The position numbers were made by a program, and so were the translations under genes. Below are positions 1-51,478 of a stretch of DNA of 51,478 bases, piece after piece. The notes below the pieces were generated by a model. It ran no database searches and was not told where the DNA came from. It saw only the letters and a program-made list of their open reading frames with translations. Source of the stretch: Deltaproteobacteria bacterium (GTDB lineage: Bacteria; Desulfobacterota; Desulfarculia; Adiutricales; Adiutricaceae); NCBI GenBank assembly GCA_031257955.1, contig JAIRNQ010000352.1, forward strand, positions 1 through 51,478, written 5' to 3'. How positions within the stretch are numbered: the first letter of the stretch is position 1; each line of letters opens with the position of its first letter.

Positions 1-104
1 CGAATCGAGGTCAAGCCTTTGGCCGCCTTCGGCGATGGGCCCGGGGGGCTGGGCGATTGCCTTCGGCCGCGGCGGAAGGAAAGCTGGGGAAAGGGGGAAT
101 AACC

Positions 105-866
105 ATGGCCGACGGCGAAGGGAGAGTGGTCTTGGCTCAAAGGCCGGCCAAGGTTATCGTGCGGGAAGGGGAGAGGGTCCTGAAGATCTTCGACCAGAAC
201 TATTCCGTGGCCGACGTTTTAAACGAGGCTTTGAACCAGGCCCGGGTCATGGAGTCGGGACTAAGGATTCCCGAACTCCTGGAGGTCAGAAAGACCCCCG
301 AGGGCAAGTGGGTCATAGTCATGGCTTTCGCCGAGGGCGGGACCCTGGCCGAGGCCATGGGGGAAAACCCGGGCCGGTTCGGGGAGCTGATGGACCGATT
401 CGTGGACATCCAACTGGACATGAACCGAAGAACGGTCAGGCTCCTAAACTCCATGCGCGAAAAGATGATCAGGCAGATCGACGAGGCCCCGCTGGACCCG
501 GCCACGCGCTATGATTTGCATACCCGGGTGGAGTCCATGCCCCGGCGGGCCCGGCTCTGCCACGGAGACTTTAACCCCACCAACGTCATATTGGGCCAGG
601 ACGGCGGGGCCACCATCGTCGACTGGTCCCACGCCACCCAGGGAGACCCCGGGGCCGACGCCGCACGAACGTATTTGCTCTTTAAGCTTTTGGGCCAGGA
701 AGCCGAGGCCGAGCTCTATCTTCTGACTTTCTGCGCCAAAAGCCTTATCCCGCGGGCCGAAGTCCAGAAGTGGCTACCCATAGTGGCCGCCTGCCAGACC
801 CTCAAGGGCGACGCGGCCGAGAGGGAGTTTTTAATGAAATGGGTAAACGTGTTTGATTTTGAGTGA
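105..866 (+). CDS. phosphotransferase family protein (APH / choline-kinase fold)
   Basis: ORF 57..866. Catalytic-loop motif HGDFNPTNVIL, then DWSHATQGDP. The ATG at 105 preceded by GGGGGA is the more likely start; 57 is the longest-ORF alternative. Confidence 0.7.
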   Translation: MADGEGRVVLAQRPAKVIVREGERVLKIFDQNYSVADVLNEALNQARVMESGLRIPELLEVRKTPEGKWVIVMAFAEGGTLAEAMGENPGRFGELMDRFVDIQLDMNRRTVRLLNSMREKMIRQIDEAPLDPATRYDLHTRVESMPRRARLCHGDFNPTNVILGQDGGATIVDWSHATQGDPGADAARTYLLFKLLGQEAEAELYLLTFCAKSLIPRAEVQKWLPIVAACQTLKGDAAEREFLMKWVNVFDFE

Positions 867-912
867 GGGATAAAGCAAAAGGCCGGTCGCGTTTGGGCGG
901 GCCAAAAAACCT

Positions 913-944
913 AAAAGGCCGACCCCGATGGGGGCCGGCCTTTT
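913..944. terminator. bidirectional hairpin terminator between convergent genes
   Basis: AAAAGGCCGaCCCCgatGGGGgCCGGCCTTTT: GC stem flanked by an A-run and a T-run, between the stop at 866 (+) and the nuoN stop at 981 (-). Confidence 0.5.
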
Positions 945-980
945 GAGTTGGGAAGCCGCGGGGCCAGCGGGAAAAGTGTT

Positions 981-2453
981 TTAGTTAATTACCACGTAAA
1001 GGGAGCGGCAGGCCCGGAGGACCACGGACCAGACCGGGCCGGGGACGACGCCCAGGATCAGGACCATGAGGCCCATCAGGAGGGCCCCCAGGCTGGAGGC
1101 CCAGCCGCGGTCGAGGGTCAGGGTCTGGGCGCCCCCGAAGGGGATGTCTTCCTCGGCGTAGGCGTGGCGGACCAGCGAGAGGTAGTAGAAGATGGCTATG
1201 GCCGTGTTGACGCAGACGACTATGACCAGCCAATCGTAGCCGTGGCCCCAGGCCGAGGTGATTAGCCAGAGCTTACCGATGAAGCCGACCGTCGGCGGCA
1301 GCCCGACCAGCGAAAAGGCGGCCACCAGCAGGGCCAAGGCCAGAAGGGGCGATCGGGCAGAGAGGCCGTTAAGATCCTGGTAGGTGAGGTTGCGGCCGTC
1401 GGCGGAGATCCGGCAGATGACCCAGAAGCACAGAAGGTTCATCAGCACGTAGGCCATGGCGTAGAAGGCCGAGGCGGCCAAGCCCTCGGGGGTACCGGAG
1501 ACCAGGCCGACCAGTATGTAACCGGCGTGGGCGACCGACGAGAAGCCAAGCATGCGCTTAAGATCCTTCTGGGCCAAGGCGCAAAGATTACCGTAGGTAA
1601 TGGAGGCCGCGGCCAGGACGGCCAGGATGTCGGTCAGCTCCAAGCCCGGGGTGAGAAGGGCGGCCAAGCGGATGAGGATGACTATGGCCCCCAGCTTGGG
1701 GAGGGTGGCCACGTAGGCCGCGGTTTCGTTGCCGGCGCCTTGGTAGACGTCCGGGAACCAGAAGTGGAAGGGGAAGAGGGCCAGCTTAAAGAACATGCCG
1801 CCCAGGAAGAGCGAGAGCCCCACCACGGCCAGCGGGTTTCCGGCCACCGTCCAGTCCATTGGGCTAAGGTCGGTTATGAAGGTCGTGTGTTGGGTGGCGA
1901 TGACCAAGCTCAGGCCGTAGAGGGCCAGGGCCGTGGCCGCGGCCCCGAAGAGGATGTATTTTAGGGCGGCCTCGGCAGCCTCTTTCGAGTGCGAGCGCTT
2001 GGGGATTAAGACGTAAAGCGAATAGGAGGCCAGTTCCATGGCCAAGTATACGGCCACCAGCTCGGCGGCCGAAGACAGAAGCGACAAGCCGAAGGCCGAA
2101 AGGGTCAGGAAGAGGTAATAGTCGGGCTTTTGCGCCTCCCGAACCGTGGTGGCCTTAAGCGAGTTGACCCAGGCCACCAAGTAGCCAAGGGAGATCAGGA
2201 TTTTAAAAAACTGGCTTAGGATGTCCACCCGATAAGCCCCGAAAAACATGATCTTGTCGTCCAGGATCAAGTAGGGGATGGTCACGAAGGCGCAAATGGC
2301 CGCGGCCAGAGCGCCAACCGGACAGAGCTTCACCAGAAAGCCGGCCAGGGTTTGGCTTTTGGTCATGGCCGCCCCAAAAAGGGCCAATACCAAGGCCAAG
2401 AGGAAGATCTCGGGCACCAGATAGCAAAAGTTTAAGTTCAAAGAGTCCATCAC
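981..2453 (-). CDS. nuoN: NADH-quinone oxidoreductase subunit N (antiporter-like)
   Basis: 490-aa polytopic membrane ORF, last gene of the nuo operon. Its start overlaps the nuoM stop (ATGA). NuoN-type LAMELASYSLYVL and KLALFPFHFWFPDVYQGA motifs. Confidence 0.85.
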   Translation of the reverse strand: MMDSLNLNFCYLVPEIFLLALVLALFGAAMTKSQTLAGFLVKLCPVGALAAAICAFVTIPYLILDDKIMFFGAYRVDILSQFFKILISLGYLVAWVNSLKATTVREAQKPDYYLFLTLSAFGLSLLSSAAELVAVYLAMELASYSLYVLIPKRSHSKEAAEAALKYILFGAAATALALYGLSLVIATQHTTFITDLSPMDWTVAGNPLAVVGLSLFLGGMFFKLALFPFHFWFPDVYQGAGNETAAYVATLPKLGAIVILIRLAALLTPGLELTDILAVLAAASITYGNLCALAQKDLKRMLGFSSVAHAGYILVGLVSGTPEGLAASAFYAMAYVLMNLLCFWVICRISADGRNLTYQDLNGLSARSPLLALALLVAAFSLVGLPPTVGFIGKLWLITSAWGHGYDWLVIVVCVNTAIAIFYYLSLVRHAYAEEDIPFGGAQTLTLDRGWASSLGALLMGLMVLILGVVPGPVWSVVLRACRSLYVVIN

Positions 2454-4090
2454 TTGGCCTCCTGGGCGGGCGCCTGGGATTGGGGCTCCGGAGAAGTCGG
2501 CGGAACTGTCGCCCGATCGGGCTCGGCCGGATCGGGTGGCAGGTCGCGCTCGTAAAAGAGACCCTGGGGCCGGCCGGCGGGCGAGGTGACGTAGATGACG
2601 TTAACGTCTTCCCGCTTGGCCTTAAACTGGGCCAAGGTGTCGTCCACGCTGGGTCCGATGAGTCCCAGTAGCCCGGTCGGGGCTAGGCCCAGGTAGATAA
2701 CCAGGGCGGCCGGGACGACCAGGTAGGCCCATTCCTTTTTCTTCAGGTCCTTCCAGTCATGGCCTTTGGGCGAGGGCGGCTCGCCCCAGGCCATCTTCAG
2801 GGTGACCTTGAGAATGTAGGCGGCGGCCAAGAGGGCCCCGGGGATGACCAAGAGGCCCAAGGTCACGCTTTCCTTGAAGGCGGCCAGGATGACCATGAAC
2901 TCGCCCACGAAGCCGTTGGTGCCCGGAAAGCCAAAGGAAGCCAAGCCAAAGAGGCCCCAGAAGAACATGAAGTGGGGGAGGTATTTGCCCAGGCCCAGGT
3001 TTTTGGCGATCTCCCGGCTGTGGCTGCGCTCGTAGACGGCCCCGATCATCATGAAGAGGGCCCCGGTGATTATGCCGTGGTTAAGCATCTGGAAGATGGC
3101 CCCGTTAACCCCGTCCGGGCTAAAGAGGAAAATTCCCAATGTGACAAAACCCATATGGGCCACGGAAGAGTAGGCGATTAGTTTTTTTATGTCGTTCTGT
3201 CCCAGGGCCACGGCCCCGCCGTAGAGGATGGAAGCCACCGATATGGCGATCATCATGGGGGCGAAATGTACCGAGGCCAAGGGGCACAGCGGGAGCGAGA
3301 AGCGCAGGAAGCCGTAGGTGCCCATCTTTAGGAGGACCGCCGCCAGGATGACCGATCCGGCCGAAGGGGCCTGGACGTGGGCGGCCGGGAGCCAGGTGTG
3401 AAAGGGGAACATGGGGACCTTGATGGCAAAGGCGATAAAGAAGGCCAGGAAGATCCAGTATTGAAAGTTATAGGAGAAGCCCTTTTGCATGAGCTCGGGG
3501 ATATAGAAGGTTCCTCCGGTAATCCGGAGGGCCACGATGGCCACGAGGAGGAGGGTACTTCCGGCCAAAGTGTAAAGGAAAAACTTAATGGAGGCGTAGC
3601 GTTTCTGGTCCCCGCCCCAGATGGCGATCATCAGATACATGGGAATCAACAGGGCTTCCCAGAAGACGTAGAACAAAACCAGATCCAAGGCCGAGAAGAC
3701 CCCCACGCAGGCCGTGGTCATGATCAGGAGGCAAACGTGGAATTCCTTTACCCGCCGCCCGATGTAGGTCCAGGAACACAGAACGCAAAAGGGCAGCGTT
3801 AAGATCGACAGCCAAATCATCAAAATGCTTATGCCGTCCACGCCCATGGCGTAGGTCAGGCCCCAGTCCTCGGACCAGGGGACGGTCTCCAGAAACTGGA
3901 AGCCGGACTGGGCCTTAAAACAGGCCAGGGGTATGGCCAAGACCAGTTCCAGCAGGGAAGCGACCAATGTCACCTGCCTGACCCGGATCTCGCTTTTGAT
4001 GGGGGCCAAAGCCAGGGCCGCCAACAGCGGGAAGAAGGTCAGGACGGTAAGTACCGGGTAGTAGCTAGTTTGATCCATTAGGGTATCCAT
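2450..4090 (-). CDS. nuoM: NADH-quinone oxidoreductase subunit M (antiporter-like), with a Pro/Glu-rich C-terminal tail
   Basis: 546-aa ORF. Motifs LVLFYVFWEALLIPMYLMIAIWGG and FPFHTWLPAAHVQAPSAGSVILAAVLLKMG are typical of NuoM. The last ~60 aa are low complexity. Confidence 0.85.
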   Translation of the reverse strand: MDTLMDQTSYYPVLTVLTFFPLLAALALAPIKSEIRVRQVTLVASLLELVLAIPLACFKAQSGFQFLETVPWSEDWGLTYAMGVDGISILMIWLSILTLPFCVLCSWTYIGRRVKEFHVCLLIMTTACVGVFSALDLVLFYVFWEALLIPMYLMIAIWGGDQKRYASIKFFLYTLAGSTLLLVAIVALRITGGTFYIPELMQKGFSYNFQYWIFLAFFIAFAIKVPMFPFHTWLPAAHVQAPSAGSVILAAVLLKMGTYGFLRFSLPLCPLASVHFAPMMIAISVASILYGGAVALGQNDIKKLIAYSSVAHMGFVTLGIFLFSPDGVNGAIFQMLNHGIITGALFMMIGAVYERSHSREIAKNLGLGKYLPHFMFFWGLFGLASFGFPGTNGFVGEFMVILAAFKESVTLGLLVIPGALLAAAYILKVTLKMAWGEPPSPKGHDWKDLKKKEWAYLVVPAALVIYLGLAPTGLLGLIGPSVDDTLAQFKAKREDVNVIYVTSPAGRPQGLFYERDLPPDPAEPDRATVPPTSPEPQSQAPAQEAK

Positions 4091-4234
4091 CGGTAGGGTA
4101 TCAATCGGGCCACCAAAATTGGCCTCCCTGGAGGCGGTTTTTGGTGGCCACTAAAACGGGTCGGTTGGCCCGGTCGGTCTTTTGGCCGGCCATAAGCCTA
4201 CGGCCCTGGGCCGTAGGCCCAAGGCTGGTAAGGT

Positions 4235-6022
4235 TTAGAGGCCGTACCAGAAAAAGGCGAATATAAGTAAGCCCAAGACGACCATGAGGCCAAGGTAGTG
4301 CTGGAGGCGGCCGTTTTGGGCCAGGGCCCCGATGGTCCCCAGGCCCTTGACCCCCAGGGCCGAGCCGTCGACCACGCCGTCGATGGCCTTGCGGTCAAAC
4401 CAGGAGGTGAGCCAGCCCAAAGCCTTGAGGACCCGTAGGCCGATTTTGTCCCAGACCACGGTCCAGACGTCGTCGATGGCGGCGATGGGGCGACAGACTA
4501 CGAAGAGGACGGCCCGCCCGATCAGGCGGTAGAACCAGTCGAAGTCCAGGTTCAGGGCCTTGTGGGGCTCGATGACCTTTCTCATGACGTAGAAGGCCAA
4601 GCCCGAGAAACCCAAGAGCATGGAAGCTTGGATGACGTTCCAGGCCGTCCAGGGGACGAATTCATGTACCGCTTCCTGGTAAGGGAGGTAGCGGTAAAGG
4701 ATTTGCGGGAAGAGGCCCTGGGCAAGGCAGAGGATGGCCAGGAAAGCCATGCCCACGTACATGTTGGCCGGTATGGGCTTAAGCTCTCGCTTGGGATCCG
4801 GGGCCTTGCCGCCCCAAAAGGCGAAATAGGGGAGCTTAAGCCCCACCGAGATGAACGTGCCCACGGCGGCCAACTCCAAGCCCAAGGCCACGAAGGTCCG
4901 GTGGGCCTCGGCCGCCCCGGCGATGGTCATGGTTTTGGAAACGAAGCCGTTAAAGAGGGGCATGCCGGATATGGAGAGGGCGGCCACCATGTAAAAGACC
5001 ATAACCCAGGGGAGGCGGGAGGCCAGGCCCCCCAGCTCGTCCAGTTTTTGGGTACCGGCGGCGTAAAGGACGGCCCCGGCCCCCATGAACAAAAGCCCCT
5101 TGTAGAGTATGTGGGCGTAGGCGTGGGCGCTGGCCCCGTTGAGGGTCACGTAGGTGCCCACCCCAATCCCGGCCACCATGTAGCCAACCTGGCTGACGAT
5201 ATGGTAGGAGAGGATGCGGCGGGCGTTGTTTTCCATGGAGGCGTAGACCACCCCGTAGATGGCCATGATCGTCCCGGCGATGGCCAGAATCTCCCAGCCC
5301 GGAAAGGCCCGAGCCAAAACGTAGACGGCCGTTTTGGTGGTGTAGGCGCACATGAAGACCGAGCCGGTGACCGTCCCCCGGGGGTAGGCATCGGGAAGCC
5401 AAGCGTGAAGAGGAACCACGGCGGCGTTCACGCAAAACCCTGACAGGATAAGCCAATCGGCATAGGTGGCCCCGGCCGGATCGATGGGGCCAAAGTCGAA
5501 GGAACCGGTGATTTGGTATCTCAGAAGGAGCCCGGCCAAGAGAAGGAGCCCGCCGGCCACGTGGTAGAGAAAATACCTAAAGGCGGCCAAGACCGACTCC
5601 CTAGTCCGGTTGAGCATGACCAGAAAGGTTGAGCCTATGCTCATCAGTTCCCAAAAAACGAAGAGGGTCAGATAATCCCCGGCCAAGAGGCAGCCGAAGC
5701 CCCCGGTCACGTATAGGAGGGCGGCCATGTGTTGGGCTTTGTCGTTTACGTGCAGGGAGTATATTATGCCGGCCAGGCTCATGACGGCGAAGACTTGGCA
5801 GAAGATCCTCGAGAGCGGGTCCACGTGGCCCAGCTTTAGGCTAAGCCCCAACCAGCCAATGGTCAGGTGATCGCCAAAGGCGTTGCCGAAGGCCCCGTAA
5901 ATGGCGGCGATGGGGGGCAGCAACAACAGCCACTTCCACCGGCGGTTGCCCGGGAGAAAGGGCAGGGCCACGGCCATCATCAGGAAGGCCAGGGCCGGAT
6001 GGTAAAAACTAGAGGTCGCCAT
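4235..6022 (-). CDS. nuoL: NuoL-type antiporter-like subunit carrying the C-terminal lateral-helix module
   Basis: 595-aa ORF with an MrpD/NuoL-family core (FVFWELMSIGS, HAWLPDAYP). The C-terminus FDRKAIDGVVDGSALGVKGLG...NGRLQHYLGLMVVLGLL resembles the NuoL/Nqo12 amphipathic helix HL plus last TM. Confidence 0.7.
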   Translation of the reverse strand: MATSSFYHPALAFLMMAVALPFLPGNRRWKWLLLLPPIAAIYGAFGNAFGDHLTIGWLGLSLKLGHVDPLSRIFCQVFAVMSLAGIIYSLHVNDKAQHMAALLYVTGGFGCLLAGDYLTLFVFWELMSIGSTFLVMLNRTRESVLAAFRYFLYHVAGGLLLLAGLLLRYQITGSFDFGPIDPAGATYADWLILSGFCVNAAVVPLHAWLPDAYPRGTVTGSVFMCAYTTKTAVYVLARAFPGWEILAIAGTIMAIYGVVYASMENNARRILSYHIVSQVGYMVAGIGVGTYVTLNGASAHAYAHILYKGLLFMGAGAVLYAAGTQKLDELGGLASRLPWVMVFYMVAALSISGMPLFNGFVSKTMTIAGAAEAHRTFVALGLELAAVGTFISVGLKLPYFAFWGGKAPDPKRELKPIPANMYVGMAFLAILCLAQGLFPQILYRYLPYQEAVHEFVPWTAWNVIQASMLLGFSGLAFYVMRKVIEPHKALNLDFDWFYRLIGRAVLFVVCRPIAAIDDVWTVVWDKIGLRVLKALGWLTSWFDRKAIDGVVDGSALGVKGLGTIGALAQNGRLQHYLGLMVVLGLLIFAFFWYGL

Positions 6023-6311
6023 AGTGGTCCTCGGGCCTTTTTATGAGGGGTTGGATGATTTTTTTGACGACGAAGATCAGGACCAGCCCCACTCCCAGGC
6101 CAAAAATGGGCCAGAAGAAAGGGTAGGCGTCAAAGCCGAAGTGGGGATGGTGGTTGGGAATGACCACACCCAGGACGGCAATGACGGCCAGTATGGCCAG
6201 AAAAGCGTTCCGCCAGGCTTTGGCCCGGCCGGGGGCCAGTTGGTCGGCCAGGAATCGGCCCAGAAAGCCTTGTGGTTCATCGTTGGGCATGTCGCGCACC
6301 CCGTTTGGCAA
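6009..6311 (-). CDS. small two-helix membrane protein of unknown function inside the nuo operon
   Basis: 100-aa ORF with two hydrophobic segments (AFLAILAVIAVLGVVI, FWPIFGLGVGLVLIFVV). Its 3' end overlaps the nuoL start by 14 nt, which suggests translational coupling. Confidence 0.5.
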   Translation of the reverse strand: MPNGVRDMPNDEPQGFLGRFLADQLAPGRAKAWRNAFLAILAVIAVLGVVIPNHHPHFGFDAYPFFWPIFGLGVGLVLIFVVKKIIQPLIKRPEDHYGDL

Positions 6312-6332
6312 AAACTAAATGGCAGGCCGGTT

Positions 6333-6377
6333 CGTTGTCCCGGCCAGAGGGCTTGGCCTGGCCGTTGTCCCGGCCAG
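6333..6377. repeat. direct repeat in a nuo intercistronic spacer
   Basis: CGTTGTCCCGGCCAG occurs at 6333..6347 and 6363..6377 (period 30). Confidence 0.8.
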
Positions 6378-6445
6378 TTAGCCCGAAGGCGCCGAAGGTA
6401 ACGGGAGAGGCGGACCCTAGCCCGCCGCGCCCGCAACCGGGGGCC

Positions 6446-7939
6446 TTAGTTGAAGTTCCCGAAGGACTTTATGAAGTTTAGGAATAGCTCGGGAAAGAGG
6501 CCCAGGGCCACGGAGACGACGCTGGTGAAGACCAGCGGCACCACCATGGTCAGTGGGGCTTCCTTGCATTCCTCGATATGGGCGCTGGGTTCCGGGGCCA
6601 GGAAAAAGGCCCGGTAGAATATGGGCACGAAGTAGCCGGCGTTTAGGAGAGTCGAACACAAAAGGGCCACCAGCAGGACCAATTGGCTTTGGTCCAGGGC
6701 CCCGTTTACCAAATACCACTTGGAGACGAAGCCGCAGACCGGGGGCATGCCTATCATCGACAGACTGGCCAAGCCAAAGGCCCCGAAGGTCCAGGGCATC
6801 TTCCGGCCCAAGCCGTTCATCATTTTTATGGACTTTAGGTGGCTGGCCACGTAGATGGCCCCGGCCCCGAAAAACAAGGTGATCTTGGAAAAGGCGTGGT
6901 GGCCTATGTGCATCAGGCCCCCCTGGACGGCCATGGGGGCGGCCAAAGCCACGCCGATGACCACGTAAGAGAGCTGGCTCACGGTCGAATAGGCCAGCCG
7001 GGCCTTTATGTCGTCCTTGGTCAGGGCGATAAGCGAGGCGGCCACAATGGTAAAGCCGGCCACGTAAGCCGTCGGGAGGGAGAGACCCAAGGAAACCATG
7101 GCGTCGGTCCCGAAGCCCGAAAGAATTATCCGGCTGACCGAGAAGACTCCGGCCTTAACCACGGCCACGGCGTGGAGAAGGGCCGACACCGGGGTGGGGG
7201 CGACCATGGCCGAGGGCAGCCAGTTGTGAAAGGGCATCAGGGCCGCCTTGGCCAAGCCGGCTATGAACAAAACGTAGGCCAGCCGGACCAAATTGGGATG
7301 GGCGGCTATGACCTCGGGCGGGAAGATGCCGTGGCGGATGTCGCCCAACGGGAAGTCCAGCGTTCCGGTCAAGGCATAAGTTAAAATCATGGCCGGGAGT
7401 AAAAACAACTTTGAGGTTCCCATCAGGTAGACCAAGTATTTTTTGGCCCCGTAGAAACCTTCCTCGTCCTGGTGGTGGGCCACCAGCGGGTAAGTGAAGA
7501 TGGAGATTATTTCGTAAAACAGGTACAGCGTAAAGACGTTGGCGGCCAGGGCCACGCCCACGGCCCCGAAGATGGCGATGGCGAAGCAGAAGTAGTAACG
7601 GGTCTGGGCGTGTTCCTTAAGGCTCCTCATGTAGCCTATGTTGTAGCTGGTGGCGAATACCCACAGAAAGGGGGCGACGAAAGCGAAGATGATCCCCAAG
7701 CCGTCCACGGCGAAGGTGACCGAAAGCCCCGGCAGGATCCTGAAGAGCTCGTAGCGGTGGATGTGCCCGTGTAAAACGGCCGGGGCAAAGCTTATGACAA
7801 GCAAGGCCGTTATGGCCCCGGCAAAGATCGAGACACCTTCCCTCAAGTTTTGGTTCTTGCCGGCCAACAGAATTCCGAAGGGGGCCAGAAGGGTAACCAA
7901 AAGCGGCCAAAGCACGTTTACGCTATCGATGGGGGTCAT
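6446..7939 (-). CDS. additional MrpD/NuoM-type antiporter-like subunit (fourth antiporter module of the operon)
   Basis: 497-aa polytopic ORF between nuoK and the small protein/nuoL. Motifs FTLYLFYEIISIFTYPLV and MPFHNWLPSAMVAPTPVSALLHAVAVVKAG are typical of proton-conducting membrane transporter family proteins. Confidence 0.75.
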   Translation of the reverse strand: MTPIDSVNVLWPLLVTLLAPFGILLAGKNQNLREGVSIFAGAITALLVISFAPAVLHGHIHRYELFRILPGLSVTFAVDGLGIIFAFVAPFLWVFATSYNIGYMRSLKEHAQTRYYFCFAIAIFGAVGVALAANVFTLYLFYEIISIFTYPLVAHHQDEEGFYGAKKYLVYLMGTSKLFLLPAMILTYALTGTLDFPLGDIRHGIFPPEVIAAHPNLVRLAYVLFIAGLAKAALMPFHNWLPSAMVAPTPVSALLHAVAVVKAGVFSVSRIILSGFGTDAMVSLGLSLPTAYVAGFTIVAASLIALTKDDIKARLAYSTVSQLSYVVIGVALAAPMAVQGGLMHIGHHAFSKITLFFGAGAIYVASHLKSIKMMNGLGRKMPWTFGAFGLASLSMIGMPPVCGFVSKWYLVNGALDQSQLVLLVALLCSTLLNAGYFVPIFYRAFFLAPEPSAHIEECKEAPLTMVVPLVFTSVVSVALGLFPELFLNFIKSFGNFN

Positions 7940-8055
7940 AACATCTTCCGCGAAAATCCCCGGCCCCTAGGCCGGGAGTAGGATCCCTAAAATTGTGGGT
8001 AAGGCTTAAAAACCTTTAACTGGCCCAATCCGCGGCCCTTGGCCGCCGGCCAGGG

Positions 8056-8385
8056 TTAATGGCCGCCGGCCGAATCGTTGGCCCGGATGGACGAGACCTC
8101 GTCCAGGGTGACTTTACCGAAGCGGCGCTGGACTACCAGTATCATGGCCAGTACCAAAGTGGCCTCGGCGGCGGCCAGGCCCATGACGAAAAGGGCGGCC
8201 AGCTGGCCGTGGACCTCGGAGGCCGGGGTACACTTGGCGGCGGCCACGATGGCCAGCCCGGCCCCGTTAAGCATAAGCTCGACGCTGATTAGCATGCCCA
8301 CCAGGGTCCGCCTGGTGATTAACCCGGCCAGGCCAATGGAAAGTAAGAGGAGCGAGGCCAACAGAAACAGGGTCAGGGTGGTCAT
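8056..8385 (-). CDS. nuoK: NADH-quinone oxidoreductase subunit K
   Basis: 109-aa three-helix ORF with a conserved-looking SVELMLNGAGL motif. Its start overlaps the nuoJ stop. Confidence 0.85.
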   Translation of the reverse strand: MTTLTLFLLASLLLLSIGLAGLITRRTLVGMLISVELMLNGAGLAIVAAAKCTPASEVHGQLAALFVMGLAAAEATLVLAMILVVQRRFGKVTLDEVSSIRANDSAGGH

Positions 8386-9047
8386 TTTTGGGCCCCCCCT
8401 TTGGTGGAAAGGCTAGGCGCCGATCCGGTCTTTGGCTGGGGCGGATCCTCCGGGGTCGGCCGGCGGCGCCAGGCCAAAAACACGGCCCCGGCCATGGCCA
8501 CCAGAAGGATTATGGAGATAAGCTCAAAAGAAAAGACGTCCTGGGTGATGAGCCCCTCGCCCAAAAGCCTGGTCTCGGTTTGCCCGTAGCTTTGGAGGGT
8601 CAGCTTGGGCACGTTTTTGACGATCAGCGGCCCCAGAACGGCCAGGGGCAGCAAGAAGGCCAAAAGCCCGTAGAGGGCCGAACCAATTCCCGGCAGCTTA
8701 GATTCCTCGCCCTCGTTGGTGTTGCGGGTCAGCATGATGGCAAAGAAGATCAAAACGCAGACCGCTCCCACGTAAATCAAGACCTGCATGAAGGCCAGAA
8801 AGGGGCTGGCCAGAAGGAGGTACAGCCCGGCCACGCCCAGAAAAGTCAAAACCAGCCCGATCATGGCCCGGATCAGGTTTCTGGAGCCTATGGCCATAAA
8901 GCCCCCGGCCAGTATGATCAAAACGTACACCCCGTAGGCGATGAGCGCCGCCACCTCCTGGCCCGGCAGCCACTCGGCTATCAGTTCCTCCAGGGCGTTA
9001 AAGGGCGACCAGATGAGGGCCAAGATCTTTTCTATTGCCTGGTCCAT
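8382..9047 (-). CDS. nuoJ: NADH-quinone oxidoreductase subunit J
   Basis: 221-aa membrane ORF with FMQVLIYVGAVCVLIFFAIML (NuoJ-type TM3). It has an N-terminal ~30-aa extension and a Pro-rich C-terminal tail. Confidence 0.8.
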   Translation of the reverse strand: MDQAIEKILALIWSPFNALEELIAEWLPGQEVAALIAYGVYVLIILAGGFMAIGSRNLIRAMIGLVLTFLGVAGLYLLLASPFLAFMQVLIYVGAVCVLIFFAIMLTRNTNEGEESKLPGIGSALYGLLAFLLPLAVLGPLIVKNVPKLTLQSYGQTETRLLGEGLITQDVFSFELISIILLVAMAGAVFLAWRRRPTPEDPPQPKTGSAPSLSTKGGAQK

Positions 9048-9155
9048 GCCTAAACCTCAAATCCTTTGGATACGGACATTATTCGGCGAAAGGTAACGAA
9101 AAAATATATTTTTCTTGGCGGGAGCCTTGGCTCTCATGACGCTGTCCCATGGGAG

Positions 9156-9788
9156 TCAATCAAGGTTTGACAGGAGATTAAAGCCCCCGAAGATTTTTTC
9201 CTCGACGTTATCATTCGTTAAATCGACTAAAGGAAAAGTTAAGCCTCTTATTCTGGTTAAACCCCACCAGTTATCGAAAGAAACTTTTCCCGTAAACTTA
9301 CCTTCATACCTATTGGTACCCTCAATGTTATGGCTCCACTTTATATTTCCCCCAGCCGAGTCCCAAAACGGACGAAAGAAGAACCACCAGTCCGGCTTAG
9401 AGATATTATCAGTCCAGTCATCGCGCAAAATAGCCTCTTCGATGTCAAACCTAGCTATGTTAACGACAGGTTGGTCACTATATCCGGTTATGGCTTCCGT
9501 TGAGTAAAGAGTAAGGATCAAGACATATAACCCACCACTTTTGTATATTTTATTTACAAACGGGTTTGATTTTTTTTGAAAAATAAGACAAAACTCTCGG
9601 TACAGCCAATATTGCGGGTCATAACTTTTTATAGGGGTCCTCAAAAAACCTTTTCCAGCTCCAATTGGAAGCCGTATAAAATCAGCCTTATCCGATTCAA
9701 TCTCAAAAAAATCGAATAATTTTTTGGCGCTATCGTAAGTTTTGGTGATTACCTCAAAAGCCGTGGTGATATTTTTACCCGAATTCAT
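9156..9788 (-). CDS. hypothetical protein, partner (ORF-B) of the nuclease-like gene; no recognisable domain
   Basis: Low-GC ORF. The likely start is the ATG at 9788 (MNSGKNITT...), which lies inside the last codons of the upstream gene (TATTATGAATTCGGGTAA), a 14-nt overlap. Trp/Phe-rich, 210 aa. The longest-ORF start at 9878 is unlikely. Confidence 0.6.
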   Translation of the reverse strand: MNSGKNITTAFEVITKTYDSAKKLFDFFEIESDKADFIRLPIGAGKGFLRTPIKSYDPQYWLYREFCLIFQKKSNPFVNKIYKSGGLYVLILTLYSTEAITGYSDQPVVNIARFDIEEAILRDDWTDNISKPDWWFFFRPFWDSAGGNIKWSHNIEGTNRYEGKFTGKVSFDNWWGLTRIRGLTFPLVDLTNDNVEEKIFGGFNLLSNLD

Positions 9789-10539
9789 AATACACCCCTT
9801 TCTGAATAAAACTATTGTCAGTAAAGGAGAAATTGACGGAAAACGTCCAATACGAAGGCTCGACAATATCACCCACAAGAAAACTCTTGAATCGCTCGAA
9901 GCCTTTGCGTTGAAGCAATAGTTTTAAGTCAGTGAAAATCACTCGCTTAAATGGGTCGTCACAATTGATATTAGCGATAGATTCAAGAACCTTCTCCCAA
10001 GTTAATAATCCGAACGATACTTTTTTGAGAGACGGAAGTCTGCGTTCACAAACGTCTTTATATATTGAGTAGGCGCTTTTCGCGGGAGCGAGCAATATAA
10101 GAATTGGTCTCAAGTCCTCACTTTTCTCCAGTAGAGTTCTAGCCTCTCGATCCAATTGATTGGCGTTGGTCTTGTTTTCCTCTTCCAGAGCCTTCGCGTA
10201 ATCGGTATCGTCATCGCTGGACAAGCCGCTATCGAGTTTAACCTCAATAAGTATCATTATATCAGCGATTTTGATTATCACGTCAGGTTCGGTAGATTGA
10301 ATACGCGGCCAAAATTCAATGTTTTGTGACCATTCATAAGCGTCAATGGAACTAATGTCAGTATGGATAGTATTATCGTTCTCTCCAGGCATTTCTGTCT
10401 CAAGGAGAATTTTCTTCATACCCTCGTTAAACGGGACATACCGTAGAACCCCGAAAAAATCCCCTGTTAACTGATCTTCAAGCCTGTCATGTAACTTAGC
10501 AGCGTTCTTACTTATTTTTCCATGAAGTTCCGCGATCAT
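9775..10539 (-). CDS. PD-(D/E)xK nuclease-like protein (ORF-A) in a foreign cassette inside the nuo operon
   Basis: 254-aa low-GC ORF. It has an N-terminal acidic helix (LEDQLTGDFFGVLRY), then EPD-x12-IEVK on a hydrophobic strand (IMILIEVK), followed by an NQLDRE helix. This is the classic D...ExK arrangement. Confidence 0.6.
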   Translation of the reverse strand: MIAELHGKISKNAAKLHDRLEDQLTGDFFGVLRYVPFNEGMKKILLETEMPGENDNTIHTDISSIDAYEWSQNIEFWPRIQSTEPDVIIKIADIMILIEVKLDSGLSSDDDTDYAKALEEENKTNANQLDREARTLLEKSEDLRPILILLAPAKSAYSIYKDVCERRLPSLKKVSFGLLTWEKVLESIANINCDDPFKRVIFTDLKLLLQRKGFERFKSFLVGDIVEPSYWTFSVNFSFTDNSFIQKGVYYEFG

Positions 10540-10668
10540 CTTTCTTTCCCAACACTAAGCAATCAACGAAGCTAAGTTAAGTTTGCCCGACCGGTAAACA
10601 CCTCGATCGCTTTTGGCCCTTGCCCAAAAGTCCCCGGGCTGGCGGCCCCGCTTGGGCCCGACGGCCCT

Positions 10669-11217
10669 TTAGGCCGGGGCCTCGCCGGTGACCGGCGCGG
10701 CAAGGACTTGGTTGCCTTCGCCTTCGGCCTCGGCCTCGGCCTTGGGTTGGGGCGGATTGGGGGCCCTGGCCAACAGATCGGCCAGAAGGTCCAGGTGGAG
10801 CGCTTCCCGGCTGGGGGCGACCAGGTAAACCTTATGGGAGAACCTGATGGCCCCGGTTGGGCAGGATTCCACGCAGGCGGCGCACAAGCAGCAGAGGGTG
10901 AAATCGTAGAGATAGACCTTGGGGGCCTTGCCCTTATCGCCTTTGGTCACCGTCAGGCAGTGTCCCGGACAAGCCCGCACGCACATCTGACAAGAGATAC
11001 ACTTGCTTTGGCCGGTATCGTCGGCCGGGACCAGCTCCAGTGGGCCCCGGTAGGACTTGAGGCATTCGGGGTCGTCCACCTGTCTGGGGTAATGGGTGGT
11101 CTTTTGCGGGCTGACGAAAAATCGCCCGGTGATGGAAAGGCCAACCAAAAGACTGTAGAGGCCCTTTAAGTTGTCGATAATCGCCTTAATCATTGGATAC
11201 CGTCCGTTAGCAACCAT
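10669..11217 (-). CDS. nuoI: NADH-quinone oxidoreductase subunit I (2x[4Fe-4S])
   Basis: Two ferredoxin Cys motifs (CISCQMCVRACP and CCLCAACVESCP). Alternative start at 11193 (MIKAII...). Ala/Glu/Pro-rich C-terminal tail. Confidence 0.85.
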   Translation of the reverse strand: MVANGRYPMIKAIIDNLKGLYSLLVGLSITGRFFVSPQKTTHYPRQVDDPECLKSYRGPLELVPADDTGQSKCISCQMCVRACPGHCLTVTKGDKGKAPKVYLYDFTLCCLCAACVESCPTGAIRFSHKVYLVAPSREALHLDLLADLLARAPNPPQPKAEAEAEGEGNQVLAAPVTGEAPA

Positions 11218-11258
11218 CCATTAACAATCGTCCGATAACAACCGTCCGATTGACTCTA

Positions 11259-11320
11259 GCCAAGCCCGCCCGGAGGGGGCCAAGCCCACCCGGAGGGGGG
11301 CAAAGCCAGCCGGAGGGGGG
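11259..11320. repeat. 3 tandem ~21-nt GC-rich units in the nuoI-nuoH spacer
   Basis: GCCAAGCCCGCCCGGAGGGGG / CCAAGCCCACCCGGAGGGGGG / CAAAGCCAGCCGGAGGGGGG read directly. Confidence 0.85.
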
Positions 11321-11322
11321 TC

Positions 11323-12306
11323 TCATTCGATAAACTTTAAGACTATGGCCGTGACCCAGAGGTTTAGGATCGACAGGGGCAGCAGCCACTTCCAGTTAAT
11401 GTTCAAGAGTTGGTCGAAGCGCACCCTGGGGAAGGTCCAGCGAAGCCAAACGATGAGGCACATTACGGCGTAAGCCTTAATGAAGGTCCACCAGAAACCG
11501 TCAAGGATAGGCCCTTTGTAGCCGCCCAGGAAGAAAGTGGCGCAAACAAAGGAGACCAGAAGCATGTTGGCGTACTCGGAGAGGAAAAACAGGGCAAAGC
11601 CCATGCCCGAATACTCGGTGTGGAAGCCGGCCGTCAGCTCGCTTTCGGCCTCGGGCAGATCGAAGGGGGCCCGGTTGGTCTCGCCCACGAGACTGACGAA
11701 ATATATGAAGCAGGCCAGGGGCTGGAAAACTATGTTCCACTGCCAGGGCCAGGTGCCTTGGCGTTCGACGATCTCGGAAAGGTTAAGCGATCCGGCCATA
11801 AACACCACGGCCAGGAGGGCCATGATCATGGGGATTTCGTAGGCCACCGACTGGGCCACGGCCCTGGCCGCCCCCAGGAGACCGTATTTGTTGTTGGAAG
11901 CCCATCCGGCCAGTATGTTGGAGATGACCCCGAGGCCGGCGAAGGCCAGTATTAACAGAATGCCGTCGTCAACCTTCAAGGCGACCAGATATTTACCGAA
12001 GGGGATGGGGAGAAAGAGGAGCAGCACCGGGAGAAAGGCCATGACCGGGGCCAGGAAGTACAAAAGCCAGTCGACGTTTCCGGGTATGAAAAGCTGCTTG
12101 CCCAAGAGCTTCATGGAGTCGCAGATGGCCTGTATGGTCCCTCTGGGGCCAACCTCGTAGGGACCCGGCCGGCGTTGGATGAAACCGGCGGCCTTTCGCT
12201 CGATGTAGACCATTATCACCGCGTTGCCGACCATCAGGGCGATGATCAGAAGGCAGGCGATGACGATTTGGACGAAATTGGCAATCGTAAGTTCCATTGT
12301 CCCCAC
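11323..12306 (-). CDS. nuoH: NADH-quinone oxidoreductase subunit H
   Basis: 327-aa membrane ORF. Motifs VYIERKAAGFIQRRPGP, GETNRAPFDLPEAESELTAGFHTEYSGM and FFLSEYANM are hallmark NuoH/ND1 sequences. Confidence 0.9.
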   Translation of the reverse strand: MGTMELTIANFVQIVIACLLIIALMVGNAVIMVYIERKAAGFIQRRPGPYEVGPRGTIQAICDSMKLLGKQLFIPGNVDWLLYFLAPVMAFLPVLLLFLPIPFGKYLVALKVDDGILLILAFAGLGVISNILAGWASNNKYGLLGAARAVAQSVAYEIPMIMALLAVVFMAGSLNLSEIVERQGTWPWQWNIVFQPLACFIYFVSLVGETNRAPFDLPEAESELTAGFHTEYSGMGFALFFLSEYANMLLVSFVCATFFLGGYKGPILDGFWWTFIKAYAVMCLIVWLRWTFPRVRFDQLLNINWKWLLPLSILNLWVTAIVLKFIE

Positions 12307-12327
12307 ATCCCTTTGGCCTGGGCCTGA

Positions 12328-12430
12328 GGCCCCCGGCCGTCCCTACGGTCTTATGGCCCGTGGCTACGGGCCCCCCGGCCGTCCCTACGGTCTTATGGCC
12401 CTACGGCCCACGGTTACGGGCCTACCGGGC
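12328..12430. repeat. direct repeats in the nuoD-nuoH spacer
   Basis: CCCCCGGCCGTCCCTACGGTCTTATGGCCC occurs twice (about 12330..12359 and 12372..12401, period ~42), with extra CTACGG/TACGGGCC sub-repeats. Confidence 0.85.
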
Positions 12431-12442
12431 TTCCTTCGTTCT

Positions 12443-13636
12443 TTAGCGGTCCACCTCGGGGATGACCAGATCCAGGCTACCCAGGATGGCTATGGCGTCG
12501 GCCAAGAGGGTCCCCTTGGCCGCCTCGGCGAAGAGCGAGAGGTTGGAAAAACCCGGGGCTCTCAGCTTTATCCGGTAAGGCCTCGTCCCGCCGTCGCTGA
12601 CCAGGTGGCAACCGACTTGGCCCCTGGCCCCTTCCACGGCAAAATAAGTCTCCCCGGCCGGAAGCTTGTAGTTGGCCTTGGGGGCTTTGTCGATACGGAT
12701 AGCTCCGGCCGGCAGTTCCTTTATGGCCTGTTCCACAATCGTGAGGCTCTCCTCGACCTCGGCCAACCGGACCAGGTAGCGGCCGAAAGAATCGTTGGTG
12801 GGCCCGGAGGGGATATCGAAGTCGAATTTCTTGTAGATGCCGTAGGGGATGTCCCGGCGGGTGTCGCTGGCCACCCCGGCCGCCCTCAGTATGGGCCCGG
12901 TGGCCCCATAGCGCTGGCAAATGTCCACGCCCATGGGACCGACGCCCTCCAGGCGCCTCCGTAAAATGATATTGTCGGTGACCAGGGCCTTGTACATCTT
13001 CAGGCGCTCCCGCAGGTAGGGAACAAACTCCTTGGTCAGCCGCAAGAACCTCTCGTCGACGTCGGTGGATACCCCGCCGAAGCGGAAGTAGCTCAGGGTC
13101 AGCCGGGAACCGGTGACGATCTGGAGGATATCGTTTATCTTTTCCCTTTCCTCGAAGGCGTACAGGATGGGGGTGACCCCGCCCAGATCCATGACGAAGG
13201 CCCCCCACCACATAAGGTGTGAGGCGATCCGGTTCAGCTCGCAGCTAATGACCCTAAGGTATTCGGCCCTCTCGGGGACCTCGATGCCGCCCAGACGCTC
13301 GACCGCCCCCACGTAAGCCCAGTTCCAGGCGATGGGGTGAAGGTAATCGACCCGGCCCATGTTGGGGATGAACTGCCAGGGGGTCTTCACCTCGCCCATT
13401 TTTTCGTGCATGCGGTGCAGGTAGCCCAACACCGGCTCGGCCCTAATGACGTATTCGCCGTCCAATTCCACGACTATCCTCAGAACCCCGTGGGTGGAGG
13501 GGTGCTGGGGACCCAAATTCAGGATGACCGTGCCGGGTTTGGCCTTTCGGCTAAAATTTTCGGTATAAAAGTCGCCGGTGAAAGTACCGGGATCCTCCCG
13601 AACGCCGAAGGGGTTTATGAAGTTGAGGCCGCTCAT
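12443..13636 (-). CDS. nuoD: NADH-quinone oxidoreductase subunit D
   Basis: 397-aa ORF. NLGPQHPSTHGVLR near the N-terminus and a C-terminal ...LGSLDLVIPEVDR are typical NuoD / [NiFe]-large-subunit-like features. Confidence 0.9.
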   Translation of the reverse strand: MSGLNFINPFGVREDPGTFTGDFYTENFSRKAKPGTVILNLGPQHPSTHGVLRIVVELDGEYVIRAEPVLGYLHRMHEKMGEVKTPWQFIPNMGRVDYLHPIAWNWAYVGAVERLGGIEVPERAEYLRVISCELNRIASHLMWWGAFVMDLGGVTPILYAFEEREKINDILQIVTGSRLTLSYFRFGGVSTDVDERFLRLTKEFVPYLRERLKMYKALVTDNIILRRRLEGVGPMGVDICQRYGATGPILRAAGVASDTRRDIPYGIYKKFDFDIPSGPTNDSFGRYLVRLAEVEESLTIVEQAIKELPAGAIRIDKAPKANYKLPAGETYFAVEGARGQVGCHLVSDGGTRPYRIKLRAPGFSNLSLFAEAAKGTLLADAIAILGSLDLVIPEVDR

Positions 13637-13743
13637 GACGATTCACCAACCGTTGTTCCGGGCGCCTTTGGGCGCCCGCTTCCGCGGGCCCTTGGGCACG
13701 CGATCCAATATATTCGCCTGTCTCTAGTCTCTCTCAGACGCGG

Positions 13744-14304
13744 CTAAGCTCCGGCGCCGTCGCCGGCGCCCGGCTTGTCCGGGGCGGGCGGGTTAACCAG
13801 GGCCTCCCAGGACGGGTCCAGGACGTCGGCCTGGCCGAAAAGCCCCAGCGCCGAGAGGGCGGCCAAGTCCTTGGGGTCTTTCCTAAGCGGCGGCGGACCG
13901 TCGAAATCGGCCGGCAGTATGAGGGGCACGGGGTTGGGGTTGCCGAAAAAGATCAGCCCATAAAAATCGGCGCTTTCCCGCTCGTGCCACTCCGCCCCCT
14001 CAAAGATCCCATATAAACTGGGCACTTCCGGCATTTCTTCCGTGGCCAGCACCCGCAGGGCCAGCCGGCCGGGTTCCCTAAAGGAGTCGAAGTGGTAGGT
14101 GACCAAAAACCCTTCCTTGGCCTCCAATACCGACAGATCCAGAAGAGCGTAGCCGTCGTCCTTAAGGCCCCGGGCCAGTTTTGTCAATATTCCGGCCGGG
14201 ATGGTTGCCGACAGGACCAAGCCGTCCCGCTTAAAATCGTGCCGCGAGACGACGAGGGCCCCGGCTTCCCTGAAGCGGCTGTCGAGATTTTCGATGGCGG
14301 TCAT
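13744..14304 (-). CDS. nuoC: NADH-quinone oxidoreductase subunit C
   Basis: NuoC-like ...FEGAEWHERESADFYGLIF... motif. The start is taken at ATG 14304, preceded by GGGGAG; the longest ORF starts at 14337. Confidence 0.8.
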   Translation of the reverse strand: MTAIENLDSRFREAGALVVSRHDFKRDGLVLSATIPAGILTKLARGLKDDGYALLDLSVLEAKEGFLVTYHFDSFREPGRLALRVLATEEMPEVPSLYGIFEGAEWHERESADFYGLIFFGNPNPVPLILPADFDGPPPLRKDPKDLAALSALGLFGQADVLDPSWEALVNPPAPDKPGAGDGAGA

Positions 14305-14418
14305 ATGGCTCCCCGAAAAACAATATCGCGGTCCCATCCGGGACCCGGGCCTTGGCCTTTAGGGCGTTGGTTATGGTCTTTAGTCTTTGGGCTCGGCCCG
14401 CGGCCCGGGTCCCAGACC

Positions 14419-14445
14419 CGGTCCGGGCAAGTCGGTCCGGGCAAG
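14419..14445. repeat. tandem 13-mer in the nuoB-nuoC spacer
   Basis: CGGTCCGGGCAAG at 14419..14431 and 14433..14445. Confidence 0.8.
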
Positions 14446-14458
14446 CCGGAAAGGGGAC

Positions 14459-15064
14459 TTAAGCTTTGGCCGACTCGGCCTTGTCGGGCGCGGCTTTGGG
14501 TTTCTTGGGCTCGGCCAAGGGCGAGGGGATTTCTTCGGGCCGGGGCCAAAAACGTATCCCCAGGATCTTCTCCTGGATGGCGAAGACGCCTTCCAGTATG
14601 GCCTCGGGCCTGGGCGGGCAGCCGGGCACGTAGACGTCCACGGGCACTAGATTGTCCACGCCCTCGACGATGCCGTACTGGTTTTCGAATTTAAAGGGCC
14701 CGCCGGATATGGCGCAGTTGCCGCAAGCCATGACGTACTTGGGGGCCGGCATCTGTTCGTAGAGCCTGACCAAGGCCGGGGCCATTTTTTTGGAGACCGT
14801 CCCGGTGACCATCATCAGATCGGCCTGACGGGCCGAGGGGCGGAAGACCTCGGCCCCAAACCTGGCGATGTCGAAGCGGGCCATGCTGACCGACATCATT
14901 TCAATGGCGCAACAGGCCAACCCGAAGGTGATCGGCCAGATGGACATGGCCCGGTTGACGTCAAAGAAGAAATTTAAGGGCTTAAGGTTAATTATCGGCG
15001 GAAGGATCTCCGCTTTGGTAATGGGCTTGCGTTCGGTGCCCTCTTCCCGCTCCGTTGCGGCCAT
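14459..15064 (-). CDS. nuoB: NADH-quinone oxidoreductase subunit B (N2 cluster)
   Basis: [11 protein letters not shown], ...[13 protein letters not shown]... and [12 protein letters not shown] motifs. Lys/Pro/Ala-rich C-terminal tail. Confidence 0.9.
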
Positions 15065-15203
15065 ATAAATCTCCCTAGGTTTTGGGCCGGCCTCCGGGCC
15101 CTTTTGGTCCCGTGGGCCTTTGTCCCTGGCCCCTTGGCCAGACGGCGACCCTAAGTGCCACGCTTCGGCGTCCCTCTGGGCCTTGGGCCCCGGGACGCCG
15201 GTC

Positions 15204-15584
15204 TCAGCTTTGGATTCGGCGGGGCCAGGCGAAGACTCCCTTGGCCTTGAAATAAACTATGGCCAAAAGAACGAAGAAAAGAAAGAAAGTCAGCTCGGCC
15301 AGGGGCAGCCAGCCGGGGATGAAACGGTAACTCACCCCGACCGGGTACAGATAGAGAATATCAACGTCAAAGGCCAAAAATATAAGGGCATATATATGAT
15401 AATTAAAGGCAAAATGATCCCAAGCCTGGCCGTAAGGCTTAACGCCGCATTCATATGGCATCTTAAAGTCCCCACCGCGGGCGCGGGGGGCTATGAGAAG
15501 GGCAATGGCGAGGGGGGAAGCGGCGAAGATGGCGGCGGCCACCAAAAAAACGATGATGGCCAAATGGAGGGAGTTAAATATCAT
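15204..15584 (-). CDS. nuoA: NADH-quinone oxidoreductase subunit A
   Basis: 126-aa three-helix ORF, first gene of the operon, with YECG and [13 protein letters not shown] motifs typical of NuoA/ND3. Confidence 0.85.
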
Positions 15585-16175
15585 GGTTGCCCCTAAGTTC
15601 CCGGCTTCAGCCGAAAGGGAAATTGGGTGGGAATGGGCCTAAGATTAGGCGGGGGCCCATGTTGGCCGGGCGGAAGAGACCTCCGCCCGCCTTGGTCGTT
15701 GGGGCCAAGGCTAAGGCCAAATCAAAGCGATAGTCGGATACGCCCTTCCGAAAACCGAATCAAGGCCTTCTGGCCGAAATCCTTCGTTTCCGGGTCGCGT
15801 CCCGAACCGTCGCACCCTTAACAGAGCCATTCCCGATGGGTTTTCTAAACCCTATCCTGCGATTGGTCAATAGCTGCAAATTATTTTGTTGAAATATTAA
15901 ACATTTATGCTTTTTGGAAGCCAAAAAGACTCAAAAGGAACCCATAAAGCGATCAGTGGATTTTTTTAGAAAAAACGAATAGTTAAACGGTCAGCAGAGC
16001 AATACCCGTTCCCGGGTCGGCACCAGCCGTTCCGGCCCCGTCCTTGGGGCCGGTTCGCTCCCCCGTTTCCACCCGGTTTCCCGGGTGGTCCTCCGGGCGC
16101 ACCCCTCCCCTCCTGACGTAGGCCTTCGATTCGTGCCGCCAGCTCTCCAGCGATAAGTTTAATTGGTTGGTCTAG

Positions 16176-16204
16176 ACTATAGTATAGCCAAAATATTTTG
16201 TCAA
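16176..16204 (-). promoter_or_regulatory. candidate sigma70-type promoter reading toward nuoA
   Basis: Minus strand reads TTGACA (16204..16199), a 17-nt spacer, then TATAGT (16181..16176). It lies ~600 nt upstream of the nuoA start, ahead of a GC-rich hairpin-rich segment. Confidence 0.35.
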
Positions 16205-16776
16205 GATATTTTTTATTTCTCAAGATATCTAGATGAGTTATTCATCGCTCTAGATAATTTTGTCAAAATTTATTGACTAAACTTAGAACATTGGCCATAT
16301 TTAGACAGTCTTTAGGGTCACAGTTTCCGCGGCTAACCTCCCTTACCAAGGGCGAAAAATGCTCAAGCCAAATTAATTTTCCCAATAATTCAGGCCCGTT
16401 AAACGCCTATCCTTCAAATGGCCCATGTCTCCCCCTTAAAACCCCCAAGGTCCCCCTAGGGGCTCCCCGGCCACTCTTCCCACGATATCTTGTGATATTT
16501 ATACTAAAATTGCCTTACTGCCCCCAGCTCTCCTCACCTCTCGACAGGCCGGGTTAAGGCCCCAAGGTGGCCTTGGCCCCCGGGTCGCTTTTGGGCCATA
16601 CCAGCGCGCGCCTATCGATTCCTACCTGTTCATACCTATTACAACCTATTTTATGTTATATCGGGTCGTTCAGGCCTTTTTATCGATGGCCGGTCCAATA
16701 AAGGCCCTTCGCGTCCTTTAGGCGCTCTTGGCCGTCCGTCTCGGGTCTAGCCCATGTTTAAGACATAGCTTTACGC

Positions 16777-16819
16777 AAAAAAAAATGGCCGATTAGCCAA
16801 CTGACTCGGCTAATCGGCC
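16777..16819 (-). terminator. intrinsic terminator downstream of the transposase gene
   Basis: Perfect 12-bp stem GGCCGATTAGCC / GGCTAATCGGCC with a 9-nt loop, followed on the minus strand by a run of 9 T. Confidence 0.6.
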
Positions 16820-16860
16820 TACTTCGGAGGGGGAGGCTCCTAGGCGGGAATGAGGAAGGC

Positions 16861-18072
16861 CTACATGGAGACGGACTTTGGGTTTTGCTCAAAGGCCGCT
16901 GACAAGCGGAAGGGCCCGAAGGATTCGGGATTGATGGTGAAGTTCCAGTCCCCATGGAACTCCGACGGGAGAAGTTGCAGGCCCCGCTCATCCTCCGCTG
17001 AGCGCGCTTGGGGCTGGAAGTGGCTATGGTCTAGCCTGAGACCCAGGGCCATGGTTCTGGCGTCTTCGGGGGGGTTAAGCAATTTGGCCGAAATCTCGTA
17101 ATCCCTTTCGGATTCGCCTTTCCAATGCGACGAGATGAAGGAAAAGAGCCTCTGGCAAGGCCTGTTCCATTTTGAGGTGCCGGGAGGGAAGCGGCAGAAC
17201 TCCACCGGAAGCCCCAGGGTGTTGGAGAGCTTTTGGAGCTCCGCCTTCCAGGAGAACTTCTGGGAGCAGCCGCAGCCGTCGGCGGTGACGAAAAGACAGT
17301 TGGCTTCGGGGTACAGTTCTTGCCCTTCTACCAGCCACCAACCCAGTAGGGAGTCAGCGGTGAAGCTGGGCGCTTCCATGGCCGTTTCGACGTTCACGCT
17401 CTCCCTGGCCAGCAAGGGATCGTAGACGCCGGTCGGGTATTCCCCGGCCAGGACGCGGTCGATGCCGCCGTTCCTGTTTAGGCCGTAGTCCCCGGAAACG
17501 AAGAGCGGCTCGCGGCGCCGGGTCTCGACGCTTATGACCGGTTGGTTTTCCTCCAACCGCTCGCTGATCCGGTTTTCCAGGTACTGGAATTGGGCTTGGC
17601 GGTCGGGCTGCAGGCGGTTCTCGTCGTTTCGCCTGGTCCCTTGCAGGTTGTAGCCGTTCTGTCTGAGGATCTGGGCCACCTTCTCGTGGCTGATCCGGTG
17701 ATGGGAAGCGGTCAGTTCCTGGGCCAGTTTTCTGGTGCTTTTGACGGTCCAGAGGATGTTGGGGGCGTCGGTTGGCGCCGACTCCCGCAACAGTTGATCC
17801 AGGCAAGACCAGATGTCCGGGTCAACCCGCTCTACCCGGGGCCGACCCGCCCCCGAGCGGCGGGTTTTACCCGGCGCCAAAGGAGCCTCGTCAAGCTCCT
17901 TAATCCCTTTGGTTATCGTTACCCTGGAAAGCCCGCAGGCCCGGCTAACCATCGATATGCCCCGGCGGCCGATTCTCCTGGCCTCACTGGCGGCCACCAG
18001 TCGCCTCTCCCGTTCACCCAGGTGAGGCCAAACGTTATTAAACATCCGTGACAACGCTATTTCGGTATCCAT
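16861..18072 (-). CDS. ISAzo13-family (Rhodopirellula-type DDE) transposase homologue, diverged
   Basis: 403-aa ORF with an N-terminal HTH region (LGERERRLVAASEARRIGRRGISMVSRACGLSRVTITKGIKEL). FPPGTSKWN...RLFSFISSHWKG and FHGDWNFTINP match my recollection of the ISAzo13 transposase C-terminus. Confidence 0.7.
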   Translation of the reverse strand: MDTEIALSRMFNNVWPHLGERERRLVAASEARRIGRRGISMVSRACGLSRVTITKGIKELDEAPLAPGKTRRSGAGRPRVERVDPDIWSCLDQLLRESAPTDAPNILWTVKSTRKLAQELTASHHRISHEKVAQILRQNGYNLQGTRRNDENRLQPDRQAQFQYLENRISERLEENQPVISVETRRREPLFVSGDYGLNRNGGIDRVLAGEYPTGVYDPLLARESVNVETAMEAPSFTADSLLGWWLVEGQELYPEANCLFVTADGCGCSQKFSWKAELQKLSNTLGLPVEFCRFPPGTSKWNRPCQRLFSFISSHWKGESERDYEISAKLLNPPEDARTMALGLRLDHSHFQPQARSAEDERGLQLLPSEFHGDWNFTINPESFGPFRLSAAFEQNPKSVSM

Positions 18073-18146
18073 TTTTGTCCACCATTGTTTAGGCGCATGC
18101 AGTTCCGGCCAGGCGAGATCCGCGAGTCAGAGGCCGGTGGTAGGAG

Positions 18147-18593
18147 TTATATGGCTGAGATGACGCCCTGTCCCCAGCTTTTGATGGTGTCGGTCGAATC
18201 GCCGGGGTCGCCGTTGATCTTGAGCTTGCCGCCCACGACCTTGGAACCCAGGTTGTTGAGCTTGTCGGTTATGGCGTCGACCGCCCCGCAAAAATGCGTG
18301 TAGTCCTCGTCGCCGCAGCCGAAAACGGCGGTCTTGACTCCGGAGGCGCCGATGGAGTCGAAGGCCTCGAAGAGGGGGATGAAGTCGTCCTGGAGCTCGA
18401 TTTCATCCTGGCCCCAGGTGGAGCAGCCGAAGAGAACCAGGTCCTTTCCGGAGCACAGCCCCGAGGGAGCGATCCCCCCGGCCTTGGCCGTCTGGACGGT
18501 ATGCCCGGCCGCCTTAATCTGTTCCGACAACTGACTGGCCACCCATTCGGTGTTTCCCGTGGTCGAACCGTAAACTATCAATACGTTGCCCAT
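18147..18593 (-). CDS. fld: short-chain flavodoxin (Desulfovibrio type)
   Basis: 148 aa. LIVYGSTTGNTE FMN-phosphate loop, LVLFGCSTWGQDEIELQDDFIPLF and FGCGDEDYTHFCGAVDAI align closely with my recollection of D. vulgaris flavodoxin. Confidence 0.92.
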   Translation of the reverse strand: MGNVLIVYGSTTGNTEWVASQLSEQIKAAGHTVQTAKAGGIAPSGLCSGKDLVLFGCSTWGQDEIELQDDFIPLFEAFDSIGASGVKTAVFGCGDEDYTHFCGAVDAITDKLNNLGSKVVGGKLKINGDPGDSTDTIKSWGQGVISAI

Positions 18594-19026
18594 GCGTTAC
18601 TCCTTCCTGGCACCCCACCGGGGCCGGTACGAACTTATAGAGGCGTTTGGTTTTTTCGCCCCCCAAGGGGGGGCGGGGTTTCGATCCTTGGCGCGTTTGT
18701 TAGTTTAGAATAACTGATTCTCAATTGCAATAGGAATTTGATCTTTTAACGGCAAGATCGAAAAAAAATTTTTTTCAACGATTACCCATCTTTAAACTCA
18801 TATAACAAATAGAGTCCACGATAAGCGCCAAAAAAAATTTTTTTAGAGCCCAAAAATCACTCCTTTCCAAACCCCTTACCAATTAAGCGCTTCATGACCA
18901 ACCTGCCCGGAAGTGGTATGATTTACGCCGCCTTCAGGGACCCCAAAATTTCTTGTCAAAGAAATCGTTTTGACACAATTTTTCCCTTTTCCCCTCCACC
19001 CCGCCAAGGTCGGGGCTCTCTCCCAG

Positions 19027-19130
19027 CCTGGGTCCCTACCCCAAGGCCCGGTTCCCTCCCGCCCGGGTTCCTACCCCCAGGCCCGGTTCCCTACCGCCCG
19101 GGTTCCTACCCCCGGGCCGAGTCCCTCGCC
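19027..19130. repeat. about 6 tandem 17-18-nt GC-rich units (GCCCGGGTTCCTACCCC-like)
   Basis: Read directly in the intergenic region between fld and citD. It generates the spurious Pro-rich ORFs 18894..19221. Confidence 0.8.
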
Positions 19131-19219
19131 AATCTGGCCGGGTCCCCCAAAACCGGTCCGCCCACTATCGCAGTCCCCAAAAGTTCCTATTTTTAATATT
19201 ATTAACTTTACGGATGCCT

Positions 19220-19251
19220 AAGATAACTTAAAAATCTCAAAAAGTTATCTT
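19220..19251. promoter_or_regulatory. 10-bp perfect inverted repeat in the AT-rich citD upstream region
   Basis: AAGATAACTT (19220..19229), a 12-nt spacer, then AAGTTATCTT (19242..19251), ~230 nt upstream of citD. Operator or hairpin candidate. Confidence 0.3.
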
Positions 19252-19483
19252 ACCAAGATTACTTTTGTTTTTAGTCATTACGCTTCAATAATTACTTAAA
19301 TATTTCATATATTCACATTATAATCTTGGTTGATAATAAATATAACTAAAAACGGTACTTGACTTATCTTTTTATAGATGCTACGATAAATACAAGTATA
19401 TAATAAAATTACTCTTACAAGTGTAAAAGTAAATTTTAATGATAATTTATAGGGATTAAATTGATAATTAGGAGGTGGGTGCT

Positions 19484-19774
19484 TTGAAAAGTGTAAAGAG
19501 GGTCGCCCAGGCGGGAACGCTGGAATCGAGCGACATCATGATTATCGTCGAGCCTGGGACGAACGGCCTAAGGGTGGACTTGGAAAGCATAGTGGAAAAG
19601 CAATACGGCCAGGCCATACGCAAAACAATCACCGATACCCTAAAGACCTTGGGCATTACCGACTTAAACGTCAAGGCCATCGATAAAGGGGCTCTCGATT
19701 ACGCCATTCGGGCCAGGCTGGTTACGGCTTTGTCCAGGGCGGACATCGTCCAGAGAAGGGAGGACCAACCATGA
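19484..19774 (+). CDS. citD: citrate lyase acyl carrier protein (gamma subunit)
   Basis: AGTLESSDIMIIVEP motif carrying the prosthetic-group Ser. AGGAGG at 19470..19475 favours the TTG start at 19484 over the GTG at 19475. Confidence 0.85.
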   Translation: MKSVKRVAQAGTLESSDIMIIVEPGTNGLRVDLESIVEKQYGQAIRKTITDTLKTLGITDLNVKAIDKGALDYAIRARLVTALSRADIVQRREDQP

Positions 19775-20634
19775 CCAGCCGCCGTTCTATGCTATTCGTG
19801 CCTGGGAACAACCCGGCCATGGTCCAAACGGCCAGACTGTTCGGGGCCGACGTGATTATATTGGACCTTGAGGACGCCGTGGCCCCTTCCGAGAAAGACG
19901 CCGCCCGGGAATTGGTGGCCAGCGCCCTGATGGCCATAGACTACGGGCCCGCCGAAAAATGTGTCCGCCTAAACGGCCTGGACGCGTGTTGTTCCGAGGA
20001 CTTGGTGGACATCGTCCCCAGCCATCCCGATTTGGTCATGCTGCCCAAGGTCAACCGGGCCGAGGACATCATAAGCCTGGCCGGTGAACTGGATCGCCAC
20101 GAACGGCCCGGCCAAAAGCGAATAGGTATCCTGGCCATCATCGAAAGCCCGCAAGGTTTGGCCGAGGTCCACGAAATCGCCAACTCCCACTTCCGGCTCA
20201 TGGGTCTTTTGCTGGGCGCCGAAGACTACACGGCCATGGTCGGATCCACCAGGACCAAGGAAGGGGCCGAAATAGCCGTGCCCAGGGCCCTGGTGGTTAA
20301 CGCCGCCGCCGCGGGCGACATAGAGTCTTTCGACGCCGTCTTCACCGACGCCAACGACGAGGAAGGCCTCCTGGCCGACACCCGCTTGGCCAAGAATATG
20401 GGCTTTACCGGTAAGGCGGCCGTCAACCCCCGCCAAATCAAGACCATCAACGATACCTTTAACCCCAGCCCTGCCGAGATCGAACAGGCACGGCGGATCG
20501 TAAAAGCCTTGGCCCAGGCCGAGAAGGAAGGTTCCGGGGTCGCCTCGGTGGGCGGCAAGATGGTCGATGCCCCGGTGGCCAAGAGAGCCCTCAACCTTAT
20601 GAACCTAGCCCGCAAACTGGGCCTGGCCAGCTAG
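19771..20634 (+). CDS. citE: citrate lyase beta subunit (citryl-CoA lyase)
   Basis: 287 aa. RSMLFVPGNNPAM N-terminus, HpcH/CitE-type DLEDAV and ESPQGL motifs. Its ATGA overlaps the citD stop. Confidence 0.9.
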   Translation: MTSRRSMLFVPGNNPAMVQTARLFGADVIILDLEDAVAPSEKDAARELVASALMAIDYGPAEKCVRLNGLDACCSEDLVDIVPSHPDLVMLPKVNRAEDIISLAGELDRHERPGQKRIGILAIIESPQGLAEVHEIANSHFRLMGLLLGAEDYTAMVGSTRTKEGAEIAVPRALVVNAAAAGDIESFDAVFTDANDEEGLLADTRLAKNMGFTGKAAVNPRQIKTINDTFNPSPAEIEQARRIVKALAQAEKEGSGVASVGGKMVDAPVAKRALNLMNLARKLGLAS

Positions 20635-20792
20635 GCCCAGTTTTACGGGCCGGACAAGCCCCAAGGCCAAACCCAATGTCTAACCACAAGGGCCAAGCCC
20701 AAGGGTTAAGCCCGAAGGGCAAGTATTGTTGGCCATAACCAGGTGACACCGTATCGACGCCATTGTTTGCGCCTACCCCATGCGAGCGAAAT

Positions 20793-22334
20793 ATGATCAA
20801 TTACTTAGGCAGGGATGTCCCGGATTACGTGGAGGGCTACGGTAAGGTCAAGCACTACCTGGGGGCCTTTAAGACGGTCCCCGAAGGGACGGCCTACGGG
20901 CCGCCGATTAAGGCCGCCAGTCCTCGCCGCTCCAAGTTCTATCCCAACCTTACCGATCTCTTTAAGGGCCTGGGCCTTAAAAGCGGTATGACCTTTTCCT
21001 TTCATCACCATCTCAGAAACGGCGATCAAGTCGTTAACATGGTTTTGGACACGGCCGCCAAGCTTGGCCTTAACGATCTGGCCGTCTCGCTGACGGCGGC
21101 CTTTCCCACCCACGCCCCCATGATTGGGCACATTAAAAGCGGCGTGGTTACGTCCCTTCGAACCAGCGGGGTTTACGGGCCTTTGGCCGCGGCCATTTCC
21201 GGGGGCGTTTTGCCAAAACCGGTTATCTTCCATAGTCACGGCGGACGGCCCCGTTCGCTTAAAAGCGGCGAGCTTAAGGTGGACGTGGCCATTATCGCCG
21301 CCCCCACCGCCGACGACCGCGGCAACCTAAGCGGGGCCGTGGGTAAGTCGGCCTGCGGTTCATTGGGCTACGCCTTTGGCGACGCCGACCATGCCACCCA
21401 CGTGGTAGCCGTGACCGACAATCTGGTTGACTACCCACTCCTTCCGGCCTCCATCGGCCAGAATAAGGTTGACCATGTGGTTTTGGTCGAAAGCCTCGGT
21501 GACCCCCAGGGCATCGTCTCGGGCACCACCAAGGTCACCAAGGACCCGGTGGGGTTAGTCATAGCCGACTTGGCGGCCAAGGCCATAAAGGCTTCCGGTT
21601 TGCTTAAAAACGGCTTCTCCTTCCAGACCGGGGCCGGCGGCGCCTCCCTGGCCGCCGCCCATTACGTGGGGCAGATGATGCGGGAGGCCAAGGTTAAGGG
21701 GAGTTTCGCCCTGGGCGGCATTACCGGCTACATGGTGGACATGCTGGAAGAGGGTTTGTTTGGGAACCTTTATGACGTCCAGAGCTTCGATCTCGAGTCG
21801 GTCAGATCGATGTCCCGCAATCCCAACCACGTCGAGGTCAGCGCCGATCTTTACGCCAATCCCTTTAATTCTGGTTGCCTGGTTAACGATCTGGACGCGG
21901 TCATCCTCGGGGCCACGGAAATCGATATCGACTTCAACGTTAACGCCATCACCGGATCCGACGGGGTGCTTATGGGGGCGGCCGGCGGTCACCCCGATAC
22001 CGCCGCCGGGGCCAAGATGACCGTAATCGTGGCCACCCTTCTGAGAAGCCGCTTGCCTATCGTGGTCGATCGGGTCATAACCGCCACCACGCCGGGGGAG
22101 ACGGTGGACGTTCTGGTCACCGAGTACGGCCTGGCCGTAAACCCTTCCCGGCCCGATCTAAAAGATCGTTTCGTCAAAGCCGGCCTTACGGTCAAGGACA
22201 TCCATGAGCTAAAGCGCTTGGCCGAGGACTTGGCCGGGGTCCCGGAAAAGCTAACCTTTGACGGGCCCATCGTCGCCCTGGTCGAGTACCGGGACGGCAC
22301 CATCATCGACACCGTCCGCGCCGCCGGCCAATAG
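20793..22334 (+). CDS. citF: citrate lyase alpha subunit (citrate CoA-transferase)
   Basis: ~513 aa from ATG 20793; the ORF track's 20763 is a TTG. The length, gene order after citDE and sequence character fit CitF. Confidence 0.88.
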   Translation: MINYLGRDVPDYVEGYGKVKHYLGAFKTVPEGTAYGPPIKAASPRRSKFYPNLTDLFKGLGLKSGMTFSFHHHLRNGDQVVNMVLDTAAKLGLNDLAVSLTAAFPTHAPMIGHIKSGVVTSLRTSGVYGPLAAAISGGVLPKPVIFHSHGGRPRSLKSGELKVDVAIIAAPTADDRGNLSGAVGKSACGSLGYAFGDADHATHVVAVTDNLVDYPLLPASIGQNKVDHVVLVESLGDPQGIVSGTTKVTKDPVGLVIADLAAKAIKASGLLKNGFSFQTGAGGASLAAAHYVGQMMREAKVKGSFALGGITGYMVDMLEEGLFGNLYDVQSFDLESVRSMSRNPNHVEVSADLYANPFNSGCLVNDLDAVILGATEIDIDFNVNAITGSDGVLMGAAGGHPDTAAGAKMTVIVATLLRSRLPIVVDRVITATTPGETVDVLVTEYGLAVNPSRPDLKDRFVKAGLTVKDIHELKRLAEDLAGVPEKLTFDGPIVALVEYRDGTIIDTVRAAGQ

Positions 22335-22498
22335 CCAGGCCGGCGGACTCGCCCCGGTCGAGTGCCGGGACGGCACCATCGTCGACACCGTCCGCGCCGC
22401 CAGCCAATAGTCAGGCTGGTGGACTCGCCCCGGTCGAGTACCGGGACGGCACCATCATAGATACCGTCCGCGCCGCCAGCCAATAGCCAGGCCGGCGG
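22272..22498 (+). repeat. 76-bp tandem repeat: the citF 3' end plus 16 nt downstream, re-duplicated about 3 times
   Basis: Unit CCAGGCCGGCGGACTCGCCCCGGTCGAGTGCCGGGACGGCACCATCGTCGACACCGTCCGCGCCGCCAGCCAATAG at 22335..22410 and 22411..22486. The first copy is the genuine citF terminus, and each copy ends in CAATAG. Confidence 0.9.
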
Positions 22499-22611
22499 CA
22501 GCCAAACAGGCCAAAGCGCAAAAGAGCTTTAACTAAAATAAACCGAATACTCGAGGGCATTGGCCTATAGGTTATGCCCGGCGATAACTAACCCAATGAG
22601 GCGTCGTCAAT

Positions 22612-23769
22612 ATGGGCTGGGATTCAATCGGAAACTTCGAGCTGGAGGCGGTTAACCTGGATTCCAAAAGGGATCTTGGTGAGGTGGCCGCGTTTTTGGC
22701 CAATCAGGGCCTGCGCTTTGGGCCCGATCTGGACCACACTGTCGTCCTGCGCCAATCCGGGGCCATCGTGGCCACCGGTTCCTTTAAAGGCGAAGTCATA
22801 AGAAACGTCGCCGTAAGTCCCCAACTGCGGGGCCTAAATCTTACGGCCATCATCGTGACCGCCTTGGCCAGGGAACAAACGCTTCGGGGCCTAACCCATT
22901 TTTTTGTTTTCACCAAACCGGACAACGTCGCGCCCTTCAAGGGCCTGGGCTTTGCCGAGATCGCCCGGGTCATGCCCTGGGTCGTTCTCCTGGAGACCGG
23001 TCTGGGCTCCATGAGCGACTGGCTCCAAGAAACGGCTCGGGTCCTCAACCATTTGCCCCGGCCCAGGGCGGCTCTGGTCATGAACTGCGACCCCTTTACC
23101 AAGGGGCATCAAGCCTTGATTCGCCGGGCCGCCGACGAAAACGAAGCGGTCGTCGTTTTCGTGGTCAGCGAGGACTCGTCGACCTTTCCTTTCGCCGACC
23201 GCTTCCGCCTGGTTAAGGAAGAGGTTAAAAACCTTCCCAACGCCATTGCCCTTCCGTCCGGAAAGTATGTAATCTCACAAGCCACCTTTCCCAACTATTT
23301 TCTTAAGCGGGAGGAAGGGGCCAAGGCCCAGTCCCAATTGGATTTGACCATCTTCGCCGATCGGATCGCCCCGGCCCTTGAACTCTCCCACCGCTACGTG
23401 GGCGAAGAACCCCATTGCCCGGTGACCCGGGCCTATAACCAGGCCATGCTCGAAATCCTCCCCACCCGCGGCGTTAAGGTAAAAATGATACCCAGAATCG
23501 CTTCGCGCTCCCAAACCGTCAACGCTTCTCTGGTAAGGGCCGCTTGGCAGGCCAACGACTGGGACACCGTCTCTTCGCTGGTCCCGGCCCATACCCTGGA
23601 CTACCTCCGGGGCTTCCAGTCCCTCCAGGCTCCTCAGGCCTCCCAGTCCCACCAATCACCACAGTCACCCCAGTCCCGTCCGGCGGGTCAGACTGGCCTG
23701 GAAAGATCAAAATGCCCCGCCACAAAAGAATCCCCCACCATCGAAGGCGCGAGCGATGGCCGGCGATAA
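22612..23769 (+). CDS. citC: [citrate (pro-3S)-lyase] ligase
   Basis: N-terminal GNAT-like region followed by a cytidylyltransferase-like VMNCDPFTKGHQALI motif. Gln/Ser/Pro-rich C-terminal tail. Confidence 0.85.
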   Translation: MGWDSIGNFELEAVNLDSKRDLGEVAAFLANQGLRFGPDLDHTVVLRQSGAIVATGSFKGEVIRNVAVSPQLRGLNLTAIIVTALAREQTLRGLTHFFVFTKPDNVAPFKGLGFAEIARVMPWVVLLETGLGSMSDWLQETARVLNHLPRPRAALVMNCDPFTKGHQALIRRAADENEAVVVFVVSEDSSTFPFADRFRLVKEEVKNLPNAIALPSGKYVISQATFPNYFLKREEGAKAQSQLDLTIFADRIAPALELSHRYVGEEPHCPVTRAYNQAMLEILPTRGVKVKMIPRIASRSQTVNASLVRAAWQANDWDTVSSLVPAHTLDYLRGFQSLQAPQASQSHQSPQSPQSRPAGQTGLERSKCPATKESPTIEGASDGRR

Positions 23770-25369
23770 TACCCAGTTTAAGGCCAACCCCGTTCAAGCG
23801 GCCATTTTGGGGGCCAGGGAGAGGCGCGCCCGCCGACGCCTGGAATTGGTTTGGCGTTTCGAGACGCCGCTGATTCAAATCTCCGTTAACGTCCCCGGCC
23901 CGGACAAACTTTCCGGGCCCTGGGGCAACGTTTTGGCCGAGGGCGTAAAAGCCGTCGAAAGAAAGCTCCACGAAAATAACCTCAGCACGCTACACCTGGA
24001 AGTCGGTCGGTCGATGGCCGGGCACGACGCTTTCATGGTCGTAGACTCGGATTCGCTGGCCTTAAAACGCTTATGCGTGGCCATCGAAAGCGAACACCCC
24101 CTGGGGCGACTGCTGGACATAGACGTTTTTGACAACCGGGGCGCGCCCATAAGCCGCCGGGACCTGGGAGCGCGCAAGCGACCCTGCTTCATCTGCGGCG
24201 AACCCGCCGTCTTGTGTCGACGGTCCGCCGCCCATGACCTTAGCGAGGTTTTGGCCTACATGCTAAACGTGGCCAAGCCCTACTTTGGGGCCGACCCCAC
24301 TGACCCCGGTCCATCTTCGCCGGACCCTGGATCGTCTGCCGCCACCACCGACTCCGGTCCGCCCTCGACTGACCCTGGGCCGCCTGCCACCCGGCCAATC
24401 GACAAAGCCGCGCCCGAAGTGCCCAGCGCGGCTTTGGTCGGCGGCTCGGCCGCCCCGACAAATTTGCCGCGGTTTCTCTTGTCCCAGCCTTTCGGCTTCA
24501 TCAATGCCGACAATTTTTCTTTGGCCCACGATCTGGCCGCCTTGGCCATCCAGGCCTTGATTTACGAGGTTTCCAGCTTTCCGGCCCCGGGCTTGGTCTC
24601 CCCCGTCTCCAACGGCGCCCACTCGGACATGAATTACTTCACCTTCATAGACAGCGCCAGCGTCCTATTCAAACACTTCGTTTACATGGCCGCCATCGGC
24701 TACTCGGATCGCTCGGAAGAGGAAATATTTTCGCTCATACGGGAAGCGGGGAAAAAAGCCGAGCAGGCCATGTACCGGAAAACCAATGGAGTCAACACCC
24801 ACAAGGGGGCGATCTTCGTTTTGGGAGTTTGTTTGGCGGCCACCGCAAAAGTCCTTCACAGAAAAGGAGCTTTTAAGGAAATTCACCTAGCCATCGGTTC
24901 CATGGCCCGCGGTCTGGTGGCCGCGGACTTGAACCTTACGGCCCTGGTGAAAAAAACCCGCCCTACCCATGGCGAACTTATCTACTATCACTACAACCTT
25001 CCAGGCGTTCGGGCCGAAGCCGAAGCCGGCTTTCCCATCGTCTTTAACCTGGCCTTGCCTTTCTATGAAGCGGCGTCCGATCTTCCCATAAACGATCGCC
25101 TGGTCCATACCCTCCTGGAAATCATGCGCCACTGCCAGGACACCAACGTCGTCTATCGCCAAACTCCCAAAGCCCTATCCAAAATCCAAGCCACGGCCAC
25201 CGAAGCCATGGCCCTCGGCGGTATACGCACCTCCGCCGGTCGATCCGCCATCAACGCCATGCATGACGAATTGGTCGCCAACAACATAAGCCCTGGCGGA
25301 AGTGCCGACCTCCTCGGCGCTACCGTGTTCCTCTCCCAAGCAAAACTCGAATATTTCCCCTTCCAATAA
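23756..25369 (+). CDS. citXG: fused holo-ACP synthase (CitX) / triphosphoribosyl-dephospho-CoA synthase (CitG)
   Basis: 537 aa. N-terminal ~180 aa are CitX-like (ILGARERRARRR...). A ~70-aa Pro/Ser/Asp-rich linker follows, then a CitG-like domain (FPAPGLVSPVSNGAHSDMNYFTFIDSA ... ISPGGSADLLG). Confidence 0.8.
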   Translation: MAGDNTQFKANPVQAAILGARERRARRRLELVWRFETPLIQISVNVPGPDKLSGPWGNVLAEGVKAVERKLHENNLSTLHLEVGRSMAGHDAFMVVDSDSLALKRLCVAIESEHPLGRLLDIDVFDNRGAPISRRDLGARKRPCFICGEPAVLCRRSAAHDLSEVLAYMLNVAKPYFGADPTDPGPSSPDPGSSAATTDSGPPSTDPGPPATRPIDKAAPEVPSAALVGGSAAPTNLPRFLLSQPFGFINADNFSLAHDLAALAIQALIYEVSSFPAPGLVSPVSNGAHSDMNYFTFIDSASVLFKHFVYMAAIGYSDRSEEEIFSLIREAGKKAEQAMYRKTNGVNTHKGAIFVLGVCLAATAKVLHRKGAFKEIHLAIGSMARGLVAADLNLTALVKKTRPTHGELIYYHYNLPGVRAEAEAGFPIVFNLALPFYEAASDLPINDRLVHTLLEIMRHCQDTNVVYRQTPKALSKIQATATEAMALGGIRTSAGRSAINAMHDELVANNISPGGSADLLGATVFLSQAKLEYFPFQ

Positions 25370-25516
25370 CTCCCGACTCACCTCCCACCCTTACCCCACA
25401 ACCACCCAATACCCGTAAACCATGCCCCAACCGGATCGCTTTACCCAGGTACCTCCACCGCGGATCTCGATAGCCCTCTGGAAGCCTGTCTAATCAAGGT
25501 CGAATGGCTTGCCCTA

Positions 25517-25695
25517 TTTTGTCGGGAACAATCGCCAATCGGCTTGAAAAGCCGCGCTCGTTTTAATCGGGAATAATCGCCAAACGGTGGGAAATGTCTC
25601 GCTCGTTTTTTGTCGAGAATAATCGCCAATCGGCTTGAAAAGCCGCGCCCGTTTTTTGACGGGAATAATCGCCAATCGGTGGGGTAGGGTGTGAG
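25517..25695. repeat. four tandem ~45-49-bp units (alternating a/b types) built around GAATAATCGCCAATCGG; degenerate copies extend to about 26235
   Basis: Units start near 25517, 25561, 25606 and 25653. The a-type units contain CGGCTT-GA-AAGCCG hairpins followed by T-runs, i.e. terminator-like on the + strand after citXG. Further AATAATCG / TAATCATGGCTAATCGTG copies occur at about 25853, 26000, 26108 and 26151. Confidence 0.8.
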
Positions 25696-26367
25696 AATTA
25701 TAAACTGGGAAGTCTTCAAAACCATGCCCGACAAGGACACCAAATCGGCCTCCCGGAATTTATAGTTTATGCGATTGCAAACTTGCGAAGGGGGTCTCGT
25801 TAGTATCGGTAAGTGAGGTGCCTTGTGCGGATGGTAAGATCATTTATTGCGATAATAATCGTTAAATGTGAGTGTGGGATGATGTTCGTCTATAACGAAT
25901 AACGTTCAAAAAGTTGACCACCGGTAATACTAAACGGCTCCTGATACTTTATCGATTATAGCTGGGTTAATTGGGAGGGAGATGTCGATTGTCTTTGGTA
26001 ATCATGGCTAATCGTGATGAGGGTAAGAAAGCCGTTCGTTCGAATCGTTAGTCAAGCGGTGCAAGGGGCTCGTTGGATAGTAGGGCGAGAGTTTTTGTTA
26101 TCGAGAGTAATCATGGCTAATCGTGTGGATCGAGCGAACGGCGTTATTCAGAATAATCGTAAGTCTGGCGGGGTAAGGCGATCGTTGTCGGTCGAATAGT
26201 GATCGATCGTTGGTGACAATCGGCGTTTTTCAAAGCCGCTGATATAGTCTACTGTTTATTGGTTTGGGGATAGGTGGTTGACCAGATAGGTTTAGTCCGT
26301 AAAGGGTATTGTAAGACCGATAGCTGACCGGCTGGCCTCAGACTGAAGGGCGATAAGGACGCTTGAG

Positions 26368-27282
26368 CTAGGGGGTGACCTCGAGCGGGAGGCGGCGTTC
26401 ACGGAAGCCAAAGGCGGCGTAGATGACGATAGCGGCGCCGAGAACGGCGATGGGAGTGAATGGGTCGGAGAAGAGTAGCCAGCTGGAGAGGGTGCCGCAG
26501 AGGATTTCCAGGGTGCCGATAACGCCGACCGTGTGGGCCGGGATGTGTTTGAGGGCGGCGAAGGCCATTAGCTGGGCGCCGGCGCCGAGGCTGCCCAAAG
26601 TCAGGCCCAGGGTTAGTTCCTTGAGGTTGTCGATTCCGAAGCCGGAGGAGAAAACGCTAGCGAGGGGAAAGGCCACGATCATGCAGGCTAGGCAATAAAA
26701 GATGAAGGGCTCAAGGCCGCGGTGGTCTTGGCCGAGGCGGCGGGTTAGGACGTAAGAGAGGGCGTAGAGGGCCGCTCCCAAGAGACCTATGGCATGGCCA
26801 AGGCTTAGGCTTAGGCCGCCGTCCCCGCCGGGGAGGACCAGCAGGACGCAGCCAACGAAAGCCGTAATTACTCTGGCCAAAGCCCTTATGGTGATTCGTT
26901 CGCCCACAAGGATGCGGGCCATAATCACGGTCATGGCTGGGTATAGGTATAAAATTACCACGGCCTGGTAGAGAGGGATCATGGTTATGGAAGTGGTCGT
27001 GGCGGCGCTGGCCAGGGCACCAGAGAGCCCGGTTAAGGCCAATAGACCAAGCTTTTTTACGATCGGTATGGTTTTGGTCAGGTAAGTTACGGCTATGGCC
27101 AGGGTCACGCCCACCACGCCCCTTAGAAACAACAGACCATAAACTCCTATGTCGGCGCTGACCAGGCGTAGGCCATTGTTGAAAGTGGCGAAAAAAATAG
27201 GCGAGGCCACGGCAAATGCGAAGGGCCAGCCCAGGTGGTGGCCTTGGGGTGGACCCGATAAATGTTTCAGGCTACCTGACAT
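26368..27282 (-). CDS. DMT-superfamily (EamA-like) transporter, copy 1
   Basis: 304-aa, 10-TM-like hydrophobic ORF with two EamA-like halves. Clearly alignable over its full length with 48042..48959. Confidence 0.8.
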   Translation of the reverse strand: MSGSLKHLSGPPQGHHLGWPFAFAVASPIFFATFNNGLRLVSADIGVYGLLFLRGVVGVTLAIAVTYLTKTIPIVKKLGLLALTGLSGALASAATTTSITMIPLYQAVVILYLYPAMTVIMARILVGERITIRALARVITAFVGCVLLVLPGGDGGLSLSLGHAIGLLGAALYALSYVLTRRLGQDHRGLEPFIFYCLACMIVAFPLASVFSSGFGIDNLKELTLGLTLGSLGAGAQLMAFAALKHIPAHTVGVIGTLEILCGTLSSWLLFSDPFTPIAVLGAAIVIYAAFGFRERRLPLEVTP

Positions 27283-27406
27283 GGCACGGCTTGGGGGTTA
27301 GGGGAAAAGGGAAAGCGGTACTGGCGTGCCAGTACCCGCACGGGCAAGGGAAGCAAGCCGGACCGAGGGTTCGGTTAAGGGCACGGACGGGCAAAGGGCA
27401 TAAACC

Positions 27407-28174
27407 CTAGACCGATGATTTTGGGTTTAGTTGCCGCGTGAGCTTGCGGGTGGCATCCAGTAGCCTCACTGGGATATCCTTCATCGTTTTGATGCGGCTG
27501 GCCGGGCCCGAGACGCTCATGGCGTAGGAAGGGTAGCCGTTGTAGTCGAAGATAGGGGCGGCTATGCAGTAAAGGTGCCGGGCCAGTTCCTCGTTGTCGA
27601 TGGCGTAGCCTTTGCGCCGGATGGTTTTCATTTCCTTATCGAATTCCTCGGCCGAGGTGATGGTGTTGGGTGTCATGGCATCAAAAGAGCAACAACTAAC
27701 GAGTTCGGCGTAGTCTTTGGGCGGAAGGAAGGCGGCCATGGCCTTGCCAAGGCCCGTCGCGTAAGGCGGGCTGGTGGTACCCACGCCGGAATCCATGCGC
27801 AAGAGTTCCCGGCTTTCGACTTTATCGAGGTAGACGACTTGATGGTTGTCGAGTATGCCCAAGTTTACGGTTTCGTCGAACTCGGAGGCCAGATCCCTCA
27901 TGGCTGGCTTGGCCAGGCGGCGGATCTCGAACTTATCGGCCTGGATCATGCCCAGCTCCAGGAGCTTGAAGGTCGCCTCGTAGTCGCCGTTGGGATTGCG
28001 TCTAACGTAGCCGAGATCCCTTAGGGTGGCTATGAACCTGTGGGCGCTGGCCCGGTTGATGCCCAGAAGCTGGCCAGCCTTGGTAACCGTCATTTGGCCG
28101 TTATCGACTATGGCTTCCAAGATCTTCAATCCCTTTTCCAGGGAGGAGATTTGGTAATATTTTTTATCTTCCAC
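27407..28174 (-). CDS. IclR-family transcriptional regulator
   Basis: 255 aa with a GTG start. N-terminal winged HTH (VTKAGQLLGINRASAHRFIATLRDLGYV) and a C-terminal IclR effector-domain-like region (AIAAPIFD..G...YAMSVSGP). Confidence 0.85.
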   Translation of the reverse strand: MEDKKYYQISSLEKGLKILEAIVDNGQMTVTKAGQLLGINRASAHRFIATLRDLGYVRRNPNGDYEATFKLLELGMIQADKFEIRRLAKPAMRDLASEFDETVNLGILDNHQVVYLDKVESRELLRMDSGVGTTSPPYATGLGKAMAAFLPPKDYAELVSCCSFDAMTPNTITSAEEFDKEMKTIRRKGYAIDNEELARHLYCIAAPIFDYNGYPSYAMSVSGPASRIKTMKDIPVRLLDATRKLTRQLNPKSSV

Positions 28175-28219
28175 GGGTTGTAAACTCCCATAGGCATTTA
28201 ATTATTCCAACGCCAAAGA

Positions 28220-28248
28220 TTTTTACCACAGGGCGCACCGACAATCAA
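28220..28248 (-). promoter_or_regulatory. candidate sigma70 promoter of the IclR gene
   Basis: Minus strand reads TTGATT (28248..28243), a 17-nt spacer, then TAAAAA (28225..28220), ~45 nt upstream of the GTG start. Confidence 0.3.
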
Positions 28249-28569
28249 GATGGTTGGGCGGGAAAAGGTCGAAAAACAAAGCTGTTGGCACAGGGTGGCA
28301 CATTGGTCGGCACTCTGGTCGATATGATGGGGGCCGCCTTCCCCCGCCTTCCCGGCCAGAGAGGGGGCTGGCCTGGAAAGTGGTTACGTGGGGGCAAAAC
28401 CCCACAAATTTGTCAAAAATCGGTGGTATCATCTTCGAATACGTTCATTTGTCAATCGAGCCGACGTGGGGGGTCGGGGTGTCTGGGCGCCGTTGTTCGG
28501 GGAGAAAGCGCCCAAGGGGCGGATGGTTGGGACAAAAAAAGAAGACACTGGAACGGTCATGAATTGGGC

Positions 28570-28585
28570 TGGCATGATGGTTGCA
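28570..28585 (+). promoter_or_regulatory. candidate sigma54 (-24/-12) promoter facing the catabolic operon
   Basis: TGGCAT-GATGG-TTGCA has exact GG-N10-GC spacing, against the consensus TGGCAC-N5-TTGCW. It lies ~335 nt upstream of the 28921 start. Confidence 0.4.
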
Positions 28586-28605
28586 CGTTTATTATGTAAT
28601 CACAT

Positions 28606-28620
28606 GTCACTAATAGTGAA
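28606..28620. promoter_or_regulatory. operator-like motif copy 1 (GTCACTAATAGTGAA)
   Basis: TCAC-N5-GTGA dyad, ~20 nt downstream of the sigma54-like element. The motif GTCACWWATAGTGAA recurs at 28820 and, inverted, at 41354. Confidence 0.45.
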
Positions 28621-28819
28621 CATTATAAACCTCCGGGGGAGGAAAAACCAGTCCAAATAATAGTTGGTTTTTCTGGAAAGGCCTGGGAGCGAAATGGCCC
28701 AAGGCGGTCCAAGTTGGTATTTGGAGCGCCATTGGGGAAGTTGGTAAGGATGATTTTTTTTGTCGAAATACTTTACATCGGGATGGATTTGTTTTATGAT
28801 GTCCATATACAGAATATAC

Positions 28820-28834
28820 GTCACAAATAGTGAA
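28820..28834. promoter_or_regulatory. operator-like motif copy 2 (GTCACAAATAGTGAA)
   Basis: Same 15-mer, differing at 1 position from copy 1, ~85 nt upstream of the 28921 start. Confidence 0.45.
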
Positions 28835-28920
28835 TACAAGGGTACGGCTACCAACCGTGCCGACCACCCGCCTTGAGTTGGCGGGCAAACGTTAACGGCT
28901 CATTCCGTAGGGAGAGTTAC

Positions 28921-29877
28921 ATGTTCAAAGCCAAACGATTATCCGAGATTCAAGCCTTTATGGAATCGAAAGGGCTCCCCGGCCGGGACGCCTATGATCT
29001 ACCCAGCAGCCCCCTAACTTTCCCGGACGGGGGACACTACCGGATGGAGATCGCCGGGATAGAGTACTATTCCAATTTTGTGGTCATGCTCCAAGAGGCC
29101 AAAAAATACGGCGTTCCTATCCATAGGGCCATTTGTACCGTGGGCGGCTCGACCTTCATGGGCTTTGGCGAGATGGCCGATTTGGCCGGAAAAGCCAAGG
29201 AGGAGAAGGTGGAGCTGGTTATGGTCGTGGGTCACCGCAAAAGTTGGGACGTGGGTTCCAAGGAGCTGGGCTACCCCGAGGGGAACGTCCAGGGACCCAG
29301 GCACCGTGGAAGCGACAACGTCTCTTACTTTATCGAGGATATGATGCGTTGCCTGGAAGCGGGCGTGCGGGGATTTTTGATCTTCGATGAAGGGGTACTG
29401 AGGCTGGTCAGCCAGATGAGGGCGGACGGTTTCATTCCCAAGGAGACCATCTTCAAATGGTCGGTCTTTGGCGGCCAATGCAGCCCGGCCGGGGCCAAGC
29501 TGTTAGAGGATCTGGGGGCCAACACCATGAATCCCATCAGCGACGTCACCCTCCCCATTCTCGGATCCATCCGGCGGGCCGTCAAGATGCCCATGGACGT
29601 ATACATGATCATCGTGGACGCTTTCGGGGGGATGTACAGGGCCTACGAGGCCCCTGAAATCGCCAGGATCGCCGCCCCGGTTTACTTCAAGATTGAGCCC
29701 GGAACTTCAGAAGCAGACATTTATAAGCCTTGGATCACCGCCGCCGATCATGACGAAATGATCCGGGCCAAGGTTAAGATTGCGTCGGTCCTAAGGGAGA
29801 TCGTCCAGAGGCGGGCACCGGAGATTAAACTCTCTGAGCCCGGACCCCAGGACTTGACCCTCCCCTCGGTCGGCTAG
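28921..29877 (+). CDS. conserved-looking hypothetical protein (possible alpha/beta-barrel enzyme), first gene of the TRAP-linked operon
   Basis: 318 aa from ATG 28921, preceded by AGGGAGAG. Good coding character. I see no motif I can assign to a family with confidence. Confidence 0.6.
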   Translation: MFKAKRLSEIQAFMESKGLPGRDAYDLPSSPLTFPDGGHYRMEIAGIEYYSNFVVMLQEAKKYGVPIHRAICTVGGSTFMGFGEMADLAGKAKEEKVELVMVVGHRKSWDVGSKELGYPEGNVQGPRHRGSDNVSYFIEDMMRCLEAGVRGFLIFDEGVLRLVSQMRADGFIPKETIFKWSVFGGQCSPAGAKLLEDLGANTMNPISDVTLPILGSIRRAVKMPMDVYMIIVDAFGGMYRAYEAPEIARIAAPVYFKIEPGTSEADIYKPWITAADHDEMIRAKVKIASVLREIVQRRAPEIKLSEPGPQDLTLPSVG

Positions 29878-30072
29878 ACTACCGTTGGATTGCCTCCGAA
29901 AGACTGATTATGGCCAGCTTTCCGCCAAATCGTCCGCCCAACGGGTTCCCCCGAGTCCCGGGTCCGGTACGGGCTTCGAGGTCGGTTGCCCCCACCCGTC
30001 GTCACCGACGGGTGAAGGCGGGTGACGAGCGAGCTGGCCCGCCGACGGTCTGTACCGGATAGGGAGAATCCC

Positions 30073-30807
30073 ATGTCAAAACGATCTCCGGTTGCCACTT
30101 GCCTTCACGTCATAGATCGAACGATCTGGCACATTGAAGAGAAAGCCGTTGCCTTTGGCGTCATAGGCCTAGCCGTTATTTTGATCGGCAACATCACCTT
30201 TCGGTTTTTCAATTCCAGCCTTGCCTCAACCGAAGAACTTAGCCAGTTCCTTATGTTCTACATCACCTTCCTGGGTACCAGCTACGCCGCTCGAACCGGC
30301 CTTCACATAAGAATGTCGATGCTCAGCGACGCCTTCAAAGGGGTGGCCAGAAAAATCCTCTCCATTGTTATCGCTGCCGTCTGCGCGGCCGTGATGTTCT
30401 ATCTGACTTGGCTTTCTTACAAATACGTTATGAAGATTGCCTCGCTCCATCGCGTTTCCCCCATCCTCCAAATTCCCGTCCAGTACGTTTGGATGGTCAT
30501 GCCCATAGGCATGTTTTTAACCGGCATCCAGTACACTTTAGCGCTGGGGCGAAACATCATTAGCCCCGGCTCTTGGATAAGCTACTCGGTATCGCTGGAC
30601 TCCGCCCCGGACGCTTTCACGGAGCAAACCAAACGCGCGACTCTTGAGGCGGCGCCCGAGGGTAAGGCCCAAGGCACGACCCAAGATACGGCCGAGAGTT
30701 CGGCCCAAGGTTTGGCCGAAGGGGCCCCAGAAGGCTCGTCAACCGCGACCCCGTCCACCGGGCCTGCCTCCGGCCCGATGGACGGTGGCGACGGAAAGGG
30801 GGAATGA
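30073..30807 (+). CDS. dctQ: TRAP transporter small permease (DctQ family) with a long low-complexity C-terminal tail
   Basis: Start at ATG 30073 after AGGGAGA. Four hydrophobic helices, then a ~70-aa Ala/Gly/Pro/Ser/Thr-rich tail. The stop is 1 nt before the dctM ATG. Confidence 0.8.
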   Translation: MSKRSPVATCLHVIDRTIWHIEEKAVAFGVIGLAVILIGNITFRFFNSSLASTEELSQFLMFYITFLGTSYAARTGLHIRMSMLSDAFKGVARKILSIVIAAVCAAVMFYLTWLSYKYVMKIASLHRVSPILQIPVQYVWMVMPIGMFLTGIQYTLALGRNIISPGSWISYSVSLDSAPDAFTEQTKRATLEAAPEGKAQGTTQDTAESSAQGLAEGAPEGSSTATPSTGPASGPMDGGDGKGE

Positions 30808-30808
30808 C

Positions 30809-32092
30809 ATGCTGTGGCTTCTCTTCGCGTCGATGACCATCCTTCTGCTCCTTAGCTTTCCAATGATGGTGGCCTTGATCGTGCCTCCCTTGGCCGTGGT
30901 TTTGGTATATTTCCCGACCATAGATCCGATGAACCTCACACAGCAAATGCTTACTGGGGTTAAGCCGCTGTCGCTGGTTGCCATCCCCATGTTTATCTTC
31001 GCCGCCGACATCATCACCAGCGGCCAAGCGGCTAGGCGGCTCACCGATTTAGTGTTGAGCTTTCTGGGTCACATCCGCGGCGGTTTGGCCATCACCTCCG
31101 TGGCCGCGTGTACCGTCTTTGGGGCGGTTTCTGGATCCTGTCAAGCCACGGTTGTGGCCATAGGCGGCAGCTTAAGGCCCAGGATGATGGAAGACGGTTA
31201 CTCGGAAAGCTTCGCCACCGGCCTCATAATCAATTCCGCCGGCATCGCCCTGTTAATCCCACCGTCCATAGCCATGATTATCTATGGTGTGGTCACCGGC
31301 ACTTCGGTCGGTGAGCTTTTCATCGCCGGGGTCGGTCCGGGTCTTTTGGTATTCCTTCTCTTCTCCATCTATTGCTATTTTGCCGCCTCTCGAATGAACA
31401 TTAAGCCTTATCCTAAATCCACGATTAAGGAAAAACTTATAACGTTTAAAAAAGCCTTGTTGTCGCTGGGCTTTCCGGTGGTGGTCCTAGGGACGATATA
31501 TACCGGCATCGCCAGCCCGACCGAGGCCTCGGCTTTGGCTGTCCTTTACGCTTTCATCGTTGAAGTGGTGATTTACCGAAACGTAAAAATAAAGGACATC
31601 TATAAAATTGCCTTAAATACTGGGCTAGTCACTGGGGTGGTTTTTATCCTTCTGGCCATGGGCGCGGTCTTTTCCTGGATAGTCAGTTTCGCCAAGGTTC
31701 CCGACAAGATCCTCCCCCAAATCTTGGGTTCCGATCCGACAGCCGTGTATTTAATGCTCATCATCGCCATCTCCTATTTTATCGCTTGCATGTTCGTGGA
31801 CTCGATTGTCGCAATAATGATTCTCTCGCCAATTTTTCATCCCCAGGTTCAAGCCCTGGGCCTAGACCCGGTTTTGATAGGAATTATCGTCACCATGCAG
31901 TCGGCCATAGGGGCGGTTTCCCCACCGTTCGGTTGTAATATATTCACCGCCATGGCCGTTTTCCGACAAGCATATTTCAGTACCATAAGCAGAATATGGG
32001 GATTTTTATTTGCTTATATTTTAGCTGTTATACTCATCATTTTCTTCCCTAACATATCGCTATTTTTAAGGGATCTGGCTTACGGCCAGTGA
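30809..32092 (+). CDS. dctM: TRAP transporter large permease (DctM family)
   Basis: 427 aa from ATG 30809 (MLWLLFASMTILLLL...), a typical DctM polytopic sequence. The upstream part of ORF 30644.. overlaps dctQ and is an artefact. Confidence 0.9.
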   Translation: MLWLLFASMTILLLLSFPMMVALIVPPLAVVLVYFPTIDPMNLTQQMLTGVKPLSLVAIPMFIFAADIITSGQAARRLTDLVLSFLGHIRGGLAITSVAACTVFGAVSGSCQATVVAIGGSLRPRMMEDGYSESFATGLIINSAGIALLIPPSIAMIIYGVVTGTSVGELFIAGVGPGLLVFLLFSIYCYFAASRMNIKPYPKSTIKEKLITFKKALLSLGFPVVVLGTIYTGIASPTEASALAVLYAFIVEVVIYRNVKIKDIYKIALNTGLVTGVVFILLAMGAVFSWIVSFAKVPDKILPQILGSDPTAVYLMLIIAISYFIACMFVDSIVAIMILSPIFHPQVQALGLDPVLIGIIVTMQSAIGAVSPPFGCNIFTAMAVFRQAYFSTISRIWGFLFAYILAVILIIFFPNISLFLRDLAYGQ

Positions 32093-32139
32093 AATAAATC
32101 GCCTGGGCTAACCCCCAGGCCAAGGAAAACGGAGAACGT

Positions 32140-33369
32140 ATGCCTAACGTCTGGGAGGAGGCCCTTCTGAACCTTCGGAAGGCCGCCGAGATCATATATT
32201 TAGAGCCGGAGCTGCGGACCCGTCTCTCGACGCCCATGAGGTTTACCGAGTTCACTATACCGTTAAGGCGCGACGACGGCCGCAAAGAGCTTTACACCGC
32301 CTACCGGTGCCTCCATCAGGACGCCACCGGCCCCACCAAGGACGGGACCAGAATCCGGCCCGGTCTTACCCCGGAAGAAATCAAGGCCCTGTCGTTGTTC
32401 ATGAGCATCAAGCACGCCGTGGCCGGCATACCGGCCGGGGGCGGCAAGGGCGGCATCAAGGCCGACCCGTCGGATCTGTCCGAAGGCGAGTACGAGAGGC
32501 TGGTTCGGGGCTTTATCCGGCGGCTCATTCCCAAGGGTGCACACCGGGACGTCCCTGGGGCGGACATAGGCACCGACGCCCGGGCCATGGCTTGGATGCT
32601 GGACGAGTATGAGCAGATAAGCGGCTTCCATTCGCCGGCGGCCATAAACGACAAGCCGGCTGCCTTGGGTGGTTCCCTTGGCGGCCACGAGGCGACCGGG
32701 TGGGGAGTCTCCGAGTGCGCGGTCATGGCCGGGGCGACTTTGGGATTGGGCCCAGGATCGACGGTGGCCATCCAAGGCTTTGGCCAAGTTGGTTCGATTG
32801 CCGCCCTCACCTTATGGGAAAAGGGTTTTAAGGTAATCTCCGTCTCGGACGTCTTCGGGGCGGTCATTAACCCCAATGGCATAGACATCGGGAAACTCTT
32901 TGAACACACCACAAAAACGGGCAAAGTGAATGGTTTTTACGGGGCGGCCGCTCTGGAAGGGAGCGTACTGGAAGTCGAGTGCGACATCCTAATCCCGGCC
33001 GCCGTCCAGGACGTCATTCACGAATCCAACGCCAAGGCTATTAAAGCCAAGCTAATCGTTGAGGCGGCCAACGCCCCCATTGCCCCGGCGGCGGATCCCA
33101 TTCTTTTGGCCGCCGGAAAAGCCATCGTCCCGGACGTGGTCGCTAACTGCGGCGGGGTGGTGGTCTGCGATTTTGAGCGGACCCAGGGCCTTTCCAACGA
33201 CTACTGGCCGCTGGAAAAAGTCAAAAGCCGCCTCCTGGAGAGAATGGGCCGGGCCTACGGCGAGACCGCCGCGTTAAGCGCCGATCTCGGGGTACCCATG
33301 CGCCAGGCGGCTTGGGCTATGGCCCTCAAGAAAATCCGCGTTTCCATGCTCCTTAGGGGCTGGAGTTAA
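32140..33369 (+). CDS. Glu/Leu/Phe/Val-family amino-acid dehydrogenase
   Basis: 409 aa. Catalytic Lys motif AGIPAGGGKGGIKADP and Rossmann motif VAIQGFGQVGS. Confidence 0.85.
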   Translation: MPNVWEEALLNLRKAAEIIYLEPELRTRLSTPMRFTEFTIPLRRDDGRKELYTAYRCLHQDATGPTKDGTRIRPGLTPEEIKALSLFMSIKHAVAGIPAGGGKGGIKADPSDLSEGEYERLVRGFIRRLIPKGAHRDVPGADIGTDARAMAWMLDEYEQISGFHSPAAINDKPAALGGSLGGHEATGWGVSECAVMAGATLGLGPGSTVAIQGFGQVGSIAALTLWEKGFKVISVSDVFGAVINPNGIDIGKLFEHTTKTGKVNGFYGAAALEGSVLEVECDILIPAAVQDVIHESNAKAIKAKLIVEAANAPIAPAADPILLAAGKAIVPDVVANCGGVVVCDFERTQGLSNDYWPLEKVKSRLLERMGRAYGETAALSADLGVPMRQAAWAMALKKIRVSMLLRGWS

Positions 33370-33440
33370 ACATAACGCCGCGCCATAAGGGCGACGGGCG
33401 GCCGTGGGCCCTGGCCCTCGGCCGAAAGGAAGGCATCGAC

Positions 33441-34607
33441 ATGGAATTTACGCTTGAAGAATACGCCCAAAGGCTGACCAAAGTTAAGGAGGCCATGGGC
33501 AAAAAAGGCCTCGACACGCTTCTCATAAGCGACCCCAGCAACATGCATTGGCTTACGGGCTATGACGGTTGGTCGTTTTACGTCCACCAGGGGGTCATCG
33601 TGGCCCTGGATTTGCCAGAGCCCATCTGGTGGGGCCGGGGCATGGACGGCAACGGGGCCAAGCTCACCACTTACCTTTCCCCCGACTCTATCCGGCCCTA
33701 CGCCGACGACTACGTCCAAAACCCTCAAAAACACCCCATGGGTTTCGTGGCCGGAATTCTCCGGGACCATGGGCTGGAAAAGAAGAAGCTGGGGGCCGAG
33801 TGGGACAACTACTGGTTTACCGGTAAGTGTCTCAACAGCTTGGCCTCGGAGTTGGGCGAAAAGCCCATTGACGCCACTGGCCTCGTTAACTGGTGTCGCC
33901 TCATCAAAAGCCCCACCGAAATTAGCTATCTCAAGCTGGCTTCCAAGGTCTGCCAAAACGTCATGGACACCGCCGTTGGCGCCATCCGTCCGGGCCTTAA
34001 GGAACGGGCCGCGGCGGCGGCCGTTTACCACGCTTGCGTCATGGGTGTCGGGGACGTGCCCGGGGATCATCCGGCCATATTTCCGATCATGCCTTCCAAC
34101 GAGCGGACCACTTGCGCCCATTTGGGTTGGGCCCCGCAAAGGGATTACGCCCAGGGCGATCTGGTTTTGCTGGAGCTGTGCGGGGTCCACAAGCGCTACC
34201 ACTGCCCGCTCTCCCGGACTGTGTTTTTGGGGGATCCGCCCCAGAAGCTAAAGCACATATCCGAGGCCGTTCTGGAAGGCGTGGCTAGGGTTTTGGAATT
34301 TATCAAACCTGGGGTGACCGCCGAGGCGGTTGAGGAAAAATGGCGCGAGGCCATCAAAAGCTACGGTGTGGTCAAGCCTTCAAGATTGGGCTACTCTATC
34401 GGTGCCAGCTACGTCCCCGACTGGGGGGAGAGAACGGTAAGCCTTCGCCCCGGCGACAAAACCGTGCTCCAGCCCAACATGACCTTCCACCTGATGCCCG
34501 GCATTTGGGAGGACGATCTGGGCTTTGAGTCGAGCGAACCATTTTTGGTGACCGAAACCGGTTGCGAGCCTTTGACCTCCTACAAAAGGGGCATCCTCAT
34601 ACCCTAA
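33441..34607 (+). CDS. M24-fold creatinase / ectoine-hydrolase (DoeA/EutD)-like protein, copy 1
   Basis: 388 aa. Creatinase-type N-domain (LLISDPSNMHWLTGYDGWSFYV) and a pita-bread C-domain. Paralogue of 37693..38871. Confidence 0.75.
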   Translation: MEFTLEEYAQRLTKVKEAMGKKGLDTLLISDPSNMHWLTGYDGWSFYVHQGVIVALDLPEPIWWGRGMDGNGAKLTTYLSPDSIRPYADDYVQNPQKHPMGFVAGILRDHGLEKKKLGAEWDNYWFTGKCLNSLASELGEKPIDATGLVNWCRLIKSPTEISYLKLASKVCQNVMDTAVGAIRPGLKERAAAAAVYHACVMGVGDVPGDHPAIFPIMPSNERTTCAHLGWAPQRDYAQGDLVLLELCGVHKRYHCPLSRTVFLGDPPQKLKHISEAVLEGVARVLEFIKPGVTAEAVEEKWREAIKSYGVVKPSRLGYSIGASYVPDWGERTVSLRPGDKTVLQPNMTFHLMPGIWEDDLGFESSEPFLVTETGCEPLTSYKRGILIP

Positions 34608-34736
34608 GGCCCTGGCCCAAAAGCCCTGGCCCAAGCGCCATGGCCGAACGCCATGGTCAGCCATTCCCCAAAGATCCTTGCCAAGCCGGGGGCGCCCGAA
34701 GGCGGACGCCCGACGGCTATTGCCCGGAAGGTCGCT

Positions 34737-35918
34737 ATGCCAGACTTCAAGAAATTGATCCAAGAGGCCACTCCGGCCATGACGGCCATGAGGCGGGACA
34801 TCCACCGGCACCCGGAACTCGGTTACGAGGAGACTCGCACGGCAGCCTTAATTGAGGAATCCTTGGGGGCCCTGGAGGGGATGTCCACGGCCAGGATAAC
34901 CGGGACCGGCGTGGTGGGCGTTTTGGCCGGGGGCCGCCCAGGTCCTTGCCTCCTTCTGAGGGCCGACATCGACGCTTTGCCCATAGAGGAAGAAACGGGC
35001 CTCCCCTTCGCCTCGGAGAACCCCGGGGTAATGCACGCCTGCGGCCACGACGGCCACGCGGCCATTTTGGTGGCCGCGGCCAAGATCCTCTCGGAAATCA
35101 GGGACGAGCTTGCCGGCACGGTTAAGTTCGTCTTCGAGCCCAACGAGGAAGAGGTCGGGGCCCTGGCCATGATCGAAGCCGGGGTACTCGAAAACCCCAG
35201 GGTAGACGCGGCCGCCGCCCTCCACCTGTGGGCGAGTTTGCCGCTTGGCAAGATCTCGGTCGATGACGGGGTGACCTGGGCCGGCATGGACCATTTCACC
35301 ATAAAAGTTAAAGGCCGCGGTGGCCATACGGCCACGCCCCACGTGGCCGTGGACCCCATTTTGGTGGCCAGTCAGATAGTTGTTGGCCTTCAGGCTTTGC
35401 AAAGCCGGGAGCTGGATCCATTTTTGGCTTCGTCGTTGGTTTTTGGCCGGGTCACCGGCGGCCGGGCGGCTAACGTCATTCCCGACGAAGTTGAGCTTGA
35501 GGGGACCATCCGTTACCTGTTTGACGGTTCCGATGAAGGCCCCCATAAACCGAAAAAACGCCTGGTCGAGATCGCCAAGGGCCTGGCCGCTTCCTATCGA
35601 GCCCAAGCCGAGGTCGATTTTTACTGCTCCCAGCCGCCCATGTTCAACGATCCCCGCATGGCCGCTTTGGGCAGGGAAGCGGCCACCCAAACCCTGGGCC
35701 CGGGAGCGTTGATTCATTTTTTAAACATGGGCGGCGAGGACTTCTCCGAGTTTTCAGCCAGGGTGCCAAGCGTCATGGCCATGGTCGGGGCCGGCAGCGA
35801 AAAAACCGGCGGCTACGCCCACCACCACCCGAAATTTGACATCGACGAAGGGGCCCTGCCAATAGCCCTAGAATGGCTTCTACGGACCGCGACCAATTAT
35901 CTGGCACTCCCCCAGTAA
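34737..35918 (+). CDS. M20D-family amidohydrolase (N-acyl-amino-acid / hippurate hydrolase type)
   Basis: Start at ATG 34737 after GGAAGG (MPDFKKLIQE...). Motifs RRDIHRHPELGYEE and MHACGHDGH. 393 aa. Confidence 0.85.
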   Translation: MPDFKKLIQEATPAMTAMRRDIHRHPELGYEETRTAALIEESLGALEGMSTARITGTGVVGVLAGGRPGPCLLLRADIDALPIEEETGLPFASENPGVMHACGHDGHAAILVAAAKILSEIRDELAGTVKFVFEPNEEEVGALAMIEAGVLENPRVDAAAALHLWASLPLGKISVDDGVTWAGMDHFTIKVKGRGGHTATPHVAVDPILVASQIVVGLQALQSRELDPFLASSLVFGRVTGGRAANVIPDEVELEGTIRYLFDGSDEGPHKPKKRLVEIAKGLAASYRAQAEVDFYCSQPPMFNDPRMAALGREAATQTLGPGALIHFLNMGGEDFSEFSARVPSVMAMVGAGSEKTGGYAHHHPKFDIDEGALPIALEWLLRTATNYLALPQ

Positions 35919-35920
35919 TT

Positions 35921-36478
35921 TGGCCAAAAGATCGCTTAGAACGCGCCTCAGGAGCCTTCAAAGGCCTTTCTGGAGGGTACCCCGTTTTCGTCCAGGGTTC
36001 CCATCCTCAAGGCCATGGCCATGGTTATGGTTATGACGCTGGGTCGGTTGCGAAAATTGAAAGCTTGGGCCCACCGACCGAAATATGCCCCCGGCGAAGG
36101 AGCCCCGCCAATGGGGCTAGAATCGCTTATACGGGACAAAGCCGCTTAACAGGTACACCCATAGCTATTTTGGCAAAAGATCGCTTAGAACGCGTCTCAG
36201 GGGCCTTCAAAGGCCTTTCTGGAGGATACCTTGTTTTCGTCCAGGGTTCCTATCCTCAAGGCCATGGCCATGGTTATGGATATGACGCTGGGTCGGTTGC
36301 GAAAACTGAAAGCTTGGGCCCACCGACCGAAATATGACCCCGGCAAAGGAGCCCCGCCAATGGGGCTAGAATCGCTTATACGGGACGAAGCCGCTTAGCC
36401 GGTACTCCCATAGCTATTTTGTCAAAAGATCGCTTAGAACGCGTCTCAGGGGCCTTCAAAGGCCTTTCTGGAGGGGAC
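35921..36478 (+). repeat. about 2.2 degenerate tandem copies (~250 bp) of the amidohydrolase 3' end plus its downstream flank
   Basis: Units start at 35921, 36171 and 36421 (TGGC(C)AAAAGATCGCTTAGAACGCG...). The units are recognisably related to the last ~190 bp of the CDS (compare GTTTTCGTCCAGGG..CATGGCCATGG with GTTTTCAGCCAGGG..CATGGCCATGG). Confidence 0.85.
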
Positions 36479-36558
36479 CTCTAATGCGCCATTCCCTTGG
36501 CCCCTCCCAAAGGACACGGGTGCCCCCGGGACCGGGTCGGCGGAGGATACGATAACCA

Positions 36559-37581
36559 ATGTCGGATAAACAACCCACAATATCGTCCAGGGCCAGGGAC
36601 ATCTCCCCCAGCCTGACCGACGTTTACTTGGCCCGCCGTCGCATAGCCCAGACCGTGAACCGCACGCCGTTGGTTCGCTCGGAACGCCTTAGCCGTTTGG
36701 CCGGCGCCGAGGTTTATTTGAAACTTGAGACGGTCCAGCCGACTGGAACGTTTAAGGTCAGGGGGGCGGCCAACAAACTTTTGTCTTTAACCGAGGCCGA
36801 GAAAAATCGGGGGGTCATTGCCTTTTCCACCGGCAACCACGGTCGGGCCGTGGCCAACGTGGCGAGAGATCTGGGAATTAATGCCGTGGTCTGCCTATCC
36901 GAGCGAGTTCCGGCCTTTAGGGTTCAGGCTTTAAGGGATCTGGGCGCCGAAGCCGTAATTTACGGGCGTAGCCAGGATGAGGCTTACGCCAAAGCCTTGG
37001 AGATAAGGGATAGCCGTAACTTGACCATGGTGGCCCCCTTTGACGATCCCCAGGTGATTTGCGGCCAAGGAACATTGGCTTTGGAAGTGTTTGAGGATTT
37101 GCCCACAACGGCCACGGTTCTGATCCCTCTTTCCGGGGGCGGGCTCTTTTCCGGGGTGGCCCTGGCCGCCAAGGCCATCAACCCGAAGGTATCGGCCATC
37201 GGGGTTTCCATGGAAGTAGCCCCGGCCATGGTCCGCTCCCTTGAGGCTGGCCGGCCTGTTGAGATTGAGGAAGTCGATAGCTTGGCCGACGCCCTTTTGG
37301 GCGGCATAGGCTTAGACAACCGCTATACCTTCGAGCTGACCAAACGACATATCGATAAGGCCGTTTTGGTTTCCGAAGATCAAATCGGTCGGGCCATGGC
37401 CTCAGCCTTTCGTTTCGAGCGACTCTGCCTAGAAGGTTCCGGGGCGGTGGGCTTGGCCGCCTTGGAAAGCGGCCTTCTGGGGCCCTCTGGTTCGATTCCG
37501 GGCCCTATCGTTATCGTCGTCAGCGGCGGGAACGTCGACCCCGACCTGCTCGTAGAGCAAATCAAAAACTATGGCCCTTAA
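36559..37581 (+). CDS. PLP-dependent threonine/serine dehydratase family protein (EutB-like)
   Basis: 340 aa. PLP-lysine motif PTGTFKVRGAANKL and Gly-rich loop PLSGGGLFSG. Confidence 0.85.
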   Translation: MSDKQPTISSRARDISPSLTDVYLARRRIAQTVNRTPLVRSERLSRLAGAEVYLKLETVQPTGTFKVRGAANKLLSLTEAEKNRGVIAFSTGNHGRAVANVARDLGINAVVCLSERVPAFRVQALRDLGAEAVIYGRSQDEAYAKALEIRDSRNLTMVAPFDDPQVICGQGTLALEVFEDLPTTATVLIPLSGGGLFSGVALAAKAINPKVSAIGVSMEVAPAMVRSLEAGRPVEIEEVDSLADALLGGIGLDNRYTFELTKRHIDKAVLVSEDQIGRAMASAFRFERLCLEGSGAVGLAALESGLLGPSGSIPGPIVIVVSGGNVDPDLLVEQIKNYGP

Positions 37582-37692
37582 GCCATAGGTCTACCTCTAG
37601 CCGTAAGACAAAAAATTCAACTTGCCCCCCGGGTTGCCCCGGAAAGGCGACGTGGGGGGCCATTAGGGAGATAGTCAAGGAGGTCATGGCGC

Positions 37693-38871
37693 GTGAACGA
37701 CAATCCAGTTTTTTCCTTGGAAGAGTATTTGGGGCGATTGGCCAAGACCAGGGAATCGATGTACCGGCGGGGAATTGAGGTTCTGCTGGTGACGGACCCC
37801 TCAAACATGAATTACCTTACGGGTTACGATGGCTGGTCATTTTATGTCCACCAGGGTCTTTTGGTCTTGATGGACCGCGAGGAACCGGTTTGGTTTGGAC
37901 GCATGCAGGATTCCAACGGGGCCAAGTTAACCACTTGGCTGTCGGACGAAAGCGTGAGAGGCTATGAGGACCATTACGTTCAGTCGAATCTGAGACACCC
38001 GATGGAGTTCGTCGTTAAACTACTGAAGGAATATGGGGCGGACAAGAGACGCCTGGGCGTTGAGAGCGATAATTATTACTTTACGGGAAAGTGCCTCCAG
38101 ACCCTTACGGCCAATCTCCCGGGCGTCGAAATCCTAGACGCCAACCTCGTGGTCAACTGGGAGCGGCTAATTAAGTCGCCGGCGGAAATCGCTTATATGC
38201 GGCAAGCAGCTCGCATTGTCGAAAAGGCCATGGCCACGGCCATGGAGACCATAGACGTGGGGGTGAGGGAAGGGGTGGCCGCCGGCGAGGTGCTAAAAAC
38301 CCAGCTCTCCGGGACCGACGAATTTACCGGCGACTACGCCGCTATCATGCCCATCATGCCCTCGGGCCGAAGGACTTCCACCGCCCATCTCTCTTGGGTT
38401 GATCGCCGTTACGAAAAGGGCGATCTGGTGTTGTTGGAGCTGGCCGGAAACGTCCGCCGTTACCACGCGCCACTGTCGCGCACCCTATTCATAGGGACTC
38501 CGCCCTCGGAACTGTTGGACGTGGCCAAAGGGGTAATCGATGGCCTAAACCGGGTGCTGGATTTTATAAAACCCGGGGTGACCGGGGAAGAGGTCGAGGC
38601 CCAGTGGCGCCGTTCCATCGCCGGGACCAAAGTGGTTAAGGAATCTCGAATCGGTTATGCCTTTGGTTTGAGCTATCCCCCGGATTGGGGCGAGAGAACC
38701 CTTAGCCTAAGGCCCGGGGACAAAAACGTTCTGGTGCCCGGGGTCAGCGTTCACGTCATGCCCGGCGTCTGGCTTGACGAATTCGGTTTCGAATGTAGCG
38801 AGCCCATAGTAGTGACCGAGCGGGGTTGCGAGTGTTTGGTGAATTATCCCAGGAAACTGGCCATAAAATAA
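37693..38871 (+). CDS. M24-fold creatinase / ectoine-hydrolase-like protein, copy 2
   Basis: GTG start at 37693, 9 nt after AGGAGG. 392 aa, alignable over its full length with 33441..34607 (LLVTDPSNMNYLTGYDGWSFYV...). Confidence 0.75.
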   Translation: MNDNPVFSLEEYLGRLAKTRESMYRRGIEVLLVTDPSNMNYLTGYDGWSFYVHQGLLVLMDREEPVWFGRMQDSNGAKLTTWLSDESVRGYEDHYVQSNLRHPMEFVVKLLKEYGADKRRLGVESDNYYFTGKCLQTLTANLPGVEILDANLVVNWERLIKSPAEIAYMRQAARIVEKAMATAMETIDVGVREGVAAGEVLKTQLSGTDEFTGDYAAIMPIMPSGRRTSTAHLSWVDRRYEKGDLVLLELAGNVRRYHAPLSRTLFIGTPPSELLDVAKGVIDGLNRVLDFIKPGVTGEEVEAQWRRSIAGTKVVKESRIGYAFGLSYPPDWGERTLSLRPGDKNVLVPGVSVHVMPGVWLDEFGFECSEPIVVTERGCECLVNYPRKLAIK

Positions 38872-38896
38872 AAGCCGCGACTGGCGCGGCTTTTTT
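38871..38896 (+). terminator. terminator-like hairpin between the M24 copy-2 gene and ridA
   Basis: GCCGCG-ACTGG-CGCGGC followed by TTTTTT, directly after the TAA stop and 10 nt before the ridA RBS. Confidence 0.45.
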
Positions 38897-38906
38897 GGGA
38901 GGAAAG

Positions 38907-39290
38907 ATGCCTAAGATTGAAACTATATACACGCCCTTGGCCCCGCCGCCGGGCCCCTACGCCCAGGCCATCAAGTATGGGGGTTTGGTGTTCGCCTCTG
39001 GCCAGACCCCTGAGGATCCGGCCACGGGAGAACCAGTGAGGGGAACCGTCGCCGAGCAGACTAGGCTTGTCTTACACAACCTCAAAGCGATTTTGGAAGC
39101 CGCCGATTCCGGGTTGGATAAGGTTCTTAAAGTTACCATCTTTCTGAGTGACATTAAACATAAGCCGGAAATGAACGCCGTTTATAAGGAGTTCTTCCCA
39201 ACCAACCCTCCGGCTCGCATCGCCTTGGCTGCCGCCGGCCTCGACGATGGCCTGGACGTGGAGATCGAACTTATTGCCGCAGCCGACTGA
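38907..39290 (+). CDS. ridA: RidA/YjgF-family reactive enamine/imine deaminase
   Basis: 128 aa from ATG 38907 after GGGAGG. PYAQAIKYGGLVFASGQ and ...ARIALAAAGL..G..VEIELIA are typical of the family. Confidence 0.85.
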   Translation: MPKIETIYTPLAPPPGPYAQAIKYGGLVFASGQTPEDPATGEPVRGTVAEQTRLVLHNLKAILEAADSGLDKVLKVTIFLSDIKHKPEMNAVYKEFFPTNPPARIALAAAGLDDGLDVEIELIAAAD

Positions 39291-39321
39291 AAGGTCGGTT
39301 TTTTTATGACGGCCGTGGCCA

Positions 39322-40059
39322 TCAATAGAAACCGGTAAAGTCTTTGCGAAAGGCCGCGGATTGGAAGTTGTCGATCATGGTCACGAAATCAAAAACCGGT
39401 AGCCCCACTGCCCGCTGGACAGCGGTGGCGTAAGGCGGGAGCATGGAACACTCCAAGAGAACGGCTTTTATTGCTGGATCACCGGCAACCGTCCGCTGGG
39501 TAAGGTCGGTTAGGTAACGCCTTATGGGATCCGGCTTAAGGCGAAGAGTGTTGTCCAAGGCCGGTCCCTTGAAATCGGGACACCCTTCCAGCCCCCTAAC
39601 CACGGCGACCTCCGGGTTTTTCATCCCAGCCAGCGTCAGCAGCTCACGGTCGAACTTTTGGCCGTTCGCCGTAATTACCGCGATCTTGTCACCCTCGGCC
39701 AGAACGGTCTCGATTAACGGTAACTGCAGAAGGCTCGAAAGGCCCACGGTAACGTTTACCGAAGAGGCCACGGCCTTCTGAAATTTAAGCATGAAACCGC
39801 AATCGCTGGTGATGAACCTGACCCCGTGGGCGGCCAATTCCTTGGCTGTCTTTACAACCGCCTCGGTGTTGGTCGGGTCGAAGTGGTTGATCAATCTCTC
39901 AACTGTCACCCCCGTCACCGTCCGGTAGAGAACGGGATATTTATAAGTGCTGGCGTTACCAACGTCCCCGGGGATGAAGGGTGTCGGCGAATCGATAAGG
40001 ATAATGCCAACGGCGTGGCCGTAGCTGTCTGCGCCCGGCCGAGCGACGAATTCTTCCAT
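39322..40059 (-). CDS. Asp/Glu/hydantoin-racemase-family protein (EutA-like)
   Basis: 245 aa with two Cys-containing motifs in pseudo-symmetric halves (ITSDCGFM and VLLECSMLPPYA), as in two-base racemases. Confidence 0.6.
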   Translation of the reverse strand: MEEFVARPGADSYGHAVGIILIDSPTPFIPGDVGNASTYKYPVLYRTVTGVTVERLINHFDPTNTEAVVKTAKELAAHGVRFITSDCGFMLKFQKAVASSVNVTVGLSSLLQLPLIETVLAEGDKIAVITANGQKFDRELLTLAGMKNPEVAVVRGLEGCPDFKGPALDNTLRLKPDPIRRYLTDLTQRTVAGDPAIKAVLLECSMLPPYATAVQRAVGLPVFDFVTMIDNFQSAAFRKDFTGFY

Positions 40060-40084
40060 GGCCTCACGCTATCCTCGGGCCAAA

Positions 40085-40136
40085 GGCGGCCGTTGGGCCG
40101 CCCAGCCCTGATGGTCCGGGCCGGAAGCCGGCCCGG
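40085..40136 (-). other. two GC-rich hairpins between dctP and the racemase-like gene
   Basis: GGCGGCC-GTTG-GGCCGCC (40085..40102) and CCGGGCCGG-AAG-CCGGCCCGG (40116..40136). Possible mRNA-stabilising or attenuating structures; only a short T-run follows. Confidence 0.4.
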
Positions 40137-40149
40137 ATAGATGGTTTGG

Positions 40150-41163
40150 TTACTTGCCTTCCAGGGTTTTGATTTCTTTTTTCAGCTCGGTCAAAAGCTT
40201 CTCGCCTTCGGGTCCAGCCATTTCTATAAACAGCTTCTCGGACGGGGTGGCCAGGGCCACAAACTTGTCCCGCTCCTCGTCGGTCAGATCGTAGAAGATC
40301 ATGTTTGGGCGCTCTTTGAGCATCTTGGCCTTATCGGCTTCATTGATTTTGTCGCCCTCTTCGATGATGTAGGCAATGGCTTCCGTGGCCGAAAGGCGCA
40401 CGGCTTCTTGCTCGGCCGGGGTTAGGGAGTTGAACCATTCGAGGTTGGCCACGAAGGCCGAGGCGAAGGGGATCTCGAAGGCGTTGGTCATGTAATCTTG
40501 CTGCTCGTAGAAGCTCATTTCTTCATGAGCGAAGTAAGGCTGGATGTTGGCGTCGATTTGTTTCAGCTGAAGAGCGCTGTAGATCTCGGCGTAAGGGACA
40601 TGCTGGGGATTGGCCCCGTAGCTTTTGTAAACTTCGGCCAATAAAGGGTCAGCCATGACCCGAATGCGTAAGTTTTTAAAGTCTTCCGGAGTCTTAAGGG
40701 GTTTGTTGGAAGACCAGATCTGCCAGCCTTCGGGGAAGACCGACAGGAGCTTCATGCCTTTCTCGTCGATGGCCTTACCCAGAATCTCGTATAGGGCCGG
40801 GCTCGATTCCATGATTTTGGAGTTCACGGCGTTATCCCTGGACCAAACGAAGGGCACGGCGAAAATCCTGATCATCGGAATGAAGACGCCAATGTTTGAG
40901 CAGGTGATGTCAAAATTAATGACCCCGTTCATGACCTGCTCGGCTTGATCTTGGGCGTCTCCCAGAACCCCAACCGGATATATCTCAACGTTCCAGTCAG
41001 GGAGCCGCTTTTCAACCCTTTCCTTGAAGTTTTTGGCGTAAAGGTCTTCCATTCCGCCGGTGATTTCTTCATGGGCCAATTTGATGTCAACCGCCAAGGC
41101 CGGTCCGGCGAACAGGGCCAAACCCACTAGACAGAACATCAAACAATAAACGATCTTTCGCAT
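40150..41163 (-). CDS. dctP: TRAP transporter substrate-binding protein (DctP family)
   Basis: 337 aa. Signal peptide MRKIVYCLMFCLVGLALFAGPALA. DctP-like ...IYPVGVLGDAQDQAEQVMNGVINF... Confidence 0.85.
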   Translation of the reverse strand: MRKIVYCLMFCLVGLALFAGPALAVDIKLAHEEITGGMEDLYAKNFKERVEKRLPDWNVEIYPVGVLGDAQDQAEQVMNGVINFDITCSNIGVFIPMIRIFAVPFVWSRDNAVNSKIMESSPALYEILGKAIDEKGMKLLSVFPEGWQIWSSNKPLKTPEDFKNLRIRVMADPLLAEVYKSYGANPQHVPYAEIYSALQLKQIDANIQPYFAHEEMSFYEQQDYMTNAFEIPFASAFVANLEWFNSLTPAEQEAVRLSATEAIAYIIEEGDKINEADKAKMLKERPNMIFYDLTDEERDKFVALATPSEKLFIEMAGPEGEKLLTELKKEIKTLEGK

Positions 41164-41353
41164 AAAAACCTCCGATTTTGGTTACGCGCTTGGAAAACAG
41201 TTTCCATTTTATAAGCGAAATACTATCTCCTTTGATTCTGCGCCATGTGGCCAAGTTCTCGCCATTGTCCATAGGCTAATCGATTCGTTCGCAAAATATC
41301 GCGCCCGACCCGGAGATCGAGAGTACCGGGTCGAGGGAGAAAACGGGCAAACG

Positions 41354-41368
41354 TTCACTATATGTGAC
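41354..41368. promoter_or_regulatory. operator-like motif copy 3 (reverse complement GTCACATATAGTGAA) upstream of dctP
   Basis: TTCACTATATGTGAC on the + strand, ~190 nt upstream of the dctP start, oriented with the minus-strand gene. Confidence 0.45.
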
Positions 41369-41656
41369 GAATATTCATTATAAGAATAGAATAAACCAAA
41401 CACAAACCTCTGTCAAGGTTTTTTTGGCGAAAAGGAAATTACACAAGCGTAACCATTTTCCGATAATAATTCGCAACGTTATTGAACAAGGGAAAGTTGA
41501 TTATACTTTTAACGATTATTTTAGCCCAGAGTTTAATCCTCATTTTCAAATTCAAAGTTAGGCTAGCTTATTGGCCATCGAATAACAAAAAATTGCCGAT
41601 TCTTGTCTGGACGATTATTTCAGTTCAAAAGTAACCCAACTGTCATTATGGATATT

Positions 41657-41721
41657 ACCCGGTTAAAGTGTACCAGTCTGGACTATTCCTTATTGAGAAA
41701 TCACCCGGTTAAAGTGTACCA
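41657..41721. repeat. 19-nt direct repeat ACCCGGTTAAAGTGTACCA, two copies
   Basis: Copies at 41657..41675 and 41703..41721 (period 46), just inside a TGTCATTATGG sequence at 41641. Confidence 0.85.
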
Positions 41722-41758
41722 CCTCAGAGTTACTTCCCCGTTGTGTTTTACAGGTGTC

Positions 41759-41927
41759 ACATTACAATAGAAATGTCACACAATATTCCCTAAATAACGC
41801 AACAGATGAATATGCTTAATTACTCTTTAGTTTTTCTGTCAATAATTATTGAGTAACTAATGAAAAAGACGAGGATAATATTGCATTAGAAATGTCATCT
41901 TTCCGTTAACATTACAATAGAAATGTC
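41759..41927. repeat. 19-nt direct repeat ACATTACAATAGAAATGTC, two copies plus a half copy
   Basis: Copies at 41759..41777 and 41909..41927. Partial copy GCATTAGAAATGTCA at 41883..41897. Confidence 0.85.
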
Positions 41928-42254
41928 CTACACTACCTCCTGGTCCAAACCATCATTGAAGATCACCCTTTCAATCAGCCAGGAGTTGAACTTTGGCACA
42001 CAAACCCAAGCCTACCTCTTTCCAGAAGAGCTTGGAGAAGAAGCGACAACTCAGCCAGCTCCAAGACAAGGAACGAATCGACACGATTGTCCAGGCGGCC
42101 AATCGAGTCATACTAAACTCTAGCCTGACTTTTTAAACCTAGAACAAAGCTGTTTAATTGCTTGCGCATGCACACATCATAAAATCTCCGAAAACCTGTA
42201 CATGCAATAATCTTGGCCATATTTATTTAGAGTATATATGTAAAACATTATTTG

Positions 42255-42276
42255 TATATGTACAAATGTACATATA
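42255..42276. repeat. perfect palindrome TATATGTACA-AA-TGTACATATA
   Basis: Read directly. Another TGTACA lies at about 42197 in the same ORF-free AT-rich tract. Confidence 0.85.
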
Positions 42277-42980
42277 ATTTTAGATTACAACTTATAGAGT
42301 TCAATAGACCTGACGCTAACCATTCAATTTATCAAAAATGGCCAATAAAAAATTACAGAGATAACTATTCGTGGATGCGTCTTAGAACAAAAAACTTACA
42401 AAATTTAAGTTTTATACAGTAAAAGAAGTTAAAATAAAGATCTAATATAAGCATAAAAAGTATAAATATAAAATTTTGAGATATATATTTCAGCAAGAGC
42501 TGACGCCTTTTGTGTTTACTGTAGTAAGAATAACTTGATATATTAATAAATCGTACTATTACGTAAATCATTACGCATTCATCGTATTCTTTGTTAGAAT
42601 ATTTTCATAATACAAGCGGTATACTTGGTGTGAGAATTTCAAGGGGAGATTGGTATACTATATCATGAGAATAATATACGAAAATAGCATACATTTTCTT
42701 GAGAAAATCTACAGGGTAAAGAGTATAGCTTGACGACGTAAAATGGGGCACAAGGGATAAGGAGCGACAATCTTGATTGGCGGCGAAAAAGGGGAGACAG
42801 GGGACATGGACGGCGGATTCGCAAAAAACCTAAGATATCGGCAATAGCGAGACTTATAAGTTTATACTCAATTACATAGAGCGCAAACTACTAGGAAAAT
42901 TGACTTATTGCGAAAGCATCATGAACGGCGAGGTATAATTAGGGCATGTGAAAAAATAATTGCGGCACTTTCATTTTCGA

Positions 42981-43547
42981 TTACAAGATACGCTTGAAGG
43001 CTTCACGTTTTAACCCCTCGCCGTAATAGCGCACGTCATCGGTAAGGAAGCTCGCGCCTGTCCATTGGTTGTTTATCAGGCGGGCGGATTTAGGTTTCAC
43101 GGGCGACCGCCCCGCAAACTATGGCGGTATCTCAATCATCGCCTTGTCTATCGTCAAGGCGACTGGGTTTGAGTCGGTGGCGTGGGCTTCCAATCCGAGC
43201 CACCGCGCTTCCAGAGGTATAGCGCCGCCCGCGAAGGGGTCAAGCAGGGCGGGCGGATTGCCTCCGGTGGATTTCATGATTTCAACTTTCGCCTAGGCAA
43301 GCACATCTCGATTGTTGGAGTTTTCCCACTTCACAAGCCGTTCGAGTAGGCCAAACAGGCGCTGACGTTCGGCGTTCTGAGCTTCTTTGATAGGGAACTG
43401 TTCCGGAAGGCTTGATGGGTCGTCCACAAGGCTTGTCCAGGTAACTTCCCGCGCCGCCGCAAACGGACGCCTTGACCACCACAAGCGCGGGGTGGACGGA
43501 TGCCCGTGGGGGATGGACTTCTTGCGGGCGGACTCGGCGATGGTCAT
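42981..43547 (-). pseudogene. N-terminal fragment of a DUF1156-type DNA methyltransferase, with two in-frame TAG stops and truncated
   Basis: Minus-strand translation: ...KKSIPHGHPSTPRLWWSRRPFAAAR...[84 protein letters not shown]...DDVRYYGEGLKREAFKRIL*. Full-length family members are several-fold longer. Confidence 0.65.
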
Positions 43548-43588
43548 TTCCAGAGGCAGCGCGACTTAGATGATTTTCTTTGTCTCCA

Positions 43589-44752
43589 TTATTGATGGTC
43601 TCGCCGTTTAATAACGACCTTGAAAGTATTGCCCTTGCGGTCGTCGATGAAGTCTATGTCCGGGTATTTAGAGAGGGCGCGAAGTATCCCGGATCCAATA
43701 CCTTGATAAGGAATCAGGTGTCCCTCAAACGCTATTGAAGCTATGACGGGGTTGCGAATGTTTGAAATACCGGACTTGATGTTTTCAACGGTTAAATTGT
43801 TTGGCAAATGGCCCGGACTGATGATTTCCACTCGATCGCGAAAGATAAAAACCAGGACAGGCGCGGAGATGAAGTAATCTCGGTGGACAAGAGCGTTGGC
43901 GATGAGTTCCTCGATAGCGGGTCTAGGAATTTCAGAAATTCCTGGGCTGTTCACATGTTGCCCACCCTGGACATGATGAAGATTTGAGAGGATAAACTTC
44001 ATGGTGGCATCAAAAATATATTCCAATTTCCCGGCGATAACGCTGTTGTCGAGATATTCATCATCAGCGACCGAAATCCCGTTGAATGCCGCCGCTTTTA
44101 CGACAAAAGCGGGCAGTTTGTATTGCGGGGCTTGGGCGAAAAGGACTGCGCCACCGACATTCAATACACCGTCTTTTTGCAAATTCAGATTTTCAAGAAT
44201 GCGTGTCAGCGGAATTTCTTGCTCCTCAAGCGATTTGTTAAACCGCTTGCGAAAAAAAACCTTAAAATAGTCGTAGTCAATATCTGCGACGGATAGCCCG
44301 TGAACAGGTATTTCATCGGCATGGAGAAGATTCGCTTTTTGAAAGATTCTCTGGATTTCCTTGCGAGAAGTCGCTTTGCGCTTATCGTAGCCGTTCTTCA
44401 CCCAGAAAGCCCCATTTTTATCCTGATACGGTTTGGCGACACCTCCCGCAATCTCCACAACCATTACCAGACCACGTCCCGTTTCCACATTGGAAGTCGT
44501 CGGGTTGATGGCAGGTTCGACGCATTGGCTGGCTGTATTGGAGACAAGTTGATTCAGTCGGCGAATGTCAGCGCTGGTCAGGCCGGCGACACTTCCGTCG
44601 TCATCGACCCCAATAAAAATACGTCCGCCAGCGCCATTGCTGAAAGCGACAAATTCCGCGGCTAGTGAGTCCGGATTAGTGATATTTTTCTTAAATTGGT
44701 GCGCGCTGTCTTCACCGCGTGCCAAGATAGAGAAAAGCTCTAAGGCTTCCAT
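43589..44752 (-). CDS. AlbA_2 (Schlafen-type divergent AAA) domain protein with a C-terminal HATPase_c_4-like region; putative DNA-binding ATPase/regulator
   Basis: Intact 387-aa ORF. N-terminus GEDSAHQFKKNITNPDSLAAEFVAFSNGAGGRIFIGVDDDGSVAGL and C-terminal ...ELIANALVHRDY... are typical of this family. Confidence 0.7.
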   Translation of the reverse strand: MEALELFSILARGEDSAHQFKKNITNPDSLAAEFVAFSNGAGGRIFIGVDDDGSVAGLTSADIRRLNQLVSNTASQCVEPAINPTTSNVETGRGLVMVVEIAGGVAKPYQDKNGAFWVKNGYDKRKATSRKEIQRIFQKANLLHADEIPVHGLSVADIDYDYFKVFFRKRFNKSLEEQEIPLTRILENLNLQKDGVLNVGGAVLFAQAPQYKLPAFVVKAAAFNGISVADDEYLDNSVIAGKLEYIFDATMKFILSNLHHVQGGQHVNSPGISEIPRPAIEELIANALVHRDYFISAPVLVFIFRDRVEIISPGHLPNNLTVENIKSGISNIRNPVIASIAFEGHLIPYQGIGSGILRALSKYPDIDFIDDRKGNTFKVVIKRRDHQ

Positions 44753-45829
44753 ATCTGGTAAATTTCCTTTCGCTTTTCAAATGCCTCTTTTCCACCTTCC
44801 ATAATGTTCACAATCCGCTCTTGTTGGGCCGGGCCATCGAGACCACCGCATAGGCCAGCCCGCGTAAGTAAGAGTTTGGAGCCGTTCACCCGTTCCACAA
44901 TGTTGTAGTTGACACTGGTTGTGGCAAAGTCCGGCCGCTCGTGGAAGGGTTTCTTCAAGTATACGGTATTTGTTGCTTCGCCATCCATTTCCACAATCGC
45001 CAAGGTGTCTGGCTTATTGAAAGCCGTGAGAATTTCATTCTTGCTGATAGTAACTGTGTCCTCACCCTGCGCTCGACCTTTGACCTCGGTAAAGCGCAAC
45101 GGTTCACAATCTACGCTGCGCGGATTAGCGGGAATGAACGATACCACGTCGTAACCGACCTTTGCCGTACTCACGTTGGTGGAAATAAAGCCGAGCGATG
45201 TTTCAATGTCCATTAAGGCTTCTATGGTGGAAAGTTCGATGGTACGCCGTGCCTTTTCGTCAGCAGCAAATGTTTCGGGCTTACTCATCAGCCTATTAAA
45301 CAAGCCTACCGGTATGAGTATTGTGCCGCCCACAATCTCATCGGCGGCGTTGCGGAGATGAGCTTCTCCGTCTCTAGTTTTGCCAGCCGCTTTTGCATAC
45401 GGGACTCGAGTCCCTCGGCACGGCGAGCCGTCAATTGGGAATTCGCTTGGAGTTCGACTTGCCAGCTGCCTCTTTCATCTTCAGGGCGGCAGCGCGGAAA
45501 GCCCAATACTGTATCTCGGCAGTCAGGCGTATTTTGACCTCCTTGGCGGTTTTATCTATCAGCTTCATTTTATGTTCTTTGACTTCCTTCACATAGGCGG
45601 CAATAACTTTAGAGATGGCATATCCTACCGCAATTTCCTCCACGTCCTGTTGGATCCACGATTGGCTATTGCGGTATAAAATCTGCTTGGCGACAATGCC
45701 GATAGCGTTCTTGACCGTGACCGTCATAGCGTTTATTCCATGCCATTTGACGGCGACTATGCTCACAGCGGTGCCGCCTGTGATGCCGCCGACGCTTGTC
45801 CCTACAGTTATATCTTCCAATCGAGCCAA
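44740..45829 (-). pseudogene. remnant of a DUF3883-containing helicase: motor domains deleted, two frameshifts
   Basis: Three consecutive ORFs in different frames (45431..45829, 45306..45506, 44740..45333). An N-terminal ~55 aa (MARLEDITVG...VAVKWHGINAMTV...ILYRNSQ) joins directly to C-terminal coiled-coil and DUF3883-like parts (GYDVVSF...LRFTEVKGRAQGEDTVTISKNEILTA). No Walker A or DEAD/H motif is present. Confidence 0.55.
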
Positions 45830-45841
45830 ATACTCGCCCCT

Positions 45842-46051
45842 TTATTTTGCGTCCTTGTTTGGTTGCTTGGTTGATGGTTTGCGCCCGTTTGCGCTGCGCC
45901 CGTCCGGGGGTTTAGGCCTTCCCTTGGGGATAACCCAGAGATTTCCCAACCGTGTCGCGCCGTTTACCCTCCCGCTGTCGCAGAGTATCTGCACCCGCCG
46001 TCCGCTTATGTTCCATAGTTCCGACGCTTCCTTAACGGTCATCCATTCCAT
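45842..46051 (-). CDS. small helix-turn-helix DNA-binding protein
   Basis: 69 aa. WMTVKEASELWNISGRRVQILCDSGRVNGATRLGNLWVIPKG matches the excisionase/MerR-like HTH_17 pattern. Basic tail. Confidence 0.6.
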   Translation of the reverse strand: MEWMTVKEASELWNISGRRVQILCDSGRVNGATRLGNLWVIPKGRPKPPDGRSANGRKPSTKQPNKDAK

Positions 46052-46089
46052 AAACCAACCCTCTCGCGTTTGAAATAATATGTGTTTGC

Positions 46090-46118
46090 ATTAAACATCG
46101 ATATCGCGAATAAATCAA
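46090..46118 (-). promoter_or_regulatory. candidate sigma70 promoter for the HTH gene
   Basis: Minus strand reads TTGATT (46118..46113), a 17-nt spacer containing the CGATATCG palindrome, then TTTAAT (46095..46090). Confidence 0.3.
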
Positions 46119-46204
46119 GGGGAAAAGGGGAAAATCAACAATAATCGAAAATTCTGAAAGTATGGCTAAAAATGGTTTTTTCAAAACCCATTGACAACAC
46201 TTCG

Positions 46205-47055
46205 CAGACTTAAAAAATGGATCCTAGAGGCCACCTCAGCCATGGGATCGTCAGGCGGGATATCCACCACCGACACCCGGAGTTCGGTTACGGGCGGACG
46301 CCACGGCGGTCTTAATTGAGAAGCCTTTTGTGGACCTGGATACGGACCCCACCTTTGCCTCGGAGAACCACCATGCACGCCTATGGCCACGATGGCCACG
46401 CCGCCATTGGTGAAGGCGGCCGTCGACCTCCAGATATGGGCGAGCCTGCCGCTCGGCAAGATGGCGATCGACGATGGTGTGACCTTGGCTAGTATGCTAA
46501 ATTTTCCAATAAAAGTCGAAGGTCGCATCGTTAATACGGCCACGGCCCAGATGGCCGTGGCCCCCATTTTGGTGGCCAGCCAGATTGTCGTGGGCCTCCA
46601 GACCTTGCAAAGCCGAGAGCTAGATCCTTATTTTGGCTTCATCGTTGGTTTTGTCCGGATCGCCGGCGGCTGGGCGATCAGCGAAATTTGGGACGAAGTG
46701 GAGCTTGAGGGTGTCATCCGCAACCTTTTTGACGATTCCGGCGAGGGCCCCTTAAAACGAAAAACGCTTGGCTGAGAGCGCCCAGGGCTTGGCCGCGTCT
46801 TATCGGGGCGTGGGCGAAGTCGATTTTTTCCGACCCCAGCCCTTCATGTTCTACGATCGCCGCATGGTAGCTTTGGTCTGTGGCCACGCAAACTCTGGGC
46901 ACGAGGGTGTTAATGAGATTTCTGAGCATGGGCTACCGGGATTTCTCCGAGTTTTCGGCCTGTGGTCCCAGCGACATGGCCAGTGGCATGGGCATGTTCG
47001 AGGCCGGTTGCGAAAATCGCCGGACCATCGCCACCCGAAATGTGACATCGACTAG
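46205..47055 (+). pseudogene. degenerate, internally deleted copy of the M20 amidohydrolase gene (34737..35918)
   Basis: Collinear nucleotide similarity starts right after the start codon (CAGACTTAAAAAATGGATCC.. versus CAGACTTCAAGAAATTGATCC..). Protein-level relics include WASLPLGK, ILVASQIVVGLQ.LQSRELDP and EVELEG.IR.LFD. There are several frame breaks and at least two internal deletions. Confidence 0.8.
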
Positions 47056-47061
47056 GATAGC

Positions 47062-47185
47062 CCACAAATAGGTCTAGAATCGATTTTACGGGCCTCAAGT
47101 TCTTTCCTGGGATTCCCCTGACCATTTTGCCAAAGCGAGGCTTAAACGCGTCTCAGGGCTCTTTAACGGTCTTCCCGAAGGAGGC
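47062..47185 (+). repeat. diverged partial copy of the ~250-bp unit seen at 35921..36478
   Basis: GTCTAGAATCGATTTTACGGG...TTTTGCCAAAGCGAGGCTTAAACGCGTCTCAGGG... parallels CTAGAATCGCTTATACGGG...TTTTGGCAAAAGATCGCTTAGAACGCGTCTCAGGGG. Confidence 0.6.
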
Positions 47186-47237
47186 CTAAATTAAGGCACT
47201 TTGGAAGGGGTATGGGAGTTCTGGGCAGGGGGACGAG

Positions 47238-47530
47238 GGAGGCGATCGCCCATACCGGATAGCTGATCCTCTATGGCAATCATGCGCCACTGCCAAGACA
47301 CCAACATCGTTTATCGGCACTCTCCAGAAGTCCTGGCTGAAACCCAAACCAAAGCCGCCGAAGCCACACCCACGGGGCATGCGTTCCCCCGTCGGCCGGG
47401 CCGCCACACAAGCCTCGCAAAACGAATTCGTCTCCCGACACATAAGCCCCGGCGGAAGCGCCGACCTCCAGGAGGCCGTTTTTCAAGTCCCTCGTCAAAC
47501 GGCGATATTTCCCCGCCCCATCCACCACCA
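47238..47530 (+). pseudogene. frameshifted copy of the citG 3' end (compare 25090..25369)
   Basis: AATCATGCGCCACTGCCAAGACACCAACATCGTTTATCG.. versus AATCATGCGCCACTGCCAGGACACCAACGTCGTCTATCG... Relics are IMRHCQDTN(I/V)VYR and ISPGGSADL in two different frames. Confidence 0.75.
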
Positions 47531-48041
47531 AATCACAAGCCAAAAAATCTCCATCGCGCTTCCCTTCCGTCCCGGCTAACCTCGCGCCCACACCACGAGC
47601 AAACCGCTACATTTCAATGATCGATTTCGCCCAAGAACCCTCTAAAGAATGGCCCCAGCGGCGGATCGTTTTTTGATATTTATGACTTAAGCTGGTCCGC
47701 TTTCCTTGGTGAGATGGCCCATTTTGATTGGTGATTTTTCAGGCAAGGTCAAGGGAGGGGCTTACCGTTGGTGGTGAAAGTGATGGGCCAGGGAACTTTT
47801 TCAAGTAAAGGGAAACCAGTTGTGTGGGCAGATGGCCCATTTTGGTCTGGTGGCTTTTAAGAAAACGAGAACTTGGGTGATCGCCATTGGCTGACAATCC
47901 CTGGAATTACACTGCGTGGGAAGTACTTATGGCAGTGAAAAGTCGTCGTGATGGGGGATTTTTGGCTGGGATTATTGGGAGGACAATCGCGGGTGGTTGG
48001 GGAGGGATTGTTGCGGTTTGAAGGTGGGAAAAGGGTTTTGG

Positions 48042-48959
48042 TTAAGGGGATGTTGGGGGAGGGAGGTGGCTTTCGCGAAAGCCGAAGGCGGCGTAGATTA
48101 TGACGGCGGAGCCGATGATGGCCGTGGGGGAAAAAGGATCGGAGAATAGTAGCCAGCTGGAGAGAGCGCCGCAGAGGATTTCTAGGGTACCGAAGACGCC
48201 AACGGTGTGGGCCGGGAGGTGTTTGAGGGCCGCGAAAGCGGTCAGTTGGCCTAAGGCGGACAGGGAGACTAAGGCCAATCCCAGGGCGGTTTCCGTGAGA
48301 TTGTCTATTCCGAAGCCAGTGGGGGAAAGAAACGAGAGCGGCCAGGATACCGCCACGCAGGCCAGACAGTAAAAAAGAAAAGGCTCCAGGCCGTGGTTGG
48401 CTGGGCCGAGGCGCCGGGTAAGGACGAAGGAAAGGGCGTAAAGCGCGGCGCCAAAAAAGCCTATGACATGGCCCCAACTAAGGTTTAGGCCGCTGGTTTG
48501 ATCGGGCAGAACCAAGAGAACGCAACCGATGAAAGCGATAATGACTCGGGTCAGGGCCCTTAGGGTGATCCTTTCGCCCAGTATGAGCCTGGCCATGAAC
48601 ACGGACATGGCTGGGTAGAGCAACACAAGCACGACGGCCTGATAGAGGGGGATCATTGTTATGGAAGCGTTGCCGGCGGCGCTGGCCAGCGCTCCCGTGA
48701 GACCGATCAAGGCCAGTAGGCAGGGTTTGTCCAGGGTCAGCTTGGTCGCGGTTAGGCGGGAGAGAGCCGCGACGAGTGTCAGGCCCAGGATTCCCCTAAG
48801 TAACAAAAGCCCGAAAATCGAGATTGAACCGTCTAATAAACGTAGGCCGTTGTCAAAGGCGGCAAAAAATAACGGCGATCCAATCGCCAGGGCAAGGCCA
48901 AGCTGTTGGCCATGGCGACCCTGGGTTGGATTCGAAAAGTTATTGTCGCTGCCTGGCAT
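48042..48959 (-). CDS. DMT-superfamily (EamA-like) transporter, copy 2
   Basis: 305-aa intact paralogue of 26368..27282. Shared blocks include SITMIPLYQAVV, LGERIT.RAL.RVI.AF.GCVLLVLP and FAALKH.PAHTVGV.GTLEILCG.LSSWLLFSDPF. Confidence 0.8.
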   Translation of the reverse strand: MPGSDNNFSNPTQGRHGQQLGLALAIGSPLFFAAFDNGLRLLDGSISIFGLLLLRGILGLTLVAALSRLTATKLTLDKPCLLALIGLTGALASAAGNASITMIPLYQAVVLVLLYPAMSVFMARLILGERITLRALTRVIIAFIGCVLLVLPDQTSGLNLSWGHVIGFFGAALYALSFVLTRRLGPANHGLEPFLFYCLACVAVSWPLSFLSPTGFGIDNLTETALGLALVSLSALGQLTAFAALKHLPAHTVGVFGTLEILCGALSSWLLFSDPFSPTAIIGSAVIIYAAFGFRESHLPPPTSP

Positions 48960-49124
48960 GGATTGTCTTTAGGGTTTGGGGAAAAGAAAGATGGTTAGGG
49001 GTTTCTTGGGGCACCCACTTTCGGATAGGCTGGGTAAGGGAAAGGCGCCCAAACTATGACCGAGTATTTGGGGTTTAGCGGTTGAGCCGAGAGTTTGCGT
49101 AGTAAGCATTATAATCTCCGGGGA

Positions 49125-49245
49125 GGGATAATCCAACCAATTATTTATCGTTTATCGAGTATTCGGGTTTTGGTTAGAGGGATAATCCAACCAATTATTT
49201 ATCGTTTATTGAGTATTCGGGTTTTGGTTAAAGGCATAATGGCTG
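49125..49245. repeat. 54-bp tandem repeat, about 2.2 copies
   Basis: GGGATAATCCAACCAATTATTTATCGTTTAT(C/T)GAGTATTCGGGTTTTGGTTA.A at 49125 and 49179, with a partial third copy. Confidence 0.85.
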
Positions 49246-49318
49246 GCCTTGCCTTGGAAAGGAAGTGTCAGGGTGGGGTTTCATTTTCCGGGGAAGCCAA
49301 GAGGACGGGGGCCGGGAC

Positions 49319-49344
49319 AATAAAACGGGCGGCCGAAGCCGCCC
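49319..49344 (-). terminator. intrinsic terminator of the hydrogenase operon
   Basis: Minus strand reads GGGCGGC-TTCG-GCCGCCC followed by GTTTTATTG, 65 nt after the stop at 49409. Confidence 0.6.
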
Positions 49345-49408
49345 GAGTTGAGGGAATGGGAGATCGCCTTATCGCTTGTGGCCAAGGACGCGAACCCCCG
49401 GGGGTTTT

Positions 49409-51139
49409 CTACAGATGTTCGTGCCCCTTCAGGGCGGTGTGCAGGAGCTCGTGGCTCTTGTGTCCGCCGTACTCGACCAAGAACTCCTCAAGGAGGGCCT
49501 TGACTTCGGGGTTTTCGTGGCTCTTACGCAGGGGCAGATTGCGGTCGTCGGTATACAGGCCCTGGATGCGTTTGGAGCGGTAGTTGATGTCGTGGCTGAT
49601 GGGCTGGCCGCCTCCGGAGATGCAGCCACCGGGGCAAGCCATGACTTCGATAAAGGTCCAACCCCTGGGGTTGCCGGCCTTGATTTCGTCCATGACTTTC
49701 CTGGCGTTCCCCAAACCGTGGGCGATGGCCAGCTTGATCTTCGTGCCCTTGAGATCCACCTCGGCCTCGCGAAGGCCGCCCAAACCGCGGATGGACTCGA
49801 ACTCTATCGTCGGCAGGGTTTCTTTGGTGACCACCTCGTAGGCGGTACGCATGGCCGCCTCCATGACGCCACCGGTGTTTCCGAAGATGGTGCCGGCGCC
49901 GGAGCCAATACCCATGAGGGGATCGTAAGGCGTCGAGGGCAGATCGTTAAAAGCCAGCCCAAAGCTCTGGATCAGCTGGCCGAGTTCCCTGGTCGTCAAG
50001 ACGTAGTCAACGTCCTGATAGCCGCTGGACTTCATCTCGGGGCGGAGGCACTCGTATTTCTTGGCCGTGCAAGGCATGATCGAGACCGAGACGATCTTTG
50101 AGGGGTCCAGGCCCTCTTTCTTGGCGTACCAGGTCTTGACCAAGGCCCCGAACATCTGCTGGGGGCTCTTGCAGGTGGAGTGGTGCTGGATGAGTTCGGG
50201 ATAGAACATTTCCATGAAGTTGATCCAGCCCGGGGAGCAGCTGGTGATCATGGGCATGTGTTTGTTAGCGCCGAGGCGCTTGAGGAACTCGGTGGCTTCC
50301 TCCATGATGGTCAGGTCGGCGGAGAAGTTGGTGTCCAACACCCGATCGAAGCCGATCCGCTTGAGGGCGGTGACCATCTGGCCGGTCACGATAGCGCCCG
50401 TCTTGTTGCCGAAATAATCGCCCAGGGCCACCCGGGTGGCCGGAGCGGTCTGGACCACGACGATCTTATCGGGATCGTTGATGGCTTCCAGCACCTTGGC
50501 CGTGTCGTCTTTGACCACAATGGCCCCAACCGGGCAGATGACCGAGCACTGACCGCATAAGGTGCACTTGACATCCTCAAGACCCTTACCAAAGGCGGGA
50601 GTCACGGTGGACTTAAAGCCGCGATTGGCGAAGGTGTAGACGTTGCAGGTCTGCTTATCGGCGCAGAAGCGCACGCAACGGCCACAGAGGATACACTTGT
50701 TGGGGTCGCGGACGAGGCTAGGACTGCTGGTGTCGAGGTCCCACTGAGGCTTGGCCGGGGGAAAGCGGACCTCTTTGATGCCCAAGTTCTGGGCCAGGGC
50801 CTGGAGCTCGCAGTTTTGGCTGCGCGAGCAGGTCAGGCAGTCCTTAGGGTGGTTGGCCAGCAAGAGCTCGACCACGAGACGACGGGCCGACCGAACCTTG
50901 GGTGAGTTGGTGAAGACCACCAGACCGTCGGTTACGGGGAAAGAGCAGGCCGCCGCTAGGGCTCTGGCCCCTTGAACCTCAACCACACAGACGCGGCAGC
51001 CGCTGTAGGGCTTGACGTCAAAGTGGTGACAGAGGGTGGGGATGTTGATACCAAGTTTTCGAGCGGCGCCCCAGATGGTGACGCCCGCTTGAACGGTTAC
51101 AGACTGGTTGTCGATGGTCAGGGTAACAGTTTTACTCAT
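49409..51139 (-). CDS. hydA: [FeFe]-hydrogenase catalytic subunit, HndD/HydA (M3) type
   Basis: Start at ATG 51139 (MSKTVTLTIDNQSV...), 577 aa. N-terminal 2Fe-2S domain, His-ligated cluster motif HPKDCLTCSRSQNCELQ, two 4Fe-4S motifs, H-cluster motifs MPCTAKKYE and EVMACPGGCISGGGQP, and L1 reading TSCSPGW. Confidence 0.9.
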   Translation of the reverse strand: MSKTVTLTIDNQSVTVQAGVTIWGAARKLGINIPTLCHHFDVKPYSGCRVCVVEVQGARALAAACSFPVTDGLVVFTNSPKVRSARRLVVELLLANHPKDCLTCSRSQNCELQALAQNLGIKEVRFPPAKPQWDLDTSSPSLVRDPNKCILCGRCVRFCADKQTCNVYTFANRGFKSTVTPAFGKGLEDVKCTLCGQCSVICPVGAIVVKDDTAKVLEAINDPDKIVVVQTAPATRVALGDYFGNKTGAIVTGQMVTALKRIGFDRVLDTNFSADLTIMEEATEFLKRLGANKHMPMITSCSPGWINFMEMFYPELIQHHSTCKSPQQMFGALVKTWYAKKEGLDPSKIVSVSIMPCTAKKYECLRPEMKSSGYQDVDYVLTTRELGQLIQSFGLAFNDLPSTPYDPLMGIGSGAGTIFGNTGGVMEAAMRTAYEVVTKETLPTIEFESIRGLGGLREAEVDLKGTKIKLAIAHGLGNARKVMDEIKAGNPRGWTFIEVMACPGGCISGGGQPISHDINYRSKRIQGLYTDDRNLPLRKSHENPEVKALLEEFLVEYGGHKSHELLHTALKGHEHL

Positions 51140-51149
51140 TTGGGGCACC

Positions 51150-51478
51150 CTACTTCTTGCAGACCGCTTTAGTCTTGCGGCAGGCGTCAATACAAGACCC
51201 ACACTTGATACACTTGATCGGATCGATCTTGTGAGGCTCTTTCTTGTCTCCGTCGATGGCGGAAGCCGGGCACTGCTTTTTGCAAAGCCCACATCCGATA
51301 CACTTCTCTTCATCGATCCAGAAGGTCAACAAGGCGGAGCAGGCTTTGGCCGGACATCTCTTCTCAAAGATGTGAGCCTCATATTCATGCCTGAAGTAGC
51401 GCAAGGTTGAGAGGATCGGGTTCGGGCAGGTCTGTCCGAGGCCGCATAAGGCACTGAGTTTGATATTGTTGGCCAGCT
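51150..51478 (-). CDS. NuoF-like flavoprotein subunit of the hydrogenase (HndC/HydB), 3' part only; continues beyond the window
   Basis: The reading frame is open to the window edge: ...[36 protein letters not shown], followed by two ferredoxin motifs [12 protein letters not shown] and [11 protein letters not shown]. Confidence 0.8.

Follow-up and report, generated by a model that had tools for sequence, protein, structure and literature searches.

Why does the nuo operon of this bacterium carry, between nuoI and nuoJ, two genes that look so different from their neighbours, and what could these genes do? In the stretch of DNA analysed here (the window, 51,478 nucleotides), the gap between nuoI and nuoJ is about 1.6 kb long and includes two intact open reading frames (ORF-A and ORF-B) on the same strand as nuo, and nothing else is encoded there. 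The initial annotation had described an AT-rich stretch of this length with two ORFs overlapping by 14 nt, and its coordinates, the overlap, and the composition all held when they were rechecked. The features are as follows:

10669..11217, minus strand: nuoI, host gene, intact, upstream flank (Fer4 and Fer4_7 matches; GC3 0.75)
10540..10668, minus strand: left spacer, from the nuoI stop to the ORF-A ATG, with a Shine-Dalgarno-like motif (GGGAAAG) before the ATG
9775..10539, minus strand: ORF-A, 254 aa, predicted PD-(D/E)xK nuclease (NERD/DUF4143-like), based on homologues, invariant columns, and an AF2 model
9775..9788, minus strand: overlap of the ORF-A stop and the ORF-B start, 14 nt, TATTATGAATTCGGGTAA / ATGAATTCGGGTAA
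9156..9788, minus strand: ORF-B, 210 aa from the ATG, predicted obligate partner of ORF-A, based on a phmmer family and an AF2 model
9048..9155, minus strand: right spacer, from the ORF-B stop to the nuoJ ATG, holding the nuoJ ribosome-binding site (GAGG)
8382..9047, minus strand: nuoJ, host gene, intact, downstream flank (Oxidored_q3, E = 4.8e-32; GC3 0.79)

The base composition of the gap was clearly different from that of the flanks. The GC content was 0.37-0.42 over positions 9200-10600 versus 0.56-0.66 on both sides, and that of the contig was roughly 60%. At third codon positions, the GC content was 0.435 for ORF-A and 0.412 for ORF-B versus 0.75-0.83 for nuoH, nuoI, nuoJ, and nuoK, so the pair lies about 0.4 below the host genes. 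Furthermore, we compared the junction with about 70 related nuo loci in which both nuoI and nuoJ were scored, and none of them had the pair between the two genes. In these loci, the distance from the nuoI match to the nuoJ match was 33-529 nt, and in one of them (L010) the two genes overlapped. The relatives without the pair included those with NuoH identities of 92% (the closest) and 79%. Since the pair is absent from about 70 related loci, it should represent a lineage-specific acquisition and not a Nuo subunit. Horizontal acquisition had been proposed from the compositional contrast, together with a comparison against empty junctions in the closest relatives; those relatives indeed lack the pair, and the GC3 contrast and the related junctions both support the proposal. 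Judged from sequence comparison, the pair is horizontally acquired, foreign DNA in the nuo operon.

Two other readings of this position should be considered here. First, ORF-A and ORF-B might serve the Nuo complex as accessory subunits or assembly factors specific to this lineage, as their position and strand within the operon could suggest. However, none of the related nuo loci examined, including the closest one, has the pair, the codon composition of the pair is foreign, and ORF-A appears to encode a nuclease. In addition, the homologues of the pair come from Firmicutes and Bacteroidota, where they were found in defence islands, on plasmids, and in restriction-modification (R-M) operons, and never adjoining nuo genes in the loci examined. 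This reading is scarcely credible. Second, the contig might be a chimera of metagenome assembly, in which a low-GC fragment was joined into the nuo operon. The window indeed appears to be a single metagenome contig, and an exact look-up of the NuoI and NuoJ proteins, meant to reveal sister contigs that have or lack the insert, returned no record; no second copy of the junctions was found. Nevertheless, such an artefact would need two independent false joins, and both would have to fall precisely within some 100 nt of spacer, in the strand of the operon and without a shared repeat at the borders, while the two ORFs and the two host genes all stayed intact. We consider it highly improbable.

How the pair was placed between the two genes can be partly read from the spacers. 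Both host genes are well conserved in the closest relative (L009): NuoI is 86% identical (tblastn) and has the same C-terminus (...APA*), and NuoJ is 81% identical. The left spacer has a GC content of 0.6-0.8 from 10668 to about 10585, where a step to AT-rich sequence occurs, and it did not align to the nuoI-nuoJ spacer of L009 (score 7.5; mean of shuffled sequences 12.7). In contrast, the right spacer aligned to the 99-nt spacer of L009 with a score of 41 versus 19 +/- 5 for shuffled sequences, of which 1 in 300 equalled it, and BLAST homology to L009 picks up again at position 9061. This alignment indicates that the right spacer is largely the ancestral nuoI-nuoJ spacer, retained 3' of ORF-B.

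We found no direct or inverted repeats of note at the borders of the insert, and no integrase, methyltransferase, or transposase genes within it. The attC-like core sites (GTTRRRY) were at chance level, no tRNA gene was present in the window, and no structured RNA element or Rfam family matched the insert. An autonomous mobile element (insertion sequence, transposon, integron cassette, or prophage) was rejected, because transposase or integrase genes, terminal repeats, and attC sites are all lacking. Promoter or terminator prediction gave nothing in the left spacer, and no terminator was predicted in the right spacer or the insert. The folding of both spacers was no better than that of shuffled sequences (z = 0.3-0.4; 0.32 for the left spacer). 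These scans bear out what had been said at first sight, namely that a methyltransferase, an integrase, flanking repeats, and a strong terminator are missing. Since no promoter or terminator of its own could be recognised, transcription of the pair probably starts at the nuo promoter and reaches it by read-through. In that arrangement, nuoJ and the later genes must be transcribed across ORF-A and ORF-B, and this raises the question of what the insert costs the expression of the downstream nuo genes.

What, then, does ORF-A encode? It had been read as a nuclease from three motifs, and all of them are present: LEDQLTGDFF (residues 20-29), E84-P85-D86 followed after 12 residues by I98-E99-V100-K101, and NQLDRE beginning with N127-Q128. 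We found 287 homologues, and the best of them were 42-47% identical. In an alignment of 48 sequences, E21, D22, D86, E99, K101, and Q128 were invariant, and we propose E21/D22, D86, E99, K101, and Q128 as the putative catalytic residues. The family also has a strongly conserved N-terminus of its own (MIAE..K and EDxLTGxxFGxxRY) and a C-terminal tail ending in YYEF. The AF2 model (pLDDT 82, pTM 0.76) includes a helix (13-32), three strands (74-76, 87-91, and 94-100), a second helix (121-140), and a further strand (144-151). D86 directly precedes the strand 87-91, and E99 and K101 lie within the strand 94-100. The topology of the model fits the alpha-beta-beta-beta-alpha-beta core.

The searches in structure and family databases gave remote matches. 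Almost all entries in the Foldseek list against PDB were PD-(D/E)xK nucleases, but these matches were weak (best E = 3e-3, TM-scores <=0.28); they included both subunits of R.BspD6I, McrC, HincII, and BstEII. ORF-A of the window had no match to a nuclease family of Pfam at E <= 1, and profile and sequence searches against PDB sequences returned nothing. Members of its family matched the Pfam models NERD, DUF4143, PDDEXK_4, PDDEXK_13, and REase-ARP. For instance, 15 of the 48 relatives matched NERD and 20 matched DUF4143 at E <= 0.01 (best E = 2e-6 and 6e-5, respectively). In addition, ORF-A resembles NERD (PF08378) and DUF4143 (PF13635) in its D...ExK core and the downstream helix with a conserved Q (QxxxE/Y). 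From these profile matches, the ORF-A family is best described as a remote sister group of NERD/DUF4143, and it is not a member by Pfam criteria. The invariant D86, E99, and K101, the Pfam matches of the family, the AF2 topology, and the Foldseek list all agree with the nuclease reading, and ORF-A is thus predicted to be a PD-(D/E)xK nuclease of a family of about 250 aa with a complete catalytic set. Its product would be a metal-dependent endonuclease acting as a nucleic-acid-cleaving effector.

ORF-A was found together with ORF-B wherever the pairing could be judged. The initial annotation had staked its reading on the two genes recurring as a pair in defence islands of unrelated genomes, and B lay directly 3' of A in 20 of 20 independent testable loci. 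An overlap of 14 nt recurred in 13 independent loci, which belong to several phyla and are nearly identical in sequence at the junction; the overlap was 17 nt in three loci and 20 nt in one, and in three other loci the ORFs were fused. Natural A-B fusions also occur among several database proteins. In one locus (L006), the B gene is frameshifted and the A gene is intact. By this distribution, the pairing is strict and ORF-B appears to be an obligate partner of ORF-A.

The identity of ORF-B is less easy to read. It had no match in Pfam, NCBIfam, PHROGs, PADLOC, or PDB sequences, and a word-indexed homologue search returned the self-match only. Its family was reached through the neighbours of ORF-A homologues and by exhaustive phmmer, which gave 74 distant representatives, A-B fusions among them. 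The members are 190-210 aa long and rich in conserved aromatic residues. The AF2 model (pLDDT 89.7, pTM 0.88) is a single alpha/beta domain with an antiparallel sheet and a helix at each terminus, of which the N-terminal one is long. Foldseek against PDB and BFVD found no significant fold neighbour for it; the top non-significant matches were IclR ligand-binding domains, Mog1, and type III secretion chaperones (E >= 0.18). The stretch LPIGAGKGF had been suggested as a glycine loop, but it is variable in the family alignment, and only L49-R50 (the FLR motif) is conserved after it. No sensor, ATPase, or DNA-binding domain could be recognised (no HTH, RHH, AbrB, or other Pfam domain). We also considered ORF-B as a degenerate nuclease subunit, but the hhalign comparison of the B family with the A family was not significant (probability 0.2%), and thus B cannot be recognised as an inactive relative of A.

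The genomic contexts of the pair in other bacteria are the main source of information about its function. Its neighbours included GmrSD with an AAA_15/21 ATPase, and pPIWI-RE and McrBC-like genes. In other loci, there were DISARM-like DUF1156 and SNF2 genes, RmuC, DruA (Druantia), and an integrase, or serine recombinases, WYL/WCX regulators, and McrBC. The pair was also found on Bacillus and Niallia plasmids. CBASS was seen together with copies nested in type I R-M operons: in two Bacteroidota loci (L008 and L103), the pair separates hsdS from hsdR; in L103, hsdS and A overlap by 4 nt, and one of these two embedded copies is on an ICE. Contexts of a non-defensive kind were seen in L104 and parts of L007. 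Taken together, the contexts point to defence or mobile elements. We therefore consider the pair most likely a two-gene defence module, as far as sequence and neighbourhood can tell.

More specifically, we favour the following explanation. The nuo operon here is deltaproteobacterial (Desulfovibrionales-like) and encodes 11 subunits, and a two-gene module of about 1.5 kb was recently acquired in its short nuoI-nuoJ spacer, in the orientation of the operon and with its neighbours undamaged. The A and B proteins would assemble at a 1:1 ratio, B may contribute sensing, regulation, or specificity, and the complex would protect the cell from phages or other DNA that invades it. In short, the reading is that of an acquired module of a nuclease and its obligate partner, which would form a complex and, by genomic association, act in defence, and we hold it to be probably right, with some reserve.

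An alternative is a toxin-antitoxin or addiction module, in which A is a nuclease toxin and B its neutraliser, and the pair is kept because its loss is lethal, with no primary function against phages. The small, translationally coupled unit and the strict co-occurrence of its genes would suit this idea. In addition, the pair is often found on plasmids and ICEs and beside recombinases or transposases, and one copy (L101) is near NTP_transf_2 genes. However, natural fusions are hard to square with a labile antitoxin that is degraded separately, and the gene order is toxin-first. Type II systems are recognised by a small, separate antitoxin with a DNA-binding or autoregulatory domain, and this does not describe ORF-B: at about 200 aa it encodes a large protein, in which no autoregulatory DNA-binding domain such as HTH or RHH is present. 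The frameshifted B beside an intact A in L006 would also be intolerable for a free toxin, unless A is inactive as well. Furthermore, many toxin-antitoxin modules are defence systems anyway, and thus this explanation overlaps with the one we favour. As a separate explanation, we regard it as unlikely.

A restriction-modification system was rejected for the pair, because a cognate methyltransferase is absent between nuoI and nuoJ and is not constant elsewhere; the hsdM genes of L008 and L103 belong to the surrounding type I systems, and no constant methyltransferase neighbour was found across the loci examined. The same observation would favour a solitary heterodimeric restriction endonuclease of a type IV-like or modification-dependent kind, in which B recognises the target (for example, as a reader of modified bases) and A cleaves it directly, with neither an abortive step nor a methyltransferase. 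The neighbours are often type IV or modification-dependent systems (GmrSD and McrBC), the conserved aromatic residues of B are abundant, and restriction enzymes are in the Foldseek list of ORF-A. R.BspD6I (the large subunit Nt.BspD6I and a small subunit) is the nearest known likeness, as a two-subunit PD-(D/E)xK enzyme encoded by adjacent genes. However, its subunits match ORF-A only weakly (E = 6e-3 and 2e-2; query-normalised TM-score 0.25-0.28), as do all structural matches of ORF-A, a cognate methyltransferase is lacking here, and ORF-B is not recognisably of nuclease fold, given the B-versus-A profile comparison. Likewise, no resemblance of B to known readers of modified bases or to DNA-binding folds could be detected. 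We give this reading only a small chance.

Among known defence systems, none was found to be the same as the pair, in line with the earlier failure to name it. ORF-A matched the PADLOC model PDLC04459 of PDC-M15A (E = 1.9e-9, 35.6 bits, residues 5-191), far below the scores of seed members, and 42 of the 48 relatives matched PDC-M15A models remotely (E = 1e-5 to 1e-13, 20-48 bits; the best about 1e-12 to 1e-13). ORF-B had no PADLOC match at E <= 1, six partners from other loci had no match either, and none of 55 members of the B family matched PDC models, PDC-M15B included. Since ORF-B matches nothing, PADLOC would not call a system here. The PDC candidates were nominated by their embedding in BREX, DISARM, or type I R-M operons, and PDC-M15 is one such candidate, described by family codes alone in the supplement (Payne et al., bioRxiv 10.1101/2024.01.29.577857). 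The pair resembles this set in its embedding in the type I R-M operons of L008 and L103. It also resembles PDC-M15 as a two-gene A>>B cassette (FAM_00087>>FAM_00103), with PDC-M15A models of 226-260 positions, near the size of ORF-A. However, the similarity of ORF-A to PDC-M15A is remote, and ORF-B has no PDC-M15B match. In the literature on PDC-M15, two-gene NERD systems, and DUF4143 in defence, we found no description of the A-B pair. NERD proteins have long been known from defence islands, and the NERD-containing HEC-02 has been validated. In HEC-02, an ABC ATPase accompanies NERD, and ZwsA consists of a single multidomain protein; neither has a B-like partner, in contrast to the pair described here.

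The placement of the pair inside operons also has a parallel. The anticodon nuclease PrrC of the EcoprrI locus is encoded within type I R-M genes. PrrC, and likewise Hma- and R-M-embedded candidates, resemble our case as small nuclease units nested in an operon on the same strand and reliant on its transcription; however, the host operon here is respiratory and not immune. PrrC and RloC are ABC-ATPase anticodon nucleases, and they have no sequence relationship to A or B.

Three unrelated copies of the pair (at nuoI-nuoJ, and at hsdS-hsdR in L008 and in L103) are sited within an operon and on its strand. PD-(D/E)xK homing endonucleases exist, and the pair might be a selfish cassette of this type, whose nuclease drives its own insertion into operon spacers, like free-standing homing endonucleases. 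This would account for clean, repeat-free, same-strand insertions in the nuo and hsd operons, made precisely and with no integrase. However, the flanking genes differ at almost every locus, and thus there is no common target site. Many copies lie beside recombinases or transposases that are able to move them, no near-identical copies were found at different sites, and nothing ties the nuclease to its own insertion site. Such a cassette is very unlikely. A broader proposal joins several of these points: the pair would be an unrecognised defence system, in which B has a new fold and either detects infection or directs a NERD-like nuclease to its target, and the cassette would be a promoter-less, same-strand "operon hitch-hiker" of short spacers (hsdS-hsdR and nuoI-nuoJ) that spreads independently of integrases, possibly by means of its own nuclease. 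We see a slim chance that this proposal holds as a whole.

If the A-B pair, as we favour, protects against phage, it would add a compact system of about 1.4 kb, found in several phyla, to the bacterial immune repertoire. ORF-B has no detectable relatives in annotated families or solved structures, and it is thus a good candidate for a new principle of sensing or target selection. In addition, the locus suggests that such cassettes can settle in a core energy-metabolism operon and, if read-through occurs, borrow its transcription. Searches based on defence islands, and PADLOC in its present form, would overlook a system at such a site. With its strictly conserved overlap of 14 nt and its natural fusions, the pair lends itself to easy testing.

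With regard to viruses and metagenomes, the alignment of the B family was too variable for building a pattern for the scan of viral contigs. A metagenome scan gave only 10 loci. The phage collection of GenBank contained no relatives of ORF-A, and IMG/VR contained two only; both are fused forms beside serine recombinases, and thus they are probably integrated elements.

The spacer between nuoI and nuoJ measures 1,621 nt in the window, from the nuoI stop to the nuoJ ATG, and carries two intact ORFs on the operon strand, the nuclease-like ORF-A (A) and its partner ORF-B (B). The surrounding nuo operon is of the 11-subunit type, and its features are as follows:

15204-15584, minus strand, nuoA
14459-15064, minus strand, nuoB
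13744-14337, minus strand, nuoC
12443-13636, minus strand, nuoD
11323-12306, minus strand, nuoH
10669-11217, minus strand, nuoI
9775-10539, minus strand, ORF-A, 254 aa, intact
9156-9788, minus strand, ORF-B, 210 aa, intact
8382-9047, minus strand, nuoJ
8056-8385, minus strand, nuoK
within 981-7939, after nuoK, four antiporter-like genes with Proton_antipo_M (NuoL/M/N-like)

In addition, nuoE, nuoF and nuoG are missing from this operon, and a 100-aa ORF without a Pfam match lies downstream of nuoK (6009-6311, minus strand).

The insert is foreign. Its GC content is 0.37-0.42 versus about 0.60 on either side, and GC3 is 0.435 in ORF-A and 0.412 in ORF-B versus 0.75-0.83 in nuoH, nuoI, nuoJ and nuoK. 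The ORF-B ATG sits 14 nt within the 3′ end of ORF-A. Searches of the insert found no integrase, methyltransferase, tRNA gene or border repeats, no promoter-like site upstream of A, no terminator-like site, no Rfam family and no unusually stable RNA fold. The initial annotation had been made from the sequence alone, and our check of the window agreed with its ORF coordinates, 14-nt overlap, nuo flanks, quoted motifs and AT-rich contrast, and with its report of no methyltransferase, integrase, flanking repeats or terminator within the insert.

A NuoH-based scan with one genome per species gave 80 related nuo loci, each of which was scored by tblastn for NuoH, NuoI, ORF-A, ORF-B, NuoJ and NuoK. 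Neither A nor B was found in any of the 80, and the distance from NuoI match end to NuoJ match start was 33-529 nt in the roughly 70 loci with both matched. Thus, the reading of A and B as lineage-specific Nuo subunits was ruled out, and we consider the chance that they are Nuo accessory subunits virtually negligible. Closest to this nuo locus are L009 (NuoH 92%, NuoI 86% and NuoJ 81% identical to the window) and L010 (NuoH 79%), both of them MAGs of uncultured ‘Deltaproteobacteria’. The nuoI-nuoJ junction, which the initial annotation had proposed as an empty-site comparison, holds no pair in the related loci, L009 included. The L009 spacer is 99 nt, with the nuoI stop and nuoJ ATG counted, and in L010 nuoI and nuoJ overlap. 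The 108 nt from the ORF-B stop to the nuoJ ATG aligned with the L009 spacer (score 41; shuffles 19 ± 5, with 1 of 300 attaining 41), and the 129 nt from the nuoI stop to the ORF-A ATG did not align to it. This difference indicates that the foreign DNA entered close to the nuoI stop and displaced the old spacer and the nuoJ ribosome-binding site downstream. The nuoI C-terminus is native (...APA, as in L009). An assembly chimera is a highly improbable reading of the insertion.

Two short segments border the ORFs. Directly 3′ of the nuoI stop, an 85-nt segment (10585-10668) of roughly 80% GC has no counterpart in the L009 nuoI-nuoJ spacer and is unlike the AT-rich cassette in composition; it may be host DNA or may have been transferred together with the cassette. 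It contains short hairpins (GGGCC-GUCG-GGCCC), yet folds no better than shuffled sequence. Just 3′ of the ORF-B stop, 9105-9155 holds a 10-bp palindrome without mismatch (TCCCATGGGA) along with another small hairpin (GAGCC-AA-GGCTC). Since 9105-9155 aligns poorly with the L009 spacer, this stretch may have arrived as the 3′ end of the cassette.

ORF-A had been called PD-(D/E)xK nuclease-like, and we accept it as a member of this superfamily. A large protein collection yielded 287 homologues, and even the best of them reach no more than 42-47% identity. Firmicutes (Oscillospiraceae, Paenibacillus, Clostridium perfringens) account for most and Bacteroidota for some. Almost none has a name, apart from a few labelled NERD or ‘nuclease-related’. 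Among the columns that do not vary across 48 aligned sequences are E21, D22, T25, G26, D86, E99, K101 and Q128; by residue pattern these make up a complete, intact D...ExK catalytic set, preceded by an acidic helix and followed by a Q helix. The AF2 model (pLDDT 82, pTM 0.76) shows the expected core of helix, three strands, helix and strand, with a low-confidence C-terminal tail (residues 212-254). Foldseek gave no strong match in PDB (best E 3e-3), and its weak matches are almost all PD-(D/E)xK nucleases: the R2 endonuclease domain, Nt.BspD6I and its small subunit, Can2, AF1548, arenavirus and bunyavirus cap-snatching endonucleases, McrC, HincII, BstEII and SfsA. When the 48 family members were scanned singly against Pfam, 20 matched DUF4143, 15 matched NERD, and a few matched PDDEXK_4, PDDEXK_13, UPF0102 or REase-ARP. 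The window protein alone matched none of these six, so it is not a NERD or DUF4143 member in the strict Pfam sense.

Meanwhile, ORF-B was recognised by none of the family libraries scanned, and an indexed homologue search returned only ORF-B. The genes downstream of ORF-A homologues are related to it (~30% identity, pairwise E 1e-22 to 1e-23). An exhaustive phmmer search gave 74 representatives, and a profile search enlarged the family with proteins all named ‘hypothetical protein’ and without a precomputed Pfam domain. The ORF-B model (pLDDT 89.7, pTM 0.88) consists of a 30-residue N-terminal helix, an antiparallel sheet and a C-terminal helix, and had no significant neighbour in PDB or BFVD. 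The B family showed no profile similarity to the A family. Its conserved positions (N6, I7, A10, T17, L49, R50, W61, Q71, Y116, P140, L187, N194, L206) suggest no catalytic set. The ‘glycine loop’ hinted at earlier did not hold, because its positions vary in the family alignment.

HMMs of both families were run over every fetched locus. B lies immediately downstream of A in 20/20 independent loci having DNA beyond A (three further loci stop at a contig edge and are outside this count), so the pairing is obligate and the co-occurrence on which the initial annotation depended stands. The identical 14-nt overlap occurs in 13 loci from different phyla with a nearly constant junction (TATTATGAATTCnGGTrA); the other junctions are a 17-nt overlap (n = 3), a 20-nt overlap (n = 1) and a 13-nt gap (n = 1). 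Furthermore, A and B form single fused ORFs of ~440 aa in L093 (456-1775), L099 (7989-9311) and L100 (7989-9320), and several database proteins of 395-480 aa are also A-B fusions. The strict pairing, the conserved coupling of translation and the Rosetta-stone fusions together suggest that A and B form a physical 1:1 complex. An addiction or toxin-antitoxin module is another reading of such a pair; however, the natural fusions weaken it, as does the fact that B has no antitoxin-like domain, and we regard it as rather unlikely. Also bearing on it is Paenibacillus borealis CP009285 (8767-9347 of the fetched locus L006), where B is in 84-aa and 108-aa pieces beside an intact A, apparently split by a frameshift; the copy may be in decay, or the split may stem from an error in sequencing.

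Occurrence of the pair in defence islands of unrelated genomes had been proposed as a check, and it is found there. It adjoins GmrSD and an AAA_15/21 ATPase in L003-5 and L007, lies between a pPIWI-RE system and McrBC-like or NERD genes in L006, and in L102 shares an island with DUF1156 and SNF2 (DISARM-like), RmuC, an integrase and DruA. In two Bacteroidota loci, L008 (5269-14634) and L103 (5267-12942), it is flanked by hsdS and hsdR inside a type I R-M operon, and the region adjoins a CBASS operon (SMODS, E2, NUDIX effector). In L103, the end of hsdS and the start of A overlap by 4 nt, and a conjugative element (TraG, MobC) carries the entire region. The reading of the pair as a solitary restriction enzyme, heterodimeric or modification-dependent, is a sub-case of defence and is unlikely. 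Further copies adjoin serine recombinases, transposases, WYL/WCX regulators and McrBC, and on Bacillus and Niallia plasmids the pair is next to HNH and GIY-YIG nucleases. One or two contexts (L104) have no obvious defence link. The reading as a selfish homing-type cassette is very unlikely. No copy was found in a phage GenBank collection. Two of the three fused ORFs lie on IMG/VR ‘viral’ contigs, and the L091-L100 set that includes them also encodes several large serine recombinases.

The pair is not a named system, the initial annotation having likewise matched it to none, and we found no paper on it. With PADLOC-DB 2.0, ORF-A and 42/48 relatives matched PDC-M15A at remote-homology level (E 1e-5 to 1e-13), and B-family proteins matched no PADLOC model. 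PDC-M15 is one of 145 ‘phage defence candidates’, which were nominated because their genes lie inside BREX, DISARM or type I R-M operons; its sole definition is the cassette FAM_00087>>FAM_00103, with 241 occurrences (10.1101/2024.01.29.577857). On these matches, the pair is best described as a putative sister of PDC-M15: it has a related nuclease and the same habit of embedding, but the partner is either another protein or one that has diverged beyond recognition. The validated NERD-containing systems HEC-02 (NERD and ABC ATPase) and ZwsA (a multidomain RNA endonuclease) are unlike it in architecture. The pair belongs to a familiar class, small nuclease-based candidate defence cassettes.

The best-supported reading, which we hold to be probable, is that a defence module made up of a nuclease and its partner was acquired horizontally. 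In it, A would act as effector, B would be the sensor, regulator or specificity subunit, and in the window both would be expressed through nuo transcript read-through. The finding is real, and the initial interpretation was largely right. Comparable candidate cassettes already exist in number; what is worth pursuing is the partner protein without known relatives and the striking same-strand nesting within operons, here a respiratory one.

Elsewhere in the window, an ISAzo13-family DDE transposase gene (16861-18072, minus strand; PF07592, E 2e-57) lies just upstream of nuoA, and 15800-16800, immediately upstream of nuoA, has a lower GC of about 0.46. Thus, mobile DNA may have remodelled the nuo promoter region as well. 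In addition, 41000-43200 is AT-rich (GC 0.29-0.45) and has no ORF >70 aa. It adjoins an 84-aa N-terminal fragment of a DUF1156 methylase (43293-43547, minus strand, E 6e-17), with a Schlafen AlbA_2 and HATPase_c_4 protein (43589-44752, minus strand) and a NOV_C protein (44740-45333, minus strand) in the same neighbourhood. Taken together, 41000-45333 resembles a defence or mobile-element island in decay, on the contig that also carries the nuo insert.
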